A stretch of DNA of 64,000 nt from a virus, in the IMG/VR virus record IMGVR_UViG_3300045253_000023, positions 97,562 to 161,561 of that record. One strand, 5' to 3'. Positions 1 to 64,000 of the stretch are shown piece by piece. Made by a program: the position numbers and the translations under genes. How positions within the stretch are numbered: position 1 is the first letter of the stretch; the number at the start of each line of letters is the position of its first letter. The notes under the pieces were generated by a model. It worked only from the letters and a program-made list of their open reading frames with translations. It was not told where the DNA came from and ran no database searches.

Positions 1-21
1 AACATCAAGGATAACACAACC

Positions 22-144
22 ATGAACGTACTCGTCCCAATTCTGTTTTTCGGCGCACTGATTGCTTTCTTCGGATACAAGTATTACAAGAAGCATCACC
101 CAACTGTTGCCCCACCAGCAGCAACTGACGCAACAAAAAAATAA
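22..144 (+). CDS. small single-TM membrane protein (40 aa)
   Basis: Hand translation MNVLVPILFFGALIAFFGYKYYKK...; AAGGA upstream; below the ORF-track size cutoff. Confidence 0.5.
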   Translation: MNVLVPILFFGALIAFFGYKYYKKHHPTVAPPAATDATKK

Positions 145-156
145 CAAGATTCATAT

Positions 157-231
157 GCTCCTGTGGCGCAATGGCAGCGCATTTGTTTGGTAAACAAAAG
201 GTCCTGAGTTCGATTCTCAGTTGGAGCACCA
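157..231 (+). tRNA. tRNA-Thr(GGT)
   Basis: Cloverleaf: acceptor GCTCC/GGAGC, anticodon arm TTTGT-TTGGTAA-ACAAA, T arm CTGAG-TTCGATT-CTCAG, encoded CCA. Confidence 0.92.
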
Positions 232-235
232 CTAT

Positions 236-676
236 ATGATAGAGACAATTGATATCAAGGATGTTGATCCCAAGTTGTTTGTTCAACTTGGCAGAATGAC
301 ATTCCGTGATGGATCATTGATGCGCCAAGCATTGTATGATCTTCGATCTGATCTCTATGGAAAGATGGGTGAGAACACGATGTATCCTCACAAGGGTGTC
401 GTGTTCTTGCTTAAGATCAACAATGAGTTGGTAGGTTGGGCATTGACCCACCGTCAACTCTGCAAGATCACTCGCAAGTACGAGACACTTGGTATGTTGT
501 GGGTCAAGACAAAGCATCGTCGCAAGGGTTATGGAACAGAGCTATACAATGCCATGTTCTATCATCACACCACAATGAGCAAATTCCAAGTCATCCCACA
601 TGATTACACCGCGAAGATGTTCTTCAGGAACTTTGGAATCACATTCAAGGGAGTTGTTCCCATTGAACGCAAATAA
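236..676 (+). CDS. GNAT-family acetyltransferase
   Basis: Acetyl-CoA motif A WVKTKHRRKGYGTELY; start moved to ATG 236, downstream of the tRNA. Confidence 0.75.
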   Translation: MIETIDIKDVDPKLFVQLGRMTFRDGSLMRQALYDLRSDLYGKMGENTMYPHKGVVFLLKINNELVGWALTHRQLCKITRKYETLGMLWVKTKHRRKGYGTELYNAMFYHHTTMSKFQVIPHDYTAKMFFRNFGITFKGVVPIERK

Positions 677-688
677 CAAGAGGACTGC

Positions 689-1018
689 ATGCCAATCTTT
701 GAATATGACTGTGCTGAGTGTCATCAGGCGTCTGATATCCTTGTTAGACATGATTCTGACATTCCCCATTGCACTAAGTGTGGTTCTGTTAGGCTACATA
801 GAAAGGTGTCTGCTCCCGCTTTTCATTTGAAAGGCAATGGCTGGTACAAGACGGACTTTGGTGGCAAGAAGAACCATCACACAGAACGTATTGATCATGA
901 ACCAGTCACCAAGATGGATAGTTACTTGGAAGATCGTTATCGTGCCAATGACAAGGATGCTCATGGCGCCTTGAAGGCTGATGGTGAAAAGAATCTCAAG
1001 GATGGAGGAGTGCGATGA
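689..1018 (+). CDS. FmdB-family zinc-ribbon protein
   Basis: MPIFEYDCAEC...CTKCGS...SAPAFHLKGNGWYKTDF signature. Confidence 0.85.
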   Translation: MPIFEYDCAECHQASDILVRHDSDIPHCTKCGSVRLHRKVSAPAFHLKGNGWYKTDFGGKKNHHTERIDHEPVTKMDSYLEDRYRANDKDAHGALKADGEKNLKDGGVR

Positions 1019-1180
1019 ACAACGGACAGGGCGATTGCATCGATAAAGGCACTACAGATATCAAAGACCCAACAAGTTGCGATGATTATGAAGGTTTCTG
1101 ACGACTTCGAAGGCTTCTAAAACAATGTTCGATGATGATTATGAACCAGAGGAAGACATTGATCTCTGGGGCGACTTTCT

Positions 1181-1255
1181 GCTCTCAAAGCATAACTGGT
1201 GATGCAATCGCCTCGTAAGCGATAGAACTGGGTTCGATTCCTAGTGAGAGCACCA
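1181..1255 (+). tRNA. tRNA-Thr(CGT)
   Basis: Acceptor GCTCTCA/TGAGAGC, anticodon arm ATCGC-CTCGTAA-GCGAT, TTCGATT T-loop, CCA. Confidence 0.9.
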
Positions 1256-1268
1256 AATTGAGGTTGAC

Positions 1269-1586
1269 ATGATAGATGAGATCACAGTTGAAATCCAAGC
1301 AGAACTGAAAGCAGAATGGCCAGACAAGACCATTGTGTTTGATTCTGAGTACATCAGCAGAAATACTCCAGTTGGATTCTCTACTCGAAAACTCAATCAT
1401 CATGTTGTTGGACCAGTAGAAACACTTATGATCAAACGATTTGGACCAAATGGTCTTTTCGAAGAAGTGAAATATACTGGACCAATGGTCACAGCTTATA
1501 AGATTCGATACAAAGAAGAACAGCACAAGGTGATCATTGCATTGCTTGAAAAGATGCGCGGCCTTCCGGAAGAAACCATAATTTAG
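1269..1586 (+). CDS. hypothetical protein
   Basis: ORF with GAGGT SD filling the gap between two tRNAs. Confidence 0.6.
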   Translation: MIDEITVEIQAELKAEWPDKTIVFDSEYISRNTPVGFSTRKLNHHVVGPVETLMIKRFGPNGLFEEVKYTGPMVTAYKIRYKEEQHKVIIALLEKMRGLPEETII

Positions 1587-1592
1587 AACAAT

Positions 1593-1670
1593 GCGCCAGT
1601 AGTCCAATTGGTAGGAGACAACAGGCTTAGACCCTGAACAGTGTCGGTTCGAATCCGACTTGGCGTACCA
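1593..1670 (+). tRNA. tRNA-Leu(TAG), short variable loop
   Basis: Acceptor GCGCCAG/TTGGCGT, anticodon arm CAGG-CTTAGAC-CCTG, T arm GTCGG-TTCGAAT-CCGAC, CCA. Confidence 0.88.
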
Positions 1671-1689
1671 AACAACATGGGAATTCACA

Positions 1690-1926
1690 ATGCAACTTGA
1701 CAATGAAGGTTTGACCCCAGAAACCAAGGCGCGAATTGATGCACACCAGATCACTCTCAATGAGATGAAAGTCAAAGACCTTCATTTCTGCTGGGGTCCG
1801 GAAGCGCACAAGAAAACCAAAGAAGAACGTGCAATTGAAGTCTGCAAGGCTTTGGATGCAATCTTTGCTGGTGAATTCACTCCAGCGCCACCAATTGGCG
1901 ATTCGAATCATATGGAGACAGCATGA
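1690..1926 (+). CDS. hypothetical protein
   Basis: ORF downstream of the tRNA; stop overlaps next start (ATGA). Confidence 0.55.
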   Translation: MQLDNEGLTPETKARIDAHQITLNEMKVKDLHFCWGPEAHKKTKEERAIEVCKALDAIFAGEFTPAPPIGDSNHMETA

Positions 1927-2348
1927 GTAGCAATGGTTGGATTGGGGTTGACTTTGATGGAACATTGGCGTTCTATGAGCGCAAGAAGTATCGCAGCGGT
2001 GAGGTTGGTCCACCAATTCCAAAAATGCTTGCTCGCGTCAAACAGATGCTTGAAGCAGGCAAGACAGTCAAGATTTTCACTGCTCGTGCGTATCCATTCA
2101 CTGATGTGGATGCTGATGCTGACTACATGGCACTGCAGATTTCAGCCAGAGCACTGCGCGGCGAACAAGCAGACAGAGCCAATGATGCGTTGCTGAACAT
2201 TGCTGCCATCAGAACATTTTGTATGGATCATCTTGGACGAGTGCTCACAATCACTTGTGTCAAGGACTTCTACATGGATGAGTTGTGGGATGACCGCGCG
2301 ATCCAGGTAGTTCATAACACTGGAGATCGTGCAGATGGCACTCCGTAA
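1923..2348 (+). CDS. HAD-superfamily phosphatase (phage PNK-phosphatase-like)
   Basis: WIGVDFDGTLA (DxDGT), IFTAR, ELWDDRA motifs. Confidence 0.8.
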   Translation: MSSNGWIGVDFDGTLAFYERKKYRSGEVGPPIPKMLARVKQMLEAGKTVKIFTARAYPFTDVDADADYMALQISARALRGEQADRANDALLNIAAIRTFCMDHLGRVLTITCVKDFYMDELWDDRAIQVVHNTGDRADGTP

Positions 2349-2565
2349 GAACGTCATTCAGGAATCAATGCGATTCTTGAAGAAGAGCATTTTGACAGAA
2401 CAGGTTTCCCAGAAAGGCAATGATTTGTACATCAGTGTGTACAATGATCATATGGGTGTCTCCAAGGTTGAAAACTCAGCTGGAATGTTTCGATTCAGAA
2501 TCAATGGTGAATTCATCAGACTGGATCAAAACCAGATGAATGCACTCAGGAAGTTCATTTCATAA
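2335..2565 (+). CDS. hypothetical protein
   Basis: ORF overlapping the upstream stop. Confidence 0.55.
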   Translation: MALRKNVIQESMRFLKKSILTEQVSQKGNDLYISVYNDHMGVSKVENSAGMFRFRINGEFIRLDQNQMNALRKFIS

Positions 2566-2577
2566 GGAAGTGGCAAT

Positions 2578-2760
2578 ATGACAACCAAGGTTGTAGTGAT
2601 GCATGATCAACCCGAGTACGACAAGAAATTGCTTGTGCGTACAGTTCAACACGGTTCTGATTCCAATTGCCCTCATTATCAAGAGCAAACAGTTCAACCT
2701 GGTGCTCATCTGACATTCTGGGTGCATGCAAATCAGCACTTGGTGATCAAGGAAATATAG
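2578..2760 (+). CDS. hypothetical protein
   Basis: AAGGAAG SD, tight gene packing. Confidence 0.55.
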   Translation: MTTKVVVMHDQPEYDKKLLVRTVQHGSDSNCPHYQEQTVQPGAHLTFWVHANQHLVIKEI

Positions 2761-2764
2761 GCAA

Positions 2765-3178
2765 ATGAAGTTCAAAGAATTCATTGACTTTTCGCCCGAT
2801 TCAGACTATACTAAGATGAGGCACAGCAAGCCTCAAATCGACGATTACCCTGCCTTTGCGGATGACCTACATGCAAACAACATCGACTCCAGCGTCAGAT
2901 TCGAATCAGCTGAAGACCTCATCCCTACGCAGAAGAATTTCAACGTGGCAAAGGTCAAGAAGTTTTACGATAATGATGAGGCTCGCACAGCTTTCCCTGT
3001 CACTATCTCTGAAGATAATTTCGTTGTCGACGGTCATCATCGCTGGGCCGCATCGCTTCAGCATCGGGAAACAGTGAAATGCCATTGCATTGCGATGACA
3101 CTCCAAGAATGTAACAAGTTCCTCAAGAACAAGCCTTATACAAGCAAGAGGGGTGTCAATGAAGATTTACAGCATTGA
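2765..3178 (+). CDS. ParB/Srx-like N-terminal domain protein
   Basis: LIPTQ...PVTISEDNFVVDGHHRWAA motif. Confidence 0.75.
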   Translation: MKFKEFIDFSPDSDYTKMRHSKPQIDDYPAFADDLHANNIDSSVRFESAEDLIPTQKNFNVAKVKKFYDNDEARTAFPVTISEDNFVVDGHHRWAASLQHRETVKCHCIAMTLQECNKFLKNKPYTSKRGVNEDLQH

Positions 3179-3272
3179 GAACCTTGCAAATGGCAGGAAA
3201 GATTCTCCAGAAACAACTCAACGCAGAATAGCAGCACAACGTAACAGAAGAAACCGTGAACAAATTCAATAA
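3159..3272 (+). pseudogene. possible GIY-YIG/NUMOD3 homing endonuclease remnant (37 aa)
   Basis: Hand translation MKIYSIENLANGRKDSPETTQRRIAAQRNRRNREQIQ: GIY-YIG-like first strand joined to a NUMOD3-like tail. Confidence 0.4.
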
Positions 3273-3273
3273 T

Positions 3274-3362
3274 GCCCTCTTGGTGTAATCAGGCAAACAC
3301 GGACGTCTTAAACACGTCTTAAGCCATAAGGCTTGTCGGTTCGATCCCGACAGAGGGCACCA
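3274..3362 (+). tRNA. tRNA-Leu(TAA), long variable arm
   Basis: Acceptor GCCCTCT/AGAGGGC, anticodon arm GACGT-CTTAAAC-ACGTC, variable hairpin AAGCC-ATAA-GGCTT, CCA. Confidence 0.92.
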
Positions 3363-3395
3363 TCTCTTTTCGTCATATTCAGAAGGGTATTCATG

Positions 3396-4073
3396 ATGTG
3401 CGGAATAATTGGCATCGTTGCCACCAAGTCTTCGTTTCCGCTTGACAAATTCAAAGCACTTCTCCAAGAAGCCAAAATCCGTGGGCTGCATGCCACGGGA
3501 TTGGCTTTTGTCGATTCTGGGAAGCTGGTTTGCGAACGTCAGGCCACCAGCGCAGAAACATTCAAGTTTCCCGAGGCAGTCGCCAAGAAGTCGACGCGGG
3601 TTGCCATTGCGCACACTCGCTACAGCACTTCGGACTTGAAGTTCAATCAGCCTATCTTTTCACCCACCAAAGCAGTTATACTAAACGGAGTGATCTCTCA
3701 AGCCGATCCTTCGGAGTGGAAGAAGCTATTTGGTGTTGAGTGCGAAGGTCGCAATGATGCAGAGATTGTGTTACGCCTGCTTGAGAAGCAAGAACATCCA
3801 CTCAGTGTAGTGGACTCTTCACAGGCATGCATCTATGTTGACACTGAACTCAATGAGTTGAAGTTCTGGCGCAATGAACAGCGTCCACTGTATTGGCTGG
3901 AGACAGAAGATTGCTTGATTGTTGCTTCCACCAAGGACATCTTCAAACGTGCTGGATTCAAACAAGCACCAAGCAATTGCACACCATGCGTGGAGTATGG
4001 CATCAATCTTCAATCTTTCAAACGCACCAGCCAAATCATCCGCAAGGCAAATGAGGATTTACAGAATGTTTGA
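3396..4073 (+). CDS. class II (Ntn) glutamine amidotransferase
   Basis: N-terminal M-C-G-I-I-G nucleophile, RGLHATG, AHTRYSTS, LNGVI, NDAE motifs. Confidence 0.88.
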   Translation: MCGIIGIVATKSSFPLDKFKALLQEAKIRGLHATGLAFVDSGKLVCERQATSAETFKFPEAVAKKSTRVAIAHTRYSTSDLKFNQPIFSPTKAVILNGVISQADPSEWKKLFGVECEGRNDAEIVLRLLEKQEHPLSVVDSSQACIYVDTELNELKFWRNEQRPLYWLETEDCLIVASTKDIFKRAGFKQAPSNCTPCVEYGINLQSFKRTSQIIRKANEDLQNV

Positions 4074-4953
4074 CCCCAAGACATTCACCTATGGCTTCGA
4101 AATGGAAGTGGGTGATGTGCCTCGTGCACTGATGATTCCTTCACATTTGGGAGAGTGGGAACATTCTGAGCGTGACATTGTCAATGAGCGCGAGCCATAT
4201 CGAGGCATGTGTTCTGATCCAGATGGCATCAATCCACCAGTCGGCGGCGAGATCAACACCAAACCAACATTGGGATGGCCAGCTCAGGTCAAGCGCATTC
4301 TGGACATCAAAGAGTTCTGCGTGCTCTCTGGGCACATGCCCACTTCACCATTCACAACCCACAATCATCTTCATGTGCATGTCCCTGGGTTGATCGAGGA
4401 CATTGGAGCACTGCGTCAATTGATGGCATACATCGGCGACAACCAACAAACAATGGTTGACAGAGCATACCAGTTCTATGATCTGCCAACTATGAAGTTG
4501 GTTCCAAAGATCAAGACCTATTTGCAACATGATGGCGGCCGAATGTTCCATCCATGGCAGATCAAGAACATCATGTCTGCCACCAACTTCTATGACTTCA
4601 TTCGCGAACACAGACGCAATCAGCGTGGCACTGTGCTTGACCGAGTCTTGCGCAATGCAATCAACACATACTGCTTGAAGTTTGTCAAGACGGTGGAGTT
4701 CCGTTGCTTCCGCGCATCATTTGAAGAATCTAAGCTGGAATCATGTTTCAAGGTTGTTGAAGCCTTCATGGACAATGCGCTGAATCATCCAGAGCGCAGC
4801 ATGAATGAGTTCTTCAATGAGACTGAACTTGATTTGCCCATGATGACCTTTGATTTGGAACTGGCCCGAGGCTGGGCAGCAACCAAGGTGCCTGATCTGA
4901 ATGACAACATGGGCACCAGAAAGAATCGCACATATTATGAGGTGGAACAATGA
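4066..4953 (+). CDS. putative amidoligase (COOH-NH2 ligase, glutamine-synthetase-like fold)
   Basis: TYGFEME, GGEINTKP, HLHVHV, TVEFR motifs; overlaps the GATase stop. Confidence 0.8.
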   Translation: MFDPKTFTYGFEMEVGDVPRALMIPSHLGEWEHSERDIVNEREPYRGMCSDPDGINPPVGGEINTKPTLGWPAQVKRILDIKEFCVLSGHMPTSPFTTHNHLHVHVPGLIEDIGALRQLMAYIGDNQQTMVDRAYQFYDLPTMKLVPKIKTYLQHDGGRMFHPWQIKNIMSATNFYDFIREHRRNQRGTVLDRVLRNAINTYCLKFVKTVEFRCFRASFEESKLESCFKVVEAFMDNALNHPERSMNEFFNETELDLPMMTFDLELARGWAATKVPDLNDNMGTRKNRTYYEVEQ

Positions 4954-5534
4954 AACTTGGTCCAACAACTCGTGAAGCATTTGTCAAGGCTCTTGAGCTC
5001 ACACATGATCCAAGAGACAAATTTGCCAAGACATTTCTCCGCAAGGGAGATATGGTTGGTGGTTGGGGAGAATGGACTCTTGGAGCATTCTCTGAAAGTG
5101 GTCATCTGATGGGCGCATGCATGTTGTCTGTATCCAAGCGCGAGCCACATGTGATCAATCTGCAGTTGCTTCATACCTTCGCAATGTATCGTGGTTTTGG
5201 TATTGCTTCCAAGCTCATGGCATGGGCAGTGATGTATGGTTGCGCTGTTGCCAAATACTTCCGTGTGTCATCTGAACCAGAATCCATTGAGTTCTACAAG
5301 AAGATTGGATTCTATTTCTGGGGCGAACAGAAGAGTGGTTGTGCATTGTCGATGTTTCGCTATGAAGCAGATGCCAAGTGCGCATATGATCCACATGACC
5401 CAATTATCAGTGCCGCATTGAGCTCCAAGCGTCGCGGTGGTGTTCATCAGATGTATCCAACAGAGTTTGTGACTCTCTCATACGAGCCATACAATCGCTT
5501 CCAGGATGTACCATGTCTGTCGATTACCGTCTGA
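4950..5534 (+). CDS. GNAT-family acetyltransferase
   Basis: LLHTFAMYRGFGIASKL motif A and SIEFYKKIGF motif B. Confidence 0.82.
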   Translation: MKLGPTTREAFVKALELTHDPRDKFAKTFLRKGDMVGGWGEWTLGAFSESGHLMGACMLSVSKREPHVINLQLLHTFAMYRGFGIASKLMAWAVMYGCAVAKYFRVSSEPESIEFYKKIGFYFWGEQKSGCALSMFRYEADAKCAYDPHDPIISAALSSKRRGGVHQMYPTEFVTLSYEPYNRFQDVPCLSITV

Positions 5535-6568
5535 AAGAAAATCGCAAGCAAGCATTTGTGAAGTGGATGGTGTGGTCAATGCTCTATGAGGATTGCGACC
5601 CATCTTTGTTCATGACCAACTACCTGTTTGATCGCTTTGAAGTCAACTCAGAGCAACGACTCTGGTTGTGCTGGCTGTATGGCACCACGTACTATCTGCC
5701 AACAGCCTGGGTTATCTTCAATGAGTTCCCTGACTTTGAACTGGTGGATCAGAAGCGTCTTGAAGATTGGAACAATGCCAACTACAAGAGGCTCCGCTAT
5801 CAGACTGACACCAAGTACAACAAGGGTCATTTGCCTGCTCAGTTTGCTTCCTATCGCGCATGGATTCATTCCACTGCCAAAACACAGCGCGAGAAGTTCA
5901 AACAGTTGACCACAAACAAATGCCCAGAGAAGAACTATCAACTGGTGTTTGATGAGATCACAGGCAATCTGCACAAGTTCGGCCGATACACTGCATGGTT
6001 CTATATCCAGACCCTCAAGCACTGCGCCAAGATCAATGTTGATGCGCCCAATCTCATCCTTGAGGACTTCTCTGGCAGCAAGAGTCATCGCAATGGTCTC
6101 TGCTATGCAACTGGTCATGATGAATGGGTCAACCAGAAGCTGACCAAGGAACAAACAAACGTTCTCAATGTTGAAGCTGCCAAGATGCTCAAGGAAGTCA
6201 ATCTGTACATGATGCAGCTGGACTTCACGGAGCAGGCTGACTACTTCGCCATGGAGACCTGTTTGTGTTCCTTCAAGAAGCTGTTCCGCAAATCTCGAGG
6301 CAGGTATCTTGGATACTACCTTGACAGACAGGCTGAAGAGATCGCGAAGGTCGAGCAAGATGGTTGGAGCGGCATTTGCTGGAAACCATTATGGGATGCC
6401 CGCAATGAAACCATCAAGCGTCCTGAATTGTTGGGCGGTAATGTGGTGCCAGAGCGAATGGTCCACTTCCTAGACAATGGCTCGCTCGAAAGATTGGACT
6501 ATCTGTGGCCTGAGGACAAGACCAGCACTGAGACACTCTCGTTTGATCTAACTAAATTCTCTGTATAA
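5513..6568 (+). CDS. amino acid:DNA transferase (aGPT-Pplase2 / alpha-glutamyl-putrescinyl thymine pyrophosphorylase clade 2, HhH-glycosylase-like fold)
   Basis: RLWLCWLYGTTY, KFGRYTAWFY (HhH-like), SHRNGL, ETCLCSFKK, GRYLGYY motifs characteristic of this family. Confidence 0.82.
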   Translation: MSVDYRLKENRKQAFVKWMVWSMLYEDCDPSLFMTNYLFDRFEVNSEQRLWLCWLYGTTYYLPTAWVIFNEFPDFELVDQKRLEDWNNANYKRLRYQTDTKYNKGHLPAQFASYRAWIHSTAKTQREKFKQLTTNKCPEKNYQLVFDEITGNLHKFGRYTAWFYIQTLKHCAKINVDAPNLILEDFSGSKSHRNGLCYATGHDEWVNQKLTKEQTNVLNVEAAKMLKEVNLYMMQLDFTEQADYFAMETCLCSFKKLFRKSRGRYLGYYLDRQAEEIAKVEQDGWSGICWKPLWDARNETIKRPELLGGNVVPERMVHFLDNGSLERLDYLWPEDKTSTETLSFDLTKFSV

Positions 6569-6582
6569 TCAATCACTTATTG

Positions 6583-6645
6583 TAAGTGTTTGAATGTTTG
6601 GAAAATTTAGTGCTTGACTTTTGAGAATGACAGGAGTAGAATAGC
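6583..6645 (+). promoter_or_regulatory. conserved early promoter module P1
   Basis: TAAGTGTTTGA box, GGAAAATTTAGT, TTGACT(6614)-17 bp-TAGAAT(6637). Confidence 0.9.
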
Positions 6646-6672
6646 TTCTGTCAATTGAGAGGAATGTATATC

Positions 6673-7101
6673 ATGTCAGACCGCAAATTGCTCACCATTC
6701 GTGAATTTCTCCGTGCCGAATCACAAGGTGCCTTCAAGGCTAGTGATGTGAGCACGCAATGTGCCGCAGGCTGGTATGACTGGTTCTGCCGCGATCATCT
6801 CCTGGTCGACAAGACCGCCAAGCTCACTGGCTTGCTGCGCTCAATCTGCTTGAGCAAGAAAATCAATCTTGATTCGAGCTATGTGTTTTTCAAGAACAAC
6901 TGCCCCATGGTCGGCAAGTTGTATGATCAGTTCTCCATCTGCGATATCGAAACTGGTGATGTGTTGTTCTGTGTGATTCCTTCATGTGGACATACTCGCA
7001 CCAGCGGCGAAGCCCAGGTCTATGCGCGCTCGAATGGATTTGAAGAGCCTGTTGCCAAGGGCAACTGGAATGATGTAGTCGCATACTTCAACGAGGTCTA
7101 A
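6673..7101 (+). CDS. conserved phage hypothetical protein
   Basis: First ORF after P1 with GAGGA SD; GWYDWFC...YVFFKNNCP motif. Confidence 0.7.
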   Translation: MSDRKLLTIREFLRAESQGAFKASDVSTQCAAGWYDWFCRDHLLVDKTAKLTGLLRSICLSKKINLDSSYVFFKNNCPMVGKLYDQFSICDIETGDVLFCVIPSCGHTRTSGEAQVYARSNGFEEPVAKGNWNDVVAYFNEV

Positions 7102-7289
7102 TAGACATGGCCGTTGTCATCCGTCATTGGAAAACACGCACACGCCTTCAGCATCGTTCTTTCATCTTGCAGGGTGCGCCATGGGTTTCCTTGTACAACA
7201 AGGATGGCAACGTGATGTTCTACGGCACCAAGGCACTGTTTGATGCATGTGTGCAACGTGGTTTCTTTGAGTTCGAGGAAGTTTGAAAT

Positions 7290-7610
7290 ATGAAACATCA
7301 TTCGACCAATGTGATTTGCAACGTCATTCACTCAAGCGACATATTCACTGTGTTTGAAGAAGATGCAGTGATGTTGGCTGACAGGTCGGACCTTGGTCCG
7401 CGTTCTGAATCTCAAATCTACGCCGACGCCTGTGATGTTGGGTTTGGCATTGCGTCAACCAGAACAGGTGAATATGCCTTCTTCTATCGCGATGACACCA
7501 TTCGCGATTCTGAAGGCGAAGAGATATATTCTGACTATCTTCCCATCACACAATCAGTGCGTCTATTTCCACGTCTTGCTGCTTGGAAGGTTCGGGTGTT
7601 CAATGACTAA
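7290..7610 (+). CDS. hypothetical protein
   Basis: GAGGA SD, operon packing. Confidence 0.55.
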   Translation: MKHHSTNVICNVIHSSDIFTVFEEDAVMLADRSDLGPRSESQIYADACDVGFGIASTRTGEYAFFYRDDTIRDSEGEEIYSDYLPITQSVRLFPRLAAWKVRVFND

Positions 7611-7983
7611 CTCACATGATGCACTGGTTGGTTTCTCCATCATTGCCAAATTGTTCGGGACTGATGAAGACAAAATTGAAACAGCACCTGCTGTTGCATT
7701 AGGTCACTATGATACGCAACTCAGAGCCGCATTCGCGTTCACGCTGTTTCCACGCAATGATTCTGCTCTGGTTGAGTTTCACCTGGAACGACTCAAGAAC
7801 GAAATTCGCTTGGGGCTGTCCATAGCAATCAAAACCCTTCGCAACATGGGTATAGACAATGCGCAGTCTCGTTTCCTCAACATGAACAAGCCTCGGCCTG
7901 AAGGCACTACTGCGGAACTGGCCCAGAAGCTGGGCATCTCCAAGAGTGAGGTTCGACGCCGCAAGGCTGCTGGAACACTTTGA
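7603..7983 (+). CDS. hypothetical protein with C-terminal HTH-like segment
   Basis: TAELAQKLGISKSEVRRRK. Confidence 0.55.
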   Translation: MTNSHDALVGFSIIAKLFGTDEDKIETAPAVALGHYDTQLRAAFAFTLFPRNDSALVEFHLERLKNEIRLGLSIAIKTLRNMGIDNAQSRFLNMNKPRPEGTTAELAQKLGISKSEVRRRKAAGTL

Positions 7984-7988
7984 TTTGT

Positions 7989-8035
7989 TGGAAAATTTAG
8001 TGCTTGACTTTTGCTCTCAATGAGAGTAGAATAGG
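7989..8035 (+). promoter_or_regulatory. early promoter module P2
   Basis: GGAAAATTTAGTGC-TTGACT(8004)-17-TAGAAT(8027). Confidence 0.9.
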
Positions 8036-8535
8036 CTTGTCAATCAAAGGAATCATGCTCATGTTTCGTGCCATCCGCAAGTTCTTCTCCAAAACCACAT
8101 CATATCGCTTTCATTTGATCAGCGGCGCATCAATTGATGTGCATGATGTTCTGAAGCTGAAGATCGAATGGAACAAAGAAACTCAGCATCTCAATTCATA
8201 TCATGTGACTCATTCCAATCCGTCGAGCGCGAAATTGTTTTATCTTCAGGTTGATTCAATCATTGCCATTGAGGAAATCAAGTGAAACCTTCCATTCCTC
8301 AGCTCAAAATTTTGGCACATCTGAATCGTTCCACTCAATTCGCAGGTCGGGAACCAAATGCAATAGCACTGCGCGCCTGTTTTGAACGTGGTTGGATACG
8401 ACATTTGATCCCTAAGGGAAGTGCTGATTCTGTACCACATATGTATGGAGTTTTCCAGCTGACCAAGAAAGGATTGAATGTTGTGTTTGAACATCGAATG
8501 ACTCCAGACATCTATTTTTGGTACGAGAAACAAAC

Positions 8536-8982
8536 ATGAGCAAGAAAATCACCATGCGCAACTTCGACCCCAACAAGGCGAAGTGGATTGTTCTGTGCGT
8601 CAACAACATGTACATGAATGGCATTCACAATGGCATTCAGGCCGCACATGCGGCAATCAAGTTGGTGTACGTCAACGCAATTCATGATCCACGTCTTGGA
8701 GCCTGGTGCTGCAATGGTTCTGAAACACTGTGGGTCAAGCGCGGTGGAATGCAGAAAGCCATGCGTGAGTTTCGTGACCTGTTCATGAAGGCATGTCAGA
8801 AACACAAGATTCCGTTGCTGCCAAGCGCATGCTTCTATGAAGAGGCTGATGCACTGAATGGCACTCTGACTTCAATCGCATTCCTGATCCCTGATCCCGA
8901 TGATCTGGCAAACTTCCCGAGCGCATACAAGCGTTTCTGGACTGAACTGGAAACCATCATGCCCAGAGGCTGGGCTTCTTAA
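8536..8982 (+). CDS. peptidyl-tRNA hydrolase (Pth2)-like protein
   Basis: GIQAAHAA and FYEEADALNGTLTSIA motifs of phage Pth2-like proteins. Confidence 0.6.
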   Translation: MSKKITMRNFDPNKAKWIVLCVNNMYMNGIHNGIQAAHAAIKLVYVNAIHDPRLGAWCCNGSETLWVKRGGMQKAMREFRDLFMKACQKHKIPLLPSACFYEEADALNGTLTSIAFLIPDPDDLANFPSAYKRFWTELETIMPRGWAS

Positions 8983-9012
8983 AAGAAACACACAACCACT
9001 GGAGTTTTGATC

Positions 9013-9516
9013 ATGTCGCAAAACAAGATTGACGTTGAGGAAATACGCCAGTTCATGGCGACTCAACCTGACACGACCAAGGTGTATCTCGGCTGTGACT
9101 CGGAGCGATTCAAGTCCAAGGGCAAGTGGTTTGCTGACTACATTCTCGCCGTTGTGATCCACATCAATGGTTCCAAGGGCTGCAAGATTTTCGGCGAGAT
9201 TCAGCGTGAGGCTGATCATGACCAGCGCGTCGACCGTCCATTCACTCGAATGATGATGGAAGCGCAAAAGGTTGCTGAGCTGTATCTCTTGCTCCAGGAA
9301 GTGTTCTATGATTTTGAAGTTGAAGTCCATCTGGACATCAACCCAAATCAAAACCATGGTTCCAACTGCGCATTCCAGGCTGCTGTGGGTTACATCAAGG
9401 GCATCTGCAATGTGACTCCAATCGCAAAGCCTCATGCATTTGCTGCATCTTATGCAGCTGACCGACTGCGTGAACTGGGTCATGTTCAGTACATCGACCA
9501 GGTGAAGGTGGCTTAA
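9013..9516 (+). CDS. RNase H-like YkuK-family protein
   Basis: VYLGCDS, RMMME, VHLDIN, KPHAFAASYAAD motifs. Confidence 0.8.
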   Translation: MSQNKIDVEEIRQFMATQPDTTKVYLGCDSERFKSKGKWFADYILAVVIHINGSKGCKIFGEIQREADHDQRVDRPFTRMMMEAQKVAELYLLLQEVFYDFEVEVHLDINPNQNHGSNCAFQAAVGYIKGICNVTPIAKPHAFAASYAADRLRELGHVQYIDQVKVA

Positions 9517-9543
9517 TTTCTCTTTCTCAACAGGAGTGTTGTT

Positions 9544-9810
9544 ATGAAGCGTTATTTTGTGTTGCAGATCGCTTTGCTTTCTGCTCTCGTTGCCGTCACC
9601 TTCACTGGTTGCACCAGCAACAATGATGCTCGAAAGGCACTCGATGATCTCGGGTTCAAGGATATCCAGACAGGCGGATATTCAGTGTTTGGTTGTGGCA
9701 AGGAATACAGCTTCCATACCAAGTTCACTGCCACGAATCAGAACGGAAAGATCGTCACTGGCGTTGTTTGCAGTGGCTGGTTGATCGGCACTTCTGTGAA
9801 GTTCGATTGA
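9544..9810 (+). CDS. phage lipoprotein
   Basis: Signal peptide with lipobox-like FTGC; internal Cys pair. Confidence 0.7.
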   Translation: MKRYFVLQIALLSALVAVTFTGCTSNNDARKALDDLGFKDIQTGGYSVFGCGKEYSFHTKFTATNQNGKIVTGVVCSGWLIGTSVKFD

Positions 9811-10558
9811 TGAACGATTTTCACAATCCAGACTTTGTTCGTGATTTCGTTGTATGGCACGAACAAAGAATGGTTGAACTTGGATATCCTCCCAAAATCT
9901 GCGATGAACTTCGCAGATACAGGCACAAGTTCGTTCCTCCTGCAACTCGAGAAATATCATTGGGATACAACCATGTCATTCACATATCACCCTGACTTCA
10001 CAGAAGCGATGCGGGATGCCTTCTGCAATGGTGACAAGTGTCCGCAATGCCTGGGCTCCAATGTCAAGTGCGTTGGAGCCGCTCCTGATGGCATCCGCAT
10101 GAATCACTTCTTCGACTGCGAGGAATGCGGTGCGCAGTGGGAAGGCGATTGACAATGCGTGTCCACTTCCATAGGCTCACAAGCAACGTTCTTGTACCCT
10201 GTTACCACAGTTGCAAGAACGTCATCTTTTCTGGATCATTTTGGATTGGGGTGACTTGTTCATTTCCACTGGAACATTTCTTGTGGGAGAAGGTATGGCC
10301 ATTCAAACTGCTGACGGCAATCCTCCTGACTCCATAGTTGTGATGTTGTGTTACAAGTGTCGTGAGCCACTCAAGTCTTTTGTCATGGGCAGCTATGAGG
10401 CATGTCCATGCGGTGTTCTTGGATACCTGTCCAATGTGATGCCACTGCCTAAAGATCGTTGGTGGCCAATCACTTGGGCTCAGGGATTGGTCGTCTACAA
10501 ACCAATCAGGGAAACGATTGTCATGAACTAAATTTTCCAACGAGTCAATGGCTTAGTG

Positions 10559-10621
10559 TAAGTCACTGATGATTTGGAAAATTTAGTTCTTGACTTTCTC
10601 GGTCAGTGGGAGTAGAATAGG
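10559..10621 (+). promoter_or_regulatory. early promoter module P3 (right arm of a 65-bp palindrome)
   Basis: GGAAAATTTAGT, TTGACT(10590)-17-TAGAAT(10613). Confidence 0.9.
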
Positions 10622-10658
10622 CTCTGTTGTAAAGCTAAACCACTTCCGAGGAACACCC

Positions 10659-12113
10659 ATGACCAATTGGTCGCCGCTTCAAGCCAACATCTTCCAGTTT
10701 GTGGAAGACCCGAAGGCTGGCAATGCCATCATCAACGCTGTTGCTGGTTCAGGTAAAACAACCACAATCGTTGAAGCACTCAAGCGCGTCAAGGGTACAA
10801 GCATCTTCCTTGCTTTCAACAAAAGCATTGCTGAAGAGCTCAAGAGTCGCGGTGTGAATGCCCGCACGTTCCATTCCCTCACCTACATGCCTGTGACCAA
10901 GTCAAAAGGCACCCACAACGTCGACGTTGACAAGCTCAAGAAGCTGGTCAAGACGTTGTTCTCGTATGATGAATCGCGCGTCTATGGTCTTTTCTGCCAG
11001 AAGTTGGTGGGCCTTGCTCGCCAAGCTGGCTTCGGCTGTTTGGTCACAGAATCCAAGGCAGCCTGGGAAGACATCATCGACCATTACAATCTCGACCTGG
11101 ACAATGAAGGCGCGGACATGGACAAGGCCATTGAAATGGCGTCCTACCTGCTCCAAATGTCCAACAAGTCGTCGCTGGTTGACTTTGATGATCTGCTGTA
11201 CATTGCAGTCAAAGACAACGTCAGCCTGCCGAAGTATGACTTCATCTTTGTTGATGAAGCGCAGGACACCAACGCCATTCAGCGCGCCATCCTGCACAAG
11301 ATCATGAAGCCGAATTCCCGCATCATTGCGGTCGGTGATCCAGCCCAGGCCATCTATGGTTTCCGTGGTGCTGACTCCAACAGCTTGGACCTCATCAAGA
11401 GCGAATTCAAGGCTGTTGAACTGCCGCTGAGCATTTCTTACCGTTGCCCGAAGTCTGTTGTCAAGTATGCCCAGGAATGGGTCAACCACATCCAGGCGTC
11501 AGAGACTGCGCATGAGGGTGAAGTCAAGCACATGAATCAGTCCTGGACCAACCAGCAGTTTGCCATTGGCGACCTGGTGGTTTGTCGTCGCACTGCGCCA
11601 CTGATCAAGTTGGCATATAGCTTGCTGCGTGACCGCATTGGTGTCCAGGTGCTGGGTCGTGACATCGGTGAAGGTCTTAAGTCGCTGGTGCGCATGATGT
11701 CAACCAACACCATTGATCGCCTGATCGACAAACTGGACAAGTATGAAAAGCGCGAAGTCTCCAAGTTCATGCGCAAGGAACAGGAAGCCAAGGCTGAAGC
11801 AATCAAGGATCGCGTTTCTGCCATCATGATCCTGATTGAATGTCTGGGCGAGAACAATCGCTCGGTTGATGCGCTGATCCGCATCATTGATGAGCTGTTT
11901 GCTGACAAGAAGGCTTGCGTCACGCTGTCAACCATCCACAAGGCCAAGGGTCTGGAAGCCGACCGCGTGTTCTGGTTGGACTATGATTGGACTGCTACGT
12001 GGCCGATGGCAGTGTGGCAGAGACAGCAAGAAAGCAATCTGTGCTATGTGGCCGTCACACGCGCCAAGCAGGTCTTGCACACTCTGCAAGTCAAAGACAC
12101 CAAAGCCAAATAA
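10659..12113 (+). CDS. UvrD/Rep-like SF1 helicase
   Basis: AVAGSGKTT, FVDEAQD, VGDPAQAIYGFRGA, SYRCP, STIHKAKGLE, YVAVTRAK. Confidence 0.93.
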   Translation: MTNWSPLQANIFQFVEDPKAGNAIINAVAGSGKTTTIVEALKRVKGTSIFLAFNKSIAEELKSRGVNARTFHSLTYMPVTKSKGTHNVDVDKLKKLVKTLFSYDESRVYGLFCQKLVGLARQAGFGCLVTESKAAWEDIIDHYNLDLDNEGADMDKAIEMASYLLQMSNKSSLVDFDDLLYIAVKDNVSLPKYDFIFVDEAQDTNAIQRAILHKIMKPNSRIIAVGDPAQAIYGFRGADSNSLDLIKSEFKAVELPLSISYRCPKSVVKYAQEWVNHIQASETAHEGEVKHMNQSWTNQQFAIGDLVVCRRTAPLIKLAYSLLRDRIGVQVLGRDIGEGLKSLVRMMSTNTIDRLIDKLDKYEKREVSKFMRKEQEAKAEAIKDRVSAIMILIECLGENNRSVDALIRIIDELFADKKACVTLSTIHKAKGLEADRVFWLDYDWTATWPMAVWQRQQESNLCYVAVTRAKQVLHTLQVKDTKAK

Positions 12114-12300
12114 TCAAGAGGAATCGTATCATGAGTCGCTATGTGTATGTTGTGTTCAGAGATTGGAATTACGAGGGATATGAATCTCCTGAAGATGTGT
12201 TTGGAACCAAGAAGGCTATGGAAAAGGTCTATCCTGGTATTCAAGACGATTCCCATTGTGTTGATGACGGCACTGCTGTTTATTCCAGAATGAAGGTAAA

Positions 12301-12588
12301 ATGAGCTACATTCTCCCAATCGACTATCGAAAGCTGACGCAGAATGAGCGTCGGCTGGTTCGACTCCAGTACATTGAGCAGCAAGGTGGCAAATGTCACT
12401 ACTGCAAAGGCTCGCTTGAATTCCAGCCGCCTGAAGAGATTCGGATGAAGCCGATTGACTGGTCTTTGTTCCCTGAACTGTTCTTGAAGTATCCTGTTCA
12501 TCTTCATCACAGCCATGTGACTGGGCTCACCATTGGTGCCGTCCATGCATATTGCAATGCGGTTCTATGGGTTTATCATGATGAGTAA
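12301..12588 (+). CDS. endonuclease VII/HNH-like zinc-finger protein
   Basis: QGGKCHYC...LHHSHVTG...GAVHAYCN. Confidence 0.6.
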   Translation: MSYILPIDYRKLTQNERRLVRLQYIEQQGGKCHYCKGSLEFQPPEEIRMKPIDWSLFPELFLKYPVHLHHSHVTGLTIGAVHAYCNAVLWVYHDE

Positions 12589-12658
12589 GTGATTGAACTT
12601 TTGGAAAATTTAGTTTAAGAAATCGCTTGACTTTTGCTTCCAATGGGAGTAGAATAGT
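12586..12658 (+). promoter_or_regulatory. early promoter module P4 (+10 bp variant)
   Basis: TAAGTGATTGA, GGAAAATTTAGT-TTAAGAAATC-GC-TTGACT(12627)-17-TAGAAT(12650). Confidence 0.9.
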
Positions 12659-12940
12659 TTCTGTCACTTGAGGAAACACCTACATTATGAGCAACCACAT
12701 TCAAACCTTCCTTCATCATGCTACCAACTGTGGCAATGAAGAAGTCGCATTGCACATCACTGCGCTTGAGGGTGATCGCTATCGCGCCGCCATTGTTTCT
12801 GCATCCAATCATGAAGACGTGGTCACCATGGAATCTGATTGGACCATCAACATGGAAGCAACGCATGCGACCATCGTTGGCGCATTGGCGTGCCTTGATG
12901 TTTTGTGTTTTGAAGACCTGTCTTATTCTGGAGCACTCGA

Positions 12941-13252
12941 ATGAGTTATCCTGGTCCCGTCACTCCTGTTGTTGGTATGGGCGCAACATTGCGCCTTGGT
13001 TCTGACGCCTATCCATACACGATCGTCTACGTGTCACCGAATGGCAAAACCATCCATGTGGTGGCCGATGAGCATGGGCCCAACAAGAAGACATGGCCTG
13101 ATCAGGACTTCGACTACACTCCTGGCAATGGTCCGCCTGAGAAGTACAGCTTGCGCAAGAATGGTCGCTATCATGCTGTTGGTTCGGAAATGGCCACCTG
13201 GAGCGCGATCCACATCGGCAGCCGTCGCTACTATCAAGACCCATCTTTCTGA
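12941..13252 (+). CDS. conserved phage hypothetical protein
   Basis: PVVGMGAT...SDAYPYTIV...GSRRYYQDPSF pattern; ATGA coupling. Confidence 0.6.
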   Translation: MSYPGPVTPVVGMGATLRLGSDAYPYTIVYVSPNGKTIHVVADEHGPNKKTWPDQDFDYTPGNGPPEKYSLRKNGRYHAVGSEMATWSAIHIGSRRYYQDPSF

Positions 13253-13580
13253 GGATTTGACATGATTCGCGTCGGAGACACAGTTAAACTTCGCGCACGG
13301 GTTCCGCGCAACACAAACATACCTGAAGGTCGACAAGACTTCCGCACCGCCAAAGTCATTGCATTCTTGGATACACCATACATTGGTGGCGTCCGCGTTG
13401 ATCGTGATCTGAATGGTATGGTGTTTTGGAACGTTCAAGATTTGGAGAAGGCTAAGTGACACCACGTAGAAAACTCGCTGATCGTATCAAGTTTCTTGAT
13501 GAGCATAAAGACACCATCGCTCTTGTCATCGGCTTCATTGCCGCCACTGTTGTTTGGTTTGCCAAAATCATGGGAACAAT

Positions 13581-13826
13581 ATGAGCACTCAATCTCTTCG
13601 TCCAGTTTCTGTCATCGCTTCTGAAATCTATCAATGCTGGAAGCCTCGCGTCAACCCAACTGCCGCACCCTATTTGGATGCGATGCTTGATTTGGAAAGC
13701 ATCAACGACAAATACTTCCTGGACAGTGGCCGCAGTGTTGTTTCGTACTTCCTGGCCAATGCTTCCTCATTCAAAGGCGAAGATGCTCGACGCATCAAGG
13801 CTGAACTCAACCAAATGTTGAAGTAG
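13581..13826 (+). CDS. conserved phage hypothetical protein
   Basis: AAPYLDAM...YFLANASSFKGEDARRIKAEL. Confidence 0.6.
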   Translation: MSTQSLRPVSVIASEIYQCWKPRVNPTAAPYLDAMLDLESINDKYFLDSGRSVVSYFLANASSFKGEDARRIKAELNQMLK

Positions 13827-14086
13827 ACAATCATGATCCGCGAACAGAAATATGTGATCATGGAGCATGAAGGTGTTGAGAAGGTCTTGACCTTCCCTCG
13901 ACATCAAGAACATGCTGCTACTGCTCATCAACATCCAGGCACGCCAGTTGCCGCAGGTTTCTTCACATTGGAACTGATGTCAGATAGTTCCATTGAATGC
14001 GATGCCTATGGTGAGAGCTATTCACTCAATGGACTCAAGTCACGCGAAGGTGATGGTGAGTTGATCCTCAAACATATGGGAATGGT

Positions 14087-15010
14087 ATGACAACTGAACT
14101 CATGCGCAATCTGGATGACTTAGTGGTTCGCCGCTACGTCAATCTGCGCGTGAATCCAGAAGGACTGCGCATATACAAGTACAACAAGAATGTGTTCTTC
14201 AAGGATGTTTGGAAACAGAATCCATTGTTGCTTGAGGCGCGCGGCATTGTTCTCGACAAAGAGGGCAACATCGTTTCCTATCCATTCTCCAAGGTTTTCA
14301 ATGATGGTGAGTGGAACCATACATTTGATCGTGGTGACCTAGTCTATGCCTCAACCAAGATTGATGGCTTCATGGCTGTGGTCACTTGGCACAATGGCAA
14401 TTTGTTGGTCACATCCAGCGGCACCTTTGATTCCGACTATGTCAGATATGCAAAGGAATGGTTGCAAGGTGAACGCGTGCGCAAGATGTGCGAACATCAT
14501 CCTTCTACCACATTCATCTTTGAGATCGTGGACTCACGTACATCAAAGGTGATTGATGAACATCTTGGAGCCTATCTCGTTGGTGCTCGTGAGAAGGTGC
14601 TTGGTTCAGAGCTATATTCTGAACAAAACTTGGATGACATCTTTGTTGGTTACATGAAGCACACGTTTCAGTTCTTTCGTCCGAGTTGGAAGCAAGTTCC
14701 GTTTGCTTCAATTGTAGATGCTTGCGATCATGTCGATGGTGAGCATATTGAGGGGTATGTTTGCTACAACAACATTGGTGAATGCGTCAAGATCAAGACC
14801 CAATACTATCTTGTCCAGAAGTTCCTGTCGCGTACCAATCGCAACATGGATGTCATCTGGACTGATCAAGCCAAGGCAATGAAATCATTGCCATATCATT
14901 TTGAGCGCATCATCAAAGAACTGCCTGAATGGCACTCTGCTGAAGAATGGCGCGCGCTTGATGAGAATGGCAAGTTGGCAACTCTTCGTGACATCCTTTC
15001 TGAGGTATAA
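14087..15010 (+). CDS. rnlA: T4 RnlA-like RNA ligase 1
   Basis: EARGIV, YPFSKVFN, nucleotidyltransferase motif I TKIDG, TFIFE, EGYV, VKIK. Confidence 0.85.
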   Translation: MTTELMRNLDDLVVRRYVNLRVNPEGLRIYKYNKNVFFKDVWKQNPLLLEARGIVLDKEGNIVSYPFSKVFNDGEWNHTFDRGDLVYASTKIDGFMAVVTWHNGNLLVTSSGTFDSDYVRYAKEWLQGERVRKMCEHHPSTTFIFEIVDSRTSKVIDEHLGAYLVGAREKVLGSELYSEQNLDDIFVGYMKHTFQFFRPSWKQVPFASIVDACDHVDGEHIEGYVCYNNIGECVKIKTQYYLVQKFLSRTNRNMDVIWTDQAKAMKSLPYHFERIIKELPEWHSAEEWRALDENGKLATLRDILSEV

Positions 15011-15398
15011 ACACATGTGCTTGTTCTTCCACAACTGGTATCGCGGCAAGAATGGTTTTGACACTTGTGCCAATTATGGTATCACTGGACCGCTGCCTGG
15101 TGAATTTGCATTTCATCGAACTGATAATGGTGTTTGTGTGTATCGTCGCGAACGCCATTGTCTTGATTGCGATCGTGTGGATTATGCGGTCTTGTTGCCA
15201 TATGAACAACACAGCACTCGTGATTTCACTTGGGTCAACATCAACCACTTGTTGACAGATACAACCATTCGTCGTGCTGCGCTCAAGGTTCAGCAAATCA
15301 ACGACAAGATCAAATATCTACAGGAAATCTTGCCTTTGTTTGAGAAAATACACAAAGAACGATTGAGTCGCCACATCATTCCGGATATGGAGTAACAC

Positions 15399-15782
15399 AT
15401 GTCACTTCTCGCAACCGCAACAATCCATGCTGATGGTCTTGCAGATATCAACACGCTGACTCCAAAGTCAGCATGGGACAAGAAGGTTCCTGTTGCTGTC
15501 AAACTCACAGAAGAAATGGCTGAACTTAGTCAACAACTTCTCAAGGTCTTCTACTTCGGCAAGTTCGACAACGTCCAGCACATGTATGAAGAGACTGCTG
15601 ATCTTATTCTCTTGTTGGACCAGCATCTGCGCATGATCGACCAGAACCAGGTTGACAAGTGGGTTGTGTTCAAGATCAATCGATACAAGCAACGTGAAAT
15701 CAAGCGCGAAGCACTGGTTACCAACAGGGAAATCAGCTTCATTGATGATGGTGTTGGCGCGGGCGCGAGTCACACGACATGA
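15399..15782 (+). CDS. MazG-like NTP pyrophosphohydrolase
   Basis: KLTEEMAEL...YEETADL (EExxE...ExxD). Confidence 0.7.
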   Translation: MSLLATATIHADGLADINTLTPKSAWDKKVPVAVKLTEEMAELSQQLLKVFYFGKFDNVQHMYEETADLILLLDQHLRMIDQNQVDKWVVFKINRYKQREIKREALVTNREISFIDDGVGAGASHTT

Positions 15783-17011
15783 TAAGAAGCACTGGACGAC
15801 CAACCATCTGTGTGATTGGAGTCACCGTTGATCCATCTCCATTCTTCAAAACTGTTGGAGAGGACTGGGAAGAAAAGGACTTTGATGTGTATTCATGTGC
15901 CTCAGATTCCAATCTCAATCTGATCCTTGAGCAGTATGCTCCACAGGTGATTGTCACCATTGGCAACATCGATGACTTCAAGGAATTGATGAGTGCCACA
16001 TTTGAAGTGCGCCGCCATTGGCTTCACTTTGAATCGCTTGAGACGGTCAACCCTGACGCAGTGTATTGGTGCTATGTGTTGTCATCCATTCCAATCGCTG
16101 AACCTGATGCTCCGCCGCTGGTTTCGGTGTTCACTCCTGTATACAACACAGGCACCCAGAAGTTGTTGCGCGCCTATGAATCACTGAAGAGCCAAACCTG
16201 GACCAATTGGGAATGGGTCATTGTAAATGACTATTCTGAGGACAGTGACACTCAGGAAACCATTCAAGAAATCATCACGGATTATCGCGTGCGCTATGTC
16301 AACATGAATGATCCATGCGGTCGAATTGGTGAGCTCAAGGCGCATGCGTGTCGCAATTCAAATGGGTCGATTTTGGTTGAGCTTGACCATGATGACATGC
16401 TGACACCAAACTGCTTGTTCGACATCGTCAATGCCTTCAGAGAATTCCCAGAGGCAGGCTTTGCTTACACTGACTGGGCTGAACGTTATGAGAGCCACGA
16501 TGGTTGTCATTCCTATGGCGATCACTATGGCTTTGGGTTCGGCTCAGCGGTTCTTCAAGAACATCCTGACTATGAGAATCCTGAAATCACCCAGAAGCGC
16601 GAGTATCTGGTCCAGATTGCTGCTCCAATCAACCCAAAGACCATCCGACACATTGTTGGCATGCCCAATCATGTTCGCGCATTCCGCAAGAGTGTGTATC
16701 AACAGATCGGAGGCTACTCCAAATTGAATGTGGCTGATGACTATGAACTCATGGTCAGAATGTTCCTGGCAACGCGCATGGTCCATATCCCGCGTCTGGG
16801 ATACATCCAGTTCTACAATGACAATTCCATTGGCAATTCACAGAAGACTCGCAATGCTGAAATCCAGCGCGCGGTGAAGTACATTGCTGTCAACTATGAA
16901 GATGCAATCCATGCGCGCCTGACTGAGTTGGGCATTGAGGACTATGCTTGCAGCAACGTCAAACCAGCTTCTGAAGAACAAGCCAATCTCACATCCACTC
17001 TTTCTGATTGA
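15779..17011 (+). CDS. glycosyltransferase family 2 (GT-A) with extra N-terminal domain
   Basis: VSVFTPVYNT, WEWVIVNDYS, ELDHDD (DxD), ADDYEL motifs. Confidence 0.85.
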   Translation: MIRSTGRPTICVIGVTVDPSPFFKTVGEDWEEKDFDVYSCASDSNLNLILEQYAPQVIVTIGNIDDFKELMSATFEVRRHWLHFESLETVNPDAVYWCYVLSSIPIAEPDAPPLVSVFTPVYNTGTQKLLRAYESLKSQTWTNWEWVIVNDYSEDSDTQETIQEIITDYRVRYVNMNDPCGRIGELKAHACRNSNGSILVELDHDDMLTPNCLFDIVNAFREFPEAGFAYTDWAERYESHDGCHSYGDHYGFGFGSAVLQEHPDYENPEITQKREYLVQIAAPINPKTIRHIVGMPNHVRAFRKSVYQQIGGYSKLNVADDYELMVRMFLATRMVHIPRLGYIQFYNDNSIGNSQKTRNAEIQRAVKYIAVNYEDAIHARLTELGIEDYACSNVKPASEEQANLTSTLSD

Positions 17012-17024
17012 GGACATACACATC

Positions 17025-17603
17025 ATGGCCACACGTCTGACATCCACTCACAAGCAACAGATCGTTTTTGCTGTATTGAATCATGCCTTTGGTTATCGCG
17101 AAGGCACAATTCGCACGCGCGAAACGCAGCTGGCACATGAGGTCTATGCCAAGCTGTACACACCAGAGCAACTCAAGCAAATGAATGATCTCGGCTCAGA
17201 ATTCTTTCAACATCGAACTGACATCAACATCAGAATGCCCAAGAAAGATGGGTACAATGTTTGGTTGGAACTGAGGCTCGGTGGTTCCAAACCATTTGGA
17301 CACCAAACACTCCAGAGAAATCTGGATTATGCTGATTTCGGAACTGGACTCCAAGATTCATTGGGCCAGCGCATAGTGGACTTCTACCATGTAACAGAAA
17401 CCATTGGAAAGGAAAAAGAAGATCGTCGTCGCGAGCTCAACAATGCTCTGGATGGTTTTGGCACACTGCGTCAGTTGCGCGAAGCATGGCCTGAGTTGGT
17501 GCCTGTGCTTGACAAGCTGGGTCTTGAGAACAAAACTCGCCAGCTGCCTGTGGTTGTCAATCGTAGCACTCTGAATGCTGCTCTCGGCCTGCCGCCCAAA
17601 TGA
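17025..17603 (+). CDS. Nmad5-like (nucleotide-modification-associated domain 5) protein
   Basis: N-terminal TRLT..., TLRQLREAWPEL, LPV...LNAALGLP C-terminus typical of Nmad5. Confidence 0.65.
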   Translation: MATRLTSTHKQQIVFAVLNHAFGYREGTIRTRETQLAHEVYAKLYTPEQLKQMNDLGSEFFQHRTDINIRMPKKDGYNVWLELRLGGSKPFGHQTLQRNLDYADFGTGLQDSLGQRIVDFYHVTETIGKEKEDRRRELNNALDGFGTLRQLREAWPELVPVLDKLGLENKTRQLPVVVNRSTLNAALGLPPK

Positions 17604-17803
17604 AGGTTGTAGGTTCTACACACCGCAAGAGTTGGCCAGGAGTCGTCAAGGCTCTTGGCCAAATTAAGCGATTGATTAAGCAGCAGAAACTGCCGCAAAG
17701 TTCTGTTGTTGTGACTCCAGGTTGTAACTATTGGAAGATCGTCTGGAGTTATCAAACGCCTGAACCCAAGGACGAAACTATTTTACAAGTGGATGATTCT
17801 CCA

Positions 17804-17848
17804 AGAAATTTAGTGCTTGACTTTTGAGTTGAATGGGAGTAGAATAGT
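17804..17848 (+). promoter_or_regulatory. early promoter module P5
   Basis: GAAATTTAGTGC-TTGACT(17817)-17-TAGAAT(17840). Confidence 0.88.
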
Positions 17849-18225
17849 TCCGTTGTTTCGACATTCACATCACTTACTTGAGAGGAACTTTGATCATGGG
17901 TATGCGCGTCTCAACCATTCAACAGAACATCGTCAGTGCCAATCTCAGCGAAAATGACCTGCGTGCGCTCAATGCCACAGTGGTTGGTTTGCTCCGTGCT
18001 CAACATGCCAACACAATTGTGAAGGCTGCTGTGCAGTTCCGTTTTGGTCAGTTGGTTCAATTCCGCAGCAAATATGGTCAACTTGTCAAGGGCAAGGTGC
18101 TCAAGATCAATCCAAAGACCATCGTGGTTGGTGTCACTGCTCCTGGCGCGGTCACTCCGTTCACCCAGAAGTGGACTGTCACACCGACCTTGCTCCAGGC
18201 CGCTGTTTAATTTCCCAGGAAATTC

Positions 18226-18894
18226 ATGGAATCCCAAGCACACAACACCTGGTTCACTTCTGACACTCACTTTGATCACTTCAACCTGACAAAGTATTGC
18301 CCGCGCACGCGTGGTCACTACAACAAGGAAGGAATGACAAAGACTGCGGTGTCAGAAGCCATGACCAATGATATGGTTGCTGTGTGGAACAGCCGCGTTG
18401 GTGAGAATGACGTCGTGTATCACACTGGTGACTTTGCCTTCATCTATGGCAACGCCAAGGACAAGCTGCGTCATCTGATCTCGCGCCTGAATGGTCGCAT
18501 CTTCCTGACGCTGGGCAACCATGATGAGGACATCATCAACAATCGTGCGGCTCTGACTGGTCATCCAGATCAACCATCACACATTGGACGTTTTGCCGAC
18601 ATTCGCGACTATCGTGAGATCAACATCGCTGGTCAGAAGATTTGCATCTTCCATTTCCCAATGGCCATCTGGCACAAGAACCACAAGGGTGCTTGGCACC
18701 TGTATGGCCATTGCCATGGATCGTATCCTGGTCATGGACGTGGCAAGACCATGGACATCGGTTGGGATACCAATGATCTGGGAACAGATTGGGTGCCTGG
18801 TCCGATCTCCTTTGCCGCAATCAAGCAGGTGATGGACAAGCGTGCAATTGTTGCACTGGATCATCATGACCCTGGTGCTGATCATGACATGTGA
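18226..18894 (+). CDS. calcineurin-like metallophosphoesterase
   Basis: FTSDTH, HTGD, LGNHD, HFP, LYGHCH motifs. Confidence 0.9.
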   Translation: MESQAHNTWFTSDTHFDHFNLTKYCPRTRGHYNKEGMTKTAVSEAMTNDMVAVWNSRVGENDVVYHTGDFAFIYGNAKDKLRHLISRLNGRIFLTLGNHDEDIINNRAALTGHPDQPSHIGRFADIRDYREINIAGQKICIFHFPMAIWHKNHKGAWHLYGHCHGSYPGHGRGKTMDIGWDTNDLGTDWVPGPISFAAIKQVMDKRAIVALDHHDPGADHDM

Positions 18895-19342
18895 AGAACA
18901 TCCAGTCCTTCATGCATGGTGCGACAAGTGCAAAGTGTTTCATGCCACTCATTATTGCGAACGCTGTCGCAAGTATCATGAGTTTCATCCAACATGGAAG
19001 GAAACTGAAGAGATGGTGATTCAGCAAATGGCGAATGAAATCACCAAGGAAATTGATGAAAAGGTGGTGCAATACATCATTGAAAAGGCACTCAACTCAT
19101 GAAACGTCCAGACAACACACGATACTATGGAGGCGACGGAACCATCCATCGCACTGGTGAACTTGATGTTGAAGTTCATGAAGGCAAGGTGGTTGCTGTT
19201 TGGTTTCGTTGCGCGATGCTTCCATTTCGTCAATGCGATTGTGATGCTGATCGCGCTGCATCCATGAATGCTGCGTACTCCGACAATGAGAAACTGTCAA
19301 TTGTCGGCATCGATTTTGCCAAATAACCTGTGAGGATTCATC

Positions 19343-19879
19343 ATGTTACTTAATGTCAATGCTTGGTACTCTCGTTCACTGATCGGTTGGAACAAACACA
19401 GCAGAAGTGATCTGATTGAAGGATATCGAGCACCCAAATCGCTATGTCAATTGGTGCGTTCTTTGGTGTTCCTGTATTTTGGTGTCTTCACTGGATTGTT
19501 CTTGGTTGGTTTCTGGGTCGTGATGCCAACCATATTCACCATTGTTTGTTTCATAACTGATCCTGCCACCTGGTGGACTATCAATCTTCAAGAACACACC
19601 AAGCTGTTTTCTAGCGAAGGATTTGTTTCTCTTGGCGCAATTGATATTGGTGCTTCAATTGGTTTGGGAATCATCTTTGGTTTGTTTTGGTTGAGAGAAC
19701 AGTATCGCGAATGGGCTTATCAACGCAGAATTGTCGCGCGTAAGCGTCGTTGGGCTGAGCTTGAAGCACATTATGAAGGACGCGATCCTTTGCCAAAAGA
19801 ACCCAATATCATTGCTGAATGGTTGCGTTCAATCCACAACAAGGTTTGCCCATCCATTGATTTTGTTGAGAAAGATTGA
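19343..19879 (+). CDS. membrane protein
   Basis: Two long hydrophobic segments; C-terminal HNKVCPSIDF. Confidence 0.6.
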   Translation: MLLNVNAWYSRSLIGWNKHSRSDLIEGYRAPKSLCQLVRSLVFLYFGVFTGLFLVGFWVVMPTIFTIVCFITDPATWWTINLQEHTKLFSSEGFVSLGAIDIGASIGLGIIFGLFWLREQYREWAYQRRIVARKRRWAELEAHYEGRDPLPKEPNIIAEWLRSIHNKVCPSIDFVEKD

Positions 19880-19897
19880 TTTTGTTGTGTTTCGCGC

Positions 19898-19904
19898 CTA
19901 AATA
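19898..19904 (+). promoter_or_regulatory. putative late promoter CTAAATA (variants at 22516, 26550, 38270, 45567, 56334)
   Basis: Intergenic (C/A)TAA(A/G)TA boxes resembling T4 gp55 TATAAATA; gp33 present in the window. Confidence 0.6.
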
Positions 19905-19932
19905 GTATGTTCAATACACGGAGCATGCTGTT

Positions 19933-20256
19933 ATGAGTGATGATGTAACTGTTGACACAACTGTCCAAGTCAGTCCAACAAAGCGAAAGGATGGACACAT
20001 CTCAGCTGGCCTGAGCGCGGATCAAACATTGTTTGAGCGCGTTCAGTCAACCAAGTTGTTGTTGGCATTCTTCATTTTCTCAGTTTCGGCCGTCTTCTGT
20101 TGGTTTGGTAAGATTGACGCCAAGGCGTATTCTGACATTGCTGCATGGGTCATCATGGCATATGTTGCAGGTGATGTTGGTACGAGTGCTGTTGATGCAT
20201 TCAAAAGTAAATTCTCCAACAATTTCAACCACGATCATGATAGTGATGGTAAGTAA
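19933..20256 (+). CDS. two-TM membrane protein, possible holin
   Basis: Two hydrophobic helices, charged tail, follows a late promoter box. Confidence 0.4.
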   Translation: MSDDVTVDTTVQVSPTKRKDGHISAGLSADQTLFERVQSTKLLLAFFIFSVSAVFCWFGKIDAKAYSDIAAWVIMAYVAGDVGTSAVDAFKSKFSNNFNHDHDSDGK

Positions 20257-20322
20257 TTGATGTTTTGGAAAATTTAGTTTACGATTTCGCTTGACTTTTG
20301 ATTCCAAACAGCGTAGAATAGG
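20250..20322 (+). promoter_or_regulatory. early promoter module P6 (+10 bp variant)
   Basis: TAAGTAATTGA, GGAAAATTTAGT-TTACGATTTC-GC-TTGACT(20291)-17-TAGAAT(20314). Confidence 0.9.
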
Positions 20323-20778
20323 CTCCTCAGTTGAAGGAATGTCTTTATGGAATTTCAGGTGTGGTATGAACAAAATTGTCCTGCCGTGAATTATTCAAGC
20401 TGTCGTGGAATATACAATCAATTGAAGAAAATTGCTGAGCAGGCTTGGATAGAAGCACGCCAACAAGGTATTGAACTTGGCTACAAGAATGGTCACTCTG
20501 AAGGCTATTCTGAAGGTCGAGAAGAAGGATATGATGCTGGTTGGAATGAAGCTGCTACTCATTTCGATGGCGATCAACCGTAAGGATTACATCATGTTCA
20601 CACAAGATTTTAATACATGGGTGCGGCAAACATATCCAGGTGGTTTAGCCAGGACCGAAGAGGCTTTGGCACGCTCAGCCTGGGATGCAGGTCGTAAATC
20701 TGGATTGGATTGGGGTGCGCACATGGAACGTCATTCCGCAGCAATGCAGTTTGATGCCACTGGCAATCCACATCGCTC

Positions 20779-21144
20779 ATGACACTCATTATTCACGTTT
20801 CTGATTCCTACCGTCCTCGTCGTAAGTCTCGACGTTCGAAGGGCAAGGTCTGTAGCAAATACAGACCTGAGTTTCGGCCTCTGAAACTCCATGCGGATAG
20901 TCCCTTCCGTCGCCCCGTATCTGATGCGGGCATCCCATCGGGCAGCGCAATGCTGACCGCAACATTCCCCGCCACTCCCCTTCTTCCTTCCTATGAAGGG
21001 GAGCTGGCAGCGCGGGAACAAGCTGCTCAAAAGGAATCACAGAGGCGCAAGAAGATGGTTGCTCCAATGTTCAACAAGGGCGCATATGGCTACATTGGTG
21101 ATGCACCCAAAGAAATCATCCAAGGTCTTGGGAGAAAGCTGTGA
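20779..21144 (+). CDS. conserved T4-like hypothetical protein
   Basis: Basic N-terminus and VAPMFNKGAYGYI C-terminal motif. Confidence 0.6.
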   Translation: MTLIIHVSDSYRPRRKSRRSKGKVCSKYRPEFRPLKLHADSPFRRPVSDAGIPSGSAMLTATFPATPLLPSYEGELAAREQAAQKESQRRKKMVAPMFNKGAYGYIGDAPKEIIQGLGRKL

Positions 21145-21429
21145 TTGACTACATTGCTCTGGTTGAACGCCTGAACACGCTATGGATCAAGTCAGTCACC
21201 ATCGACTTTGACAATCCAGGTGTTGTTGCGATCGAACTGCGCAAGCACATGGGTGAACCTGAATCTGTCATTCTGCACGTGTATCATGCGCTGCGTGGCA
21301 ACCAAATCAGTCGCAACTCAGTTGAGTATGTTTCTCATGAGGGTCTGGTGTATCGAATCCGCATCCCCATGAGGAAATATCCAAAGCCTGCTGATCCGTT
21401 TCCTGAGATCAAGAAAGGCATTGAATAAA

Positions 21430-21645
21430 ATGATCTGTCATTGCGGCCCATACGTCACCAAGGAAATGATTGCGAAAGCAATTGACGCTGGACCGCGCCG
21501 ATCCGTATCTGATATTCGCTACTTGATAGGTGCTGATGAACTTTGCGCCACCTGTCAGGCAACAATTGACACTCTCATTGAAAAGCAACTTCTGGAGATA
21601 TATCATGGCAGTCCGAAACAAGAAAGTCAAGATCACCTTGACTAA
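21430..21645 (+). CDS. BFD-like [2Fe-2S] ferredoxin
   Basis: MICHC...CATC (CxC...CxxC spacing). Confidence 0.65.
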   Translation: MICHCGPYVTKEMIAKAIDAGPRRSVSDIRYLIGADELCATCQATIDTLIEKQLLEIYHGSPKQESQDHLD

Positions 21646-22548
21646 CCGCAAGCGTCTCATTCTCGCCGCAGTTGAAGAACTGGCTTCCAAGCTGGTCTAC
21701 ACTGACCGCAAGAATGATCCTGATCTGTCTGTCAATGATTTTGAATCGGCAATGGTGCTGGGTGAAGTACGCATTGGTGAGATCATCGATGTATTCAAAA
21801 CCCGTCTTAAAGACGGACTCTCCCACCTGAACATTCCAAAGGAAATCAAACATGGCACTGCACAAACTCGCATTGAACGCCCAGATAAAGAGGATCGCGA
21901 CGAAGTATCTTTCGATGGCGAAGTGCTTGACCTTGCAGCACAATTTGCGCGAACTGGTGAGGGAAACAGCGATCGCCATGTTCATGATCCCGAATATTGA
22001 TGAGACCACAGAAGCTCATCGTGATGCAAGGATCATTAGGTTGGCATTGGATCACCTAGCAACTCGCGGCGTCATTGAAAATGATGTTTTCTTCATGGAG
22101 GGTCAACCAAATGAATCCATTCGTCTATCTCTGGAATAAGCTGTTTGTTGAGCTCCATCCAGATTCACCACTCAATCCAGATCATACTGTTGCGGCCATT
22201 GAACGATATCACACGTTCTTGAATGACCAGCAGTTTGATTCTGTTGTGAATGCGTTTGATGCAGCATTGATTGAGGCTGTGGCTCGACGCCAGCAGTTCA
22301 ACCCAATCATTGAAGTGGATGGCATCCTTAGCCCTGAAGTCCAGCTTGATCTGATCCATCATTACCAAGAATTAGGCTGGAAGAGCCTGAGCTTCAATTT
22401 CATTCCACCACATTATCTGAACAAAGATCACATGTCTGGCAGAACCACCATCGCCTTCAACAAGGTCGATCCTGCCACTGTTGAGCTCACACCACCTGGG
22501 CCTGAGTGACATCGCCTAAGTATAGCACAACAGAACCAGGAACTTCAC

Positions 22549-22848
22549 ATGAAATTCAAAGCACATCTTGCGGAAGGATTCGCCAATTATCTCGGATACT
22601 CAGGTTCCGGAATGAAGTTGCCTCGTGATCGCCAGAAAGCTGGTGAAATGAATCAAGATGACGTCAAGTACATGAGCGTCGGCAAAGAAACAGACGTGTA
22701 TGAGATTGGCACTGGCGACAAGAAATATGCCAAAGTGGTGTCCATTTTCTCCACGACTGGTGGCGGACATGCTGTCACTGTTCAACTTGCTGATGCCGAT
22801 GGATACTTCAAAGGCAAGAAACTCACATACAAGATCGTCAAAGGATAA
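22549..22848 (+). CDS. late hypothetical protein, candidate internal head protein
   Basis: CTAAGTA upstream; N-terminus MKFKAHLAE resembles the T4 capsid-targeting sequence. Confidence 0.5.
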   Translation: MKFKAHLAEGFANYLGYSGSGMKLPRDRQKAGEMNQDDVKYMSVGKETDVYEIGTGDKKYAKVVSIFSTTGGGHAVTVQLADADGYFKGKKLTYKIVKG

Positions 22849-22854
22849 TATCGC

Positions 22855-22883
22855 TTTACTTCTTCCTGAACTTCAGGTAGAAT
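22855..22883 (+). promoter_or_regulatory. sigma70-type promoter for nadM-Nudix
   Basis: TTTACT-17 bp-TAGAAT. Confidence 0.75.
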
Positions 22884-22930
22884 ATACATCACAATTGAAT
22901 TCACGTCATCACGATAGGGAGTCTATCAAC

Positions 22931-24007
22931 ATGAACAACAAGCCATATGATTTGGCCGTCTACATCGGCCGTTTTCAACCCTTCCACAATGGGCATCTTC
23001 ATGCCCTACTCGAAGCCCATAAGTTGGCCTCGAAAGTCCTGGTGCTCATCGGCACCAGTGAATCTCCTCGCACACCCAAGAATCCATGGACATTCCAAGA
23101 ACGCGCATCCATGATCATGAATGCTGTGGAAATCAGCAATGCGCTGGTTGGCACTGGTGATCTTATTCCAATTCCACGACGCCTGAATGACTTCATGTAT
23201 GATGACACCAAATGGGTGACTCGTGTTCAACAGGAAGTTGATGATTTTATTGAACAAAATGGTGATTTGCGAACAGGCAGAGCGCCAAGGATCGTCATTG
23301 TGGGTCACGAAAAGGACGCATCCTCATACTACCTGCGCATGTTCCCGCAATGGGAATTTGTTGACACTGGCGCAGCCCAAGAGAAACCAGTCTTGGAAGC
23401 AACCAAGATTCGACAGCTGATTTTTGAAGACAACCTGATGTATGTTCAGTCTGTTGTCCCGCCAAATGTATACACATTCCTGAGTGCCTGGTCATCCACC
23501 ACGACCTATGATGGCGTGCGTGCTGAGTATGATCACTACAAAGAATACAAGGCCAAGTTTGCTTCCGCTCCATTTCCACCCACCTTCCTCACCGCAGATG
23601 CCTGCGTGATTCAATCTGGACACGTATTGCTGGTGCGTCGCAAGAGAGAACCAGGAAAGGGATTGTATGCGCTCCCTGGTGGTTTCGTGAATCAACATGA
23701 GACCATGGAGGATGCGGCACTGCGTGAACTCATCGAAGAAACCAACATCAAGCTGCAACCTGATGTTCTCAAGCGTTGCATTCGCTATAGTAAGGTGTTT
23801 GATGCTCCGCATCGATCATTGCGCGGTCGAACTGTCACTCAGGCATTCCTGATTCGCCTCGATGATTCCAAGCCACTGGCCAAGGTCAAGGCAGGAGACG
23901 ACGCTGAGGAGGCAATGTGGGTTCCATTCAATAACGTCATGTCAATGCGTCCAGAGATGTTCGAGGACCATTATGACATGGTGTTCCATATGATCTCAAA
24001 GGCATGA
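22931..24007 (+). CDS. nadM: bifunctional NMN adenylyltransferase / Nudix ADP-ribose pyrophosphatase
   Basis: IGRFQPFHNGH (HxGH), KNPW, ATKIR; Nudix box ALPGGFV...ETMEDAALRELIEET. Confidence 0.93.
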   Translation: MNNKPYDLAVYIGRFQPFHNGHLHALLEAHKLASKVLVLIGTSESPRTPKNPWTFQERASMIMNAVEISNALVGTGDLIPIPRRLNDFMYDDTKWVTRVQQEVDDFIEQNGDLRTGRAPRIVIVGHEKDASSYYLRMFPQWEFVDTGAAQEKPVLEATKIRQLIFEDNLMYVQSVVPPNVYTFLSAWSSTTTYDGVRAEYDHYKEYKAKFASAPFPPTFLTADACVIQSGHVLLVRRKREPGKGLYALPGGFVNQHETMEDAALRELIEETNIKLQPDVLKRCIRYSKVFDAPHRSLRGRTVTQAFLIRLDDSKPLAKVKAGDDAEEAMWVPFNNVMSMRPEMFEDHYDMVFHMISKA

Positions 24008-24269
24008 TATATGATGTATCTAATCGTTGAAGATGTGATTGTTTACATTCCTGGTGATGAACGTTCTCGTGAATGTCCTGGCCATGGATATTCTGCGCAC
24101 ACTGAGACATATAAGAATGTCATCATTTGTCACGACAAAGAAGGTTTGCTTGCACAGATAAAACATCGAGACAGATATCCAGGTGGCAAGCCATACAAGA
24201 TTTACGAATGCAATCGCGAACTCAAGATTGTGAAAACAGTGGATTTTTGATGTCGCATGAATTATTTTC

Positions 24270-24332
24270 TAAGTGCTTGATGATTTGGAAAATTTAGTGC
24301 TTGACTTTTCAGTTCAATGGGAGTAGAATAGT
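24270..24332 (+). promoter_or_regulatory. early promoter module P7
   Basis: TAAGTGCTTGA, GGAAAATTTAGTGC-TTGACT(24301)-17-TAGAAT(24324). Confidence 0.9.
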
Positions 24333-25106
24333 TCCTGTCATTGAGAGGAACCTTCGCAATATGAGCACCAAGTCTGAAATCAAAGCCTTCATCCAGGAAG
24401 CTGTTGAGTATCTCGCTGACAACTATGGTGATGCGCCTTTCTGCGAAGCTGCCATCGCCATGGCGCGCGAAGACGGTCGAGATCACTATCTGGCTGAGTC
24501 ATGCTCGGCTGAAGAATTTGCTGAACTTTGTGCTGAATTCGCTGAACTTGAGGCTGGCACCATATGAAAATGACTTTCTTCAAGGCTGTGGCTGAGTTTC
24601 CAATGCGGGACAAGAAACCTGGCACTGAATTGTTTTATGTTGGCACTGGTTCTTGGCCGCTGACCAAGAACTTCCTCAATTCCAAGGTCTATCCCACTGT
24701 CAAGGCAGCTGACAAAGCATTGGCATCGTTGTCCAAGAACTATGAAGGTTGCATTCGCACGTATGTGCTTCCATTTGAATTGGAGTATGACACGCTGAAT
24801 GACACCGATCAAATGCGCGAGTTCGTTGCTGAATCCATGCGATATCCGCATTCTTCTTCAAACAACAAAACTGAATTCACAGTTACACCGTAACATGGGT
24901 GTTCATGCACATAATGGCACAATGCCTGGAGCAGTGACGCCGATCTGTAACAACTGCATGATTGCTCTTTGTTTTGACATTGGTGAACAAGAATACAAGG
25001 AAGACAAAGAGTTTTGGGACAATTGGGTCTGTCGCGACTGTAATGGCGGCGAACCCTTATCGCGCCATGTATGGCGTCAACAACACATACAAGAAGGAGT
25101 TTCTGT

Positions 25107-26543
25107 ATGACAAATCGCAATCCAATTCTATCCACCGACAGCTACAAGTTTTCACATGACAAACAATATCCGGAAGGCACTGAAGACATCTATGCCTATC
25201 TGAGCGCACGCGGGAGCCGCGTTGCAGGCTGCAATGAAGTCGTGATGTTTGGGCTTCAACCCTGGATTCATGATCGCATGTGCACTCCAGTGACGCGCAA
25301 GCATGTTGATGATGCGCGCATGTTTTGTATTGCTCATGGCGTCCCATTCAACTATGAAGGCTGGAAGTACATTGTTGAGAAGCACAATGGTTTCCTGCCT
25401 GTTGAGATTCGCGCTGTGCCTGAAGGCACCGTTGTGCCAGTTGGTATGCCAATGGTCACTGTTCATGCCACTGATCCAAAATGCGCATGGTTGACCTGCT
25501 ACCTGGAAACTGACATCATGCGCGCGGTCTGGTATGGTTCGACCGTTGCCACCATTTCGCGTCATTGCAAGAAGATCATCAAGAGATATCTGGACATCAC
25601 TGCTGACAATCCGGAGCAGGAAATCAGCTTCAAGCTGCATGACTTCGGCTTCCGTGGTGTCTCGTCAACGGAATCAGCGGAGATTGGCGGCGCGGCGCAC
25701 CTGATCAACTTCATGGGCACTGACACCGTTGGTGGTATAACGCACGCAATGGAATACTATGCTGCGGATGTTTGTGGGTTCTCCATTCCCGCATCTGAAC
25801 ACTCCACAATGACTTCCTGGGGTCGTGACAACGAAATCAAGGCATACTGGAACATGTTGGAGCAGTATGCTGGTCAAGGCAAAACATTTGCCATGGTCAT
25901 TGATTCCTACAACTGGCGCGAAGCAGTCGAGAAGCTGTACAACAGCGGATTCTTCGATGAGGTCAAGGCGCGTGGTGCCACCGTTGTGCTCCGTCCCGAC
26001 TCTGGTGATCCAACCAAGGTGCCTGTTGAACTGATTGGGCAGCTGATGTTGCTGCTTGGATATGACCGAAATGGCAAGGGATACAAGGTTCTCCCTTCTC
26101 ATGTTCGAGTCATCCAGGGAGATGGCATCACCTTTGAATCGCTGGAACAGATTCTGATCAAGATGGTGCATCATGGATTCAGCACATCGAACATTGCATT
26201 TGGTATGGGTGCTGGTCTGTTGCAGAAGTGTGATCGTGACACATTCAAGTTTGCCATGAAGTGCTCGGCAATTCAACACTTCAATGGTTTCTGGAGTGAT
26301 GTGTTCAAAGACCCAATTGATGCTCCTGACAAGAAAAGCCTGCGCGGTCGAGTGACCACAATCAAGCATGTGGATGGCACCATGAGTGTCACCACACTGG
26401 ACAAGCTGCGCGAAGAGCATCGCATCCAGATGACTGAAGAAGGCGACATGAACATGCTGAACGTGGTCTATGTGTTGGATCACAATGGAATGCGTGTCAA
26501 GTTCACCAACTTTGAGGCTATTCGTGCTCGCGCTGCCGTCTGA
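25107..26543 (+). CDS. nadV: nicotinamide phosphoribosyltransferase (NAMPT)
   Basis: TDSYKFSH, LHDFGFRG, IPASEHS, VIDSY, RPDSGDP, IQGDG, FGMG, RDTFKFAMK. Confidence 0.95.
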   Translation: MTNRNPILSTDSYKFSHDKQYPEGTEDIYAYLSARGSRVAGCNEVVMFGLQPWIHDRMCTPVTRKHVDDARMFCIAHGVPFNYEGWKYIVEKHNGFLPVEIRAVPEGTVVPVGMPMVTVHATDPKCAWLTCYLETDIMRAVWYGSTVATISRHCKKIIKRYLDITADNPEQEISFKLHDFGFRGVSSTESAEIGGAAHLINFMGTDTVGGITHAMEYYAADVCGFSIPASEHSTMTSWGRDNEIKAYWNMLEQYAGQGKTFAMVIDSYNWREAVEKLYNSGFFDEVKARGATVVLRPDSGDPTKVPVELIGQLMLLLGYDRNGKGYKVLPSHVRVIQGDGITFESLEQILIKMVHHGFSTSNIAFGMGAGLLQKCDRDTFKFAMKCSAIQHFNGFWSDVFKDPIDAPDKKSLRGRVTTIKHVDGTMSVTTLDKLREEHRIQMTEEGDMNMLNVVYVLDHNGMRVKFTNFEAIRARAAV

Positions 26544-26568
26544 GCGCACCTAAATAGAAAGAGGATAC

Positions 26569-26811
26569 ATGAGAAGAGTTCTGTTGCTGGTTTTGTTATT
26601 GGTGCTGCAAAGCATCTACGCTGCTGATGCTGGTCTGGTGATCAGTATTCCACCAGAGATGGTCGATTCCATTCTCAAGTGGCGTGTGGCAAACGGGCTG
26701 GACGTTCCATTAAAACAAGCACCAGCGCAGAACGTTCTCATGAACAACGAAATTCACACCAAGATGGTTGATCAAACAGGAAGAGTTGTTTTCATCACCA
26801 CCTCAGTGTAA
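26569..26811 (+). CDS. small secreted protein
   Basis: Signal peptide MRRVLLLVLLLVLQSIYA; late box CTAAATA upstream. Confidence 0.55.
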   Translation: MRRVLLLVLLLVLQSIYAADAGLVISIPPEMVDSILKWRVANGLDVPLKQAPAQNVLMNNEIHTKMVDQTGRVVFITTSV

Positions 26812-26860
26812 ACCCTATTGACGTCTGCCCATGCTATGGGTAATTGTTGGTGTCCCAACA

Positions 26861-27250
26861 GGCCGTCATTGCAAGATGAGTGTATGAAGCGAGCCGAAAG
26901 GTTCTTTGGACGCGGGTTCGATTCCCGCCATCTCCACCAAAATGTATTGTGGCGACCATGGGTTCAATTCCCTTAACTCTTAGGCCGAGTGGAAGCGAAT
27001 GAGGAAAAGAGCTTAGCGGCTCGACAGGTTCAAATCCTGCTCAGTACATTTTGATGGGGATGCCCAGGTTTCGACAGGGGACATGACTAGGCAAGTGGAC
27101 ACTCCGCCGATGTTACTGGCGATTAAAGTGAAACAAAACTCCAAATGCAGCTAACGATGCTGTTTTCGACCAGTCTTCGAACGTTCTTCAGTTCCGCAAG
27201 GCTGCTTGATATCAACTGTGATCCCGAGTGGATTCCTCAACGGGATATGG
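26861..27250 (+). ncRNA. ssrA: circularly permuted (two-piece) tmRNA; outer ends approximate
   Basis: Acceptor piece ending GCGGGTTCGATTCCCGCCATCTCCACCA (26939) lies upstream of the 5' end GGGGATG...TTCGAC (27056); G3-U70 pair; ACACTC/GAGTGT helix 2; pk1; tag frame 27147-27209 AANDAVFDQSSNVLQFRKAA*. Confidence 0.92.
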
Positions 27251-27277
27251 AAGGGCAGGGCAACCTGCCCTTTCTTT
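27251..27277 (+). terminator. rho-independent terminator after tmRNA
   Basis: AAGGGCAGG-GCAA-CCTGCCCTT followed by TCTTT. Confidence 0.85.
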
Positions 27278-27347
27278 GTATGTTGATCATGCTATTACAA
27301 TGAATGTCTTGGTTGAGCGTTTGTCGCCGACAATTCAAAGGAAACTC

Positions 27348-27950
27348 ATGAAGACCAAAGGTCAGATTTTGTATACAGTGATGGACTTCACACTCCGCAC
27401 CTTGTTATCGGCGCTAATGGCGCTCTTGTTCATTCTACTCGCAGTCAAAGCAGCAGAATCTCGTCATCCAGAAACATTTGTCAGCGTGGAGCTATCTGTT
27501 CCAGCATACAAGGGAGTGCAACACTCCTTTGCTGACATTGAGGATATGGCGCGCAACATTTACTATGAGAGCAGAGGCCAACCTGACTTGGGGCAAGTGG
27601 CCGTCGCACATGTTGTACTAAATAGATTGCGAGCAGGAGTGTTTGCGAACACTGTTCATGGCGTGATCTATCAGCGCCTGCCTGTTTGTCAATTCTCATG
27701 GGTGTGCCAACCACGCTATCCAATCCACGACCAAGTGGCATGGACCAAAGCAATGGTGATTGCACAGAACGTGCTTGAAGGCAACATTGCAGACCCAACT
27801 TCTGGGTCCTTGTACTTCCACGTCACAACCCTTGGGCTCTCTTCACAAGACGACAAGATCATTTGCATCAAGGATCATGTCTTCTACAACAAGAAGCCAA
27901 TTGTATATGCAAAAGACAACAACAGAACAACTCCTACACGACGCATTTGA
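27348..27950 (+). CDS. SleB/Hydrolase_2 cell-wall hydrolase with N-terminal TM
   Basis: MARNIYYESRGQ, VAVAHVVLNR, CQFSW, DPTSGSLYFH, HVFY. Confidence 0.9.
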   Translation: MKTKGQILYTVMDFTLRTLLSALMALLFILLAVKAAESRHPETFVSVELSVPAYKGVQHSFADIEDMARNIYYESRGQPDLGQVAVAHVVLNRLRAGVFANTVHGVIYQRLPVCQFSWVCQPRYPIHDQVAWTKAMVIAQNVLEGNIADPTSGSLYFHVTTLGLSSQDDKIICIKDHVFYNKKPIVYAKDNNRTTPTRRI

Positions 27951-28131
27951 GTTCAAGCGCAAAGCTGATGCCCTTCGGGTAGTTGCGGGCGAGCTCAAGG
28001 ATGCGAATGACTTCAACACCAAGACCATTGCAGCCTGCTCACTCAGGCTGGATTCTCTTGCAATATCAACCAAGTACATGCTGGATCGCTGCTGGAAGGC
28101 AATGGAAATGACACAACAGCAGACTCCCTGT

Positions 28132-28204
28132 TAACCTGTTGATTGTTTGGAAAATTTAGTTTAAGAAATCGCTTGACTTTTGCTTCTGATGGGAGTAGAA
28201 TAGG
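28132..28204 (+). promoter_or_regulatory. early promoter module P8 (+10 bp variant)
   Basis: TAACCTGTTGATT, GGAAAATTTAGT-TTAAGAAATC-GC-TTGACT(28173)-17-TAGAAT(28196). Confidence 0.9.
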
Positions 28205-28864
28205 CTCCTGAGATAGGAGATTTGTGATGGTTACTGCTGAAATGCGTCGTGAGAAGTTTGCCTTTGAATTGGGTCATGAAGATCGTGCGGATTTCAACCC
28301 GCGTGCTCCTTTCGCCAATCGTCCCGCGTTTGAACGCGACTATCATTCAACCCATCGATCCATGAATGGTCGTGCTTCGGTTCCATTTGGAGCCAAGGCC
28401 GAATTCAGAATGGTCTTGGGTCTTGGCAACACGCGTTGGGTTGCTGGTCCAATCTGGGCATATTCGCTCGTTGCGCTTGCTCCTGACAATCAGAAGCAAC
28501 TCGAATCCATTGGTGTGGTGTTCTTGCCATGAAATATATCTGGAAGGTCTCCGAAGCCCCAACTGGCCCATATCGCTCATTTCAAAAGCGTGGTTGGCCA
28601 ACTGCCGAAACTCCTGCTGGCGAAGTTGTTGCCACCATCGGGTGCGTCGATGACTATCGTCCTGCTGATGTGAAGACTGGCAAACACCAGCCTCTCATTC
28701 TTCGAGTTCGCCGCAAAACATCCACATCTGAAGAAATTGAGAAGTTTGGTGGATTCCGTTGGTTGCGTATGATCAAGGAGTTCGCTACCCTCGATGAAGC
28801 CAAGGCTGCATTCAAACGTTTTGTTGACAATAACCCTGAACATCCTTTCATCTGAGGATTCATA

Positions 28865-30685
28865 ATGAAGTCAAACATTGTCCGCAAACTCACGGACGTT
28901 GAACACGTTCGCAAGAAGCCTTCAATGTACATCGGTGGTTGTCAGCTTGAGAAGCTGAACCGCTGGACACTTGATGGTGATCAGATTGTTTTCAAGGAAG
29001 TCGAGTTTGTACCTGCGCTCCTCAAGATGTTTGATGAGATCGTGTCCAACTCCATTGATGAAGCAATCCGCACCAACTTCAAGCACGCCAACAAGATCAA
29101 TATCCAAATCAAGCCTGACCACGTCATTGTTGCTGACAATGGGCGTGGCATTCCTGTTGTCGCATCAATCGATGACCCCAATTCCACTTCCGCTGTCATG
29201 GCACTGACCCATCTTCGCGCGGGTGCAAACTTTGAGGATGATGGTGCGGTGTCAATCGGCACGCATGGACTCGGCGCATCACTGGTCAACATCCTGTCGC
29301 GCAAATTCATTGCATGGTCTGATGATGGCAAGAAGCGCCAGCATATCCGTTGCGCTGATCAAATGCGCGAGACCAAGACCTCAATCACCACATCGTTTGC
29401 ATCTGGTGTGTCCATTGAGTATTGGCCTGACTTCTCATTCTTCGATTGCAAGAACATGTCAGGCGACCTGTCAGTGTTGCTGCAAAAGCGTGTCCATGAT
29501 CTGGCGGCAAACTTTCCCCAGATTCAGTTCATGCTCAATGGATCCAAAATCAAGGCAGCCTCCTTCAAGAACTACGTGTCCATGTTGGCACTGCCATTTG
29601 AAATTCATGAGACTGACAAGTTCAAGGTGGCTGTGGTTGCCTCTGAGGAATACAATCAAATCTCCTTTGTCAATGGCATTGACACTTATGAAGGTGGTGC
29701 GCATGTTGACTATGTTCGCGCAGTGCTCATTCCCGAGATTCTTGGACGTCTGAAGAAGAAGTACAAGAAGCTGGACTTGGGCACGCTCGATGTCAAGAGC
29801 AAGCTGACCTTTGTTGTGATGTCAGCATCCATTCCAAAGCCCAAGTTTCGTTCGCAGACCAAGGAATACATCACCAACAGTCCTGCGGAAATGGGCAAGG
29901 TGTTTGCTGGTGTTGCTGATGAGAAGTTTGTTCGACACATCTGCGGCAATGAAGAGATCATCAACAAGATTGTTGAGACCAAGCAGTTCAAGCTGGAGCT
30001 ACAGGAACATCGCGACGCCAATGACAAACAGAAGAACATGAAGAAGGTGCGTGTGCCAAAGCACATCCCTGCTAATGGTGATCCTGCGAAGGCAACTCTG
30101 TTCCTCGTTGAAGGCGACTCAGCAGCTGGTCCATTCACCAAGGCGCGCGATGCCGAGAAACACGGAGCATTCCCGTTGCGTGGCAAGCCTTTGAACACCT
30201 ATGGCGAGAAGCCGAACACAATCCTCGGCAATGCCGAGTTGCTCCAGTTGATGTCGATCCTCAACCTGAAGTTTGGTGATGGACCAGGCACCAAGTTGAA
30301 CTATGGCAAGATCGCGATCATGGCTGATGCCGACGTGGATGGCTATAACATTTGCTGCCTGATGCTGGCCTTCTTCAATCACTGGCCATGGCTCTTCAAA
30401 GAAGGTCGAGTGTTCATTGTGCGTTGCCCGATCATGAAGTGCACCAAGGGCAAGGAGATTCAGCGATTCTATAATCTGGACTCATATGTCAAGGCCAAGA
30501 TTGACTCAACCTGGAAGATCAACTATCTGAAGGGTCTTGGCTCGCTGACGCCTGAAGAATATGAGCTCATGGTGAACCATCCTGTGCTTGAGAAGGTCTC
30601 CTATGACATTGATGCGCCGAAGTATCTTGACATCGCGTTTGGGCCTGATTCCGAAAAGCGCAAAGTCTGGTTGGACAAAATGTAA
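28865..30685 (+). CDS. 39: DNA topoisomerase II large subunit (gp39+gp60 fused)
   Basis: HVRKKPSMYIG, EIVSNSID, DNGRGIP, EGDSA, PLRGK, DADVDG, YLKGLGS. Confidence 0.95.
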   Translation: MKSNIVRKLTDVEHVRKKPSMYIGGCQLEKLNRWTLDGDQIVFKEVEFVPALLKMFDEIVSNSIDEAIRTNFKHANKINIQIKPDHVIVADNGRGIPVVASIDDPNSTSAVMALTHLRAGANFEDDGAVSIGTHGLGASLVNILSRKFIAWSDDGKKRQHIRCADQMRETKTSITTSFASGVSIEYWPDFSFFDCKNMSGDLSVLLQKRVHDLAANFPQIQFMLNGSKIKAASFKNYVSMLALPFEIHETDKFKVAVVASEEYNQISFVNGIDTYEGGAHVDYVRAVLIPEILGRLKKKYKKLDLGTLDVKSKLTFVVMSASIPKPKFRSQTKEYITNSPAEMGKVFAGVADEKFVRHICGNEEIINKIVETKQFKLELQEHRDANDKQKNMKKVRVPKHIPANGDPAKATLFLVEGDSAAGPFTKARDAEKHGAFPLRGKPLNTYGEKPNTILGNAELLQLMSILNLKFGDGPGTKLNYGKIAIMADADVDGYNICCLMLAFFNHWPWLFKEGRVFIVRCPIMKCTKGKEIQRFYNLDSYVKAKIDSTWKINYLKGLGSLTPEEYELMVNHPVLEKVSYDIDAPKYLDIAFGPDSEKRKVWLDKM

Positions 30686-30733
30686 GTGATTGATCTATTG
30701 GCTTGACTTTTGGTTTCAATGGGCGTATAATAC
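30683..30733 (+). promoter_or_regulatory. early promoter P9 between the topoisomerase genes
   Basis: TAAGTGATTGAT box, TTGACT(30703)-17-TATAAT(30726). Confidence 0.88.
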
Positions 30734-30757
30734 CCTCTCTGAATCGGAGTTTACATC

Positions 30758-31039
30758 ATGACTGATCGAAATGAATTGTTGAAAGAATTGCGAATACTGC
30801 CGATGCCGCGCGCTCGTATTGAATCCGATGCATTGCGACGCACCGTCAGCATTTGCGGCGCATCAGTGATCCTCGCTGTTGGTGTCATCTTCGGCCTGTT
30901 CATCACTGCGATCGGCGCATTGTGGGTTCCAACTCCATTGGTGTTGTTCGCAATGAAAGTCGAAGTGACCCTGCTCGGCATCCTGTTGGTTGTGTTTGCT
31001 GGTTCCTTCCTTTTGGGCAAGGTGCTCATCAATGACTGA
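30758..31039 (+). CDS. small two-TM membrane protein
   Basis: GGAG SD; long hydrophobic stretches. Confidence 0.55.
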   Translation: MTDRNELLKELRILPMPRARIESDALRRTVSICGASVILAVGVIFGLFITAIGALWVPTPLVLFAMKVEVTLLGILLVVFAGSFLLGKVLIND

Positions 31040-32348
31040 GATTCGCACTGTTCGGGACATCATTGACACGGAATATCGCGAGTATGCGATGTATGTCATC
31101 AAGAACCGTGCATTGCCTTCCTTTGTGGATGGGCTGAAGCCTTCCACGAGGAAGGTTCTTTTCACGGCCATTCAAAAGGCACGCAACCAGATCAAGACCA
31201 TCTCACTGGTGGGTTACACTGTATCCACAGCAAACTATCACCACGGCGATGACTCTCTTGAAGGCGCCATTGTGACCTTGGCCGCCCCATGGGCAAACAA
31301 CGCGCCTCTCCTCGATGGCGAGGGATCATGGGGAGATCGGTTTGATCATACCCCATCAGCCAGCCGTTACACCAGTGTGCAGCTGTCCAAGAACTTTGAC
31401 AAGTTCTTCAAGGATAATGACATCCTGGAAGCTGACATCGATCCAGAAAACAAAGAACCCTTGTACTATCTGCCACTTATACCATGGGTGTTGGTGAATG
31501 GTGTGAGCGGTGTGGCTGTTGCTTATGCTTGCGATATATTGCCCCGCAAGCCTGCTGACTTGGTCAAGGCTGTTGAGAAGGTGCTCAATGGCCAGAAGGT
31601 CAAGGAAACTGACCTGCCGCCATATTTTGAGGCTCATGAGGGCCAAATCCGATTCAACAAGGACCTTGGCATCTATCAAATGTTCGGCACCTTCAAGCAG
31701 CTGAATGCTTCGGAGTTGCAGATCACCGAGATTCCAATGAAGTATGAGCGCGCAGCCTACATCAAGCACCTTGATGCTCTTGAGGATGCGGGCAAGATCG
31801 CGTTCTACAAGGACAAGTCAAACAAGAATGGCTTCAATTTCCTGATCAAGTTTCCGCGCGGCGGAATGCCGAAGAACGCGGAAGGCATCAACAAGATGTT
31901 CAACCTGGTTCAGAACCTCAATGAGAATTTGACGGTGATCGACCAGAATGACCAGCTGAAGGTGTATGCAAGCGCATCGGAGTTGCTGACTGACTTTGTT
32001 GCATTCAGACTCACCAAGATTGCGGCTCGCCTTGCGTACTACATTGATCGCGATGAGAAGCGTTTGTTGATCATGCAGCGCACATATGAGTTTGTGAAAT
32101 TGGCAATGAAAGGGATCATCGACTTGAAGCAAAAGCGTTCTGCGCTGATTGCTCATCTTGTTGATGCATTCTTCTTCCCCAAGGAAGAGGCTGAGCGTGT
32201 CATCAGCATGCCGATGTACTCACTTTGCGAAGACAAGGTGGAGGAACTCGAAGCTGCTATGAGCGAATTGAAGGTCGACATCAAGAAATGGAAGTCCACT
32301 GACCCAACTGAAACCTATCTGGAAGATGTCGAGGGGATCAAGCTGTGA
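31032..32348 (+). CDS. 52: DNA topoisomerase II medium subunit (gp52)
   Basis: RALPSFVDGLKP, YHHGD, catalytic ASRY, LVNGVSGVA. Confidence 0.95.
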   Translation: MTEIRTVRDIIDTEYREYAMYVIKNRALPSFVDGLKPSTRKVLFTAIQKARNQIKTISLVGYTVSTANYHHGDDSLEGAIVTLAAPWANNAPLLDGEGSWGDRFDHTPSASRYTSVQLSKNFDKFFKDNDILEADIDPENKEPLYYLPLIPWVLVNGVSGVAVAYACDILPRKPADLVKAVEKVLNGQKVKETDLPPYFEAHEGQIRFNKDLGIYQMFGTFKQLNASELQITEIPMKYERAAYIKHLDALEDAGKIAFYKDKSNKNGFNFLIKFPRGGMPKNAEGINKMFNLVQNLNENLTVIDQNDQLKVYASASELLTDFVAFRLTKIAARLAYYIDRDEKRLLIMQRTYEFVKLAMKGIIDLKQKRSALIAHLVDAFFFPKEEAERVISMPMYSLCEDKVEELEAAMSELKVDIKKWKSTDPTETYLEDVEGIKL

Positions 32349-32770
32349 GGGATACCAACTACATTGTGTTGATACCTGCTGTTGATCTTGATCCGCCGCA
32401 TGGGCTTGATCCTCACTCCGAGCGCGACCAGAAGAAGGTTGGCATGTTGCTTCGGGCGTTTGCTCTCAAAGGCTTTAATCCTGCTATGCCCGCACTGGTT
32501 GGCTATCCAAATGGCAAGGGCAGGGTCCAGTTGCTATCTGGAACGCATCGACACATGGCAGCCATGATGCTCAACATGTCACTGCCTGTTACAATCTGGC
32601 CTCGTGCTTATGTGGAGTGCGCATGGGGCACCGAGTACTGGCAAACAATCATTCGTGATATTGCCGTTGCTGAGCTCAAGAACGTCAAGGCTGTCACTGG
32701 TGACCTGATGGATGTGCTGCCTGATCCAGTTGATCCCACCGAATTCGACTATCGAGAACACACATGCTGA
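32345..32770 (+). CDS. ParB-like domain protein
   Basis: PALVG...QLLSGTHRHMAA motif. Confidence 0.55.
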   Translation: MRDTNYIVLIPAVDLDPPHGLDPHSERDQKKVGMLLRAFALKGFNPAMPALVGYPNGKGRVQLLSGTHRHMAAMMLNMSLPVTIWPRAYVECAWGTEYWQTIIRDIAVAELKNVKAVTGDLMDVLPDPVDPTEFDYREHTC

Positions 32771-33315
32771 CCGCAATCCTCGCAACGACTCGTCATGGTG
32801 GCCTTGGTTACCAAGGCGACATTCCATGGCGCAAGGCAGGCATCGCCAAAGAGATCACTCAACCTGACATGAACATCTTCCGCAAGTACACTGATGGCAA
32901 GCTGTGCTTGTTTGGTCGAAAGACCTATCTGGGCATGCGCGGCAATCGCCTTGATGCCACCCCATTGCTGCCCAATCGTCGCACTTGGGTGATTGGTACA
33001 ACCCCAATCAAGGAATTGAGCTCAGCGGACACCCAGTTCGACTCTCTCGACAATCTCAAGGCTGCACTGGCAACGTTGCCTGTTGAACAGGAAGTGGTCG
33101 TCTGCGGTGGTCTCGCACTGTACGATGCGCTGCTATCTCAGATTGACAAAATCATCTGGAATTGCTTCGCATTTGACTGCCCATTTGACGTCCAATGGCC
33201 GCATCATCCAACTCACCTTGAGCAAATGGGATTCGTGCTGACCTATCGTCAGATCGTCTCCCCTGTTCTGGGCACCGCAATTTTCTATCGTGAAGGCACA
33301 AAGGCTCCTTGGTGA
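32764..33315 (+). CDS. frd: dihydrofolate reductase
   Basis: GLGYQGDIPW, DMNIFRKYT, FGRKTY, LPNR, VCGGLALY. Confidence 0.9.
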   Translation: MLTAILATTRHGGLGYQGDIPWRKAGIAKEITQPDMNIFRKYTDGKLCLFGRKTYLGMRGNRLDATPLLPNRRTWVIGTTPIKELSSADTQFDSLDNLKAALATLPVEQEVVVCGGLALYDALLSQIDKIIWNCFAFDCPFDVQWPHHPTHLEQMGFVLTYRQIVSPVLGTAIFYREGTKAPW

Positions 33316-33318
33316 CAT

Positions 33319-34221
33319 ATGATCATTCTTGACTTCTCGCAGGTTGTTCATGCTCAGATCGCAATTGAGTTTGAACGCAACAAGAACCAAACAGTGAATG
33401 AGGATGTGCTCAGGCACATGATCCTCAATCAGATTCGCGCGCTGAATGTGAAGTTCCGCGACAAATTCGGCAAGATGATCATTGCTATAGATGGCCGAAA
33501 CTACTGGCGCAAGCAGGAGTTTGAATTCTACAAGGCCAACCGCAAGATTGCTCAGAAGAAAAGCCTGGTGGATTGGACAGCTATCTATCCCATAGTGAAC
33601 ACGATTCGTGAAGAGATCAAGGCCAATTTGCCACTTGCCTACATCGAGATCGAAAGCGCAGAAGCCGATGACATCATCGCCACTGCCGCAAAGCTGGCTG
33701 GATCATCCATTGATCTGTTGATCATCTCATCTGACAAGGACTTCCGTCAGCTTCAGGTCTTCCCAAAGGTCAGGCAGTGGTCGCCGATCCAGGACAAGTT
33801 CATCATCGAGAAGTTCCCACTTGAGTATCTCCATCAGCATGTGATTGGTGGCGATGCTGGTGATGGCATTCCTGATGTGATCAAGCCTCTTGACTACTAT
33901 GTCAACAAGCCAGCCAAGATTCCAAAGATGAGCGAGAAGAGACGCAGGCAGCTGCGCAGCTGGTTCCATCTCGATCCTCAGCATGGCTATGCGCTGAACT
34001 TCTCATTGGATTGTCCTGAGGACATGAAGAAGCGTCTGAGCCTCAACAACACACTGGTCAATCTGGTTTCTGGCAGCATGCCGCCATTCCAAGCCATTGC
34101 CAATGAACTCCTGAATGCCCATGCGAAACCAACTGGACGTTCACCACTGTTCTACTTCAACCAACATGGATTGAAACAGCTTGCCTCGAAGGTGACTGAC
34201 TTCTATCCAAGAGGAATTTGA
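33319..34221 (+). CDS. rnh: T4-type RNase H (5'-3' exonuclease)
   Basis: IILDFSQ, NYWRK...YKANR, EADDII, SSDKDFRQL, GDAGDGIP. Confidence 0.92.
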   Translation: MIILDFSQVVHAQIAIEFERNKNQTVNEDVLRHMILNQIRALNVKFRDKFGKMIIAIDGRNYWRKQEFEFYKANRKIAQKKSLVDWTAIYPIVNTIREEIKANLPLAYIEIESAEADDIIATAAKLAGSSIDLLIISSDKDFRQLQVFPKVRQWSPIQDKFIIEKFPLEYLHQHVIGGDAGDGIPDVIKPLDYYVNKPAKIPKMSEKRRRQLRSWFHLDPQHGYALNFSLDCPEDMKKRLSLNNTLVNLVSGSMPPFQAIANELLNAHAKPTGRSPLFYFNQHGLKQLASKVTDFYPRGI

Positions 34222-34844
34222 TCATGATCAAGAACAAAGCATCCGTCATGTTTGACTTGGATGACACTCTCGCCCATCTGGCACCTGCGTTCTCTGACTT
34301 TGTTGCTGATGAAACAGGGCGCACTGAGCTCAAGGACAATCTGGATAAGTGGAACATCTATCCAGACCTGAGTGGTGTGTATCCTGGCCTCAACATCCAT
34401 GAACTGTTCCTGGAGTTTGAACGCAAGGGCCACATGCACAAACTCAAGCCAACCATTCTCAGCAAATTGCTGCATGCCTGCAACAATGGCGGTCGACGCA
34501 TCCATGTAGTCACTGCACGAGGCTGGATGAAGGATGGTGTGGACATCACCAAGCACTGGTTGCGTGAGAACAACATCCCATATCACTCTCTTGATCTGGT
34601 GAATCTGGACTTCTCCAAGACTGACCTGATCAAAGCACGCATGGATGATGGTGAGCACTTCGATACCATTGTTGAAGACAATGTCAAGCATCTGAATGAA
34701 TTGTCTGATCTGGTCAAGTATCAAGTGATTGTGGATCAACCCTGGAATCGCACCATCAGGAACAACAAACTCACTGGAAAATATGGCAATGGCGCAGTTC
34801 GCGTTTATCCTCATTCTAAGTCACTGAATCAGAAAGAAATTTAG
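34218..34844 (+). CDS. HAD-family 5'(3')-deoxyribonucleotidase-like protein
   Basis: FDLDDTL, VVTAR, VEDN, DQPWN. Confidence 0.8.
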   Translation: MIMIKNKASVMFDLDDTLAHLAPAFSDFVADETGRTELKDNLDKWNIYPDLSGVYPGLNIHELFLEFERKGHMHKLKPTILSKLLHACNNGGRRIHVVTARGWMKDGVDITKHWLRENNIPYHSLDLVNLDFSKTDLIKARMDDGEHFDTIVEDNVKHLNELSDLVKYQVIVDQPWNRTIRNNKLTGKYGNGAVRVYPHSKSLNQKEI

Positions 34845-34879
34845 TGCTTGACTTTCTGGTCCAACAGGCGTAGAATAGT
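34817..34879 (+). promoter_or_regulatory. early promoter module P10
   Basis: TAAGTCACTGA, GAAATTTAGTGC-TTGACT(34848)-17-TAGAAT(34871). Confidence 0.88.
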
Positions 34880-35105
34880 TTCTATCAATCAAGAGGCATC
34901 GTCATGATCTACGGAATTCAGAACCAAAGCAAGCGTTGGTTTCATGGTTACGACTGGATGACTGGTCGAACGATATTTGGCACCAAGGCATGGGCTTTGT
35001 TTTTCAGTACACGAAAGGCAGCCCAAACAGCATTAAATCGTATCAGTGCTGTTGATTATGTTGATTGCAAGTATCACGACTACACCATCAAGGATGTCAG
35101 ATAAC

Positions 35106-36452
35106 ATGAAACCAGAGAACGTAAAGTACACCAACATGTTTGTGACGGAAGTGCTCGACAAGCTACGAGCCACCACATCCACGTTGGACAAGAAGGCGAT
35201 TTTGGCTGAGGCAATTCCAAAGACGCCAATGTTCAAGGAGTTTCTGCTTGCGGTGTTCAATCCGCATGTTCAGTACTTCATCAAGAAGATTCCCGAGTAC
35301 AAGACTCGCAAGGACCAGGGTGAATATCCACTGTCCAGAATCTTCAAGCATGACCTGCTCAAGCCTCTCTACACACGCGCTCGCACTGGCAAAGAGGGCA
35401 TCAAGTACCTCACACAGATGCTTGAGGACCTTGATCCTCGTGATGCGAAGGCACTGGAGCACATCATCCTGCGCGACTTGCGCTGCGGCACTGGTGTTGA
35501 TCTGATCAACAAGGTTCACAAGAACCTCATTCCAGTGTTTCCCTGCATGCTGTGCACCCCATACGATGACGACCTGGGACTCAAGTTTCCTTTTCCAGCC
35601 GTATCACAATTGAAGTGTGATGGACTGCGCGCAGCAATCATCATCGATGAGAACCGTGTTGAAGTCAAGAGCCGCAAGGGTCTTGATCTGAATTTGGGTT
35701 CTGTGTTTGATTTCCTGCCTGCCAAGATTGGCAGCGGCCTGGTGTTGGATGGCGAAATTCTGGTGCGCGATCCATCTGAAGAAGGCAAGTTCCTGCCGCG
35801 CAAGATTGGCAATGGAATCATCAATAAGTGCTCCAAAGGCACCGCAACCGAAGCTGAGAAGAAGCAGGTTGTGATGATTGTGTTTGACATCATTCGTCTT
35901 GATGAATTCAAGAAGAACATTCCATGGAACGTGCCATATGCGGAACGTTTCAAGATGATCGATAAGCTGGTCAAGAAGGCCAGTGACTCGCGTCTGGAAC
36001 TGGTTGAAACCCGCATTGTTGGCAGCATGAATGAAGCCAAACAGCACTTCACCAATGTGGTGGAGCGCGGTCTCGAAGGCACAATCCTCAAAACTGTCGA
36101 TGGCATCTGGAAAGACGGTCGCCCAAACTATCAACTCAAGCTGAAGTTGGAGAATGAGTGCGACCTGTTGATCAAAGGAGTCACCGAAGGAAAGGGAAAA
36201 TACAAGGGCAAACTCGGAACCTTAGACTGCGTGTCCGCCGATGGTTTGCTCAGTGTAAGCGTAAGTGGGATGACCGACGAAGAGCGAGACACGTGGTGGA
36301 AGAATAAGGAACTCGTTGTCGGTCACATTCTCGCTGTCAAGTACAATGAGAAAATCACCAATGCTGCTGGTGGATGGAGTTTGTTCCTACCGCGCATCAT
36401 CGAGATTCGTACTGACAAAGACACCGCCGACAATCTTGGAGACATCAAATGA
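35106..36452 (+). CDS. 30: ATP-dependent DNA ligase (gp30)
   Basis: QLKCDGLR, LDGEIL, VFDII, EGTILK, LKLK, SLFLPR. Confidence 0.93.
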   Translation: MKPENVKYTNMFVTEVLDKLRATTSTLDKKAILAEAIPKTPMFKEFLLAVFNPHVQYFIKKIPEYKTRKDQGEYPLSRIFKHDLLKPLYTRARTGKEGIKYLTQMLEDLDPRDAKALEHIILRDLRCGTGVDLINKVHKNLIPVFPCMLCTPYDDDLGLKFPFPAVSQLKCDGLRAAIIIDENRVEVKSRKGLDLNLGSVFDFLPAKIGSGLVLDGEILVRDPSEEGKFLPRKIGNGIINKCSKGTATEAEKKQVVMIVFDIIRLDEFKKNIPWNVPYAERFKMIDKLVKKASDSRLELVETRIVGSMNEAKQHFTNVVERGLEGTILKTVDGIWKDGRPNYQLKLKLENECDLLIKGVTEGKGKYKGKLGTLDCVSADGLLSVSVSGMTDEERDTWWKNKELVVGHILAVKYNEKITNAAGGWSLFLPRIIEIRTDKDTADNLGDIK

Positions 36453-36892
36453 GCATGCGCGGTTACAAACCACCTGTTGATCTTTCTGTTGTTACCATCG
36501 ATGGATTGAAGTATAGCAAGGCAATCATCGAAAAACTCTTGCCTCCGTTGAAGGCAACACCAGCAGTGATCATCAATGGTCGTTCCTATTCCATCTTGGA
36601 CATCAAGAACAAACTCCAGCCAATACATGAATACAAGGTTGGCAACATCGTGGAATGTCGAACACACGCCGACAGACGCTACACATTTGTCATTGTTCAC
36701 TCTGGTGATGCTGAGGTTGTTTTGATCAACCTGAAAGATGGAAATGTCTGGGAACCTCATTGCGGCACCACGATGAATTCAAGTGGTGTTATTTCTGGTG
36801 CTGATCTGTTGTTTGGCAATTTGAACGTCACCAATGTTTGGTCAAACATCAAAGATTGGCTCAACCAGACAAATGGATTCAGTTGCAGTTAA
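36449..36892 (+). CDS. hypothetical protein, paralog 1 of tandem triplet
   Basis: IDGLKY...INGRSY...YKVGNIVE...LKDGNVW. Confidence 0.65.
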   Translation: MSMRGYKPPVDLSVVTIDGLKYSKAIIEKLLPPLKATPAVIINGRSYSILDIKNKLQPIHEYKVGNIVECRTHADRRYTFVIVHSGDAEVVLINLKDGNVWEPHCGTTMNSSGVISGADLLFGNLNVTNVWSNIKDWLNQTNGFSCS

Positions 36893-36922
36893 ACCACACA
36901 ACATTGTAGGAATCACATACAT

Positions 36923-37381
36923 ATGAAAACGAAAAGTGCTCCACTGAATGAAGAAGCGAAGTTGATTGACCATGGCACTGTTGTTGAGATTGACGGCAAG
37001 CGTTATGATCGTCGAGCCATCGAACAGCTGCCTCCGATCAAGCTACCGCGCACAATCACCATTGGCGCGCTGCATTACTCTGTTGAGACCATTCAACGCA
37101 ATGTCACACCCATTGTAGAATACTATGTTGGCAATGTTGTTGAATTTGTTGTTGATGGTGATGATCCTGATGATAAGGTGTTCACATCAATCATTGCTCG
37201 AGTTGGTCCAGGTTTAGTTGGAATGGTTTCTTTGGAAGATGGCAATCTTTGGGATCATCTCAATTTCGTTGAATTGCCTGTTGGACAAAGACCAATTGAA
37301 CACACGAAACTGTTTTCTGGTCTGACCATCGTAAGAAAATACGAAGATGTCAAAACATGGAGCAGGTCAAACAGAAACTAA
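36923..37381 (+). CDS. hypothetical protein, paralog 2 of tandem triplet
   Basis: IDGKRY...YYVGNVVE...ARV...LEDGNLW. Confidence 0.65.
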   Translation: MKTKSAPLNEEAKLIDHGTVVEIDGKRYDRRAIEQLPPIKLPRTITIGALHYSVETIQRNVTPIVEYYVGNVVEFVVDGDDPDDKVFTSIIARVGPGLVGMVSLEDGNLWDHLNFVELPVGQRPIEHTKLFSGLTIVRKYEDVKTWSRSNRN

Positions 37382-37833
37382 TGCCCTCAATCCGGAGTCA
37401 AACAATCATGAAACGTGTACGTTCTTCCCGCAGCTTCGACAATGTCATTGAACAAGCCATTCAACCTGGTCCAGCCACAATCAGGATCGATGGCAAGCAA
37501 TATCTGATTCAGGACATTGTCAAGTCATGCAGGCCTCTGGTGGAAATCAAAATTGGTTGCGTCGTTGAGATGCTTGATGAGCGTCCTGGCGACAGAACCT
37601 CAACCAACCATTACTTTGTTGCTCGTGTCGCAAGAGACCAGATTGGTTTGGTTGCTGTCACTGATGGCAATCTCTGGAGTTCGAGAAACACAATCACACT
37701 CACTTCCGTCAAGGCTGTTATTTCTGAGCCTGAGCGCCTCATCAGAGGCATGTCTGGTGCAAAGAAATTTGGTCGCATCTGGCCAAGTCTCGAAGCATAC
37801 TTCGCTGACAAAGACAGGGTCACTTCCCTATGA
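37357..37833 (+). CDS. hypothetical protein, paralog 3 of tandem triplet
   Basis: IDGKQY...IKIGCVVE...ARV...VTDGNLW. Confidence 0.65.
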   Translation: MEQVKQKLMPSIRSQTIMKRVRSSRSFDNVIEQAIQPGPATIRIDGKQYLIQDIVKSCRPLVEIKIGCVVEMLDERPGDRTSTNHYFVARVARDQIGLVAVTDGNLWSSRNTITLTSVKAVISEPERLIRGMSGAKKFGRIWPSLEAYFADKDRVTSL

Positions 37834-38313
37834 ACAAGGCCCAGTTGGTTCTTGCTGCACAACAGGAAGTCCTTCAAGACCTCCTAGAATATGAAGGTGG
37901 TGAGATGCAAAGCATGCAAGAATCATTTGCTTGTCATGCTCACAACACAACCATCATCACATATGCCAACAAGATTGGCGTCCAACTTGATCTGTCCAAG
38001 ACAGGTCGCAGTCCATAACACAGGAGTTGAAGTACCATGAGTTCGGAAGAAGACCGCAGCCGCCGAAACAAGCGCCTGAAAGTCAAGAATTCGCATCACG
38101 CATCCCACAAACATGATGGTGCGCCCAAGAAGAAATTGGAACCGCATCATCGCCATGGCCGAATCGACAATGTGCTTCATGAAATTGTCGGCACGGAAAA
38201 GGCAGCAGTCAATGGGAGATTGTCACTTGATCTCCAAATAGATACTGAGTAGTCCGATCGGCTTCTCTGTATAAGTAACATCCATCGTGTATCTCAATTG
38301 AGGAGTAACAACC

Positions 38314-38958
38314 ATGAAATTCAAGTTCTATTCAATCTTGTTTGCCATTGTGGCAGCTGTATCCTTCGCAGGATCAGCATTTGCACAGGTAGCAGAATCA
38401 GTTCCTGCTGATGCTCTGTCCTACACATACGTGCAAGGCGCATATCAGTACGACAACATCAACGGCGCAAATGCAGTCAACACCCATGGTGGTGCTGTCA
38501 ATGCTTCCGTGAATCTTGGCACATCGCCATTCTTCGTTGTTGGTAGCTTCGATCGATTGTCCGACGCCAATGCCTTTGCTGGTGGTGTTGACACATATCG
38601 TCTCGGTGCTGGTCTCCATGTTCCTCTGGCCTTGTCGGTGGATGCTTATGGAACCGCTGGTGTATTGAAGACTTCAGTGACTGCTGTTGATCCAAACAGT
38701 CAGTTCAACATCACCATTCCACGTGACTTCACGACCTATGGATATGATTTTGAGGCAGGCTTGCGAGCCGCACTCACAGATCGCATTCAGGTCAAGGGTG
38801 GAGTTCAAGAAGAGCGTTTGACGCGCACTTCTGATTGGACGACATATGGTTTGGGTGAAGTCTTGTTCAAGGTGACAAATCATGTGGACTTGGTGGGTGC
38901 ATTGCGTGCCAATCAGGATGATCGCATCTTGTCAGGTGGAGTTCGAGTCGAACTGTAA
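38314..38958 (+). CDS. outer-membrane beta-barrel protein (Ax21/YfaZ-like)
   Basis: Sec signal peptide ending AFA; LSYTYVQGAY start; alternating amphipathic beta-strands. Confidence 0.75.
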   Translation: MKFKFYSILFAIVAAVSFAGSAFAQVAESVPADALSYTYVQGAYQYDNINGANAVNTHGGAVNASVNLGTSPFFVVGSFDRLSDANAFAGGVDTYRLGAGLHVPLALSVDAYGTAGVLKTSVTAVDPNSQFNITIPRDFTTYGYDFEAGLRAALTDRIQVKGGVQEERLTRTSDWTTYGLGEVLFKVTNHVDLVGALRANQDDRILSGGVRVEL

Positions 38959-38991
38959 GCCTTGAATTATTAGAGTGACATAATGTAATTG

Positions 38992-39020
38992 ACAAGGCCG
39001 CAGCAATGCGGCCTTGTTTG
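38992..39020 (+). terminator. rho-independent terminator
   Basis: ACAAGGCCGCA-GCAA-TGCGGCCTTGT followed by TTG. Confidence 0.75.
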
Positions 39021-39237
39021 TCTCACAGTCAAATCCCAGTCTCGATGGAGTATGCCAACATGCTTACCATGTCTCCTGCTGAATTTGAACAACTCCCTGA
39101 TGTTTCGGTGGGTCAACTCTTTGACAACCACATCGGCGAGTACAAACTTTCCAACTCAGTTGCTGTTCACGTCAGTGTGAAAGCGAATGGGCGCAAGTCC
39201 CTCATCTTTGAACCAGTCCAACTTCGCAAGCATTCTC

Positions 39238-39936
39238 ATGACCTTTGAACTTGATCTCGTCAAGAAAAGCAACATCACATTCAGACGACGCAAGTCTTCA
39301 ATCGGGCGCATATACGAGAATGGTCTTGATCGGCTGGTATCTGTTACCACGTTCTTGGCATTGACATCAGACAAGGATGGCTATCTAGAACAGTGGCGCG
39401 CTCTTGTTGGTGAAGAAAAAGCTGATCTCATCAGCAAAACAGCTGCGGCGCGTGGTCATTCACTTCATCATGCAATGGAAGCATTCCTTCTCGGCAATGA
39501 CAATCCACCCATCATTGGAGCAGATGTGCGCATGCTCTTCAGGAGCCTCAAGGCGCAAATCTCTGCCAATTTAAGCGTGGTCTATGGGATTGAGCTGCCG
39601 TTGTACTCCAAAACTCTAGGATTGGCAGGAACAACAGACTGCATTGGCAGATGGAAGGGCAAATTGGCTGTTGTTGACTGGAAGAACAGTCGCAACGACA
39701 AAGAACTGGACATGGTGCAAGACTACTTTCTCCAAGCTGTAGCATACGCACTGATGTTCTATGATATGTATGGTAAAATGCCAGAGTTGTTAGTGGTTCC
39801 TGTGTTTTGTGTCAACGGGGAGTCTCGAATATTCGAGGCTGACATCAAGGATCATCTGTCTGCATTCCATGCAAGATGGACGAAATTCAAGGAGTTGATG
39901 AATGAAAAGGACTTCCAAATTGGCGAGTACGAGTAA
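39238..39936 (+). CDS. PD-(D/E)XK exonuclease (RecB/Cas4-like, common in T4-like phages)
   Basis: SVTT, RGHSLH, AGTTDC, VVDWKNS, YFLQAVAY. Confidence 0.85.
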   Translation: MTFELDLVKKSNITFRRRKSSIGRIYENGLDRLVSVTTFLALTSDKDGYLEQWRALVGEEKADLISKTAAARGHSLHHAMEAFLLGNDNPPIIGADVRMLFRSLKAQISANLSVVYGIELPLYSKTLGLAGTTDCIGRWKGKLAVVDWKNSRNDKELDMVQDYFLQAVAYALMFYDMYGKMPELLVVPVFCVNGESRIFEADIKDHLSAFHARWTKFKELMNEKDFQIGEYE

Positions 39937-40259
39937 CAGGAAAGCCAAGAAGAAACCTATGAAGAATGCAAAGAAGGTCAGCAAGCAAGCTGCAATGCCA
40001 TGTGCGTTGCCGAAGAAGGGACCAGGCATCTACAAGTTCACCAGAAACAATGTTGAGTTCTATGAATACTGGCGTGAAGTCGTCAATCCAACAACCAACA
40101 AGAAAGAACTCAAGTGCCTCGGAATCACAAATGTTGTTGCACTTGGACAAGATGGGCTGGAATCAATGAAGATGTTTCTTGATGACGCCTGGCAAGAAAA
40201 ACAGCCCGATGAACTCAAGAAGTTTGTCGAAGACATGAAGGCGAAAGGAATTCATTGAT

Positions 40260-41189
40260 ATGAAGAACCAGTACGAACATGACTATCTCGCATTGTTGCG
40301 CAAGTGCCTTGATGAAGGTGTTGGCGTGGAATCAGATCGCACCAAGATTGGAACCATCCAACTGACTGGTCAGACATTGGTTGCTGACAAGGTGGGAATG
40401 GAGTTTCCGACTCTGACAACGAGACCAACACCATTTCGTATTGCGTTCTGGGAAACAATGATGTTCCTCAATGGCATCACAGACACCAACTTTTTGGTCG
40501 ACAAAGACATCACCATCTGGCAAGCCAACACGACTCGCGAGTTCCTTGATGCTCGTGGATTGATTCATGTTCCGGAAGGCGACATGGGCAAGGGTTATGG
40601 CTTCCAGTGGCGTAATTTCGGTGGCGATGCCATGGGCGATCAGAAGGGTGTTGATCAGATTGCCAGTGTCTTGCACTCTCTTGAGAACGATCCATTTGGT
40701 CGTCGTCATCTCATTTCAACCTGGAATCCACAGCAACTGAATCAAATGGCGCTGCCGCCATGCCACATCATCAACCAATACATGATGGTGGAATTGCGCC
40801 CAGATGATTGCTATCGACTGGATTCGACCTTCTACATGCGTTCATGCGACATGGTGTATGGACTTCCATTCAACATGCAAGCATATGCATTCCTGAACAT
40901 TGCGTTCGCGGATTATCTGTCTCATACCAAAACCTATCGCGCCAAGAACATCAACGTGCTCCCTGGCAAGGTAACATTCATGGGTGGTGATTGCCACATC
41001 TATCGTAACCAGGTTGACATGGTCAGAGAACAGCTTGAGCGCGCACCATATGATGGAACGCAACTCAAGCTGGGCTATCCTATTCTCTCATTCAACCAAT
41101 TGTTGAATCTGTCATACGCAAAGGATGTTCGCATTGCGGCATTCAAGCGTCATGCTCAGTTCGACAATCGTCCGCCAATGGCTCAATGA
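40260..41189 (+). CDS. td: thymidylate synthase
   Basis: DRTKIGT, FPTLTT, IWQAN, YGFQWR, RR, MALPPCH, RSCD...GLPFN (Asn = dUMP specificity), DCHIY. Confidence 0.92.
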   Translation: MKNQYEHDYLALLRKCLDEGVGVESDRTKIGTIQLTGQTLVADKVGMEFPTLTTRPTPFRIAFWETMMFLNGITDTNFLVDKDITIWQANTTREFLDARGLIHVPEGDMGKGYGFQWRNFGGDAMGDQKGVDQIASVLHSLENDPFGRRHLISTWNPQQLNQMALPPCHIINQYMMVELRPDDCYRLDSTFYMRSCDMVYGLPFNMQAYAFLNIAFADYLSHTKTYRAKNINVLPGKVTFMGGDCHIYRNQVDMVREQLERAPYDGTQLKLGYPILSFNQLLNLSYAKDVRIAAFKRHAQFDNRPPMAQ

Positions 41190-41866
41190 CCAACTTTAGC
41201 GAAAGCCTCAATCCACATACGACACTGACCACTTCTGACGATGTCATCAAGACAGAACTCAATAACAGGGACGGGAAGCAGTTGGTTTGCGATCATGTTC
41301 AAGACAACCCTGAGCCCACTTCCCTCTTTGAGAGAGCACTGCGCAACATCCCCATCCACGATGGTCTTGGTCCCTTCACCAAGGCGAGTGAGGAACATTT
41401 TCAGTTCGAATGGTGAGGAGTTCTGAGCTTCATCCAGGATGATGAAGGCATTCTTGAATGAGCGACCTTGCATCTGCTCAAATGGCGCAAACTCAATGTC
41501 ATGGTTCTTGCGCGCAATCTCGTATTTGCCTTCACCCAGCTTCTCAAGCAGGACTTCGGTGATTGGACGGAACCATGGCTCAAGTTTCTCATCAAGAGAA
41601 CCAGGAAGCAAACCAGCGCTCTTGCCAACAGGAATCATTGGGCGTGTGAGGATGATCTTGCTGATTGTGCCGCGAATATACAACTCTGCGGCGATCGCCG
41701 CAGCGCAGTAAGTTTTACCTGTGCCTGCTGGACCAAGACAAAAGACTGTGGGGCTGCGATATATCGCCTGAATGTATTCCTTTTGCTTATCATTCAGTGG
41801 TAGAACTGGCTTGGACTTCTCGAGTTGCTGTTCTTTCCAACGGTCTTGCTTGGTCTTTTTGGTCAT
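41183..41866 (-). CDS. phoH: PhoH-family ATPase
   Basis: GPAGTGKT, LTRP, GLLPG, QGRSF, ILDEAQN, LTRLG, GDVAQ, DIVRS. Confidence 0.95.
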   Translation of the reverse strand: MTKKTKQDRWKEQQLEKSKPVLPLNDKQKEYIQAIYRSPTVFCLGPAGTGKTYCAAAIAAELYIRGTISKIILTRPMIPVGKSAGLLPGSLDEKLEPWFRPITEVLLEKLGEGKYEIARKNHDIEFAPFEQMQGRSFKNAFIILDEAQNSSPFELKMFLTRLGEGTKTIVDGDVAQCSLKEGSGLRVVLNMIANQLLPVPVIEFCLDDIVRSGQCRMWIEAFAKVGH

Positions 41867-41916
41867 GGACTTTCGTCTCCTTCCGTGGTTGAGGAATCAT
41901 GACTACTTACACCAGC

Positions 41917-41945
41917 TTTACTTTTACTTGAATGTCAGGTAGAAT
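41917..41945 (+). promoter_or_regulatory. sigma70-type promoter
   Basis: TTTACT-17 bp-TAGAAT, 7 nt before ATG 41953. Confidence 0.75.
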
Positions 41946-41952
41946 AGGGTCT

Positions 41953-42399
41953 ATGATAGTCAAATCACTAGGGTTTACAGGCACTGCGCTCGGCATGACT
42001 CCAATCCAGAAACATCTGGTAGATAAGTTCGTGCGCATGTATCAACCAGATGAAGCTCATCATGGAGACTGCGTTGGCGCTGATGCACAATTTCACGACA
42101 TTGTTTGCGAACCACTATTCCGCGCGAGTGTGAGAACCATCGTTCATGTTCATCCACCAGAAAATCCAAAAGCAAGAGCCTGGAAGAAAGGTGATCGATT
42201 GCACCCAGAACGAGATTACATCGTACGCAACCATGACATCGTAAAGGCTTCTGCCATATTGCTTGCAACACCTGGACAAATGCGAGAACAACTGAGAAGT
42301 GGAACATGGTCAACAATTCGATACGCATGGTTCAGGAAAGTACCAACTCATGTGATCTTTCCAGATGGATTCATCCAGAATTCGGAAGTGTTTGATTAG
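41953..42399 (+). CDS. SLOG-superfamily protein
   Basis: GFTGT, HHGDCVGAD, RNHDIV, SGTWSTIRYA. Confidence 0.65.
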   Translation: MIVKSLGFTGTALGMTPIQKHLVDKFVRMYQPDEAHHGDCVGADAQFHDIVCEPLFRASVRTIVHVHPPENPKARAWKKGDRLHPERDYIVRNHDIVKASAILLATPGQMREQLRSGTWSTIRYAWFRKVPTHVIFPDGFIQNSEVFD

Positions 42400-42446
42400 G
42401 TTGGAAATTTAGTGCTTGACTTTTGCGTTCTATGAGAGTAGAATAG
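42386..42446 (+). promoter_or_regulatory. early promoter module P11
   Basis: AAGTGTTTGATT, GGAAATTTAGTGC-TTGACT(42416)-17-TAGAAT(42439). Confidence 0.88.
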
Positions 42447-42471
42447 TTTCTGTCAATCACTCAGGTGCCAA

Positions 42472-42846
42472 ATGAAATCCACCGCGTTGTTTGTGTGTCT
42501 CGCTGTTTCTTCCTCAGCATTTGCTGATGGTTTGAACTCCATCCACATCGATTACATCGATGGGCATCAAGAAACAGTTTCATGGTGCAGCACACAAGTC
42601 AGTGATGAAGACCTAACTGCCACTTGCGACAACAGCATCTCTTCGACAAACGCAATCCAGGCTCCAATCACGAATGATTCACCCAATGTGAAGCTGACAG
42701 TGATGTCTCCTCATTTTGATTTCGTCCCATCTGATGGGTTCTGCGTCCAAACCAAGTTGACTCAACACACTGATGCGCACCAAACTATCAGCGAATATGA
42801 AGTCAATTGTGGTGACGTGATCTTCCGGAATAGGTTTGACTCATAA
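42472..42846 (+). CDS. secreted protein with C-terminal DVIFRNRFD motif
   Basis: Signal peptide ending AFA; four Cys in the mature part; ends GDVIFRNRFDS. Confidence 0.65.
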   Translation: MKSTALFVCLAVSSSAFADGLNSIHIDYIDGHQETVSWCSTQVSDEDLTATCDNSISSTNAIQAPITNDSPNVKLTVMSPHFDFVPSDGFCVQTKLTQHTDAHQTISEYEVNCGDVIFRNRFDS

Positions 42847-43247
42847 TGTACAGACTTTCGTATCAAGTCACCACACCATCTGCGCTGTTTCCCCGAGTTG
42901 GTAATGTGTACGTGATCACCAATTCGTGTCTTGAAACCCTCTGCAATGAGTTCAAAGCAATCCAAGCTGAGTTCCGTGCTGAGGCACACAATGCTGAGAT
43001 TGTTGAAATCATTCGTGTGAGTCCTGTTCACGAAAGTGAATATGAAGACTTCTTGGAGCCACTCAATGTCGCTACCAACACAGGCTGATTGGGGCAGTCA
43101 AGTCGTATTGCTTCATGCATCGACACCTCAGAAGATTTTCTTCACTGCTCTTGGCGGTGGTTACGCTTTTTCATGCCCACGTGACCAGTGGGAAGCAAAC
43201 AAACTGGTTGACGTTTCTCTATAACTCACATATCTGGAGTCTACATC

Positions 43248-43799
43248 ATGTTTCTTGAACACGTTGAACAAGTTCGCACCCCACAAACTGAAGCTGAACA
43301 GCTTTCCAACATGGCCGCTCAGTATCTTTCCGCTGTACCTGTGGTTGGGGCATCGCTCAGTTCTGCAATCAGCAAGGTTGAGAGATATGTTGCTGAGCAT
43401 CCAGAATCCGCGTCTGATGTTGCCAATTCCGAAGGTTTCGGCGCAATGCTCAATGCTCGTGCGCTGATCATCAAGCTGGCAGCAATCAACACCTTGACCC
43501 TGGTTCAGTTCCGTCATCTGGAACGCGAAACTGACACTCTCTCGCTGTTCAGTCAGGCTTTCCGTGAAGACCTGGAGCGTGCGCGCGAAACAATTGCCAA
43601 TGCTGAAGCCGAAGTGGCTCGCAAAGAAGGCGTCATTCAACGTTTGTTGAGTGCCAATGTCCAGAAGGTTCAAGAGCGCAAGGAAATTCTGCTGGGTCTT
43701 GCCACCTGGTTGCTTGAAGGCGTCGAGCGCACTCATGCTGAACTCGATGACACCGAAGCACTGTTGCGCAAGCTGGACACAAACAAACCAAAGGTGTAA
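43248..43799 (+). CDS. coiled-coil hypothetical protein
   Basis: GGAG SD; helical E/A/R-rich sequence. Confidence 0.6.
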   Translation: MFLEHVEQVRTPQTEAEQLSNMAAQYLSAVPVVGASLSSAISKVERYVAEHPESASDVANSEGFGAMLNARALIIKLAAINTLTLVQFRHLERETDTLSLFSQAFREDLERARETIANAEAEVARKEGVIQRLLSANVQKVQERKEILLGLATWLLEGVERTHAELDDTEALLRKLDTNKPKV

Positions 43800-44165
43800 G
43801 AATATGACACTTGCCAACCATGACTTTGTTGATCCAAACCACACAGCAATGTCTGTGTGGGACTGGAAGAATGCGCCGCAGTGGGCCAAGAACCAGGTGA
43901 ATGTTTCACCTGCCTGGGAAGGCGCATGGGTGGCTGTGCTGGACACTATCAAGTGGCCGAACTGGCGCGACATCCCATTGTTCCAATCTGGCACGCCATT
44001 CGGCGAGTCCGTCGTCTCAACATTTCATGGTTTCTATGTAGTCATTGTGGGTCTCCGTCATCGCAAGAGCACCGTTGTGCCTTTCGATCCAAATGACAAG
44101 ACACCCAACAAATTGAAGGCAGGTGCACAGCTTCAATACGAGCAGGAAGACGTTCGACAAGTGGC

Positions 44166-44194
44166 TTGACTTTCGGTTTGAAACCTTCTACAAT
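44166..44194 (+). promoter_or_regulatory. sigma70-type promoter for the dioxygenase gene
   Basis: TTGACT-17 bp-TACAAT, 9 nt before ATG 44204. Confidence 0.8.
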
Positions 44195-44203
44195 AGAGAT
44201 ACT

Positions 44204-45559
44204 ATGAGCAAATCAGTCCAGATTTACAACGCACCACGCAAACTGAACTGTGATCATCTCCTGGGAACTTTCCTGGGAGATGAACATTACAGCATGGTTG
44301 TTGATGATGACGTTGACTTCTATGCACCAACCAATCCACTTCATCCAAAGAACGATGAATCAACCATCCTGTTCAAGTTTCGCAAGAATGTGTTTCCTGC
44401 TGAACTTCAGAACTGCGCCTATGAGGGACTGATCCAGGCTGCTGGTCCATCACAGAATCGCGGTCTCGCTGCTGGTCCTCGCAATGAGAAGCTGCAGAAC
44501 AGGGATTGGGTCACAGCATTCCAGCTTGCTGTTCTCGAAGCATTCCTCGACACCGAGACACGTCTCGACGACAGTGATCCCATTGATCAAGTTATACTAA
44601 ATCAAGCTGCGAACAAGTATAACGGCACTCCATCACGTGGCCTTGTATGGCTTCGCAATCAGATCATCGCATCCGGAGAGACATATGAAGGCTTCTTCGA
44701 CAACTGGTTCGCTCGCACAAAACCCTTATCGCCTGTTGAACGATGCGCTGAGTCGAGGAGACTACAAGACAATTTCATCAGTGACACAACATATGCGAAC
44801 CCTGTCCTCTCAGGAATTGCTGGATTTTTTGATCGATATCCTCGAATTCCATACGGACGTGCGACGTCGTACACGGAAGCAAACCCTGATCTCTTCGCAA
44901 AGTCCTTCCCCTATCTCGCAGCATTGACCACATGCTTCAAGCATTTGTTGCCTCAACGATTTGCGAAGCAACAAGCAGCCTGCGACCAGCTTGATCCTCA
45001 CTTTGTCATTCCTGGTTCAGTGTTCACCACGCTGACAATCAACAAGACCTTCCGCACTGCTGCTCATCGAGACGCAGGTGACCTGGGTCGAGGCTTTTCC
45101 AATCTTGGTGTGATTCAACCACCAGGAAGCCGAGACTTCAAAGGCGGAATGTTGGTGTTGCCTGAGTATGAAGTGGCAATCAATATTCGACCTGGTGACC
45201 TGTTGCTGATTGCGAATCATGATGCAATCCATGGCAACACCGCTATTGAACCTGTCAGAGCAGATTGTTGCCCAGAATGTATTGAGCGTATGAGCATCGT
45301 GGCATACTTCCGCGAGTCCATGCTTGAGCTCGGCTCATGGGAATATGAGCAATATCGCCGCCAGTATGTTGAGCATCGCAAGGCGCTTGGCAAGAAGCAT
45401 CCAGACTCCAATGGTCCTTTGTGGAATGGTATATCGAAAGGAATGTGGGATGGTCCGGAATGGCGTGAGTTCTTGAGTTCAAAGGATGGTGGTCCAGAGA
45501 TGCTGGAGAAATACCACCCTCTATCAGCTGAAGGCAATCTCGAATCCTTCTTTACATAA
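44204..45559 (+). CDS. TET/JBP-family 2-oxoglutarate/Fe(II) dioxygenase
   Basis: FTTLTINKTFRTAAHRDAGD (HxD), GGMLVLPEY, PGDLLL, IHGNT (distal His), RMSIVAYFRE (2OG-binding Arg). Confidence 0.85.
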   Translation: MSKSVQIYNAPRKLNCDHLLGTFLGDEHYSMVVDDDVDFYAPTNPLHPKNDESTILFKFRKNVFPAELQNCAYEGLIQAAGPSQNRGLAAGPRNEKLQNRDWVTAFQLAVLEAFLDTETRLDDSDPIDQVILNQAANKYNGTPSRGLVWLRNQIIASGETYEGFFDNWFARTKPLSPVERCAESRRLQDNFISDTTYANPVLSGIAGFFDRYPRIPYGRATSYTEANPDLFAKSFPYLAALTTCFKHLLPQRFAKQQAACDQLDPHFVIPGSVFTTLTINKTFRTAAHRDAGDLGRGFSNLGVIQPPGSRDFKGGMLVLPEYEVAINIRPGDLLLIANHDAIHGNTAIEPVRADCCPECIERMSIVAYFRESMLELGSWEYEQYRRQYVEHRKALGKKHPDSNGPLWNGISKGMWDGPEWREFLSSKDGGPEMLEKYHPLSAEGNLESFFT

Positions 45560-45615
45560 ACAACAGCTAAATACTCATACAGGGTCAATTATTTGCTGTT
45601 TGGAGATGTACCGAA

Positions 45616-45852
45616 ATGGAAAAATTCAGAGCCTTCTTGTCTGATCTCAGAAAATCAAGCGTGACAGCACTTATTCTGCTGGCCATCATCGGAATGTTTG
45701 TGTACAACAACACTTCCCGATTGAACAACATCGAACACGCCTATTGTGAGAACGGAATTCTCGTGCTCCAGAAGCAAGACCAGGATTTGTACATGGTACT
45801 TGACTCTACGAACAAACCTGTCACATGTAAACTAAAGGATGAAGCACAATGA
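45616..45852 (+). CDS. small membrane-anchored late protein
   Basis: CTAAATA upstream; one TM, periplasmic Cys pair. Confidence 0.55.
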   Translation: MEKFRAFLSDLRKSSVTALILLAIIGMFVYNNTSRLNNIEHAYCENGILVLQKQDQDLYMVLDSTNKPVTCKLKDEAQ

Positions 45853-46055
45853 ACAAAGGAAGATACATTCCATTGCCAGCCACACCAAAAGGCGTGACAT
45901 CGCGCATTCCAACTCGTCAAGTTGGTGTGTTGTCTCAAGATGAAGCTATCAAGCAAACCCAGCGTGTAGCACTTGAGTGTGCACGTGCAATTGCCTCTGG
46001 CAAGAATCCAAAGCTGGTGGGCCGCTAAACCCTCTTTTTCGTCATATAGGTTATC

Positions 46056-46649
46056 ATGAAAACTGTGATCGCGATTGGCGGGCAACCCGCCACAGGCAAG
46101 ACGACCCTCATGAAAGGGTTGATGGCTTTCCTGGACAAGAAATACGGCAAGAATGAGTTTGGTCAACAGGCTGAACTCATCACTGCGCATCACTGGAAGC
46201 ATGGTGGTGTCTACATTCTTGGAAGCTACAAAGAAGACCAGACATTCTCTGGCACCGACACCTTCTCAATGGCTGTTCAGCCAAAAGCCTTGCCGTGGCT
46301 CAAGAGCCTGCGCGATGGATCAACTGTGATCTATGAAGGTGATCGACTCTTCAATCAAACAATGCTTGAATCCATTGCAGATGAATGCGATGACTTCGCT
46401 CTGGAATGCATCATGCTGGATGTTCCAGAAGAAACACTGCATCAGCGCCATATCAATCGTGGCGACACACAAACGGCTCAGTTCCTCAAGGGTCGCGCAA
46501 CCAAATATCTTGGCATCGACATGAATATGATGCTTCAAGGTTACATCAACCATTACCCTCACGAAACCCCAGAACAAGGCATCGCTATCATCTATCATAT
46601 CCTTGATGTGATTGAGAAGACAGTCGAAGCTGAAGAACTTCCATTCTGA
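46056..46649 (+). CDS. P-loop kinase, 5-hydroxymethyluracil DNA kinase (5-HMUDK)-like
   Basis: IGGQPATGKTT, LGSY...FSGTDTFSMAVQP, YEGDRL, RHINRG...QFLKGRATK motifs. Confidence 0.75.
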   Translation: MKTVIAIGGQPATGKTTLMKGLMAFLDKKYGKNEFGQQAELITAHHWKHGGVYILGSYKEDQTFSGTDTFSMAVQPKALPWLKSLRDGSTVIYEGDRLFNQTMLESIADECDDFALECIMLDVPEETLHQRHINRGDTQTAQFLKGRATKYLGIDMNMMLQGYINHYPHETPEQGIAIIYHILDVIEKTVEAEELPF

Positions 46650-46667
46650 TCAACAAGGACATATAAC

Positions 46668-47003
46668 ATGGCTGAATACAACGTTCACTATCTGCGCTTC
46701 CGCTACACCATGGAAGAAATCATCGCCAAGATCACCAGCGAAGATGACAACTCCATCAGCATCGAGAATCCAGTCACACTGGTTCCTGATCCATCCAAGC
46801 CAAACAGCTTGCGCTTCTTGCCATGGTCCATTCTCTGCGGCAAGCGCGAAATGACCTTCCCGCGTGGTGATTTCCTGTTGATCGGCCCAGTGCCTGAATC
46901 ACTGGCGAAGGGTTATGTCGGCGCCACCAGCGGCATTGAAATTGCCAACGTGGTTCCAATCAACCGCAAGCTCAATGCTGGCTCCAGCGAGATTCATGGT
47001 TGA
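46668..47003 (+). CDS. conserved T4-like hypothetical protein (Sm-like fold possible)
   Basis: EEIIAKI...IENPV...FLPW...GATSGI pattern. Confidence 0.55.
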   Translation: MAEYNVHYLRFRYTMEEIIAKITSEDDNSISIENPVTLVPDPSKPNSLRFLPWSILCGKREMTFPRGDFLLIGPVPESLAKGYVGATSGIEIANVVPINRKLNAGSSEIHG

Positions 47004-47005
47004 GG

Positions 47006-47120
47006 AAAGTACTCTATAGCGTACTTTTGATCATGAAAGTACTCTATACAGTACGTCACAAGGTGCTCTTAAGGAGACATTAAGTCACTTTATTAGCTCT
47101 TAAGAGCACCTGTTATCCAG
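47006..47120. repeat. intergenic direct and inverted repeat cluster
   Basis: GAAAGTACTCTATA twice; 13-bp inverted repeat AGGTGCTCTTAAG (47061) / CTTAAGAGCACCT (47099). Confidence 0.8.
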
Positions 47121-47198
47121 TTATCGTATCGAGTAAGACCCTATTGACTTCTGATTCATTTCACACTATGCTAGTCTTATCACATCGAGGCATTCATC

Positions 47199-48053
47199 AT
47201 GACCACCAACTTGAAAGACAATTCAATCATCTTCCGTATCCAGAACAGGAACAGCATGCCGTGGAAGTTTGTCGATCCGACTGTCCGCTATTCCCGATTC
47301 TCGAAAGCGGGCAAGTTCTGGGCTGGTGCGGGCCCACTCCTGCAACACATCAACCTGAATTCTGATCGTTACTTCAACGACGGATTTGTGGTCTTGGCAT
47401 ATGATGCCAACACACTCCAGGCCGCAACCAACCATCCATACAACTCTGTTCCTGCCAAGGACATTTATGCCATTCGCGCAAAGCTGAAGAACCGCAAGCC
47501 TGATCGTCAAATCCTGTTTGCTATTCGATTCAACAATTCCACCCCAATCACATACAGCCGATTCAAAGGATGGGGCGGAACAGATACAACCATGCGTATG
47601 GTTGATCTCACTACGGTGAAGCGTTTCCTGCGACGCAAAACACGTTTCAATCATCGCCCAGCCACACAATTCAACAACACTTCCATTGTCGTGTTCTCAG
47701 TCATTCCTGACGTTAGCATCATCAACAAGGTGTATGAGCAGGATTTGTATCGTGGCGAAATTGGCTTTGATCGCAAGTATGTTGATCAACTCCTTGATGG
47801 TCTGGAGAAGGTGCGTGATTTCTATGCCTATTCCGAGAACTATCAGGCTCCCATCAATATTCCTTCCGTCTGGTATCCTGATTCAATCAAAAATGCTCAG
47901 GGCATCAGCTATGAACTGACAACCACACACCACCAAGCCAAGGACGGATTGTCTTGTATTGGTGCAGTCGGTCATGTTCCTGTTTTCCCATCTGCGCCTG
48001 GTGCAAATGGCGCATCTGATCCAAACGCAGCAGGCACCAGCCGCTGCTTCTGA
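47199..48053 (+). CDS. hypothetical protein
   Basis: 284-aa ORF with GAGG SD, after TTGACT(47144)-17-TATGCT. Confidence 0.65.
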   Translation: MTTNLKDNSIIFRIQNRNSMPWKFVDPTVRYSRFSKAGKFWAGAGPLLQHINLNSDRYFNDGFVVLAYDANTLQAATNHPYNSVPAKDIYAIRAKLKNRKPDRQILFAIRFNNSTPITYSRFKGWGGTDTTMRMVDLTTVKRFLRRKTRFNHRPATQFNNTSIVVFSVIPDVSIINKVYEQDLYRGEIGFDRKYVDQLLDGLEKVRDFYAYSENYQAPINIPSVWYPDSIKNAQGISYELTTTHHQAKDGLSCIGAVGHVPVFPSAPGANGASDPNAAGTSRCF

Positions 48054-48087
48054 GTAACACAACCCCAACAATACTGGAGTTTATATC

Positions 48088-48402
48088 ATGCCAAAGGGTA
48101 TTCCAAAGAACGCCAAGCCGAAGGTCATTCGCACCAACGACTTGCCATCCTCAGTTGCAGATCAGAAGAAGCTGCTGAAGATGATTCGCGAAGCCTCTGA
48201 TGCAACAACCATGATCGCTGCTCAGCGCGACAAGCTGAATGACGTCAAGGCCAACATCCAAGAGGAATTCCCAATCACAGTCAAGCTGATGAACAAGCTG
48301 ATTGACTTTGAATATCGCCAGAACTTCGACCAGGTGTATGGTGAATGGGAAGAGATCGCACATGCCCATGAAAAGCTGGTCACAGCTGGAGAAGCAAAGT
48401 GA
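48088..48402 (+). CDS. dsbA: T4 DsbA-like dsDNA-binding protein
   Basis: MIREASD...DVKANIQEEF...KLMNKLIDFEYRQNF pattern; synteny with 33/59/32. Confidence 0.75.
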   Translation: MPKGIPKNAKPKVIRTNDLPSSVADQKKLLKMIREASDATTMIAAQRDKLNDVKANIQEEFPITVKLMNKLIDFEYRQNFDQVYGEWEEIAHAHEKLVTAGEAK

Positions 48403-49022
48403 TACAGGAAAAGCAGAAGACACAACTTGTCTTCGACATGGAATCACTTGGCACCGAGGACAGAAGTGTCATTTTGTCCTTTGCCGCCATTCCATACCAT
48501 CTCGAAGCGGACGCAGAACGTCCACTCGCAGACTTCGTCGACCGTGCATTCTATTGTAAGTTCGATGTGACTGAACAGGTCAACAAGTACAAGCGATTGA
48601 TTGATCCATCCACTGTTGAATGGTGGGCTCAGCAATCACTTGAGGCACAGAAGGTATTGCGCCCATCTGAACAAGATGTTTCTGTTGAATGGTTCTACGA
48701 CAACCTGAAGACATGGACCAAAACAGTTGGCTATGATCCTCGCAAGGGACTCGCATGGCAACGCGGCACTATCGACATTGCGTGGCATGACAGTCTGATG
48801 CGTGATCTGGGCGTCCAATTGCCTGATCGTAGTCTGATTTGGTATATGATCCGCGACATCAGAACCGCAGTGGATTGTATGGCGCCAACGCAGAAGCTGA
48901 ATGGTATGCCAGATGGATTCGATGAATCACTCGCGAAGGCATTCCCGAATGTGATCGACCATGATCCTGTTCATGACTGCATCAAGCAGCTTCACCAGTT
49001 GCGTATGATTGGGGTCTGGTAG
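48399..49022 (+). CDS. dexA: DexA-like DEDDh 3'-5' exonuclease
   Basis: VFDMESLG, TVEWW, RDIRT, HDPVHD. Confidence 0.8.
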   Translation: MIQEKQKTQLVFDMESLGTEDRSVILSFAAIPYHLEADAERPLADFVDRAFYCKFDVTEQVNKYKRLIDPSTVEWWAQQSLEAQKVLRPSEQDVSVEWFYDNLKTWTKTVGYDPRKGLAWQRGTIDIAWHDSLMRDLGVQLPDRSLIWYMIRDIRTAVDCMAPTQKLNGMPDGFDESLAKAFPNVIDHDPVHDCIKQLHQLRMIGVW

Positions 49023-49023
49023 A

Positions 49024-49263
49024 ATGGCATCGGAAACCACGAAGAATGAGTTCTCAATGGCTGTTGAGAAGAAGGCAGTTGAGGAAGGTATTTCTCATCT
49101 GTCTGCTCTCGCAGCTGTAATGACCGAATGCCACATTGAAGTGGAGCGAGTCGCCAAGCATATCAACAAGTCCCTCAAGGACAAGATTGAGGCTGAAGGT
49201 CTCGAAACACGGATGTTGAAGGGCGCCAGTCTGAAGGGAGCAAACATTTTCGACAAGGTGTAG
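49024..49263 (+). CDS. 33: late transcription coactivator gp33
   Basis: FSMAVE...INKSLKDKIEAE; synteny. Confidence 0.8.
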   Translation: MASETTKNEFSMAVEKKAVEEGISHLSALAAVMTECHIEVERVAKHINKSLKDKIEAEGLETRMLKGASLKGANIFDKV

Positions 49264-49267
49264 AACC

Positions 49268-49900
49268 ATGAATGCGCAAGAGTTCTTTGAATTGTATCTA
49301 GCAATGCGTGCTCATTTCAACACCAAGAGCTATGATTTTGTCAAGTATCTCGGCAAGCTCAAAAGTGTTGGTAGAGTCACAACCAGAACAGACCGATATT
49401 GGTTTGAAAAGGTTGCTGCTCGACTAAATACTAAACATGAGGCCATCGGCTTCCTGCTGTCAAACTTTTTCAAGCAGAAATCATTCTGGATCGGTGATCC
49501 AGAAGCATTTCAAGTCTATGAATCCTGGCAGTCAAGGAATGGGAACCTCGGATACACCGTTTCTGAAGACCTATCTAATCTGAATGAAACGATGTATAAT
49601 AAGGGAGTTGACTTTGATAAGCTGATTGAAGTCAAACCACTATCTCATCCTGCTTTGATCCGTCTGTACACATCAGGAACCATTACACCAGAGACAGCTT
49701 CGATGCTTATGATCGGGCTCAAGATAGATCAACGGTGGCTCCAGACTCATCTCAGCAAGGATGTTTTAGTCTCACAAGAGTTGGAAAGGCTCAGGAAGTA
49801 TTCACTATTTCTTGATCTGCCTATCCTGCTCAAGCAGCATGAAGAAGCAATTATATCATTGTTCAAACAACACAAATCCAATACGGGTGAATCCCACTAA
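49268..49900 (+). CDS. 59: helicase loader gp59
   Basis: LYLAMRAHF...YDFVKY...DRYWFEK; synteny. Confidence 0.85.
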   Translation: MNAQEFFELYLAMRAHFNTKSYDFVKYLGKLKSVGRVTTRTDRYWFEKVAARLNTKHEAIGFLLSNFFKQKSFWIGDPEAFQVYESWQSRNGNLGYTVSEDLSNLNETMYNKGVDFDKLIEVKPLSHPALIRLYTSGTITPETASMLMIGLKIDQRWLQTHLSKDVLVSQELERLRKYSLFLDLPILLKQHEEAIISLFKQHKSNTGESH

Positions 49901-49913
49901 CAAGGAGACGTCA

Positions 49914-50924
49914 ATGTCCTCATTTCTTCAGATGAAAAAGAACCGTGCTCAAGCAACTGGCAAGTTGGTTGAGAATCTCAAAAATGCAGCAACAGGCGGA
50001 CAGTCATTCAAAGACGACCGCATTTACTACCCTGAGCGCGACGCACAGGGCAATGGTTTCGCAATCATCCGCTTCCTTCCTACTGCGAAGGACAATGATG
50101 CGGAATTCGTCAAAGTGTTCAACCATGGCTTCAAGACACCTGCTGGCAAGTGGTTCATCGAGAACTGCGCGACCACCCTTGGTCAAAATTGCCCTGTCTG
50201 CGAAGCAAACAGTGAAATCTACAACCGTTCCAAAGAAGAGTACGAGCGTACTGCGCGCGATCGTAAGCGCAAGACGACATTCATCTCCAACATTCTGGTT
50301 GTTTCTGACAAGAAACATCCTGAGAATGAGGGCAAGGTGTTCTTGTTCAAGTACGGCAAGACCATCTTTGACATGATCTCGGCAAAGGCAAATCCGCCTC
50401 CTGAGTTCGATGACAAGCCTGTGGATGTGTTCTCGTGGGACGAGGGTGCGAACTTCAAGTTGAAGATTGTCATCAAAGACAAGCAAACCAACTATGATCG
50501 TTCTGAGTGGGAAGCACCATCGGCAATTGCTGATGGCGATGAGGCTGCTCAAGAAGCAATCTACAACACCATGTATGATCTGCGTGAGTTTGTTGATCCG
50601 AAGCTCTTCAAGTCCTTCGAGGACATGGAGAAGAAGTTTCAAACCGCAATGGGTCGCGCTGGTGGTCGCACTGGTCCATCGAATGCTGAGGAAGTTGGCG
50701 AAACACCTGCACCAACGAGCAAGAGCTCAGGCGCACCAACCAACAAACCTGCGGCAGACAAGAAAGCGGAGAAGGCTGCACCTGCGAAAGCAGACAAGGC
50801 AACTCCAGCTAAGGCAGCGCAGGTCAAGGCTGAGCCTGTGGAAGACAACAGTGGCGAAGAGCCAACGGCAGAGAGCGATCCTGTCGCATACTTCCGCAAT
50901 CTGGCCAAAGGCGCGGCTGCGTAA
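49914..50924 (+). CDS. 32: single-stranded DNA-binding protein gp32
   Basis: GNGFAIIRFLP, HGF...WFIENC...CPVC, NEGKVFLFKYGK, GANFKLK. Confidence 0.95.
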   Translation: MSSFLQMKKNRAQATGKLVENLKNAATGGQSFKDDRIYYPERDAQGNGFAIIRFLPTAKDNDAEFVKVFNHGFKTPAGKWFIENCATTLGQNCPVCEANSEIYNRSKEEYERTARDRKRKTTFISNILVVSDKKHPENEGKVFLFKYGKTIFDMISAKANPPPEFDDKPVDVFSWDEGANFKLKIVIKDKQTNYDRSEWEAPSAIADGDEAAQEAIYNTMYDLREFVDPKLFKSFEDMEKKFQTAMGRAGGRTGPSNAEEVGETPAPTSKSSGAPTNKPAADKKAEKAAPAKADKATPAKAAQVKAEPVEDNSGEEPTAESDPVAYFRNLAKGAAA

Positions 50925-50955
50925 CCACAAGCAAATTATAAACAGCTTCAACATT

Positions 50956-50985
50956 AAAAAGCCCAGCAATGCTGGGCTTTCTTTT
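50956..50985. terminator. bidirectional terminator between convergent gp32 and the tail operon
   Basis: AAAAAGCCCAGC-AAT-GCTGGGCTTTCTTTT. Confidence 0.85.
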
Positions 50986-50996
50986 GTCTGCAATCT

Positions 50997-53780
50997 TTAC
51001 ACTGATGTGTGTGGAGTGTAGTTGTTGAAGATGGTTGGATCCATGTTTGATGGAGTACCAACAGAACCTGAGTCGGAAGGTTGTTGAGCTGATCCACCGC
51101 CACCACCTGCCGAACCACCTGAGTTGTTCACGACAGCAACATTCTGACCACCGCTTGATTCTGCCTTGGCCTTGTCAATATTGTCTTGAGCAGAAATGAT
51201 TGAGTTAGTCACTCCTTCCTTCTGAGCATTGGTTGTCAGCGCATCAAACACTGCCTTTCCGGACACATTGGCGCGATTCAATCCAATGCCATCATCTTGT
51301 CCCTTGCCACTCAAGTCCTTGACTGATGCCCATGTTCCAGAGACCTTTCTCATGAATTTCTCTGGAGACATCTTGCCACTCAACACATCCTGCATGCCCA
51401 AATCATTGAGCTTCTGTGTGATGAGTTTGTTCTGGTTGCCTTGATCAAACAACTCATTGTCTTTGATTCCAGCCTTGCTCTGCGTCTCTGCGAGCGTACC
51501 AGAGATGAATTGACCCTTACCTGCGGCCGATGAGCGCATTGAACCAGGAACACCTGCGGCAACCTGAGCCTGAAGGTTCTTGTGCTGCCATTCCTTGACC
51601 TCGCCAAATGTCAACTGAGTGAGTGGCTTACCGAACATCTCCTCTGGCGTTCCAAACTTCTTGGCTCCGCCATAGACTTGATCATATCCAGCAGCTCCCT
51701 TCTTGGTTTCGCCTGCTGTCAATGCCTCAATGCCTTCATTGCTGACATTTCCGCCGCCAAGGAATCCACCGAAACCAAGTTTCTTGGCAACACCACCAGC
51801 AGATGCCAATCCAGACTGAATCTGTGATTGTGCAGCATAGTTGAAGTCAATCTGCTTGTTTGATGCGGCACGAGCTGCGTCAGGAGCAGGCAGCTTACCA
51901 GCAACTGCTGCCAAATCATCCACAGATGACACACCATTCATCTGAGCTTCATGCACAGCCTTCATCTGACCAACAGACAGGTTCTTCTGATTCAACTTGG
52001 TGGCAATCTTCTCAGAGGCTTCTCTGACGTTGTCTGGTGTGTTGCGATCTGCAATATAATCAATCTGATTGTTGTCTGTCGCCAGAGCAATTTCCTTGTC
52101 GTTCTGTTTCTTGACAAGCAAATTGATGTCTTCCTTGGTCTGCATCTGGGCCAAGATGGTCATCAGGTTCTCCCAAGGCAAATGCATCTGGGACAACTGA
52201 TCGAATGCGTCATCTTGTTGTTTATTCAGGCGAAGTTGGCCCAGTGACTTGGCAGCCTTGATCTTGTCTGATTGATTGAGCCTGTCGCGTGCGTCACGGG
52301 AGAATGGAGATGCCAGACTGTCTGCCAGGTATCCAATGCCATTGGACAATCCTGTTCCGAACTTGGTATTCTCAACAGATTTGTATGCGGCTGTGCCCAA
52401 CATTGTGCCGCCTTTCCATGCAGCGGCACCACCAAGGGCGACAGGAGCAGAGATTGCTCCCGCAGCCGCTAAGCCTGTTGCGCCGAGACCCACGCCCATA
52501 TTCAGGGTGTCAACTCCGGAGCCTTCCTGCGCACGAGTAGAGGGCAGATATTTGTCAGTCAGAGCGTCGCCTGCCATGTTGATTCCTGCCACGCCTAAGC
52601 CAACAGGGAGACCGCGCCCGAGCGCGCGCATACCACCGCCCAGGAGGCTCTTGCCCATGCTTAGGATGCCGCCTATACCAGAGGCTGCAATGAGCTTGCC
52701 GAAGATGGCCTGACCAATTCCACCCTCAATCATTCCAGCAATTCCGCCACCGCCGCCGCCCATGGCGCCAGCAGCCATACCTGCCATCAGACCACCGAAC
52801 AGACCATGCTTCTTCATGAAGCCCAGCTGTTCGCTGTGTGATCCCAGAATGCGGCGGAGCAAACCAGTCTGCTCTTTGCCTGTCTTCTTCATTTCCTCTT
52901 TTTCAGTAAACTTTGGAAGACCAGCCTTGATATCCTTCTGGACACCAGTGATTGATTGTACAGAAGGAGCCGCAGTGACTCCACCAGCTGTTGCTGGTTC
53001 AATCTGCTTCGCAGGCTTCAACTCATCAACGTGTAGCGAACCAACCTCAAGCCTTTCAATCTTACCACCTGCTCCCAATCCTGCTGCGCCAAGGGTCTCA
53101 GTAGCCTGAGGCATCATGCGTTCACGAACAGCCTTGTGATGATGTTGAACTGTAGCGAAGTGATCACTCTGTTCATCATATGTCTTGTTGGCAATAGCCA
53201 AAAGGTCTTTGGTATGTCCAGCAACAGATGACTTCTTCTCGAATGATGGCAATAGATTGACCAATCCCTTGCCCAACATTCCGGACATCTTGCCCAGGAA
53301 GCGTGAGCCAGTGAACTCAGAAACCAAGTCATTCAGCTTCTCTGGAATCTGGTCCTTGCTTTGAGAATAGATGCGCTTGAACAGCGATCCATTGCTCTTG
53401 ACACTGGTCTTGACTTCATCAATCAACTTGTTCAGTGATGCGCGATCATCATCTGTCTTACCAGCAACATCCACAGAACGCTGGAGCGAAATCAACTTCG
53501 CAAGCATCTCTTTGGATTCTTCCGTGTCAGCAGTCAATGCATCTTCAGCAAGGTCTTTCAATTGCTCAAGAATGTATTCTGTTCCCTCATTCGCATGCTT
53601 GAGAGTTGGCGCTGCCAATTCATCCTTGATGTCAGCCAATGCCTTGAGGATGTTCACGTCATTTGAACGTGAACTGGATGCGTATGATCCGCCCTCATAC
53701 TTGACTGTCTTGATCTGATCTGCGATTCCATGTACTACCTTCTGGAATTCAGTCAGTTCTCTTAGTTCCTTGAGAATCAT
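50997..53780 (-). CDS. tape measure / baseplate hub protein (gp29-like) with C-terminal lysozyme-like domain
   Basis: 927 aa, helical and Gly/Ala-rich; YDQVYGG...LTFGEV...SSAAGKGQF...NQNKL...WAS muramidase-like motifs. Confidence 0.7.
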   Translation of the reverse strand: MILKELRELTEFQKVVHGIADQIKTVKYEGGSYASSSRSNDVNILKALADIKDELAAPTLKHANEGTEYILEQLKDLAEDALTADTEESKEMLAKLISLQRSVDVAGKTDDDRASLNKLIDEVKTSVKSNGSLFKRIYSQSKDQIPEKLNDLVSEFTGSRFLGKMSGMLGKGLVNLLPSFEKKSSVAGHTKDLLAIANKTYDEQSDHFATVQHHHKAVRERMMPQATETLGAAGLGAGGKIERLEVGSLHVDELKPAKQIEPATAGGVTAAPSVQSITGVQKDIKAGLPKFTEKEEMKKTGKEQTGLLRRILGSHSEQLGFMKKHGLFGGLMAGMAAGAMGGGGGGIAGMIEGGIGQAIFGKLIAASGIGGILSMGKSLLGGGMRALGRGLPVGLGVAGINMAGDALTDKYLPSTRAQEGSGVDTLNMGVGLGATGLAAAGAISAPVALGGAAAWKGGTMLGTAAYKSVENTKFGTGLSNGIGYLADSLASPFSRDARDRLNQSDKIKAAKSLGQLRLNKQQDDAFDQLSQMHLPWENLMTILAQMQTKEDINLLVKKQNDKEIALATDNNQIDYIADRNTPDNVREASEKIATKLNQKNLSVGQMKAVHEAQMNGVSSVDDLAAVAGKLPAPDAARAASNKQIDFNYAAQSQIQSGLASAGGVAKKLGFGGFLGGGNVSNEGIEALTAGETKKGAAGYDQVYGGAKKFGTPEEMFGKPLTQLTFGEVKEWQHKNLQAQVAAGVPGSMRSSAAGKGQFISGTLAETQSKAGIKDNELFDQGNQNKLITQKLNDLGMQDVLSGKMSPEKFMRKVSGTWASVKDLSGKGQDDGIGLNRANVSGKAVFDALTTNAQKEGVTNSIISAQDNIDKAKAESSGGQNVAVVNNSGGSAGGGGGSAQQPSDSGSVGTPSNMDPTIFNNYTPHTSV

Positions 53781-53950
53781 CTGTATTGTGCCTTACGTCT
53801 TTGTTGTTCCATTATCTCGTTCTCTTTCTGCACGGCATGATTGACCAGGCCGATGTAGAAGTCCCTTTCGAATGGCATCATGCTCTCAATTTCAGTCAGC
53901 GAGATTTGATGGTTCCTCGCAATTTCAAAGTTTGTCCTGAAGAAGGACAT
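53777..53950 (-). CDS. 51: baseplate hub assembly protein gp51-like (possibly a -1 frameshift extension of gp26)
   Basis: FRTNF...HQISLTEIESMMPFERDFY. Confidence 0.75.
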   Translation of the reverse strand: MSFFRTNFEIARNHQISLTEIESMMPFERDFYIGLVNHAVQKENEIMEQQRRKAQYR

Positions 53951-53973
53951 AACCGTTTCATCATTGAGAGCTA

Positions 53974-54759
53974 TCAAAAAAAATCTTGGAATCCTTCTAA
54001 GTGAATTGTTTGCTTGTATCCGCACTTGTCGCATTTGTATGGTACATCTTGCGCCAGTACAGGGAACTTGTCGAAGAAGAAGTGCTTGATCTCATCAGAC
54101 ACAGAACCAACGATCTGATCATAGAACGTCATGAATTCCTCTGGAGTGAAGTCCTTATAGACTTCCTCACCAACGGTGATCATGTCCACGCAGTTCTGCA
54201 ACATCAATTCATCAATCTTGCTTGATTCCAATTGCTTACCCGAAGCCAACGCAGCATCTGCCGCAGCAGCAATATCCTCATCCACCTTGATGGTTGGATA
54301 CTTCATGTGTATCACCATCTTGCTGTTTGGAATAGCAAATTCTTTCTTGTGCTCTGGATCATTTGTCAGTTCGACCTTCTCCAGATTCACGTCGATTGGA
54401 ATGACCGCACCACACTCAGCTCCAGCTGTATTCTCTTCACCATCAATCTTGTCTGGAACATTCTCGCAACGATAGATGAGGCGCGATGTCTTACCTTTCG
54501 AGAGTGATCGAATGTTCAAGAACAGATACTCAAGGTCTGCCAGAGGAATCTTCTTGACATCCAGCTTGTTGCTAATGCAACCAGAGGCGACATCAACAAT
54601 ACAATTCAGAACATCCTGAGCTGTTTTGTCCTTGGACTCACGCAACAAAATCATGTTCTTCTCTTCCTTGACGATGAAGGGACGGAACTTGACTTTCGCT
54701 TTGCACAATGGCAGGGTGATGGTCTTGGTTGGGTATGCTGTAACTGTTGGCAATGGCAT
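53974..54759 (-). CDS. 26: baseplate hub subunit/chaperone gp26-like
   Basis: MPLP, KFRPFIVKEEK, DLEYLFLNIRSLSKG, MKYP, CxxC, LEGFQDFF. Confidence 0.85.
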   Translation of the reverse strand: MPLPTVTAYPTKTITLPLCKAKVKFRPFIVKEEKNMILLRESKDKTAQDVLNCIVDVASGCISNKLDVKKIPLADLEYLFLNIRSLSKGKTSRLIYRCENVPDKIDGEENTAGAECGAVIPIDVNLEKVELTNDPEHKKEFAIPNSKMVIHMKYPTIKVDEDIAAAADAALASGKQLESSKIDELMLQNCVDMITVGEEVYKDFTPEEFMTFYDQIVGSVSDEIKHFFFDKFPVLAQDVPYKCDKCGYKQTIHLEGFQDFF

Positions 54760-54774
54760 GATATACTCCAGAAA

Positions 54775-55269
54775 TTACTCGTGCGTCATGAATTCAAAAT
54801 AGAATAAAACAGGGAATTTGTTGACCATACTCTTGTTCTCATACGACAATGTCTTGGCGCCGATTGAGAGAGGATAGCAGTTAAAATACTTGTATGTGCC
54901 GATGGTAGCACCTTGGCGGTTCTGTTCCATCACGATGATGTTGTTGCCAGAAGCATAGTTGTCGAAGTCCTGAAACAGGAAGTTCTCATCAGTGATGCGA
55001 CTCTGCCAATCAAACAGTTTGTTGTATGGAGCACCATCATCCGCGCAATAGAATGTCATCGGAAGTGGCTCATACCTCAGCTCGTATGGCAGTGTGACAT
55101 ATGGGCGTTGGCCTGTCCATCTGAATGTCTCGAAACCATCTGATTGCAGATCAACCTGGCAGCAGAGAGCATTCTCTTGCTCTGTCAGGAATGGAATCTG
55201 AACAGCGTAACGATTACCTGCGGACATACCGATGCCATCGACATATGACTTAAAACCTTGAAAATCCAT
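54775..55269 (-). CDS. tail-tube-like baseplate initiator (gp54-like)
   Basis: NRYAVQI, LPY...YEPLPMTFY, FDWQ, YKYFNCYPLSI...LSY tail-tube fold motifs. Confidence 0.7.
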   Translation of the reverse strand: MDFQGFKSYVDGIGMSAGNRYAVQIPFLTEQENALCCQVDLQSDGFETFRWTGQRPYVTLPYELRYEPLPMTFYCADDGAPYNKLFDWQSRITDENFLFQDFDNYASGNNIIVMEQNRQGATIGTYKYFNCYPLSIGAKTLSYENKSMVNKFPVLFYFEFMTHE

Positions 55270-55271
55270 GT

Positions 55272-55850
55272 CTAGAACTTGCTCCTGCTGTGACGATACA
55301 CCGCTGTTGGCTTGATATTGCCGACCCAGCGAGCTGTTGGCAACATGATTGCGTTGGTCCATTCCGATGGAGGAACGCGCTGAAATTGTGCTGTCATATG
55401 ACTGTACAGATATCGCTTCACGCATGGCTGGAACATTGATGCTCTGGCCAATGCGTTGAGCTTCTTGTATGTGGCTCTGATGTATCTGGTCTCTTGATCA
55501 CCCTTGCCGAATGCCTCAATCATGAGCTTCAACAAGGCTGCTCTGTATGTGGCGGATATGTAATGTAGGTTGAGTCCAAGGAATCCATCTTTGTAGTATC
55601 CAATTGGAATCACAAGAGGCGCAGTGTCCCAATAGGGCAGAGTGTCTTTTGTTTTTGGGTCATACCTGAACATATACATATGCCCAACAGTCAACGTTTT
55701 GTCAGCTGCGTTGACACTTACCTTGATCTTCTTCTTCATTCGATCAACAAACCACTTGATCGCCTTCTTGGTATCTGGCTTCTCTGGCGCCATAACCTCG
55801 GCGTCTTCAAGAATGCCTGTTGTACCAATTGGATTGTCTTTGTTTGCCAC
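55272..55850 (-). CDS. 2: DNA end protector gp2
   Basis: GHMYMFRYDPKTKDTLPYWD, GFLGLNLHY, CVKRYL. Confidence 0.9.
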   Translation of the reverse strand: MANKDNPIGTTGILEDAEVMAPEKPDTKKAIKWFVDRMKKKIKVSVNAADKTLTVGHMYMFRYDPKTKDTLPYWDTAPLVIPIGYYKDGFLGLNLHYISATYRAALLKLMIEAFGKGDQETRYIRATYKKLNALARASMFQPCVKRYLYSHMTAQFQRVPPSEWTNAIMLPTARWVGNIKPTAVYRHSRSKF

Positions 55851-55852
55851 GT

Positions 55853-56302
55853 TTATCTCTTCCTGGTGTATTTGCCGAGCTTCAAGGTGCGCTCTGTGAT
55901 GATGTAGAAATCAAGACCGCGCTCAGCGCAGAACTTGCGAGCCGCAGCCCATTTGGCTTGATTCTTGATCCAAGCCAAGCATTCATGTCTCCAGCTGCTG
56001 TCCTTCTGATTGCGACGGACAGGAGGAACAGTCTCTTTCTCAGGTTTGACTTCAAGCAATGCTTCTTTTGTGGTTCCATCTGGACGTTTGACCTGAATCC
56101 AGAAATCAACGTGGTATTTGTGTGCTCTGTTGTCTGTTCCGCATATGTATGGAATGCGAATGCCTTCACTATTCCATGCAACGATTGCGGAATTGTAGTC
56201 AATCCATATCATACACAGCCGTTCCCAAGATGATCTGTAGACAATCTTGTTGACGTTGCCGCGATACTTATGGGGATGCTTCGGAGTGTATAAACCTCTC
56301 AT
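55853..56302 (-). CDS. 4: head completion nuclease gp4
   Basis: KYRGN...IVYRSSWE, WNSE...IPY, YHVDF, EVKP, NQAKW, ITE. Confidence 0.92.
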   Translation of the reverse strand: MRGLYTPKHPHKYRGNVNKIVYRSSWERLCMIWIDYNSAIVAWNSEGIRIPYICGTDNRAHKYHVDFWIQVKRPDGTTKEALLEVKPEKETVPPVRRNQKDSSWRHECLAWIKNQAKWAAARKFCAERGLDFYIITERTLKLGKYTRKR

Positions 56303-56380
56303 GATGTCCTGTGAAAATCCAATGATTTCAGAACTAAGTATATGCGCTGATTCCCAAACAAAACACAGCAAGGAAGCAAC

Positions 56381-56566
56381 ATGGCTTTTGATGCAAAAAC
56401 GCAGGCTCTTTTGGACGCAACAAGAGAACTTGCCGACAGGTTCTTTGGAAGAATCCCGAACTCCACTCTGAAGAAGAAGTTTCAGATGAAACCCACTTAT
56501 CTTGTCTTGGACTTCCGTCCAAAGCAATTGTCGCGCCCAACGAAATACCCAAGAGTGAAGCAGTAA
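56381..56566 (+). CDS. small basic ORF in frame with gp48
   Basis: AAGGAAG SD after late box CTAAGTA; same frame as 56570. Confidence 0.45.
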   Translation: MAFDAKTQALLDATRELADRFFGRIPNSTLKKKFQMKPTYLVLDFRPKQLSRPTKYPRVKQ

Positions 56567-56569
56567 GCC

Positions 56570-57244
56570 ATGGCAACTGGAACATCAGCACAAGCAACTG
56601 GATATGCCGAATACTCGGCCGATGGCGTGGACTTGCTCTTGCCTTTGCCAGATCAACTTCAGTTCGACACAGAATACAACTGGGAAGCAGCAGACACAGG
56701 TATGATGGGAGCATTGCTCGAGAAGTATCGAGGCAAGAGCTTCACAAACATGTTGTCTGGTGCTAATCTTGGTGGCGACATCAAGGACTTGTTGACTCGC
56801 GCAGCAGCTCAGCCAGGTTCAGAAGCAGCAAACGTCCTCGCAGAGAAGTTTGGCAAGGTGGTTAATCCAAAGACAGAAATCCTGTTCCGCGGAGTCAGAC
56901 AGCGTGAATTTGTTATGGACTTCTCCATCGCATACAAGGCTCAGGAAGACATGGCAACATTCTTCGAGAAGCTGAATCAGCTGTACTATGCTTGCGCTCC
57001 TTCTGTCGATGGTGAAATCTTCTTCACAGCTCCAAAGACAGGACAACTCAACGTCTTTGATCAAGATGGCAACAACATCATCATGCCACGTACATGCGCT
57101 GTCAAGCGTATCTCTACCAATCTGACTCCAGACAATGTCTTTGCTTGCTATACCAATGGCAGACCTCTCCACGTCAAGTTGTCTCTTGGCTTCATTGAGC
57201 TGACACCGCCAACCAAAGACACCGATCAACACATCTTCTATTAA
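56570..57244 (+). CDS. 48: baseplate tail-tube cap gp48-like
   Basis: LPLP...YNW, VVNP...LFRGV..REF, VKLSLGFIE. Confidence 0.75.
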   Translation: MATGTSAQATGYAEYSADGVDLLLPLPDQLQFDTEYNWEAADTGMMGALLEKYRGKSFTNMLSGANLGGDIKDLLTRAAAQPGSEAANVLAEKFGKVVNPKTEILFRGVRQREFVMDFSIAYKAQEDMATFFEKLNQLYYACAPSVDGEIFFTAPKTGQLNVFDQDGNNIIMPRTCAVKRISTNLTPDNVFACYTNGRPLHVKLSLGFIELTPPTKDTDQHIFY

Positions 57245-57255
57245 AAGCAGAGTCT

Positions 57256-57840
57256 ATGTCGTATTTTCAGTACTTTCCTACAACGCTGTACACTGCTCAG
57301 AATGGCAATGTCTATGACATCGTGGACATTACCAAGAGGATTGCATTCTTTGAACGCTACAGACAGAATGATCAATACACCTCTGACTATCTGGTTCAAG
57401 AAGGTGAGTCTCCTCAGTCATTAGCTCAGGACTTCTACAACGATCCAGAACTCGACTGGGTTCTATTGTCTCTCAACAAGGTGATTGATCCATTCTACGA
57501 TTGGGTCATGAGCAGCAACGTGTTTGAAGAGTACCTGGACAACAAGTATCCAATCGGAAGCACTTACATCGGCGGACCAGATACCAACTATCTCTGGGTC
57601 TTACCAGACGGAAGGTTCTTTCCATACAACCAGAATGGTCCAGACACTCAAGTCGGAAACAGCGTTGATCTGGATGCTACTGGTCTGTCGAACTTTGCTT
57701 TCCGAATCACATATCGACAATACGAGAACGACAAGAATGAAGCACGTCGCATGATTCGTGTCGTACAACCTACTCTCGTTTCCTCTATCGTCACCGAATT
57801 CAAGCTAGAAATGAAATCAATGATTGCTTTACAGGCATAA
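57256..57840 (+). CDS. 53: baseplate wedge gp53
   Basis: MSYFQYFP, GESPQSLAQDFY...DWVL..N...DP.YDW, YE...NEARR.I. Confidence 0.85.
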   Translation: MSYFQYFPTTLYTAQNGNVYDIVDITKRIAFFERYRQNDQYTSDYLVQEGESPQSLAQDFYNDPELDWVLLSLNKVIDPFYDWVMSSNVFEEYLDNKYPIGSTYIGGPDTNYLWVLPDGRFFPYNQNGPDTQVGNSVDLDATGLSNFAFRITYRQYENDKNEARRMIRVVQPTLVSSIVTEFKLEMKSMIALQA

Positions 57841-57843
57841 ATA

Positions 57844-59094
57844 ATGGCTCTTAATACATACACTGATCGCAGAACGTCTGTCCAAATCAAGGACATCTAT
57901 ATTGAGTCCGAGCAGTGGGACTTGAAGAACTTCTTTGTTCGCTGTCTGATCTTTGAAGACATGTACACTCACTTTATGACTGGGCAGGTGTTGATCCTTG
58001 ATGCTATCTCTATGACAGAGAAGATTCCTCTGACTGGATGGCAGAAGCTCGTCATTACTTTCCAATCAAACGCAGACGGCCCATTTGTTACATGGTCAAA
58101 GACCTTCCGTATCTACAAGATCGGCAATGCTTCTCCTGATTCCAACTCAGGCACGCGTTCTCGCTCGTATATGCTGTACTTCATATCAGATGAAGCCAAC
58201 AAAGAGATGTCCAATCGCATCTCTCGTTCCTATGTCAACATGACTGAAGACCAGATTGTAAATGACGTTGGCACCAATGTACTCGGTTGCTCCAATCTCG
58301 AATGCGAGCCTGCGAAGTATCCAAAGAGCCTCATCGTTCCCAATTGGAAGCCTGTGCAGTTGATTGATTATTGCTGCAAGACTGCTATTCGCGCCAGCGG
58401 ATATGAGGCCGCGAACTTCATGTTCTATGAGACTATCGATGGCTACAAGTTCAAGAGCCTTGATTCTATTGTAGAGAGTGGAGCTGACTCTGTACACGTC
58501 ACGTCTGGCGCAGTTGCTCAATTGTTCGGTCAAGACGACAGTATGACGTCAACAACTCGTCAAGCCAAGTCATTTAACAGCAAGAACAACTTTGACTTCA
58601 TTGCATCGTCAAGGCGCGGAGCCTTCGGCACTCGCTTCTCTGGACTTGATACAATATCCAAGAAGTGGAAGAACTTTGACTATGTGTATTCCTCGGACTT
58701 CGGTGCTATGCCAAAGATCGATGGAGGAAATCAGATACTCACGGACAACACTATTGATGTCCCTGATCAATTCCAGAAGTTCGGACCATGGCAGTCTGAG
58801 CCTCGTGGATACAATTCAGACTACAATCACAAACACGTGCACAAGCGCAAGGGTCATATGGGACTCTGGGAGAACATTGTATATCATGCAGATATTGACG
58901 GAGATACCAGAGTGAAGCTGGGAAGCAAAGTGGCCTTTGATCTGCCTTCCTATGACGGAACCAATCCTGAATCACAGAACCTTGATTCGCAACACTCAGG
59001 CAATTACATCGTGACGCAGATTGCGCATTCATTCAACTCAATGCAGCATCGCCAGACACTCGGCCTGCGCAAGCATATGCTGAAGGGAGGCTAA
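57844..59094 (+). CDS. baseplate hub protein (gp27/gpD-like)
   Basis: IFEDM...G, ISRSY, VPNWKP, FMFYETIDGYKFKSL, SGNYIVTQIAH; lies before gp5. Confidence 0.7.
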   Translation: MALNTYTDRRTSVQIKDIYIESEQWDLKNFFVRCLIFEDMYTHFMTGQVLILDAISMTEKIPLTGWQKLVITFQSNADGPFVTWSKTFRIYKIGNASPDSNSGTRSRSYMLYFISDEANKEMSNRISRSYVNMTEDQIVNDVGTNVLGCSNLECEPAKYPKSLIVPNWKPVQLIDYCCKTAIRASGYEAANFMFYETIDGYKFKSLDSIVESGADSVHVTSGAVAQLFGQDDSMTSTTRQAKSFNSKNNFDFIASSRRGAFGTRFSGLDTISKKWKNFDYVYSSDFGAMPKIDGGNQILTDNTIDVPDQFQKFGPWQSEPRGYNSDYNHKHVHKRKGHMGLWENIVYHADIDGDTRVKLGSKVAFDLPSYDGTNPESQNLDSQHSGNYIVTQIAHSFNSMQHRQTLGLRKHMLKGG

Positions 59095-59096
59095 TC

Positions 59097-60263
59097 ATGG
59101 CACAACCAGAAAGCCTCGGAGGCATCATCTCTGGCAACTTCTGTTGGTTTATGGGAGTGGTTGAGGATATCACTGATCCAAAGAAATGGGATCGTGTTCG
59201 TGTCCGCATTCACGGACTCCATACAGATCAGACAGTTGTTGATCCTTCCTCAGGAAAGGGCATTCCACCACCAGACCTTCCATGGTCAAAGGTGACAGGA
59301 ACCTGCCTCGGACCTCGCATTCATGGCTTTGGAACCAATCATGGATTGGTTGAAGGAACATGGGTGTTCGGCTTCTCTATGGACGGAGAGTCCTACAACG
59401 ATCTGTATATCGTGGGAACTATTCCAGGCGTACCAGAGGACAAGAATCCAAACCCTACAACACCACCAGCAGCCTTCTTCGGACAAGACGGCAAGTATCC
59501 GCTTGAGGAATATCTGAAGGAACCAGATGTTCATCGTCTTGCTCGCAACATCCTCAAGTACAACAAGGCTCCGTGGAAACCTATTCCTCTCGTCAAGCAG
59601 GCTGAGGCCAAGAAACAGATTCCGACTGCGGCTGGCGACAAATGGGATGAAATGGATCCTGCTTATGCTGCCGAGTATCCAAACAACCAGGTGACTGAAT
59701 ATCCTTCAACAGATACCATCGGTCATACAACAGAATTCGATTCGACTCCTGGCAAAGAACGCATCACTCTATGGCATGGTCCATCGCATTCATATCGAGA
59801 CTATCACTCTGATGGTTCTCGCATGACCAAGATTGTTGGCAAGGACTACACTATTGTCTTGAAAGACAACAATCTCTTTGTCGGAGGCAACCTAAATATC
59901 ACGGCACAAGGTAATGTGAACATCTTGTCTGTCGGCAATACTCATGTCAAGAGCGACACGTCAATCTTGGTTGAGGCTTCAACCACTATCACTGCCAAGG
60001 CTGGCGCAGCGATCACCGTAGAGGCTGGCGCGGCTGTTACTGTACAGGCTGCTGCTGAATGTACTGTGCGCGCAGGAGCGGCTGTTACGATTGAGGCTCT
60101 TGGTGACGCTACACTCCAGGCCGCAGGTGTCGTGAATGTAGATGCGGGCGGAATTGTCAACGTCACTGCTGGACTCGGAATCAGTCTGATTGCGCCAGCC
60201 TTTGTTAACATTGACGCCGCATTGATCACCTTGGTCGGCGAAGTTGTGATGGCGAGCGTATAA
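59097..60263 (+). CDS. 5: baseplate central spike gp5 (OB fold plus beta-helix, no lysozyme domain)
   Basis: WFMGVVEDITDP...RVRVRIHG, EYPNNQV, GH..EFDSTPGKERI; 8-residue VEAGAAVT-type repeats. Confidence 0.9.
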   Translation: MAQPESLGGIISGNFCWFMGVVEDITDPKKWDRVRVRIHGLHTDQTVVDPSSGKGIPPPDLPWSKVTGTCLGPRIHGFGTNHGLVEGTWVFGFSMDGESYNDLYIVGTIPGVPEDKNPNPTTPPAAFFGQDGKYPLEEYLKEPDVHRLARNILKYNKAPWKPIPLVKQAEAKKQIPTAAGDKWDEMDPAYAAEYPNNQVTEYPSTDTIGHTTEFDSTPGKERITLWHGPSHSYRDYHSDGSRMTKIVGKDYTIVLKDNNLFVGGNLNITAQGNVNILSVGNTHVKSDTSILVEASTTITAKAGAAITVEAGAAVTVQAAAECTVRAGAAVTIEALGDATLQAAGVVNVDAGGIVNVTAGLGISLIAPAFVNIDAALITLVGEVVMASV

Positions 60264-60274
60264 CAGGAAGAACA

Positions 60275-60700
60275 ATGGCTTACGGAAGAGACAGAGAAGG
60301 AATCTATACAGCGAAGCAACCCTTTCAGGACTTCGATGTTGCGTTCGCTCGCAATCCCATTACAAATGATCTAGTTGTTCTATCCCCGCAGAAGAGCATC
60401 GAACAGAGTGTCCGATTGTTGGTTCTTACACAGTTCTATGAGAGAGCATATCGTCCATATCTCGGAACCAAGATAGCAGGAGCCTTGTTTGAATTGCCAG
60501 GAGCCAGCATCCTCAAGACTTTGGGTCGTGATTTGACCACCTACATAAACAGGTATGAACCACGCGTCATTGTACAGAGCGTGGACGTATCTCCTCTATC
60601 CGCATTTGATGCAAACAGCATTTCTATTGACATATCATACACAATTCGTGGACAAACGAAAGTGTATGATGTCCAAGTCATCCTCAAGAGAGTCCGTTAA
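60275..60700 (+). CDS. 25: baseplate wedge gp25
   Basis: DFD..F..NP...D, SIEQSV, ERAYRP.LG, YEPRV. Confidence 0.9.
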   Translation: MAYGRDREGIYTAKQPFQDFDVAFARNPITNDLVVLSPQKSIEQSVRLLVLTQFYERAYRPYLGTKIAGALFELPGASILKTLGRDLTTYINRYEPRVIVQSVDVSPLSAFDANSISIDISYTIRGQTKVYDVQVILKRVR

Positions 60701-62511
60701 TGACAACACCAGTAATCAATACGAGAGACTTCTCGAAACTCGACTTCTCAGACCAACGTCAGAAGCTGGTGGACTTTCTGTCTACGCAAACCGAATTCCA
60801 GGACTTCAATTTCAATGGTCCTGCTATCTCAATCCTGATTGATGCTCTCACATACACCAATCTACAACTCTCGACATATGCCAACTTCTCTCTGTCTGAA
60901 GTATTTCTTGACTCTGCACAGATTCGTGGTTCGGTTGTCTCGCGAGCAAAGGAACTCGGATATACACCTCGCTCTGTCTCTGCTGCCTATGCAGAGCTGC
61001 GATTGACTGTTGTCCTTGGTTCTGCTAACACAGGCATCACCAACTTCTATATTCCTGCTTGGTCGAAGTTTGCAGCAAATGTGAACAATCAAGCATTCAC
61101 ATTCATGACCACCAACAGATACCAATTGTTGGAAGAGCGTGATTCGAACAACATCGTTATCAATCCAGGAACCTATGTCGCAGACGTAGTTGTCTATGAA
61201 GGATTGTTGACGCAACAGTCGTTCCTGTATACATCAGACACGCTACAGCAGCTGTTCACCTTCACCAATCAAATGATTGATACTCGCTTCATGACGGTGA
61301 CAACAACAGAAGCAAACAATTCGACAAACATCTTGACATGGGTTCAGAGCCCAAACATCGTCAAGGTCGGACCAACAGATCAAGTGTACTTCATACAGGA
61401 AGGTCCTGATGGGTTCTGGCAAATGTATTTTGGCGACAATATTGTTGGCGCTGCTCCATCGGTCAACTCCCGCATCAAAGCTCAGTATCTGGCAACGCAA
61501 GGCGCGGGCGCGAATGGCATCAGCGTATTCGCCCTTGTAGATACCATTTCGTATCTGTCTCCGCTGTCTTCATCGAATGTCAACGTTCCTGGAACCGCAT
61601 TCGCAGTGACAACCGTCACTCCTTCTGGATATGGCGCGGACAGAGAATCAATTGACTCGATCAGAGACGCCGCACCAAAGGCATACAAGGCTCAGAACCG
61701 AGCAGTCACTGTTCAGGACTACATCTCTATCCTACAGAATCAATATGGATACATCGAATCTGCAGCCGTATGGGGTGGACAGGACAACATTCCTCCATTC
61801 TATGGTAAGGTCTTTGTCTCCGTCAAACCGAAGTATGGAAACTATCTGTCTCCATTGACCAAGGTAGCCATTGAGAACAACCTTTCGCAGAACTATTCTG
61901 TGGTTGGAATCACTCCTGTCGTCGTTGATCCTGACTTTACATTCGCATTCATCACGTCAAATGTGTTCTACAACCAAACAATGACGACCCTGACGTCAGG
62001 AGACCTCAACAATCTGGTTACAAAGACAATTGATGACTTCTTCACATCAAATGTATCATTCTTCTCTGGTGTATTCCGCTATTCAAAGTTGCTCGGAGCA
62101 ATCGACGACACCGATCCTTCGATTCAAGGCAACGATACAACAGTACAGATGGCAAAGATATTCACTCCGACACCAGGAGTGCTACAAGAGTGGAATTTCC
62201 AGTTCTACAATCCGATTGTTCCTGGTTCCGTCATTACTGACGTGTTCACTGCCTCATCGAATCAAGGCGTCACGCTACAAGACGATGGAGCAGGACATCT
62301 GAATCAATATGTTCTCGGCGTTCTTGTTGCGACTGGCATCGGCACCGTCAATTATACAACAGGAATCATCAATCTGAATTCCTTTGTCTTCAACGTTCCA
62401 GCAAATACGACAATCACGATGCGAGCAAAGCCTGCGACAAATGACCTCGTCACAGTCCGCAACAATCTGATTGTTCTCCAGAAAACCAACGTCCAGGTTC
62501 AGAGCATCTAA
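60700..62511 (+). CDS. 6: baseplate wedge gp6
   Basis: LDF, FQDFNFNG, FLDSAQIRGSVVSRAKELGYTPRS, QNRAVTVQDY, YGKVFVSVKP. Confidence 0.93.
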   Translation: MTTPVINTRDFSKLDFSDQRQKLVDFLSTQTEFQDFNFNGPAISILIDALTYTNLQLSTYANFSLSEVFLDSAQIRGSVVSRAKELGYTPRSVSAAYAELRLTVVLGSANTGITNFYIPAWSKFAANVNNQAFTFMTTNRYQLLEERDSNNIVINPGTYVADVVVYEGLLTQQSFLYTSDTLQQLFTFTNQMIDTRFMTVTTTEANNSTNILTWVQSPNIVKVGPTDQVYFIQEGPDGFWQMYFGDNIVGAAPSVNSRIKAQYLATQGAGANGISVFALVDTISYLSPLSSSNVNVPGTAFAVTTVTPSGYGADRESIDSIRDAAPKAYKAQNRAVTVQDYISILQNQYGYIESAAVWGGQDNIPPFYGKVFVSVKPKYGNYLSPLTKVAIENNLSQNYSVVGITPVVVDPDFTFAFITSNVFYNQTMTTLTSGDLNNLVTKTIDDFFTSNVSFFSGVFRYSKLLGAIDDTDPSIQGNDTTVQMAKIFTPTPGVLQEWNFQFYNPIVPGSVITDVFTASSNQGVTLQDDGAGHLNQYVLGVLVATGIGTVNYTTGIINLNSFVFNVPANTTITMRAKPATNDLVTVRNNLIVLQKTNVQVQSI

Positions 62512-64000
62512 TGGCAGTCGTCACCCCAGCATCCAACAAGTCGCTTGAATGGTTTGTCAGCAAAGTCATTCCATCCTACATCATTGAGAACTTTTCCGGA
62601 ACTCCTGGCGCACCCTCATTGCCTCTTTTTGTGCAAAAGTTCTTTGAGTTTCTGAATCATAACTACATCGACACTGTTCGAGATGAATCAGGAAACATTC
62701 TCTCGCAGACGATCACGTGCCAAGGCGCATATCTGATCATCCAGAACCTGATTTCGTATGCGGATATTGATCAGACAATCACTGGATTCCTTCAGCACTT
62801 CAAAAATGAATATGCAGACAGCTTTCCATTCGTGGGAGACTTCGACGATCCTCAGAATTCAATAACTACAGACATTCGTCGTCTTATCAAGCACATCCGT
62901 GACTTCTATTTGTCGAAGGGAAGCATCTCATCGCTCAAGTTCTTCTTCATGGCGGCCTTCGGACAGGAGATATCTCTCTACTTTCCGACCGTTGATATCC
63001 TGCGAGTCTCAGATGGTAAATGGTTCCAGCCTGTCTATCTCGGAGCAATCAATCTCGACAATACTGCGCTCACAGATGTGCAGCTCGCCAATCTCCCTGA
63101 TCGCTACATCATCGGACAGACCTCGCTCGCTTCTGGATATATCCAGAAGATTGATACGGTCATCATTCCGAATGGCGTCGTTGATACTGCGCTCCATAAT
63201 TGGATATCGCTTGCGACCGTCAAGGGAACATTCCTCGATGGTGAGCAGATCAAGGTTTATGATTCAATCACAAATCAAGTCCTCTATACGCTGAAGCTAC
63301 AGGACAGAGGCTATTCGACTCTTGATGGAACCTATCCTGCGCGCCCATATCACTACAAGGGACTCTGGGAAAATGGATTCCACTACAAGACTGGCGATGT
63401 CGTTGCTGTTCTTGCCTCGCAGTTCTCTGTTCCTCCTGCGGCCTGGAATCATTCGACATCCTATACAGTCGGCAATCAAGTAACAGTTTCTGGTTCGCCA
63501 TATATTTGGCAGTGCACAGCAAATGTCGGCCCTGTCGGAACAACCGTCACTCCACCGACTGATCTCTCACATTGGACAAAGATTGTTTTCTGGGTAGCAA
63601 AAGAGGAATTCACCTCGCTGACTCAGCCCCAGTGGCAGGTCGGCTTCTACTCGCATGCGTCAATCGTTGTATATTCCGGACAGGTGTATCAAGTCAAGAA
63701 CAATCGACAGACGTGGAAGGGAGCAGTCTCTCCAAATCTGGACGCAAACAATTGGGCTCCTCTCGGTTTGATTTCCGGAACCGTCACTCCGAACGTTTGG
63801 TCCGCATCAAACACCTACACGAATGGAGACATCGTACAATACAATCTCGGCACATTCTGGGTCGCATATCAGCTCAGATACTTCCGATCGCAATTTGTTA
63901 ACAACTCCAATCCATCGGTTGATACAATCAATTGGAATCATCTCTCCTCGGACTCGGCTGCGAACTACACTCTTATTCCTCCTGGAACCGTCTACAATTG
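62511..64000 (+). CDS. baseplate wedge gp7-like protein with CBM5/12-like repeats (runs off window end)
   Basis: Hand translation of both ends: MAVVTPASNK...LIKHIRDFYLSKGS...DILRVSDGKW; later WNHSTSYTVGNQV and WSASNTYTNGDIV; absent from the ORF track, consistent with no stop before 64000. Confidence 0.8.
   Translation, partial: MAVVTPASNKSLEWFVSKVIPSYIIENFSGTPGAPSLPLFVQKFFEFLNHNYIDTVRDESGNILSQTITCQGAYLIIQNLISYADIDQTITGFLQHFKNEYADSFPFVGDFDDPQNSITTDIRRLIKHIRDFYLSKGSISSLKFFFMAAFGQEISLYFPTVDILRVSDGKWFQPVYLGAINLDNTALTDVQLANLPDRYIIGQTSLASGYIQKIDTVIIPNGVVDTALHNWISLATVKGTFLDGEQIKVYDSITNQVLYTLKLQDRGYSTLDGTYPARPYHYKGLWENGFHYKTGDVVAVLASQFSVPPAAWNHSTSYTVGNQVTVSGSPYIWQCTANVGPVGTTVTPPTDLSHWTKIVFWVAKEEFTSLTQPQWQVGFYSHASIVVYSGQVYQVKNNRQTWKGAVSPNLDANNWAPLGLISGTVTPNVWSASNTYTNGDIVQYNLGTFWVAYQLRYFRSQFVNNSNPSVDTINWNHLSSDSAANYTLIPPGTVYN

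Follow-up and report, generated by a model that had tools for sequence, protein, structure and literature searches.

A predicted thymine hypermodification pathway encoded at two loci of an uncultured T4-like phage

Four overlapping genes at window positions 3396-6568

An uncultured T4-like phage carries four coupled tailoring genes at positions 3396-6568 of the window, which here denotes the whole stretch of 64,000 nucleotides that was analyzed. As a prior reading of the sequence alone had described, all four open reading frames lie on the + strand and overlap, in the order glutamine amidotransferase (GATase), amidoligase, GNAT acyltransferase, and amino acid:DNA transferase (AADT). The amidoligase start codon (ATG 4066) overlaps the GATase stop codon (TGA 4071-4073), an ATGA at 4950-4953 joins the end of the amidoligase gene to the start of the GNAT gene, and the AADT start codon (ATG 5513) lies 22 nt ahead of the GNAT stop codon (TGA 5532-5534). 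The four family assignments made in that reading were also borne out, by profile searches and, for the amidoligase, by family profiles together with a predicted fold.

The first gene (3396..4073, + strand) opens at ATG 3396 and encodes a stand-alone class-II (Ntn) GATase of 225 aa with no fused acceptor (synthase) domain. The protein matches GATase_6 (PF13522) in Pfam at 3.3e-9 (37.3 bits; cut-off, 27) and GATase_7 (PF13537) above its cut-off, and its alignment begins at residue 1 of the glmS, asnB, and purF NCBIfam models. Its sequence starts M-C-G-I-I-G, placing Cys directly after Met, where it would be exposed once Met is removed; relatives share the N-terminus MC[GAS]. Residues Cys1, R28-G29, H72/R74-Y-S-T, N83-Q-P, N96-G97, and N119-D120 are invariant across 26 relatives. 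By sequence comparison the catalytic residues are intact, with the N-terminal Cys, Arg, Asn-Gly oxyanion, and Asp glutamine-binding motifs of class-II GATases all present.

The second gene (4066..4953, + strand) encodes a 295-aa protein that we assign to the glutamine synthetase (GS)-fold carboxylate-amine ligases because its family matches PF12224 (Amidoligase_2), its AF2 model matches the fold, and fused relatives score above the family cut-off. The window protein itself has no Pfam match, with PF12224 unmatched even at E 10, and its sole direct match is phrog_2443 "amidoligase" (E 0.002). PF12224 is, however, matched by 27/40 family members at E <= 0.1 (best, 1.5e-4), and its cut-off of 22 is passed by fused or paralogous relatives (P0122, 27.9 bits; L172, 26.1 bits). 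Since the relatives match and the window protein does not, we place the latter in a remote branch of PF12224 and not among its curated members. The AF2 model (pLDDT, 94.6) matches only carboxylate-amine ligases in the PDB, at Z 9.3-10.9: YbdK/GCS2 (10.9 and 10.2), glutamine synthetases (about 10), gamma-glutamylcysteine ligase and PafA (9.6), and GmaS. The best match, 1tt4, covers 221 residues at Z 10.9 and rmsd 4.5. E12, E14, E62, N64, H101, H103, E211, and R213 are invariant, and all of these except N64 resemble, as a sequence pattern, the ExE...E...HxH...ExR arrangement of a GS-type active site. The 216 metagenomic homologues all lack annotation.

The third gene (4950..5534, + strand) encodes a GNAT acyltransferase of 194 aa that passes the cut-offs of PF13673 (27.6 bits versus 23.6), PF13508 (27.4 versus 27), and PF00583 (24.5 versus 20.7). 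It carries the acetyl-CoA motif R-G-F-G-I-A, which fits R/Q-x-x-G-x-G/A. Its position beside the amidoligase is conserved in relatives.

The fourth gene (5513..6568, + strand) encodes a 351-aa protein that had been read as aGPT-Pplase2, the clade now called AADT. The family search proposed as a check on that reading was run, and the protein matches PF18724 well above the cut-off (2.5e-21, 76.9 bits versus 26.2) as well as phrog_3271 (5.7e-63). The same PF18724 model finds ViI gp247, M6 gp51, PaMx11 gp46, and phiW-14 gp109. The closest characterized enzyme is ViI gp247 (27% identity, E 1e-35). In the alignment the catalytic residues are intact: E248-T-C-L-C252 aligns with the ETxxC of the four characterized enzymes and is invariant in relatives. 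Mutation of this Cys or the neighboring Glu abolishes the activity of M6 gp51 and ViI gp247, and the AADT intermediate takes exogenous nucleophiles (Lee et al. 2021, PMC8989533).

Partner genes and C-terminal tails

Two more genes of the phage, for a TET/JBP dioxygenase and a PF18751 kinase, lie 40 kb from the four-gene operon, so that the predicted pathway occupies two separate loci. The TET/JBP-type 5-methylpyrimidine dioxygenase (44204..45559, + strand; 451 aa from ATG 44204, in a frame open from GTG 44123) matches PF12851 at 69.9 bits (cut-off, 34.9) and carries HRD...H...R, the 2OG/Fe(II) HxD...H...R motifs expected of a thymine dioxygenase. In relatives its gene is contiguous with the four operon genes.

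The kinase (46056..46649, + strand) had been cited as the enzyme acting on 5-hydroxymethyluracil (5-hmU) DNA. It is indeed a P-loop kinase (PF18751, 43.8 bits versus 27; Walker A GGQPATGKT), but it falls outside PF18748, PF18747, and PF18723, the families of the characterized 5-hmU DNA kinases (references: M6 gp54, ViI gp67/gp243, PaMx11 gp49, phiW-14 gp37, and SP10 gp186), and PF18751 is absent from all five of these reference phages. We infer its predicted role from its position directly 3' of AADT in most relatives and from the same annotation in the O'Toole et al. preprint (10.1101/2025.08.14.668559).

Other genes bear on the target base. The genome holds a single thymidylate synthase (40260..41189, + strand; PF00303, 206 bits; TIGR03284, 161.7 bits versus 108), whose top phage matches carry that annotation, and the phage is thus predicted to make ordinary dTMP. 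A dihydrofolate reductase (32764..33315, + strand; PF00186, 57.8 bits, matched over genome positions 130325-130759, window 32764-33198) supports a true thymidylate synthase cycle over a hydroxymethylase. No C5 DNA methylase (PF00145) was matched in the complete genome. Taken together, these gene assignments argue for thymine, not cytosine, as the likely target, in line with the phage thymine dioxygenases of a like neighborhood type that have been shown experimentally (PMC13229309). A ParB-like activator is carried by many cassette relatives; the source phage has neither a PF02195 match nor a homologue of their ~440-aa ParB/Noc-like gene, which the closest relatives (L005-L007) also lack.

The phage DNA polymerase (...DLTQFFT), TET (...NLESFFT), and AADT (...DLTKFSV) end in similar C-terminal motifs, a polymerase-type pattern that fits only 4/278 open reading frames. 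Among relatives the tail is found on TET (41/45), AADT (38/48), and GNAT (19/48), and is nearly or wholly absent from GATase (1/47), amidoligase (0/44), and kinase (0/43). We take the motif to be clamp-binding, by analogy with the binding of T4/RB69 gp43 to gp45. Because they share this short motif with the polymerase, TET and AADT probably ride the sliding clamp.

Cassette composition in related phages

In about 80 related metavirome loci the six genes are contiguous as one cassette, with the conserved order TET-GATase-amidoligase-GNAT-(ParB-like)-AADT-kinase. The TET-GATase-kinase-AADT cassette family, of which hundreds of loci were found, is widely distributed among uncultured T4-like phages. 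Where amidoligase-anchored loci had room on both sides (n=35), 30/35 showed TET-GATase-amidoligase-GNAT-AADT-kinase, two had TET moved to the end, after the kinase, and three lacked only a GNAT detectable by tblastn. In L005, the nearest relative, the six genes sit side by side.

The composition of 41 distinct AADT-anchored loci separates the constant genes from the variable ones. GATase is present in 41/41, GNAT in 32/41, and amidoligase in 21/41; all 20 amidoligase-free loci keep GATase, 17 with a GNAT' gene and three with GATase only. Minimal kinase-GATase-AADT modules also exist, and L104-L109 carry GATase-AADT without a nearby amidoligase, GNAT, or TET, with a guanylate-kinase-like gene ahead of the pair in L105. 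Between the constant partners, the tailoring slot may hold amidoligase and GNAT, GNAT alone, or amidoligase and a phosphatase. On the AADT tree these types are intermixed and require 15 changes, which indicates that the slot contents are exchanged around a fixed GATase-AADT pair. Both the 41/41 versus 21/41 co-occurrence and the minimal modules point to AADT, over the amidoligase, as the constant partner of GATase. AADT-paired GATases are also much closer in sequence to the window GATase (E about 1e-32) than are the GATases that accompany an amidoligase in phages without AADT (E about 1e-7).

By gene content, the enzyme set recurs in independent phage lineages. L097 encodes GATase, AADT, and a fusion of GNAT, Amidoligase_2, and an HMUD2 kinase, beside HMUDK_hel and a thymidylate synthase-like gene. 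Phage Simon, which lacks GATase, combines AADT and amidoligase with LMWPc, a 5-hmdU DNA kinase, Nmad5, and a thymidylate synthase-like gene. Fused GNAT-amidoligase-kinase proteins exist, and in P0122-P0124 the amidoligase is joined to a 5-hmdU DNA kinase domain, which places the amidoligase at DNA. P0121 is a single 527-aa GATase-amidoligase fusion with GNAT next to it. The 4- to 8-nt overlap of the GATase and amidoligase genes is kept here and in most relatives, and class-II GATase adjoins Amidoligase_2 in the AADT-less Pseudomonas phage tf and Arthrobacter phage Salgado. Amidoligase tandem fusions occur at L099, in a quite different cluster.

Proposed pathway, alternatives, and known systems

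The operon very probably serves thymine hypermodification, and we infer that its four genes supply the tailoring half of a post-replicative pathway with six enzymes. Ordinary thymine would be incorporated into DNA, where TET/JBP would oxidize some of it to 5-hmU and the PF18751 kinase would phosphorylate the product. AADT, through Cys252 and Glu248, would then form an exocyclic-methylene intermediate. The constancy of the GATase-AADT pair favors ammonia as the nucleophile, and the ever-present GATase suggests glutamine as its source, so that 5-aminomethyl-dU may result. Ammonia is not a known donor for any AADT, and we know of no biochemistry for any protein of the window AADT-cassette clade, both of which count against this step. 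The GS-fold amidoligase, with ATP, would join a carboxylate, most likely of an amino acid, to this primary amine, and GNAT would acetylate the newly supplied amine, giving 5-(N-acetyl-aminoacyl-aminomethyl)uracil.

We give this wiring, in which GATase and AADT make 5-aminomethyluracil, amidoligase acylates the amine, and GNAT caps it, about an even chance. Standing against it are the GATase/amidoligase gene overlap, the P0121 fusion, and the GATase-Amidoligase_2 pairs of AADT-less phages; the identity of the nearest characterized AADT, ViI gp247, as a serine transferase; and a kinase outside the validated 5-hmdU DNA kinase families in a phage without the ParB-like gene. The inactivity in assays of some ParB-less clade C1 dioxygenases, reported by O'Toole et al. 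(PMC13229309), also counts against it. A broader proposal, to which we lean somewhat less, is that this AADT clade comprises ammonia:DNA transferases served by an Ntn glutaminase, performing PurF-like phosphate displacement on a DNA base; that the window cassette yields the peptide-like N-acetyl-aminoacyl-aminomethyluracil; that TET, AADT, and the GNAT of relatives are clamp-tethered by the polymerase-type tail; and that the GATase-AADT slot is a swappable module setting the final chemistry.

The sequence-only reading had recognized a thymidine hypermodification operon, a conclusion that stands, but had wired GATase to feed the amidoligase. Under that scheme AADT attaches a free amino acid to 5-phosphomethyl-dU (possibly serine, linked by its hydroxyl group as in ViI), the adduct carboxylate is activated by the amidoligase with ATP and converted to a carboxamide with ammonia from GATase, and GNAT acetylates the amine, producing a charge-neutral N-acetyl amino-acid amide base. 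Such a product is a live rival and not our best reading, as GATase is kept without amidoligase (in 20/20 amidoligase-less loci of the 41 and in minimal GATase-AADT modules), and we consider it unlikely. The conserved 4- to 8-nt overlap, the P0121 fusion followed by GNAT, and the GATase-Amidoligase_2 neighbors in AADT-less phages do favor it, as do gp247, whose O-serine product would leave amine and carboxylate free, and PafA (Z 9.6), a GS-fold ligase that activates a macromolecule-borne carboxylate. Because tailoring genes fill a variable slot between constant GATase and AADT, however, adjacency and fusion may reflect position only; fusion also unites GNAT, amidoligase, and kinase, whose steps are not consecutive. 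Phage Simon pairs amidoligase with AADT without GATase, the interleaving of cassette types on the AADT tree fits a changing amino-acid donor poorly, and we know of no GS-fold enzyme that takes ammonia from a class-II GATase.

Two further schemes take some of these enzymes off the DNA. GATase, amidoligase, and perhaps GNAT might prebuild a free nucleophile (such as an amino-acid amide or gamma-glutamyl amine) for AADT to attach in one step, following the phiW-14 AADT, which can use free putrescine (PMC8989533). The near absence of the clamp-like tail from GATase and amidoligase, unlike TET, AADT, and often GNAT, is in keeping with this, but the kinase must act on DNA and also lacks the tail, P0122-P0124 fuse the amidoligase to a 5-hmdU DNA kinase domain, and GATase would still need a role in amidoligase-free cassettes; we regard the scheme as improbable. 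GATase, amidoligase, and GNAT could also be mere neighbors of AADT that modify a protein, a tRNA, or a metabolite, the kind of target proposed for GATase-amidoligase-GGCT sets elsewhere among phages. The GATase-amidoligase sets of AADT-less phages and the L099 tandem fusions point that way. With the three genes flanked by TET and AADT-kinase at dozens of loci, GNAT-amidoligase-5-hmdU-kinase fusions known, the set recurring with AADTs across unrelated phage lineages, and the GNAT of many relatives bearing the same tail as TET and AADT, this explanation appears very unlikely.

Hypermodified thymines shield phage DNA against both restriction and Cas nucleases, and the enzymes that make them serve as DNA-labeling tools. 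Were ammonia the donor, the AADT family would extend beyond amino acids and polyamines, and glutamine-dependent DNA amination would be new to known biochemistry; N-acetyl-aminoacyl-aminomethyluracil, if it is the cassette's base, would not have been chemically characterized before. The novelty claimed earlier holds in part: we found no paper determining the product chemically, but cassettes of this type are already in the literature. An uncharacterized association of AADT and kinase genes with those for TET_JBP, glutamine amidotransferase, and amidoligase was noted by Lee et al. (2021, PMC8989533), and O'Toole et al. (2026, PMC13229309) described the same families around phage thymine dioxygenases. 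The "ParB-dependent" cassettes of 5mYOX clade C1 in the latter share PF12851, PF13522/PF13537, PF18751, and PF18724 with ours and, like it, include no C5 methylase; the accessible text names GATase, kinase, and AADT, not amidoligase. The contigs of Lee et al. (TET_JBP / 5-HMUDK / aGPT-Pplase2) have amidoligase and glutaminotransferase Pfam matches without an assigned function, whereas our amidoligase assignment draws on fold and profile evidence. The source phage differs from both published sets in the 40-kb separation of TET and kinase from the rest of the cassette, and from the O'Toole et al. cassettes in lacking the ParB-like gene that many relatives carry.

The GATase-Amidoligase_2-GGCT/ATP-grasp sets of LUZ24-like Pseudomonas and Arthrobacter phages hold the same pair, in an early or replication region, but lack AADT, kinase, and TET, and their GATases are distant (E about 1e-7) and larger (531 aa in phage tf). 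Salmonella phage ViI makes 5-NeOmdU with the serine:DNA transferase gp247, the PLP decarboxylase gp226, and the kinases gp67/gp243. Its gp247 is the nearest characterized AADT and has the Glu/Cys motif in common with ours; the source phage has neither PLP decarboxylase nor dUMP hydroxymethylase, with GATase, amidoligase, and GNAT instead, and, unlike in ViI, its AADT donor is probably not serine. The PaMx11 pathway to 5-acetylaminomethyl-dU (gp46 AADT, gp47 FAD lyase, gp48 GNAT, and gp49 kinase; Lee et al. 2021) also works on 5-hmU-derived bases with kinase, AADT, and GNAT, and 5-aminomethyl-dU is a likely intermediate in both. The PaMx11 GNAT acetylates 5-aminomethyl-dU and not the secondary amine of N-glycinyl-T (PMC8989533), and amidoligase-free sister cassettes (GATase-GNAT'-AADT-kinase) would yield the PaMx11 product. 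The window AADT, however, has no pairwise similarity to gp46, and the kinase family differs. In our phage 5-hmU would come from TET oxidation in DNA instead of a dUMP hydroxymethylase, the amine would be glutamine-derived ammonia instead of the product of glycine addition and FAD-dependent cleavage, and an ATP-dependent amidoligase step would be added.

The operon and its protein families

The source genome, a complete IMG/VR phage sequence of 161,561 bp, has direct terminal repeats of 127 bp, and the window covers its final 64 kb. The phage is T4-like: gp32 and gp59 homologues lie inside the window, a family-B polymerase is encoded elsewhere in the genome, and gp23 and gp45 were found in its relatives. 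Four plus-strand open reading frames (ORFs) occupy 3396-6568, and their coordinates (3396-4073, 4066-4953, 4950-5534, and 5513-6568) bear out the overlaps described in the sequence-only reading. Queried by blastn against 50,697 phage records, the operon returned zero matches. A promoter scan found only generic sigma-70-like sites on either side (2784-2812 and 6614-6642); because counts were close to those of shuffled controls, we claim no operon boundary. Directly upstream is a tRNA-Leu gene (3274-3362), one of four tRNA genes (Thr-GGU, Thr-CGU, Leu-UAG, and Leu-UAA) just 5' of the operon at 157-3362. Elsewhere in the window, ARAGORN predicts a permuted tmRNA whose tag is 20 residues long (26847-27300).

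The families that the same reading gave to the four proteins also stand, those of the GATase, GNAT, and amino acid:DNA transferase (AADT) by profile match and that of the amidoligase by fold and by the PF12224 matches of its relatives. The GATase (3396-4073) begins M-C-G and matches class-II GATase models, with alignment starting at residue 1 of the glmS, asnB, and purF models. Its nucleophile Cys, Arg-Gly, Asn-Gly oxyanion pair, and glutamine-binding Asp are invariant across 26 relatives. The third ORF (4950-5534) exceeds the cutoffs of three GNAT models and carries an R-G-F-G-I-A motif, and the fourth (5513-6568) matches the AADT family PF18724 at 76.9 bits. The E248...C252 motif of this AADT aligns with the Glu/Cys pair of M6 gp51 and ViI gp247, a pair that Lee et al. 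2021 (PMC8989533) found to be essential for both enzymes.

The second ORF (4066-4953) had no Pfam or NCBIfam match of its own in profile searches, and its profile returned only noise against PDB sequences. It has 216 unannotated metagenomic homologues, and a structure model built from 40 of them was very confident (pLDDT 94.6). The PDB neighbors of this model are all carboxylate-amine ligases: YbdK/GCS2 (Z of 10.9 and 10.2), glutamine synthetases (Z of approximately 10), the Pup ligase PafA (Z of 9.6), and gamma-glutamylcysteine ligases, with Foldseek E values that are weak taken alone (3e-3). PF12224 was touched at an E value of ≤0.1 by 27 of 40 family members, and its cutoff was passed by fused and paralogous relatives. 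Based on the uniform family of these hits, the VIA Z-scores, and the PF12224 matches of relatives, the modeled protein is a remote Amidoligase_2/glutamine synthetase-fold ligase.

Thymine as the likely substrate

Two further enzymes are encoded downstream in the window: a TET/JBP dioxygenase (44204-45559; PF12851, with HRD...H...R motifs) and a P-loop kinase (46056-46649; PF18751). A search of the complete genome for a C5 DNA methylase found none. The sole thymidylate synthase (TS)-family gene exceeds the thymidylate synthase equivalog cutoff, and a DHFR is also encoded; taken together, these observations indicate that the phage makes ordinary T. Judging from this gene content, T in DNA is the most likely substrate of the TET dioxygenase; such activity has been shown experimentally for phage enzymes of the same neighborhood type (O'Toole et al. 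2026, PMC13229309). The absent C5 methylase and the single TS-family gene led us to reject a hypermodified cytosine, and the predicted identity of the TS, together with the DHFR, to reject a dUMP hydroxymethylase route in this phage.

Three proteins share a C-terminal tail of the form D/N-L-x-x-F-F/S-T/V: the DNA polymerase (genome positions 55572-58148; ...DLTQFFT), the TET dioxygenase (...NLESFFT), and the AADT (...DLTKFSV). The pattern fits 4 of 278 predicted ORFs, versus approximately 1.1 expected by shuffling, the fourth being a doubtful minus-strand ORF of 67 amino acids (aa). Among relatives, an L-[DE]-x-[FWL] tail ends 41 of 45 TET, 38 of 48 AADT, and 19 of 48 GNAT proteins, and it is rare or missing in the GATase (1/47), amidoligase (0/44), and kinase (0/43). 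The C-terminal tail of gp43 in T4 and RB69 binds the gp45 clamp; by analogy, the tail-bearing enzymes may be clamp tethered.

Separately, CCGG is strongly depleted genome-wide, with 38 sites per 161.6 kb versus approximately 130 expected from trinucleotide frequencies. The remaining sites lie almost all within TCCGGA, of which the window has examples, and 12 are within the 8-bp palindrome TTCCGGAA. We speculate that modification of the T flanking CCGG on each strand may shield the site.

The cassette in relatives and its tailoring slot

An amidoligase-anchored search identified 80 IMG/VR loci, 35 of them with enough flanking sequence. The order TET-GATase-amidoligase-GNAT-AADT-kinase was found on one strand in 30 of the 35; TET came last in 2, and in 3 the GNAT alone was undetectable by tblastn. 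All six genes are contiguous in the closest relative; in the window phage the cassette has simply been split. Isoelectric points computed for all six proteins gave no useful signal. Extra enzymes occur within some cassettes (L175:9002-10432, L166:6040-6636, and L070:10839-11345): the gene for a radical SAM protein separates AADT from kinase, and small 2OG-Fe(II) oxygenases are encoded next to the GATase or amidoligase.

The enzyme set recurs in independent lineages. On an 82-kb contig, the gene after a GATase-AADT pair encodes a 698-aa fusion of GNAT, Amidoligase_2, and 5-hmdU DNA kinase 2 domains, adjoined by HMUDK_hel and a TS-like gene. The 61-kb phage Simon encodes an AADT, an amidoligase, a low-molecular-weight phosphatase, a 5-hmdU DNA kinase, Nmad5, and a TS-like gene. 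Such fusions, and recurrence in independent lineages, make it very unlikely that the GATase, amidoligase, and GNAT serve a role outside DNA modification. A different phage cluster (L099:7664-17845) has tandem amidoligase fusions with aspartate decarboxylase, methyltransferase, LuxE/LuxC-like, aminotransferase, PTPS, and radical SAM genes; this cluster could be a further base-modification pathway.

Since anchoring on the amidoligase biases the sample toward that gene, we also assembled 41 distinct AADT-anchored loci, each with at least 3.6 kb upstream. A GATase is present in 41/41, an amidoligase in 21/41, and a GNAT in 32/41. Three cassette types have TET, GATase, AADT, and kinase in common and differ in their tailoring genes: amidoligase plus GNAT, as in the window (15 loci); a divergent GNAT alone (17 loci: L140, L175, L117, L166, and 13 more); and a paralogous amidoligase plus LMWPc phosphatase with no GNAT (6 loci). 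The window-type GNAT has clearly diverged from that of the GNAT-only cassettes. The amidoligase-LMWPc type includes L172, L114, L128, and others, as well as L008 and L062, and the same pair lies beside the AADT and 5-hmdU DNA kinase in the unrelated phage Simon (L096). The remaining 3 loci, with a GATase only, are of a kind with the minimal GATase-AADT modules, which adjoin a terminase gene and lack a nearby amidoligase, GNAT, or TET; a guanylate-kinase-like gene precedes the pair in L105. The types interleave on a quick IQ-TREE phylogeny of the AADTs, in which 15 changes are needed and some mixed clades are well supported, with unsure placement of the long branches Cr30, L107, L112, L176, L111, L129, and the window sequence. 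This interleaving indicates that the genes between GATase and AADT form a swappable slot.

Proposed chemistry and relation to known pathways

The sequence-only reading had the AADT add an amino acid, the GATase feed the amidoligase to yield a carboxamide, and the GNAT acetylate the amine. This chemistry is plausible, the GATase and amidoligase genes overlap, one fusion protein of the two is known, and GATase-Amidoligase_2 pairs are present in phages lacking any AADT, although the GATases of those phages are far more distant from that of the window. The nearest characterized AADT, the serine transferase of ViI, also fits this wiring. However, the GATase is found at every AADT-anchored locus and the amidoligase at only 21 of 41, so that the proposed connection is probably wrong, and we consider it unlikely. 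To our knowledge, a glutaminase without an activating partner cannot amidate anything, and in half of the cassettes the AADT is the sole candidate partner. The exocyclic-methylene intermediate of AADTs accepts outside nucleophiles (Lee et al. 2021, PMC8989533).

We give an even chance to a model in which amination comes first. Ammonia from glutamine would attack at the AADT, giving 5-aminomethyl-dU. In the window type, the amidoligase would first link this amine to an acid, which is probably an amino acid, and the GNAT would then cap the product. In GNAT-only cassettes, direct acetylation would yield the base of PaMx11 by a shorter route: PaMx11 takes a glycine/FAD-lyase detour, whereas these TET-GATase-GNAT'-AADT-kinase sister cassettes would reach 5-acetylaminomethyl-dU without it.

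Many relatives carry a gene of approximately 440 aa between GNAT and AADT, with a ParB/Noc-like nucleotide-binding domain, which matches the ParB activator of O'Toole et al. The N terminus of L029:6629-7957 and its homologues is weakly GIY-YIG-like; PF01541 was matched in one of three such genes tested (L045; E value of 0.002), and L029 had no Pfam match. No homologue of this gene was found in the window genome, and with no ParB there, we rejected ParB dependence for this phage. The same source (O'Toole et al. 2026, PMC13229309) describes T-dioxygenases whose gene neighbors include GATases, PF18751 P-loop kinases, and PF18724 AADTs. Lee et al. 2021 (PMC8989533) had already noted that AADT and kinase genes occur together with glutamine amidotransferase, amidoligase, and TET_JBP. 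The window operon is thus an additional member of an already known pathway family.

Follow-up and report, generated by a model that had tools for sequence, protein, structure and literature searches.

Circularly permuted tmRNAs, made of two pieces, are documented in phages. Buchholz et al. 2022 counted 53 two-piece genes among 133 unique phage tmRNAs, and Table S1 of that work gives Stenotrophomonas phages Mendera and Moby and Xanthomonas phage XacN1 as 'Permuted' (PMC9004378). The two-piece tmRNA of marine myophages is thought to be expressed early and to support translation (PMC9004378). In bacteria, the betaproteobacterial two-piece tmRNA is referred to, in passages of PMC9004378 and PMC11915505, as the 'third lineage' of Sharkady & Williams 2004. 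An older list of phage tmRNAs holds one-piece genes throughout (PMC4131195); the first-pass annotation of the DNA studied here, which called the classic phage tmRNAs one-piece, is right for that list and for 2014, but the view is by now outdated. The tmRNA database of PMC11915505 contains 11,946 permuted sequences and 79 sequences from phages. The newness that it implied for a phage-borne two-piece gene falls away, because such genes are published (PMC9004378) and annotated in GenBank.

The window analysed here is a stretch of 64,000 nucleotides (positions 97,562 to 161,561 of IMG/VR virus record IMGVR_UViG_3300045253_000023). Within it ARAGORN finds one tmRNA, of type tmRNA* (permuted), at 26847-27300 (+), and Rfam model RF04321 (tmRNA_permuted) matches 26878-27209 over its full length (model positions 1-213) with 102 bits against a cut-off of 47 (E 1e-20), so the window copy passes the curated threshold. 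Both results agree with the first-pass annotation, which had proposed a phage-encoded circularly permuted tmRNA with a long tag and had suggested such models as a check. The positions that it gave for the end of the CCA (26939), for G1 (27056) and for the tag frame match the sequence and ARAGORN. Since the CCA lies upstream of G1 on the same strand, the order is permuted, and the gene runs from acceptor piece through spacer to coding piece (Table 1); its 5' start differs by tool, being 26847 in ARAGORN and 26836 with the Rfam beta model. This is an intact circularly permuted gene for a two-piece ribosome-rescue RNA in an uncultured T4-like phage.

Table 1. Parts of the permuted tmRNA gene, in positions of the window.
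Feature	Position	Strand	Evidence or detail
Acceptor piece (3' tRNA-like half)	26878..26939	+	ARAGORN, Rfam, sequence, covariation
Acceptor piece, helix 2 3'-side strands	26878-26883; 26901-26908		GAGTGT; GTTCTTTG
Acceptor piece, T arm	26912-26916; 26924-26928		GCGGG; loop TTCGATT; CCCGC
Acceptor 3' strand	26929-26935		CATCTCC; discriminator A 26936; encoded CCA 26937-26939
Intervening segment, presumed excised	26940..27055	+	116 nt
Closing helix of the spacer	26940-26949; 27042-27051		AAATGTATTG with CAGTACATTT
T-loop-like hairpins in the spacer	26960-26972; 27025-27039		GGGTTCAATTCCC; CAGGTTCAAATCCTG
Leader before G1	27052-27055		TGAT, directly after closing helix
Coding piece, 5' part	27056..27146	+	Sequence, Rfam, covariation
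Acceptor 5' strand	27056-27062		GGGGATG; conserved GGTTTCGAC also within the 5' coding part
Coding piece, helix 2 5'-side strands	27075-27082; 27099-27104		CAGGGGAC; ACACTC
Hairpin at pk1 position	27105-27108; 27118-27121		CGCC/GGCG; A-rich run precedes resume codon
Tag reading frame	27147..27209	+	GCA GCT AAC GAT ... GCT GCT TGA
Post-tag hairpin	27221..27246	+	ATCCCG/CGGGAT, loop with TTCCTCA
Intrinsic terminator	27249..27279	+	11-bp stem and GCAA loop (27249-27274), then T-run

Covariation was examined in the tRNA-like domain and helix 2, in a MAFFT alignment of 50 unique related phage copies. All 50 form the acceptor stem at 7 of 7 positions, with an invariant G3-U70, and two of its positions covary with three to five pair types; the proposed alanine acceptor stem (GGGGATG/CATCTCC), the discriminator A and the CCA are all present in the window sequence. 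Helix 2a (GTTCTTTG/CAGGGGAC), 8 bp long in the window, is paired in at least 82% of copies at seven of its eight positions and shows as many as six pair types at a position; there is support, too, for the inner part of helix 2d (GAGTGT/ACACTC), so the proposed helix 2 between the two halves stands. The first pk1 stem, of 4 bp, sits where both Rfam models put a hairpin; the proposed pk1 stems CGCC/GGCG and TGTTAC/GTGAAACA lie in a region that aligns poorly and gained no covariation support among the 50 copies. The terminator described in the first-pass annotation is present with all 11 pairs and its T-run, and it coincides with the terminal hairpin of the Rfam beta_tmRNA model. A hairpin with a loop similar to that of the post-tag hairpin also follows the tag in phages DLP_6 and BUDD.

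The closest sequences are in phages. A 60-nt stretch around the T arm has matches in 25 phage records, with identities of 83-97%; most of these phages infect Stenotrophomonas or Xanthomonas, and GenBank annotates a tmRNA at the matching site in Marzo, Bhz51, Yut2 and Yut3. With ARAGORN and Rfam, permuted tmRNAs were called in Marzo, DLP_6, BUDD, JGB6 and QDWS359, five isolated phages from different groups. A scripted scan of IMG/VR with the 3' tRNA-like core gave 106 loci, of which at least 64 are permuted copies sharing the core of the window gene and 16 are standard; the rest fell in neither class, many of them at contig ends. As a lineage marker this core was rejected, the same 31-mer being found in Streptomyces, Anaerolineae, Lysobacterales and others among the matches listed. 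Exact 26-nt and 32-nt patterns from the 5' half had no match in IMG/VR and metagenome contigs, and the degenerate tag pattern ANDAV[FY]DQ was found only in contig L018 and at three loci without a tmRNA. The window tmRNA is thus a divergent further member of a known, published class. It carries little weight as a discovery, phage permuted tmRNAs being documented also where the hosts carry a one-piece gene, and its practical value lies in annotation, since the RNA gene was missed in several GenBank phage records. Permuted tmRNAs lie unannotated in GenBank at L002:1475-1818 (DLP_6), L003:1466-1917 (BUDD), L004:1466-1874 (JGB6) and L005:1466-1883 (QDWS359), in regions that are blank or occupied by a 'hypothetical protein' CDS, some of them on the opposite strand.

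Some of the related loci lie near unusual tRNAs. At L015:672-1059 and L071:11745-12132 two tRNAs with the anticodon CTA, labelled tRNA-Pyl by ARAGORN, look like amber suppressors; a permuted tmRNA whose tag has 21 residues (ANDAYFVAPAVSAARELRLAA) lies no more than about 1 kb away. Calls of tRNAs with four-base anticodons (ctga and gcgg) adjoin permuted tmRNAs at L062:11331-11403 and L080:5727-5803, and these could be frameshift-suppressor-like tRNAs or artefacts.

Taken on sequence evidence, the locus probably works as a circularly permuted ssrA gene of beta type in a lytic T4-like phage, and its most likely role would be to supplement host trans-translation in infected cells. What kind of gene it is follows from the data above; the mechanism beyond that is drawn from established tmRNA biology. 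A single precursor would be transcribed rightward, and the trailer after CCA would pair with the leader upstream of UGAU-G1, extending the acceptor helix. Host RNase P would cut at G1 and host 3'-processing enzymes would trim to CCA, releasing the spacer and leaving two RNAs that remain base-paired. Host AlaRS would charge this two-piece RNA, and SmpB and EF-Tu of the host would bring it to ribosomes that have stalled on the broken mRNAs abundant in T4-type infection. Ribosomes would be freed and the truncated peptides would receive the tag specified by the phage. Neither SmpB, SspB, a second tmRNA nor a tyrosine integrase was found in the phage, so that SmpB of the host would be required.

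The tag frame called by ARAGORN, AANDAVFDQSSNVLQFRKAA followed by a stop, is exactly the one in the first-pass annotation. It is open, starts with GCA (or GCT) and ends with Ala-Ala-TGA. As called the tag has 20 residues, and it has 19 if the resume codon is the GCT at 27150; both lengths are kept because ARAGORN seems to over-extend the tags of relatives, putting V, VA or VT before the AND motif (VAAND..., VTAND...). A length of 20 falls inside the family range, in which 10 of 61 unique tags have at least 20 residues and the mode is 10-14. The antepenultimate residue is Lys, and the resulting KAA ending, found in 2 of the 61 tags, is rare and belongs to the features private to the window copy; 38 tags end in LAA, IAA or MAA, and L, I or M is antepenultimate in 39. 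With KAA in place of the usual L/I/M-AA, efficient ClpXP targeting is doubtful, in view of established work on the E. coli ssrA tag. The tag begins AAND..F; its aromatic residue at position 7 makes this start similar to the segment of the E. coli tag that Flynn et al. 2001, a study cited in PMC5587285, reportedly described as binding SspB. At three other loci (L025:3671-4053, L080:4884-5359 and L089) the tags given by ARAGORN are unlike degradation tags (DDCKSSKPRK..., GPSEPAQ...AAQ and ARPGRGS...RRL, respectively), and these may be mis-called frames or degenerate genes.

These peculiarities of the tag bear on a second possible function, namely that the RNA goes on rescuing ribosomes, or competing for SmpB, while its main effect is to replace the host degradation tag with a phage tag poorly read by ClpXP; tagged proteins would then meet a different fate, or trans-translation signalling in the host would be dampened. 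The rare KAA end where most family tags have L, I or M, the 10-residue linker after the AAND..F motif and a length of 19-20 residues against a shorter family mode all point this way, as does the host-type tag, which in the one-piece gene of Lysobacterales is ANDDNYALAA. There is also a precedent for interference, since a phage tmRNA with the TLD only, that of DS6A, inhibits the host tmRNA (PMC4131195). Nevertheless, we regard this explanation as unlikely: the tag keeps its terminal Ala-Ala and its N-terminal AAND motif, and the family as a whole looks degradative because other phage copies carry ordinary LAA, IAA or MAA tags. This 20-residue tag ending in KAA would be a handy natural variant for asking whether phage tags are meant for degradation.

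The spacer shows how the permutation junction is built. In the family the trailer right after CCA pairs with a leader ending 4 nt before G1, and in the window this junction is a 10-bp helix, AAAUGUAUUG/CAGUACAUUU, followed by UGAU. The longest trailer/leader helix has a mean of 9.9 bp in 43 unique phage spacers and 5.5 bp in shuffled ones, it is made of different sequences in different phage copies, and UGAU precedes G1 in 28 of 50 unique phage spacers. The covarying helix and the conserved UGAU before G1 are therefore a mark of the permutation junction in phage copies, and the helix, which is present in beta-type bacterial copies as well, gives a concrete and testable model of how the precursor is cut. 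A sigma-70-like match inside the spacer (TCGACA-18-TACATT, 27021-27050) would put the transcription start near G1 and make the coding piece an independent transcript; an internal promoter is not relied on because the match is at chance level (one, against 1.2 in shuffles) and no conserved -10 element was found in the leaders of the relatives.

Family spacers range from 4 to 175 nt, and that of the window is set apart by its content. It holds two T-loop-like hairpins where about 0.03 are expected (background 0.22 per kb); such hairpins occur in only 3 of 39 long family spacers and are, like the KAA ending, private to this copy. Several identities for the spacer were rejected. Default ARAGORN finds no tRNA in it, and the thresholds needed to obtain a tRNA call also produce overlapping calls that are implausible; scored by itself, the spacer is matched best by the Rfam tRNA-Sec model, with 18 bits (E 0.17, cut-off 47), and the Y-RNA model YrlA reaches 17.9 bits (E 0.83). 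The tRNA-Sec alignment places the closing helix as acceptor stem, GAGC/GCUC as variable arm and the second T-loop hairpin as T arm. The hairpins read as tRNA-derived debris or, less likely, as a processing module. An extended form of the latter idea is that the whole 116-nt spacer is a tRNA-like module which tRNA-processing enzymes of the host excise as 'punctuation', making both tmRNA ends and perhaps releasing a third stable RNA. The closing helix, the variable-arm-like hairpin and the second T arm do mimic the top half of a long-arm tRNA, with a further T-loop hairpin upstream, while the fold of the spacer is not unusually stable (z = -0.64); we consider this only a slim possibility.

Debris in the spacer is also one of the points that would fit a decaying relic, that is, a gene from an ancestor phage that is no longer used and whose long tag and long spacer arose by drift. 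In the same direction, the RF04321 score of the window copy is lower than the 109-137 bits of four of the five isolated-phage copies (BUDD has 77.5) and the approximately 160 bits of bacterial genes, its beta model score is under the cut-off, and no consensus promoter was found upstream of the acceptor piece. Decay is nonetheless very improbable, as all identity elements and the helices between the pieces are intact, the tag frame is open and ends in AA-stop, and a strong terminator is retained; moreover, many family members that are ordinary in other respects have a long spacer or a long tag.

The genome around the gene is of the lytic T4-like type. The source record has 161,561 bp (161.5 kb) with direct terminal repeats and is rated 100% complete. 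The phage encodes T4-type topoisomerase subunits gp39 and gp52 and baseplate gp6, as well as a DNA ligase, a UvrD-like helicase and a TET/JBP oxygenase. Its gp39 is only about 39% identical to that of any isolated phage, and a search for a sister genome by gp39 topoisomerase synteny gave none, the maximum being about 41% identity besides two short partial matches. The tmRNA is directly preceded by two NAD-salvage genes, coding for an NMNAT-NUDIX fusion and NAMPT, and by an 80-residue ORF; the downstream neighbour is a cell-wall hydrolase. The NAD-salvage pair (435 and 490 aa, respectively) occupies 22700-26543 of the window, on the strand of the tmRNA. The Xanthomonadales-like host proposed in the first-pass annotation keeps the standing of a weak hint: a porin-like gene at 38314-38958 has matches of 26-33% identity in 5 of 61 Lysobacterales genomes and in none of 61 Burkholderiales genomes, which is too weak to name a host.

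Because tmRNA genes are common integration sites of phages and fragments of them occur in prophages, as passages of PMC4383910 and PMC9004378 describe, the locus could in principle be a piece of host ssrA left by imprecise prophage excision, or an attP core, but this is effectively refuted by the presence of both halves, the tag frame and the terminator, by a T4-like lytic genome with terminal repeats and no tyrosine integrase, by the one-piece gene in the likely host clade and by the lack of a near-identical bacterial sequence among the matches listed.

As to the origin of the gene, the best model in the tRNA/tmRNA clan is beta_tmRNA (RF01850) with 68.3 bits, and as this is below the cut-off of 84 the window copy is described as beta-like in architecture and descent, without being assigned to the curated family. 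Three relatives, DLP_6, JGB6 and Marzo, exceed that cut-off with 95-104 bits. Beta-type genes in Accumulibacter and two other betaproteobacterial genomes share the core of the window gene. Across the tRNA-like domain and helix 2, identity to the window copy is 80.5% for IMG/VR contig L043 and 79.7% for DLP_6, and falls to 57-61% for the bacterial beta-type genes. A phylogeny against two-piece tmRNAs had been suggested, and its beta-type part was run: FastTree gave an unrooted tree in which the window joins DLP_6 and L043 with support 0.76, and in which the three bacterial genes make up a clade of their own with support 0.93. Two origins offered in the first-pass annotation are not supported. 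Against an independent permutation stand the position of the copy inside a phage-borne lineage and the junction features common to betaproteobacterial two-piece genes, the 10-bp trailer/leader pairing of the window among them. Against a recent capture from a two-piece host ssrA stand the low identity to beta-type genes and the absence of any near-identical sequence among the matches listed. The best explanation of the sequence relationships is that the gene came by inheritance or exchange inside a phage-borne lineage of wide distribution and was probably neither created here nor freshly derived from a host. Lysobacterales, the host clade of the isolated relatives, carry the standard one-piece gene, and a strong permuted match was found in only 3 of 81 sampled genomes of the GTDB order containing Accumulibacter (the sample includes one unpublished genome, G029, on which no claim rests). 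This permuted lineage shows much greater diversity among phages than among bacteria, so a phage could have been the source of the two-piece ssrA of betaproteobacteria.

Among the described systems, the one-piece phage tmRNAs of the mycobacteriophage Bxz1 group and Bacillus phage G (PMC4131195) are likewise phage ssrA genes dependent on host SmpB but have the standard unpermuted order. The marine myophages (Melnitz and pelagiphages) also carry a permuted ssrA in a myovirus, but theirs is of the alpha-type permuted lineage with a glutamine riboswitch in the 3' domain (PMC9004378), and Rfam gives no riboswitch match at the window locus. The betaproteobacterial two-piece tmRNA has the same permutation, tRNA-like core, trailer/leader junction helix and terminal hairpin. 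In two bacterial genes the junction helix is UAAGAGCAU/AUGUUCUUA and CAAGGGCA/UGUUCUUG, and the AAGAGCA-like trailer of these genes (L277 and L279) is similar to the one in DLP_6 and Marzo, while the window trailer reads AAAUGUAUUG. The bacterial genes differ from the window in the helix 2 loop (GUAUGAAGC in the window against GUAAUUCCGG), and two of the three leave the terminal A of CCA unencoded and have the leader GGU, where the window encodes CCA and has UGAU. Accumulibacter has a form with a 4-nt spacer, which is also present in seven phage contigs.

The nearest described copies are those of Stenotrophomonas and Xanthomonas phages, namely the Menderavirus members Marzo, Moby, Mendera and IME-SM1, and DLP_6, BUDD, JGB6 and QDWS359. 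In Marzo the tmRNA call (L001:1409-1895) overlaps a tRNA-Leu at its 5' end and a tRNA-Thr at its 3' end, so the Menderavirus tmRNA lies inside a tRNA processing cluster; the window gene instead lies between the NAD-salvage genes and the cell-wall hydrolase. Outside the RNA the isolated relatives have no nucleotide similarity to the window, their tags are 12-14 residues long and end in IAA, LAA or RYA, compared with 20 residues and KAA, and the window differs in the two T-loop-like hairpins of its spacer. In the RNA itself the agreement is close: gene order is as in the window, the tRNA-like domain is nearly invariant (60 nt at 88-92% identity to the window), and both share the helix 2 architecture, the trailer/leader helix with UGAU, the AND-type tag start, and the hairpin and terminator after the tag.

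What the first reader, a model, noticed from the sequence alone, without database searches (positions are those of the whole stretch)
44166..46649. TET/JBP dioxygenase plus 5-hmU-DNA kinase: post-replicative entry route completing a split hypermodification pathway
Seen: a 451-aa 2OG-Fe(II) enzyme with TET/JBP-type HxD...H...R motifs and its own promoter, about 0.5 kb from a P-loop kinase with 5-HMUDK-like motifs. The window also has a canonical-looking thymidylate synthase (GLPFN, IWQAN, YGFQWR) and DHFR, and no recognisable C5-cytosine methyltransferase or dUMP hydroxymethylase. Established: characterised thymidine-hypermodifying phages make 5-hmdU in the nucleotide pool, whereas trypanosome JBP oxidises T to 5-hmU in DNA. 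Inference: this phage replicates with ordinary T, oxidises selected T in DNA, phosphorylates it and passes it to the transferase operon 40 kb away. That is a six-enzyme, entirely on-DNA pathway linking JBP chemistry to amino acid:DNA transfer, probably for anti-restriction. Similar gene associations have been proposed computationally; I know of no biochemical demonstration.
Basis: partly seen in the sequence, partly recalled or inferred. Interest (0 to 1): 0.9.

Follow-up and report, generated by a model that had tools for sequence, protein, structure and literature searches.

The report
Split phage thymine hypermodification pathway entry
An uncultured T4-like phage carries a TET/JBP-type DNA oxidase and a DNA-base kinase that most likely start the chemical decoration of ordinary thymine in finished DNA. 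This route is already published, and here its six genes are simply split between two places in the genome.

Summary
Window 44166-46649 has a sigma-70-like promoter, a 451-aa TET/JBP dioxygenase (HxD, H, R intact, TET2-like fold) and, 496 bases on, a PF18751 P-loop kinase.

The complete 161.5-kb genome has one ThyA-family gene that scores like a true thymidylate synthase. It also has a DHFR, and no C5-cytosine methylase, dUMP hydroxymethylase, ParB or TET-associated glycosyltransferase.

In 80 metavirome relatives the same six genes (TET, GATase, amidoligase, GNAT, AADT, kinase) usually form one co-directional operon. The window therefore holds a split copy of that operon.

The kinase is not in the verified 5-HMUDK family (PF18748) but is a remote homologue of it (hhalign 96.7%).

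The idea is not new. Lee et al. 2021 proposed TET_JBP as a substitute for dUMP hydroxymethylase. O'Toole et al. 2026 showed phage T-dioxygenase activity and the GATase/PF18751/AADT linkage. This scan has also flagged such cassettes in at least 35 other genomes.

Two points go beyond those papers. This member has no ParB. TET ends in the same LxxFFT tail as the phage's own DNA polymerase, and AADT ends in a similar DLTKF tail, which suggests tethering to the sliding clamp.

Verdict: new member of a known kind, moderate interest.

The parts
44166..44194 (+). sigma-70-like promoter TTGACT-17-TACAAT in front of the dioxygenase gene
   Evidence: The pattern TTGACT-N17-TAnnnT occurs 14 times in the window, all on the + strand, against 0.37 expected by chance.
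44204..45559 (+). TET/JBP-family 5-methylpyrimidine dioxygenase (5mYOX), 451 aa. Iron and 2OG ligands are H288, D290, H343 and R362. A large insertion spans about aa 61-200 and a C-terminal extension spans aa 371-451.
   Evidence: PF12851 at E 1.9e-19. phrog_24024 matches the full length at E 4e-163. AF2 model pLDDT 81. VIA-align Z 19.0 to TET2 and 17.9 to NgTET1 over model residues 1-390. Foldseek E 3e-10 to TET2. More than 2400 homologues of about 430-450 aa.
45539..45556 (+). C-terminal tail L-E-S-F-F-T of the dioxygenase, a candidate sliding-clamp-binding peptide
   Evidence: The phage's own family-B DNA polymerase (G000:C1:55572-58148) ends in L-T-Q-F-F-T. 46 of 47 distinct TET tails in relatives end in (S/T)LExFF. 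A gp45-type clamp gene is present.
45616..46028 (+). two small ORFs (78 aa and 59 aa) between the dioxygenase and the kinase, function unknown
   Evidence: No Pfam match. Not conserved next to TET in 80 relatives.
46056..46649 (+). P-loop kinase of family PF18751 (Ploopntkinase3), 197 aa, Walker A at aa 9-17. Predicted 5-hmU-DNA kinase.
   Evidence: PF18751 at E 2.7e-11. Beside TET and AADT in 40 of 80 relatives. Fused to TET in P0064. hhalign probability 96.7% against M6 gp54 plus the ViI PF18748 kinase.
46668..47003 (+). 111-aa ORF, the last gene before the next promoter at 47144, function unknown
   Evidence: No Pfam match. Promoter-like site at 47144-47172.
3333..4073 (+). class II (Ntn) glutamine amidotransferase domain protein, first gene of the displaced tailoring operon
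   Evidence: GATase_6 at E 4e-9. Next to TET in 45 of 80 relatives.
4051..4953 (+). amidoligase (glutamine-synthetase-like COOH-NH2 ligase), about 300 aa from the ATG at 4051
   Evidence: 15 of 17 homologues match PF12224 Amidoligase_2, best E 6.5e-8. The window copy is 42-58% identical to most of them (23-26% to a divergent subgroup) but does not match the model on its own.
4950..5534 (+). GNAT acetyltransferase
   Evidence: Acetyltransf_10/7/1 at E about 3e-6. Present in the operon of 24 of 80 relatives.
5513..6568 (+). amino acid:DNA transferase (AADT, formerly aGPT-Pplase), 351 aa, ending in D-L-T-K-F-S-V
   Evidence: PF18724 at E 2.5e-21. It is the only copy in the genome. Found in 42 of 80 relatives next to TET. 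About 24 of 33 relatives' tails, by my reading of the list, are of the LExF type; 17 of 33 match the regex.
40260..41189 (+). thymidylate synthase (ThyA type), the only ThyA-family gene of the genome
   Evidence: PF00303 at 207.6 bits over profile positions 2-260 of 266. Best PDB match is Cryptosporidium DHFR-TS at E 1e-54, with the catalytic motifs present. Known hydroxymethylases score 51-78 bits.
32764..33315 (+). dihydrofolate reductase
   Evidence: PF00186 at E 7.7e-16.

Best explanation
Window 44166-46649 is a transcription unit with a sigma-70-like (presumably early) promoter in a T4-like phage. It encodes the two entry enzymes of a post-replicative thymidine hypermodification pathway. 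The other four genes of that pathway (GATase, amidoligase, GNAT, AADT) sit 40 kb away at 3333-6568.

Proposed steps:
1. The phage makes ordinary dTMP with its own thymidylate synthase and DHFR, and replicates with T.
2. The 451-aa TET/JBP dioxygenase (Fe(II), 2-oxoglutarate, O2) hydroxylates the methyl group of selected thymines in DNA to give 5-hydroxymethyluracil.
3. The PF18751 P-loop kinase phosphorylates that hydroxyl, giving 5-phosphomethyl-dU.
4. AADT displaces the phosphate with an amino acid or an amine.
5. The GATase, amidoligase and GNAT amidate and acetylate the appended group. The final base is chemically unknown.

The dioxygenase probably works without the ParB-like activator that some relatives carry. 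The dioxygenase ends in the same tail as the phage's DNA polymerase (LxxFFT), and AADT ends in a similar one (DLTKF against the polymerase's DLTQF). Both are therefore probably held on the gp45-type sliding clamp, so that modification follows the replication fork.

What is shown here: gene identities, catalytic residues, the fold, operon linkage in relatives, and absence of the alternative routes. What is inferred: the substrates of every enzyme, the order of steps 4-5, clamp binding, and the anti-restriction purpose.
For: TET identity and intact active site.

One operon in relatives:
- Within 10 kb of TET in 80 IMG/VR loci, GATase occurs in 45, AADT in 42, kinase in 40, amidoligase in 26 and GNAT in 24.
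- All are co-directional. The commonest order is TET-GAT-amidoligase-GNAT-AADT-kinase.
- By Pfam over whole records, the kinase is in 29 and AADT in 28 of 50, with 27 shared.
- A kinase-TET fusion protein exists, P0064.
- Caulobacter phage Cr30 has TET, AADT and a homologue of the window's kinase (34% identity, E 9e-22; it does not itself reach PF18751) within 9 kb.

T rather than 5mC or pool-made 5-hmdU:
- No PF00145 in this complete genome or in 50 related records.
- The single ThyA-family gene scores 207.6 bits. T4 td scores 215+83. The hydroxymethylases score 78 (SPO1), 66 (M6), 54 (ViI), 51 (PhiW-14) and 58 (T4 gp42).
- It is 33.5% identical to T4 td exon 1 but 20-25% to the hydroxymethylases.
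- DHFR is present.
- The complete relative G001 carries TET, AADT and kinase but no ThyA-family gene at all. Cr30's ThyA scores 373 bits.

Kinase: hhalign probability 96.7%, E 4e-10, 127 columns against the verified 5-HMUDK M6 gp54 plus the ViI PF18748 kinase. Shared motifs go beyond Walker A (G-K/D-Y...G-x-D-R, and F-E-G).

Literature:
- PMC8989533 sections 15 and 21: 5-HMUDK and AADT chemistry, and TET_JBP clusters that lack dUMP hydroxymethylase.
- PMC13229309 sections 5-7 and 12: phage T-dioxygenases shown in vivo and in vitro, linked with GATase, the PF18751 kinase and AADT PF18724.

Clamp tail.

Genome signature consistent with protective thymine modification: 38 CCGG against 130 expected, 34 of them within TCCGGA.
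Against: - No enzyme of this subfamily (about 430-450 aa, T4-like phages) is known to me to have been assayed.
- O'Toole et al. report that some clade C1 enzymes without ParB showed no activity on T or 5mC in E. coli.
- In the papers I read, no PF18751 kinase has been assayed on 5hmU-DNA, and this one misses the verified PF18748 model.
- The last 35-40 residues of the thymidylate synthase are divergent, so dTMP synthesis is inferred, not proven.
- Phage T-dioxygenases also oxidise 5mC in vitro (abstract of PMC13229309), so a host-methylated cytosine substrate is not excluded.
- Clamp binding rests only on a tail motif. The one precedent, T4 alpha-glucosyltransferase with gp45, is contested.
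- The two halves have separate promoters, and co-expression has not been shown.
Confidence: 0.8

Rival explanations
1. The dioxygenase acts on 5-methylcytosine rather than thymine. The 5mC would be installed by a host methylase or by an unrecognised phage methylase. The kinase and AADT would then build a hypermodified cytosine.
For: Phage TETs of clades A and B are 5mC dioxygenases, and a kinase acting on 5hmC was suggested for some contigs (PMC8256090). The characterised T-dioxygenases also oxidise 5mC in vitro (PMC13229309 abstract).
Against: No PF00145 methylase in this complete genome or in 50 related records. In the papers I read, characterised AADT and 5-HMUDK chemistry is on 5-hmdU. CCGG sites survive only where flanked by T, which points to thymine.
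Confidence: 0.07
2. The dioxygenase and kinase do not feed the distant AADT operon. 5hmU would be an end product or an epigenetic-type mark, or the dioxygenase would act on RNA. The kinase would be an ordinary nucleotide kinase.
For: The two loci are 40 kb apart with separate promoters. Some relatives carry TET without kinase or AADT. DLP6 and 5 metavirome records pair it with a TET-associated glycosyltransferase instead. The kinase is annotated as adenylate kinase in mycobacteriophages.
Against: The six genes are one operon in most operon-bearing relatives, and TET is fused to the kinase in P0064. AADT would have no source of 5hmU in this genome without TET. No TAGT in this genome. The kinase shares family-specific motifs with verified 5-HMUDKs.
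Confidence: 0.08
3. The ThyA homologue is really a dUMP hydroxymethylase. 5-hmdU would then enter DNA before replication, as in ViI, M6 or SPO1, and the TET enzyme would be redundant or do something else.
For: The C-terminal 35-40 residues of the ThyA homologue are divergent. All cultured thymidine-hypermodifying phages characterised by 2021 use a ThyA-like hydroxymethylase (PMC8989533).
Against: 207.6 bits on PF00303 against 51-78 bits for the hydroxymethylases. E 1e-54 to solved thymidylate synthases, with the nucleophile Cys, the PFN Asn, and the YGFQWR, RSxD and HIY motifs. A DHFR is present, which only a dihydrofolate-producing enzyme needs. Relatives with the same cassette have either no ThyA-family gene or a 373-bit canonical one.
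Confidence: 0.03

Closest known systems
Metavirome 5mYOX (TET_JBP) thymidine-hypermodification clusters: Lee et al. 2021 NAR (PMC8989533, Fig. 2 sequences 22-25) and O'Toole et al. 2026 PNAS (PMC13229309, clade C1)
   Same: The Pfam set is the same: PF12851 dioxygenase, PF18751 kinase, PF18724 AADT and PF13522/PF13537 GATase. There is no C5-methylase and no dUMP hydroxymethylase. The proposed logic is the same: T to 5hmU on DNA, then phosphorylation and transfer. Some close relatives carry a ParB-like gene in the operon.
   Different: This genome has no ParB-like gene. The cluster is split into two loci 40 kb apart. The enzyme is about 450 aa, with an insertion of roughly 140 aa where the paper places its 'variable insertion'. 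I could not test its placement in the paper's clades.
Trypanosome JBP1/JBP2 and base J synthesis
   Same: A TET/JBP-fold enzyme hydroxylates thymine in DNA to 5hmU as the first step of a hypermodification.
   Different: In base J, 5hmU is glucosylated. Here it is predicted to be phosphorylated and aminated. Relatives such as Stenotrophomonas phage DLP6 pair the same TET clade with a TET-associated glycosyltransferase, which is closer to base J.
Phage M6, PaMx11, ViI, PhiW-14 and SP10 thymidine hypermodification (5-HMUDK plus AADT)
   Same: AADT family PF18724 (M6 gp51 at 159.6 bits). A P-loop nucleobase kinase sits next to it. GNAT tailoring occurs as in PaMx11.
   Different: Those phages make 5-hmdU in the nucleotide pool with a ThyA-like hydroxymethylase (51-78 bits on PF00303). 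M6 and ViI use a PF18748 kinase; no PF18748 match was found in PhiW-14 and SP10 was not searched. This phage uses a DNA dioxygenase and a PF18751 kinase.
T4/RB69 DNA polymerase C-terminal tail binding the gp45 sliding clamp (my own knowledge: Berdis et al. 1996; Shamoo and Steitz 1999)
   Same: A short hydrophobic C-terminal peptide, L-x-x-F-F, is shared between this phage's polymerase and the dioxygenase; AADT ends in a similar D-L-T-K-F-S-V.
   Different: It sits on DNA-modifying enzymes rather than on replication or transcription proteins. Binding has not been tested. The only comparable claim, T4 alpha-GT with gp45, is disputed.

Membership tests
TET/JBP 5-methylpyrimidine dioxygenases (Pfam PF12851) | Match to the family model above its curated cut-off | tested here: met
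   69.9 bits against a cut-off of 34.9, E 1.9e-19. 72.3 bits in the genome scan.
TET/JBP 5-methylpyrimidine dioxygenases (Pfam PF12851) | HxD...H iron ligands and the 2OG-binding Arg | tested here: met
   H288, D290, H343 and R362 are present and invariant in 22 homologues.
TET/JBP 5-methylpyrimidine dioxygenases (Pfam PF12851) | TET-type double-stranded beta-helix fold | tested here: met
   VIA-align Z 19.0 (TET2, 256 residues aligned, rmsd 3.6), 18.2 (CcTet) and 17.9 (NgTET1). These stand well above AlkB-type hits at Z 13 or less. Foldseek E 3e-10.
TET/JBP 5-methylpyrimidine dioxygenases (Pfam PF12851) | Oxidation of thymine (not 5mC) in DNA | not testable with these tools
   Only indirect evidence: no C5-methylase in this genome or in 50 relatives, and linkage to the AADT and kinase genes.
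ParB-dependent phage T-dioxygenases (O'Toole et al. 2026, clade C1) | A ParB-like activator gene in the neighbourhood | tested here: not met
   No PF02195 match in the genome at E<=1. No homologue of the ParB-like protein that 7 relatives carry (tblastn and hmmsearch best E 0.2-0.8). Those relatives' protein is ParB-like (PDB ParB at E 1.6e-4).
ParB-dependent phage T-dioxygenases (O'Toole et al. 2026, clade C1) | Extended C-terminus beyond the catalytic core | tested here: met
   About 80 conserved residues follow the R362 strand.
ParB-dependent phage T-dioxygenases (O'Toole et al. 2026, clade C1) | Linkage with GATase, PF18751 kinase and PF18724 AADT | tested here: met
   The Pfam accessions are those listed in the preprint's methods.
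ParB-dependent phage T-dioxygenases (O'Toole et al. 2026, clade C1) | Placement in the authors' similarity network or tree | not testable with these tools
   No sequences or contig names are given in the held text, and no supplements are held.
5-hmdU DNA kinases, 5-HMUDK (Pfam PF18748; M6 gp54, ViI gp67) | Match to the family model | tested here: not met
   No PF18748 match in the whole genome at E<=1. M6 gp54 scores 65 bits and the ViI kinase 386 bits. BLASTP against M6 gp54 finds only the P-loop, E 0.028.
5-hmdU DNA kinases, 5-HMUDK (Pfam PF18748; M6 gp54, ViI gp67) | Profile-level homology with shared motifs beyond Walker A | tested here: met
   hhalign probability 96.7%, E 4.3e-10, 127 columns.
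5-hmdU DNA kinases, 5-HMUDK (Pfam PF18748; M6 gp54, ViI gp67) | Phosphorylation of 5-hmdU within DNA | not testable with these tools
   A biochemical assay is needed.
P-loop nucleotide kinase 3 (Pfam PF18751) | Match above the cut-off, and the conserved Walker A Lys/Thr | tested here: met
   43.8 bits against a cut-off of 27. K15 and T17 are invariant in 16 homologues.
Thymidylate synthase ThyA (dTMP-forming) | Full-length high-scoring match, with the catalytic Cys, the dUMP-specifying Asn and the folate-site motifs | tested here: met
   207.6 bits over profile positions 2-260 of 266. PPCH, PFN, YGFQWR, RSCD and GDCHIY are present.
Thymidylate synthase ThyA (dTMP-forming) | A partner DHFR to recycle dihydrofolate | tested here: met
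   PF00186 at 32764-33315.
Thymidylate synthase ThyA (dTMP-forming) | dTMP formation, or thyA complementation | not testable with these tools
   The C-terminal 35-40 residues are divergent, so an assay is still wanted.
Phage dUMP/dCMP hydroxymethylases (SPO1 gp29, M6 gp58, ViI, PhiW-14, T4 gp42) | Closer similarity to known hydroxymethylases than to thymidylate synthases | tested here: not met
   20-25% identity, E 1e-4 to 1e-6 or weaker, against the hydroxymethylases. 33.5% identity, E 1e-28, against T4 td exon 1. The Pfam score gap is 207.6 against 51-78 bits.
gp45 sliding-clamp clients of T4-like phages | A C-terminal tail like that of the phage's own DNA polymerase | tested here: met
   The polymerase ends in L-T-Q-F-F-T and TET ends in L-E-S-F-F-T. 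Only 5 of 240 ORFs match the loose pattern. 46 of 47 TET tails in relatives match.
gp45 sliding-clamp clients of T4-like phages | Physical binding to the clamp | not testable with these tools
   The clamp gene is present. A binding assay or complex prediction is needed.

The most novel reading that the evidence does not exclude
In this ParB-less member, the dioxygenase and the amino acid:DNA transferase are tethered to the phage's gp45-type sliding clamp by polymerase-like C-terminal tails. Thymine oxidation and decoration would then travel with the replication fork. In T4-like phages the clamp, together with the enlarged insertion domain, would do the job that the ParB-like CTPase clamp does for the published ParB-dependent T-dioxygenases. 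The PF18751 kinase would be a second family of nucleobase kinases, and the end product a chemically new amidated or acetylated thymine.
Probability: 0.35. Interest if true: 0.6.

Novelty: new member of a known kind. Interest (0 to 1): 0.35.

Why it matters
The finding gives a complete, circularly closed T4-like genome in which the whole logic of the published TET-initiated thymidine hypermodification route can be read. It has a true thymidylate synthase plus DHFR, no hydroxymethylase, no cytosine methylase, and one dioxygenase, one kinase and one AADT.

That makes it a clean candidate for reconstituting the pathway and identifying the still unknown final base.

It also raises two testable questions that the published work leaves open:
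- How do T-dioxygenases without a ParB activator engage double-stranded DNA? The candidate answer is the sliding-clamp tail.
- Is the PF18751 kinase a genuine 5hmU-DNA kinase?

Hypermodified thymines block restriction enzymes and are of use as tools for DNA labelling.

Tried and rejected
- Megablast of 40000-48100 against GenBank phages found no match.
- The search for related loci with the single protein found nothing. An alignment was needed.
- I first read the first 245 residues of the dioxygenase as a separate N-terminal domain, possibly ParB-like. I rejected this because TET2, NgTET1 and CcTet align from model residue 1 or 2. The N-terminal strands therefore belong to the core, and residues of about 61-200 are an insertion.
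- ParB was sought three ways in the genome (Pfam scan, tblastn, and a custom HMM built from the relatives' ParB-like protein). None gave a hit.
- The 284-aa neighbour (47199-48053) was tested as a possible cryptic activator. It has no Pfam, PHROG or PDB match, and the Atlas model is poor with nothing above chance.
- TET-associated glycosyltransferase PF20691 is absent from this genome.
- The profile of the amidoligase family against PDB sequences gave nothing.
- Iyer et al. 2013, the original computational paper, could not be fetched.
- The careful tree did not finish in time. Only the quick IQ-TREE tree was used.
- No residue-level discriminator between T and 5mC specificity could be taken from the papers.
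- I did not use the second structure prediction.


Full report
**What is there**

The window is the last 64 kb of a complete 161,561-bp IMG/VR virus record with direct terminal repeats. Its gene content marks it as a T4-like phage. Identified genes include DsbA, the gp59 loader, DNA ligase, RNase H, PhoH, a family-B polymerase and a gp45-type clamp.

At 44166-44194 lies TTGACT-17-TACAAT. The pattern TTGACT-N17-TAnnnT occurs 14 times in the window, all on the + strand, against 0.37 expected. It is therefore a real promoter class of this phage.

It matches Pfam Tet_JBP at E 1.9e-19 and phrog_24024 over its full length. H288, D290, H343 and R362 are invariant in an alignment of 22 homologues.

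An AlphaFold model (pLDDT 81) matches TET2, CMD1, CcTet and NgTET1 at Z 19.0 to 17.9, well above AlkB-type enzymes (Foldseek). The structural alignments start at model residue 1 or 2. What looks like a 245-residue N-terminal extension is therefore really the first core strands plus an insertion of roughly 140 residues (about aa 61-200). This is the position where O'Toole et al. place their 'variable insertion'. About 80 residues follow the core.

After 496 bases, holding two small unknown ORFs, comes a 197-aa P-loop kinase at 46056-46649. It belongs to family PF18751.

- The thymidylate synthase homologue at 40260-41189 has the quoted motifs.
- A DHFR lies at 32764-33315.
- The operon at 3333-6568 encodes four proteins. 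These are a class II glutamine amidotransferase, a roughly 300-aa protein whose homologues match Amidoligase_2 in 15 of 17 cases, a GNAT, and an amino acid:DNA transferase of family PF18724.
- The whole genome has no PF00145 cytosine methylase, no second ThyA-family gene, no ParB_N, no PF18748 kinase and no TET-associated glycosyltransferase.

**Are the two loci one pathway?**

The dioxygenase belongs to a very large family of 430-450-aa proteins, with more than 2400 hits. Many are on contigs of 150-175 kb.

I fetched 80 IMG/VR loci with up to 10 kb on each side of the gene and searched them with all the window's proteins. Only six window proteins recur: TET (80), GATase (45), AADT (42), kinase (40), amidoligase (26) and GNAT (24).

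These genes are always co-directional and nearly abutting. The commonest order is TET-GATase-amidoligase-GNAT-AADT-kinase. Pfam scans of whole records agree: the kinase is in 29 and AADT in 28 of 50 records, with 27 shared.

One database protein, P0064, is a kinase-TET fusion. Caulobacter phage Cr30 has TET, AADT and a homologue of the window's kinase (34% identity, E 9e-22; it does not itself reach PF18751) within 9 kb.

The window therefore holds a split copy of a single operon.

**Thymine, not 5mC or pool-made 5-hmdU**

None of 50 related records has a C5-methylase.

The ThyA homologue scores 207.6 bits on PF00303 over nearly the whole model. T4 td scores 215+83 bits. The hydroxymethylases of SPO1, M6, ViI, PhiW-14 and T4 gp42 score only 78, 66, 54, 51 and 58 bits.

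The ThyA homologue is 33.5% identical to T4 td exon 1 (E 1e-28), against 20-25% to the hydroxymethylases. Its best solved relatives are true thymidylate synthases at E 1e-54.

The complete relative G001 has the TET, AADT and kinase genes but no ThyA-family gene at all. Cr30 has a 373-bit canonical ThyA. A pool route to 5-hmdU therefore has no candidate enzyme anywhere in this family.

One caveat remains. The last 35-40 residues of the window's enzyme are divergent, so complementation would still be worth doing.

**The kinase**

The verified 5-hmdU DNA kinase M6 gp54 and the ViI kinase match PF18748 (65 and 386 bits). The window's kinase and genome do not. BLASTP against M6 gp54 sees only the P-loop.

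A profile of 16 PF18751-type kinases against M6 gp54 plus the ViI kinase gives hhalign probability 96.7%, E 4e-10, over 127 columns. The shared motifs are G-(K/D)-Y...G-x-D-R and F-E-G.

So the kinase is a remote homologue in the same operon position, not a member of the assayed family. Its activity on 5hmU-DNA is inferred.

**ParB and alternative branches**

Seven relatives carry a 421-451-aa gene between GNAT and AADT. Its profile matches solved ParB proteins at E 1.6e-4 and has the DGxxR-type motif. This fits the ParB-dependent class of O'Toole et al.

In a quick tree the window's enzyme sits in a clade with 99% SH-aLRT support. That clade also holds operon-bearing loci, two ParB-bearing loci and Stenotrophomonas phage DLP6. 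ParB presence is scattered over the tree.

This genome has no such gene.

DLP6 and five metavirome records lack the kinase and AADT. They pair TET with a TET-associated glycosyltransferase instead. The dioxygenase is thus a shared entry module with at least two tailoring branches, and this phage has only the kinase/AADT branch.

**A lead from earlier notes that I tested: clamp tails**

The phage's family-B polymerase ends in L-T-Q-F-F-T and the dioxygenase ends in L-E-S-F-F-T. Only 5 of 240 ORFs fit even a loose version of this pattern.

In relatives, 46 of 47 distinct TET tails end in (S/T)LExFF, and most AADT tails end in an LExF-type motif. The window's AADT ends in D-L-T-K-F-S-V, close to the polymerase's D-L-T-Q-F. 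The kinase, GATase and amidoligase have no such tail. A gp45-type clamp gene is present.

In T4 and RB69 the polymerase tail binds the clamp (my own knowledge). Clamp tethering of the two base-flipping enzymes is therefore a reasonable but untested inference. The only comparable claim, T4 alpha-glucosyltransferase with gp45, has been disputed.

**Genome signature**

CCGG occurs 38 times against about 130 expected, and 34 of the 38 are in TCCGGA. This fits context-dependent protective modification of thymine. It does not prove it.

**Comparison with what is known**

Lee et al. 2021 (PMC8989533, section 21) described metavirome contigs that lack a dUMP hydroxymethylase. These contigs instead encode a TET_JBP protein next to thymidine hypermodification genes, along with amidoligase and glutamine amidotransferase domains. 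The authors proposed that the enzyme converts thymine to hydroxymethyluracil in DNA.

Burke et al. 2021 found T oxidation by one phage TET.

O'Toole et al. 2026 (PMC13229309) showed T-dioxygenase activity of two phage subclasses in vivo and in vitro. They state that the ParB-dependent one is consistently linked with GATases, P-loop kinases and AADTs. Their preprint lists PF18751, PF18724, PF13522 and PF13537 as the models used.

This scan has also noted such cassettes in at least 35 other genomes.

What is particular here is the split arrangement, the absence of ParB, the complete genome context, and the clamp-like tails.

**Verdict**

This is a new member of a known kind, of moderate interest.

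Noticed in passing
window 2784, 6614, 8004, 10590, 12627, 17817, 20291, 24301, 28173, 30703, 34848, 42416, 44166, 47144 (all + strand): There are 14 copies of TTGACT-N17-TAnnnT against 0.37 expected. About eleven share a longer consensus (TTGACTTT...GTAGAAT or a close variant). The copies in front of the hypermodification units (2784, 44166) and at 47144 are variants. This may reflect two promoter classes.
   Followed up: partly
L027:1813-3078, L028:2391-3695, L045:13483-14784, L072:7696-9015, L097:4921-6276: Relatives carry a 421-451-aa ParB-like protein between GNAT and AADT. Its first ~100 residues carry a short YG...YIG motif that resembles GIY-YIG by eye only (not tested against a model). 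It is absent from this genome.
   Followed up: partly
L003 (Stenotrophomonas phage DLP6) 5054-9344; L006 (Caulobacter phage Cr30) 13354-14682: The TET/JBP genes of DLP6, Cr30 and S-CBWM1 are annotated as 'SNF2 DNA repair protein'. In DLP6 the two genes upstream are a TET-associated glycosyltransferase (PF20691) and a sugar nucleotidyltransferase, both annotated as hypothetical.
   Followed up: partly
window 46056-46649; L100:3686-4249 (M6 gp54); L006:5789-6334: DNA-base kinases of both families are annotated as 'terminase small subunit' (phrog_800) or 'adenylate kinase' in public phage records. This includes the experimentally verified M6 gp54.
   Followed up: no
window 4053-4073 and the GATase genes of relatives (L019-L098): Nearly all GATase homologues carry a conserved D-L-Q motif in their last 12 residues (window: E-D-L-Q-N-V). 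It may be a docking peptide for a partner enzyme.
   Followed up: no
L006:8209-9390 (Cr30 gp121); L055:11320-12603; L089:13310-14587; L026:4442-4864: Some relatives insert a myo-inositol-1-phosphate synthase, or a low-molecular-weight phosphatase, into the same operon. This suggests different final bases.
   Followed up: no
whole genome G000 (161,561 bases): CCGG occurs 38 times against about 130 expected, 34 of them as TCCGGA. TGCA and CTAG are also under-represented (0.56 and 0.61 of expectation).
   Followed up: partly
window 38314-38958 and 41183-41866 (-): A phage-encoded outer-membrane beta-barrel protein (OMP_b-brl, E 5e-8). A PhoH gene is one of the few convincingly annotated genes on the minus strand in this otherwise plus-strand block.
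   Followed up: no
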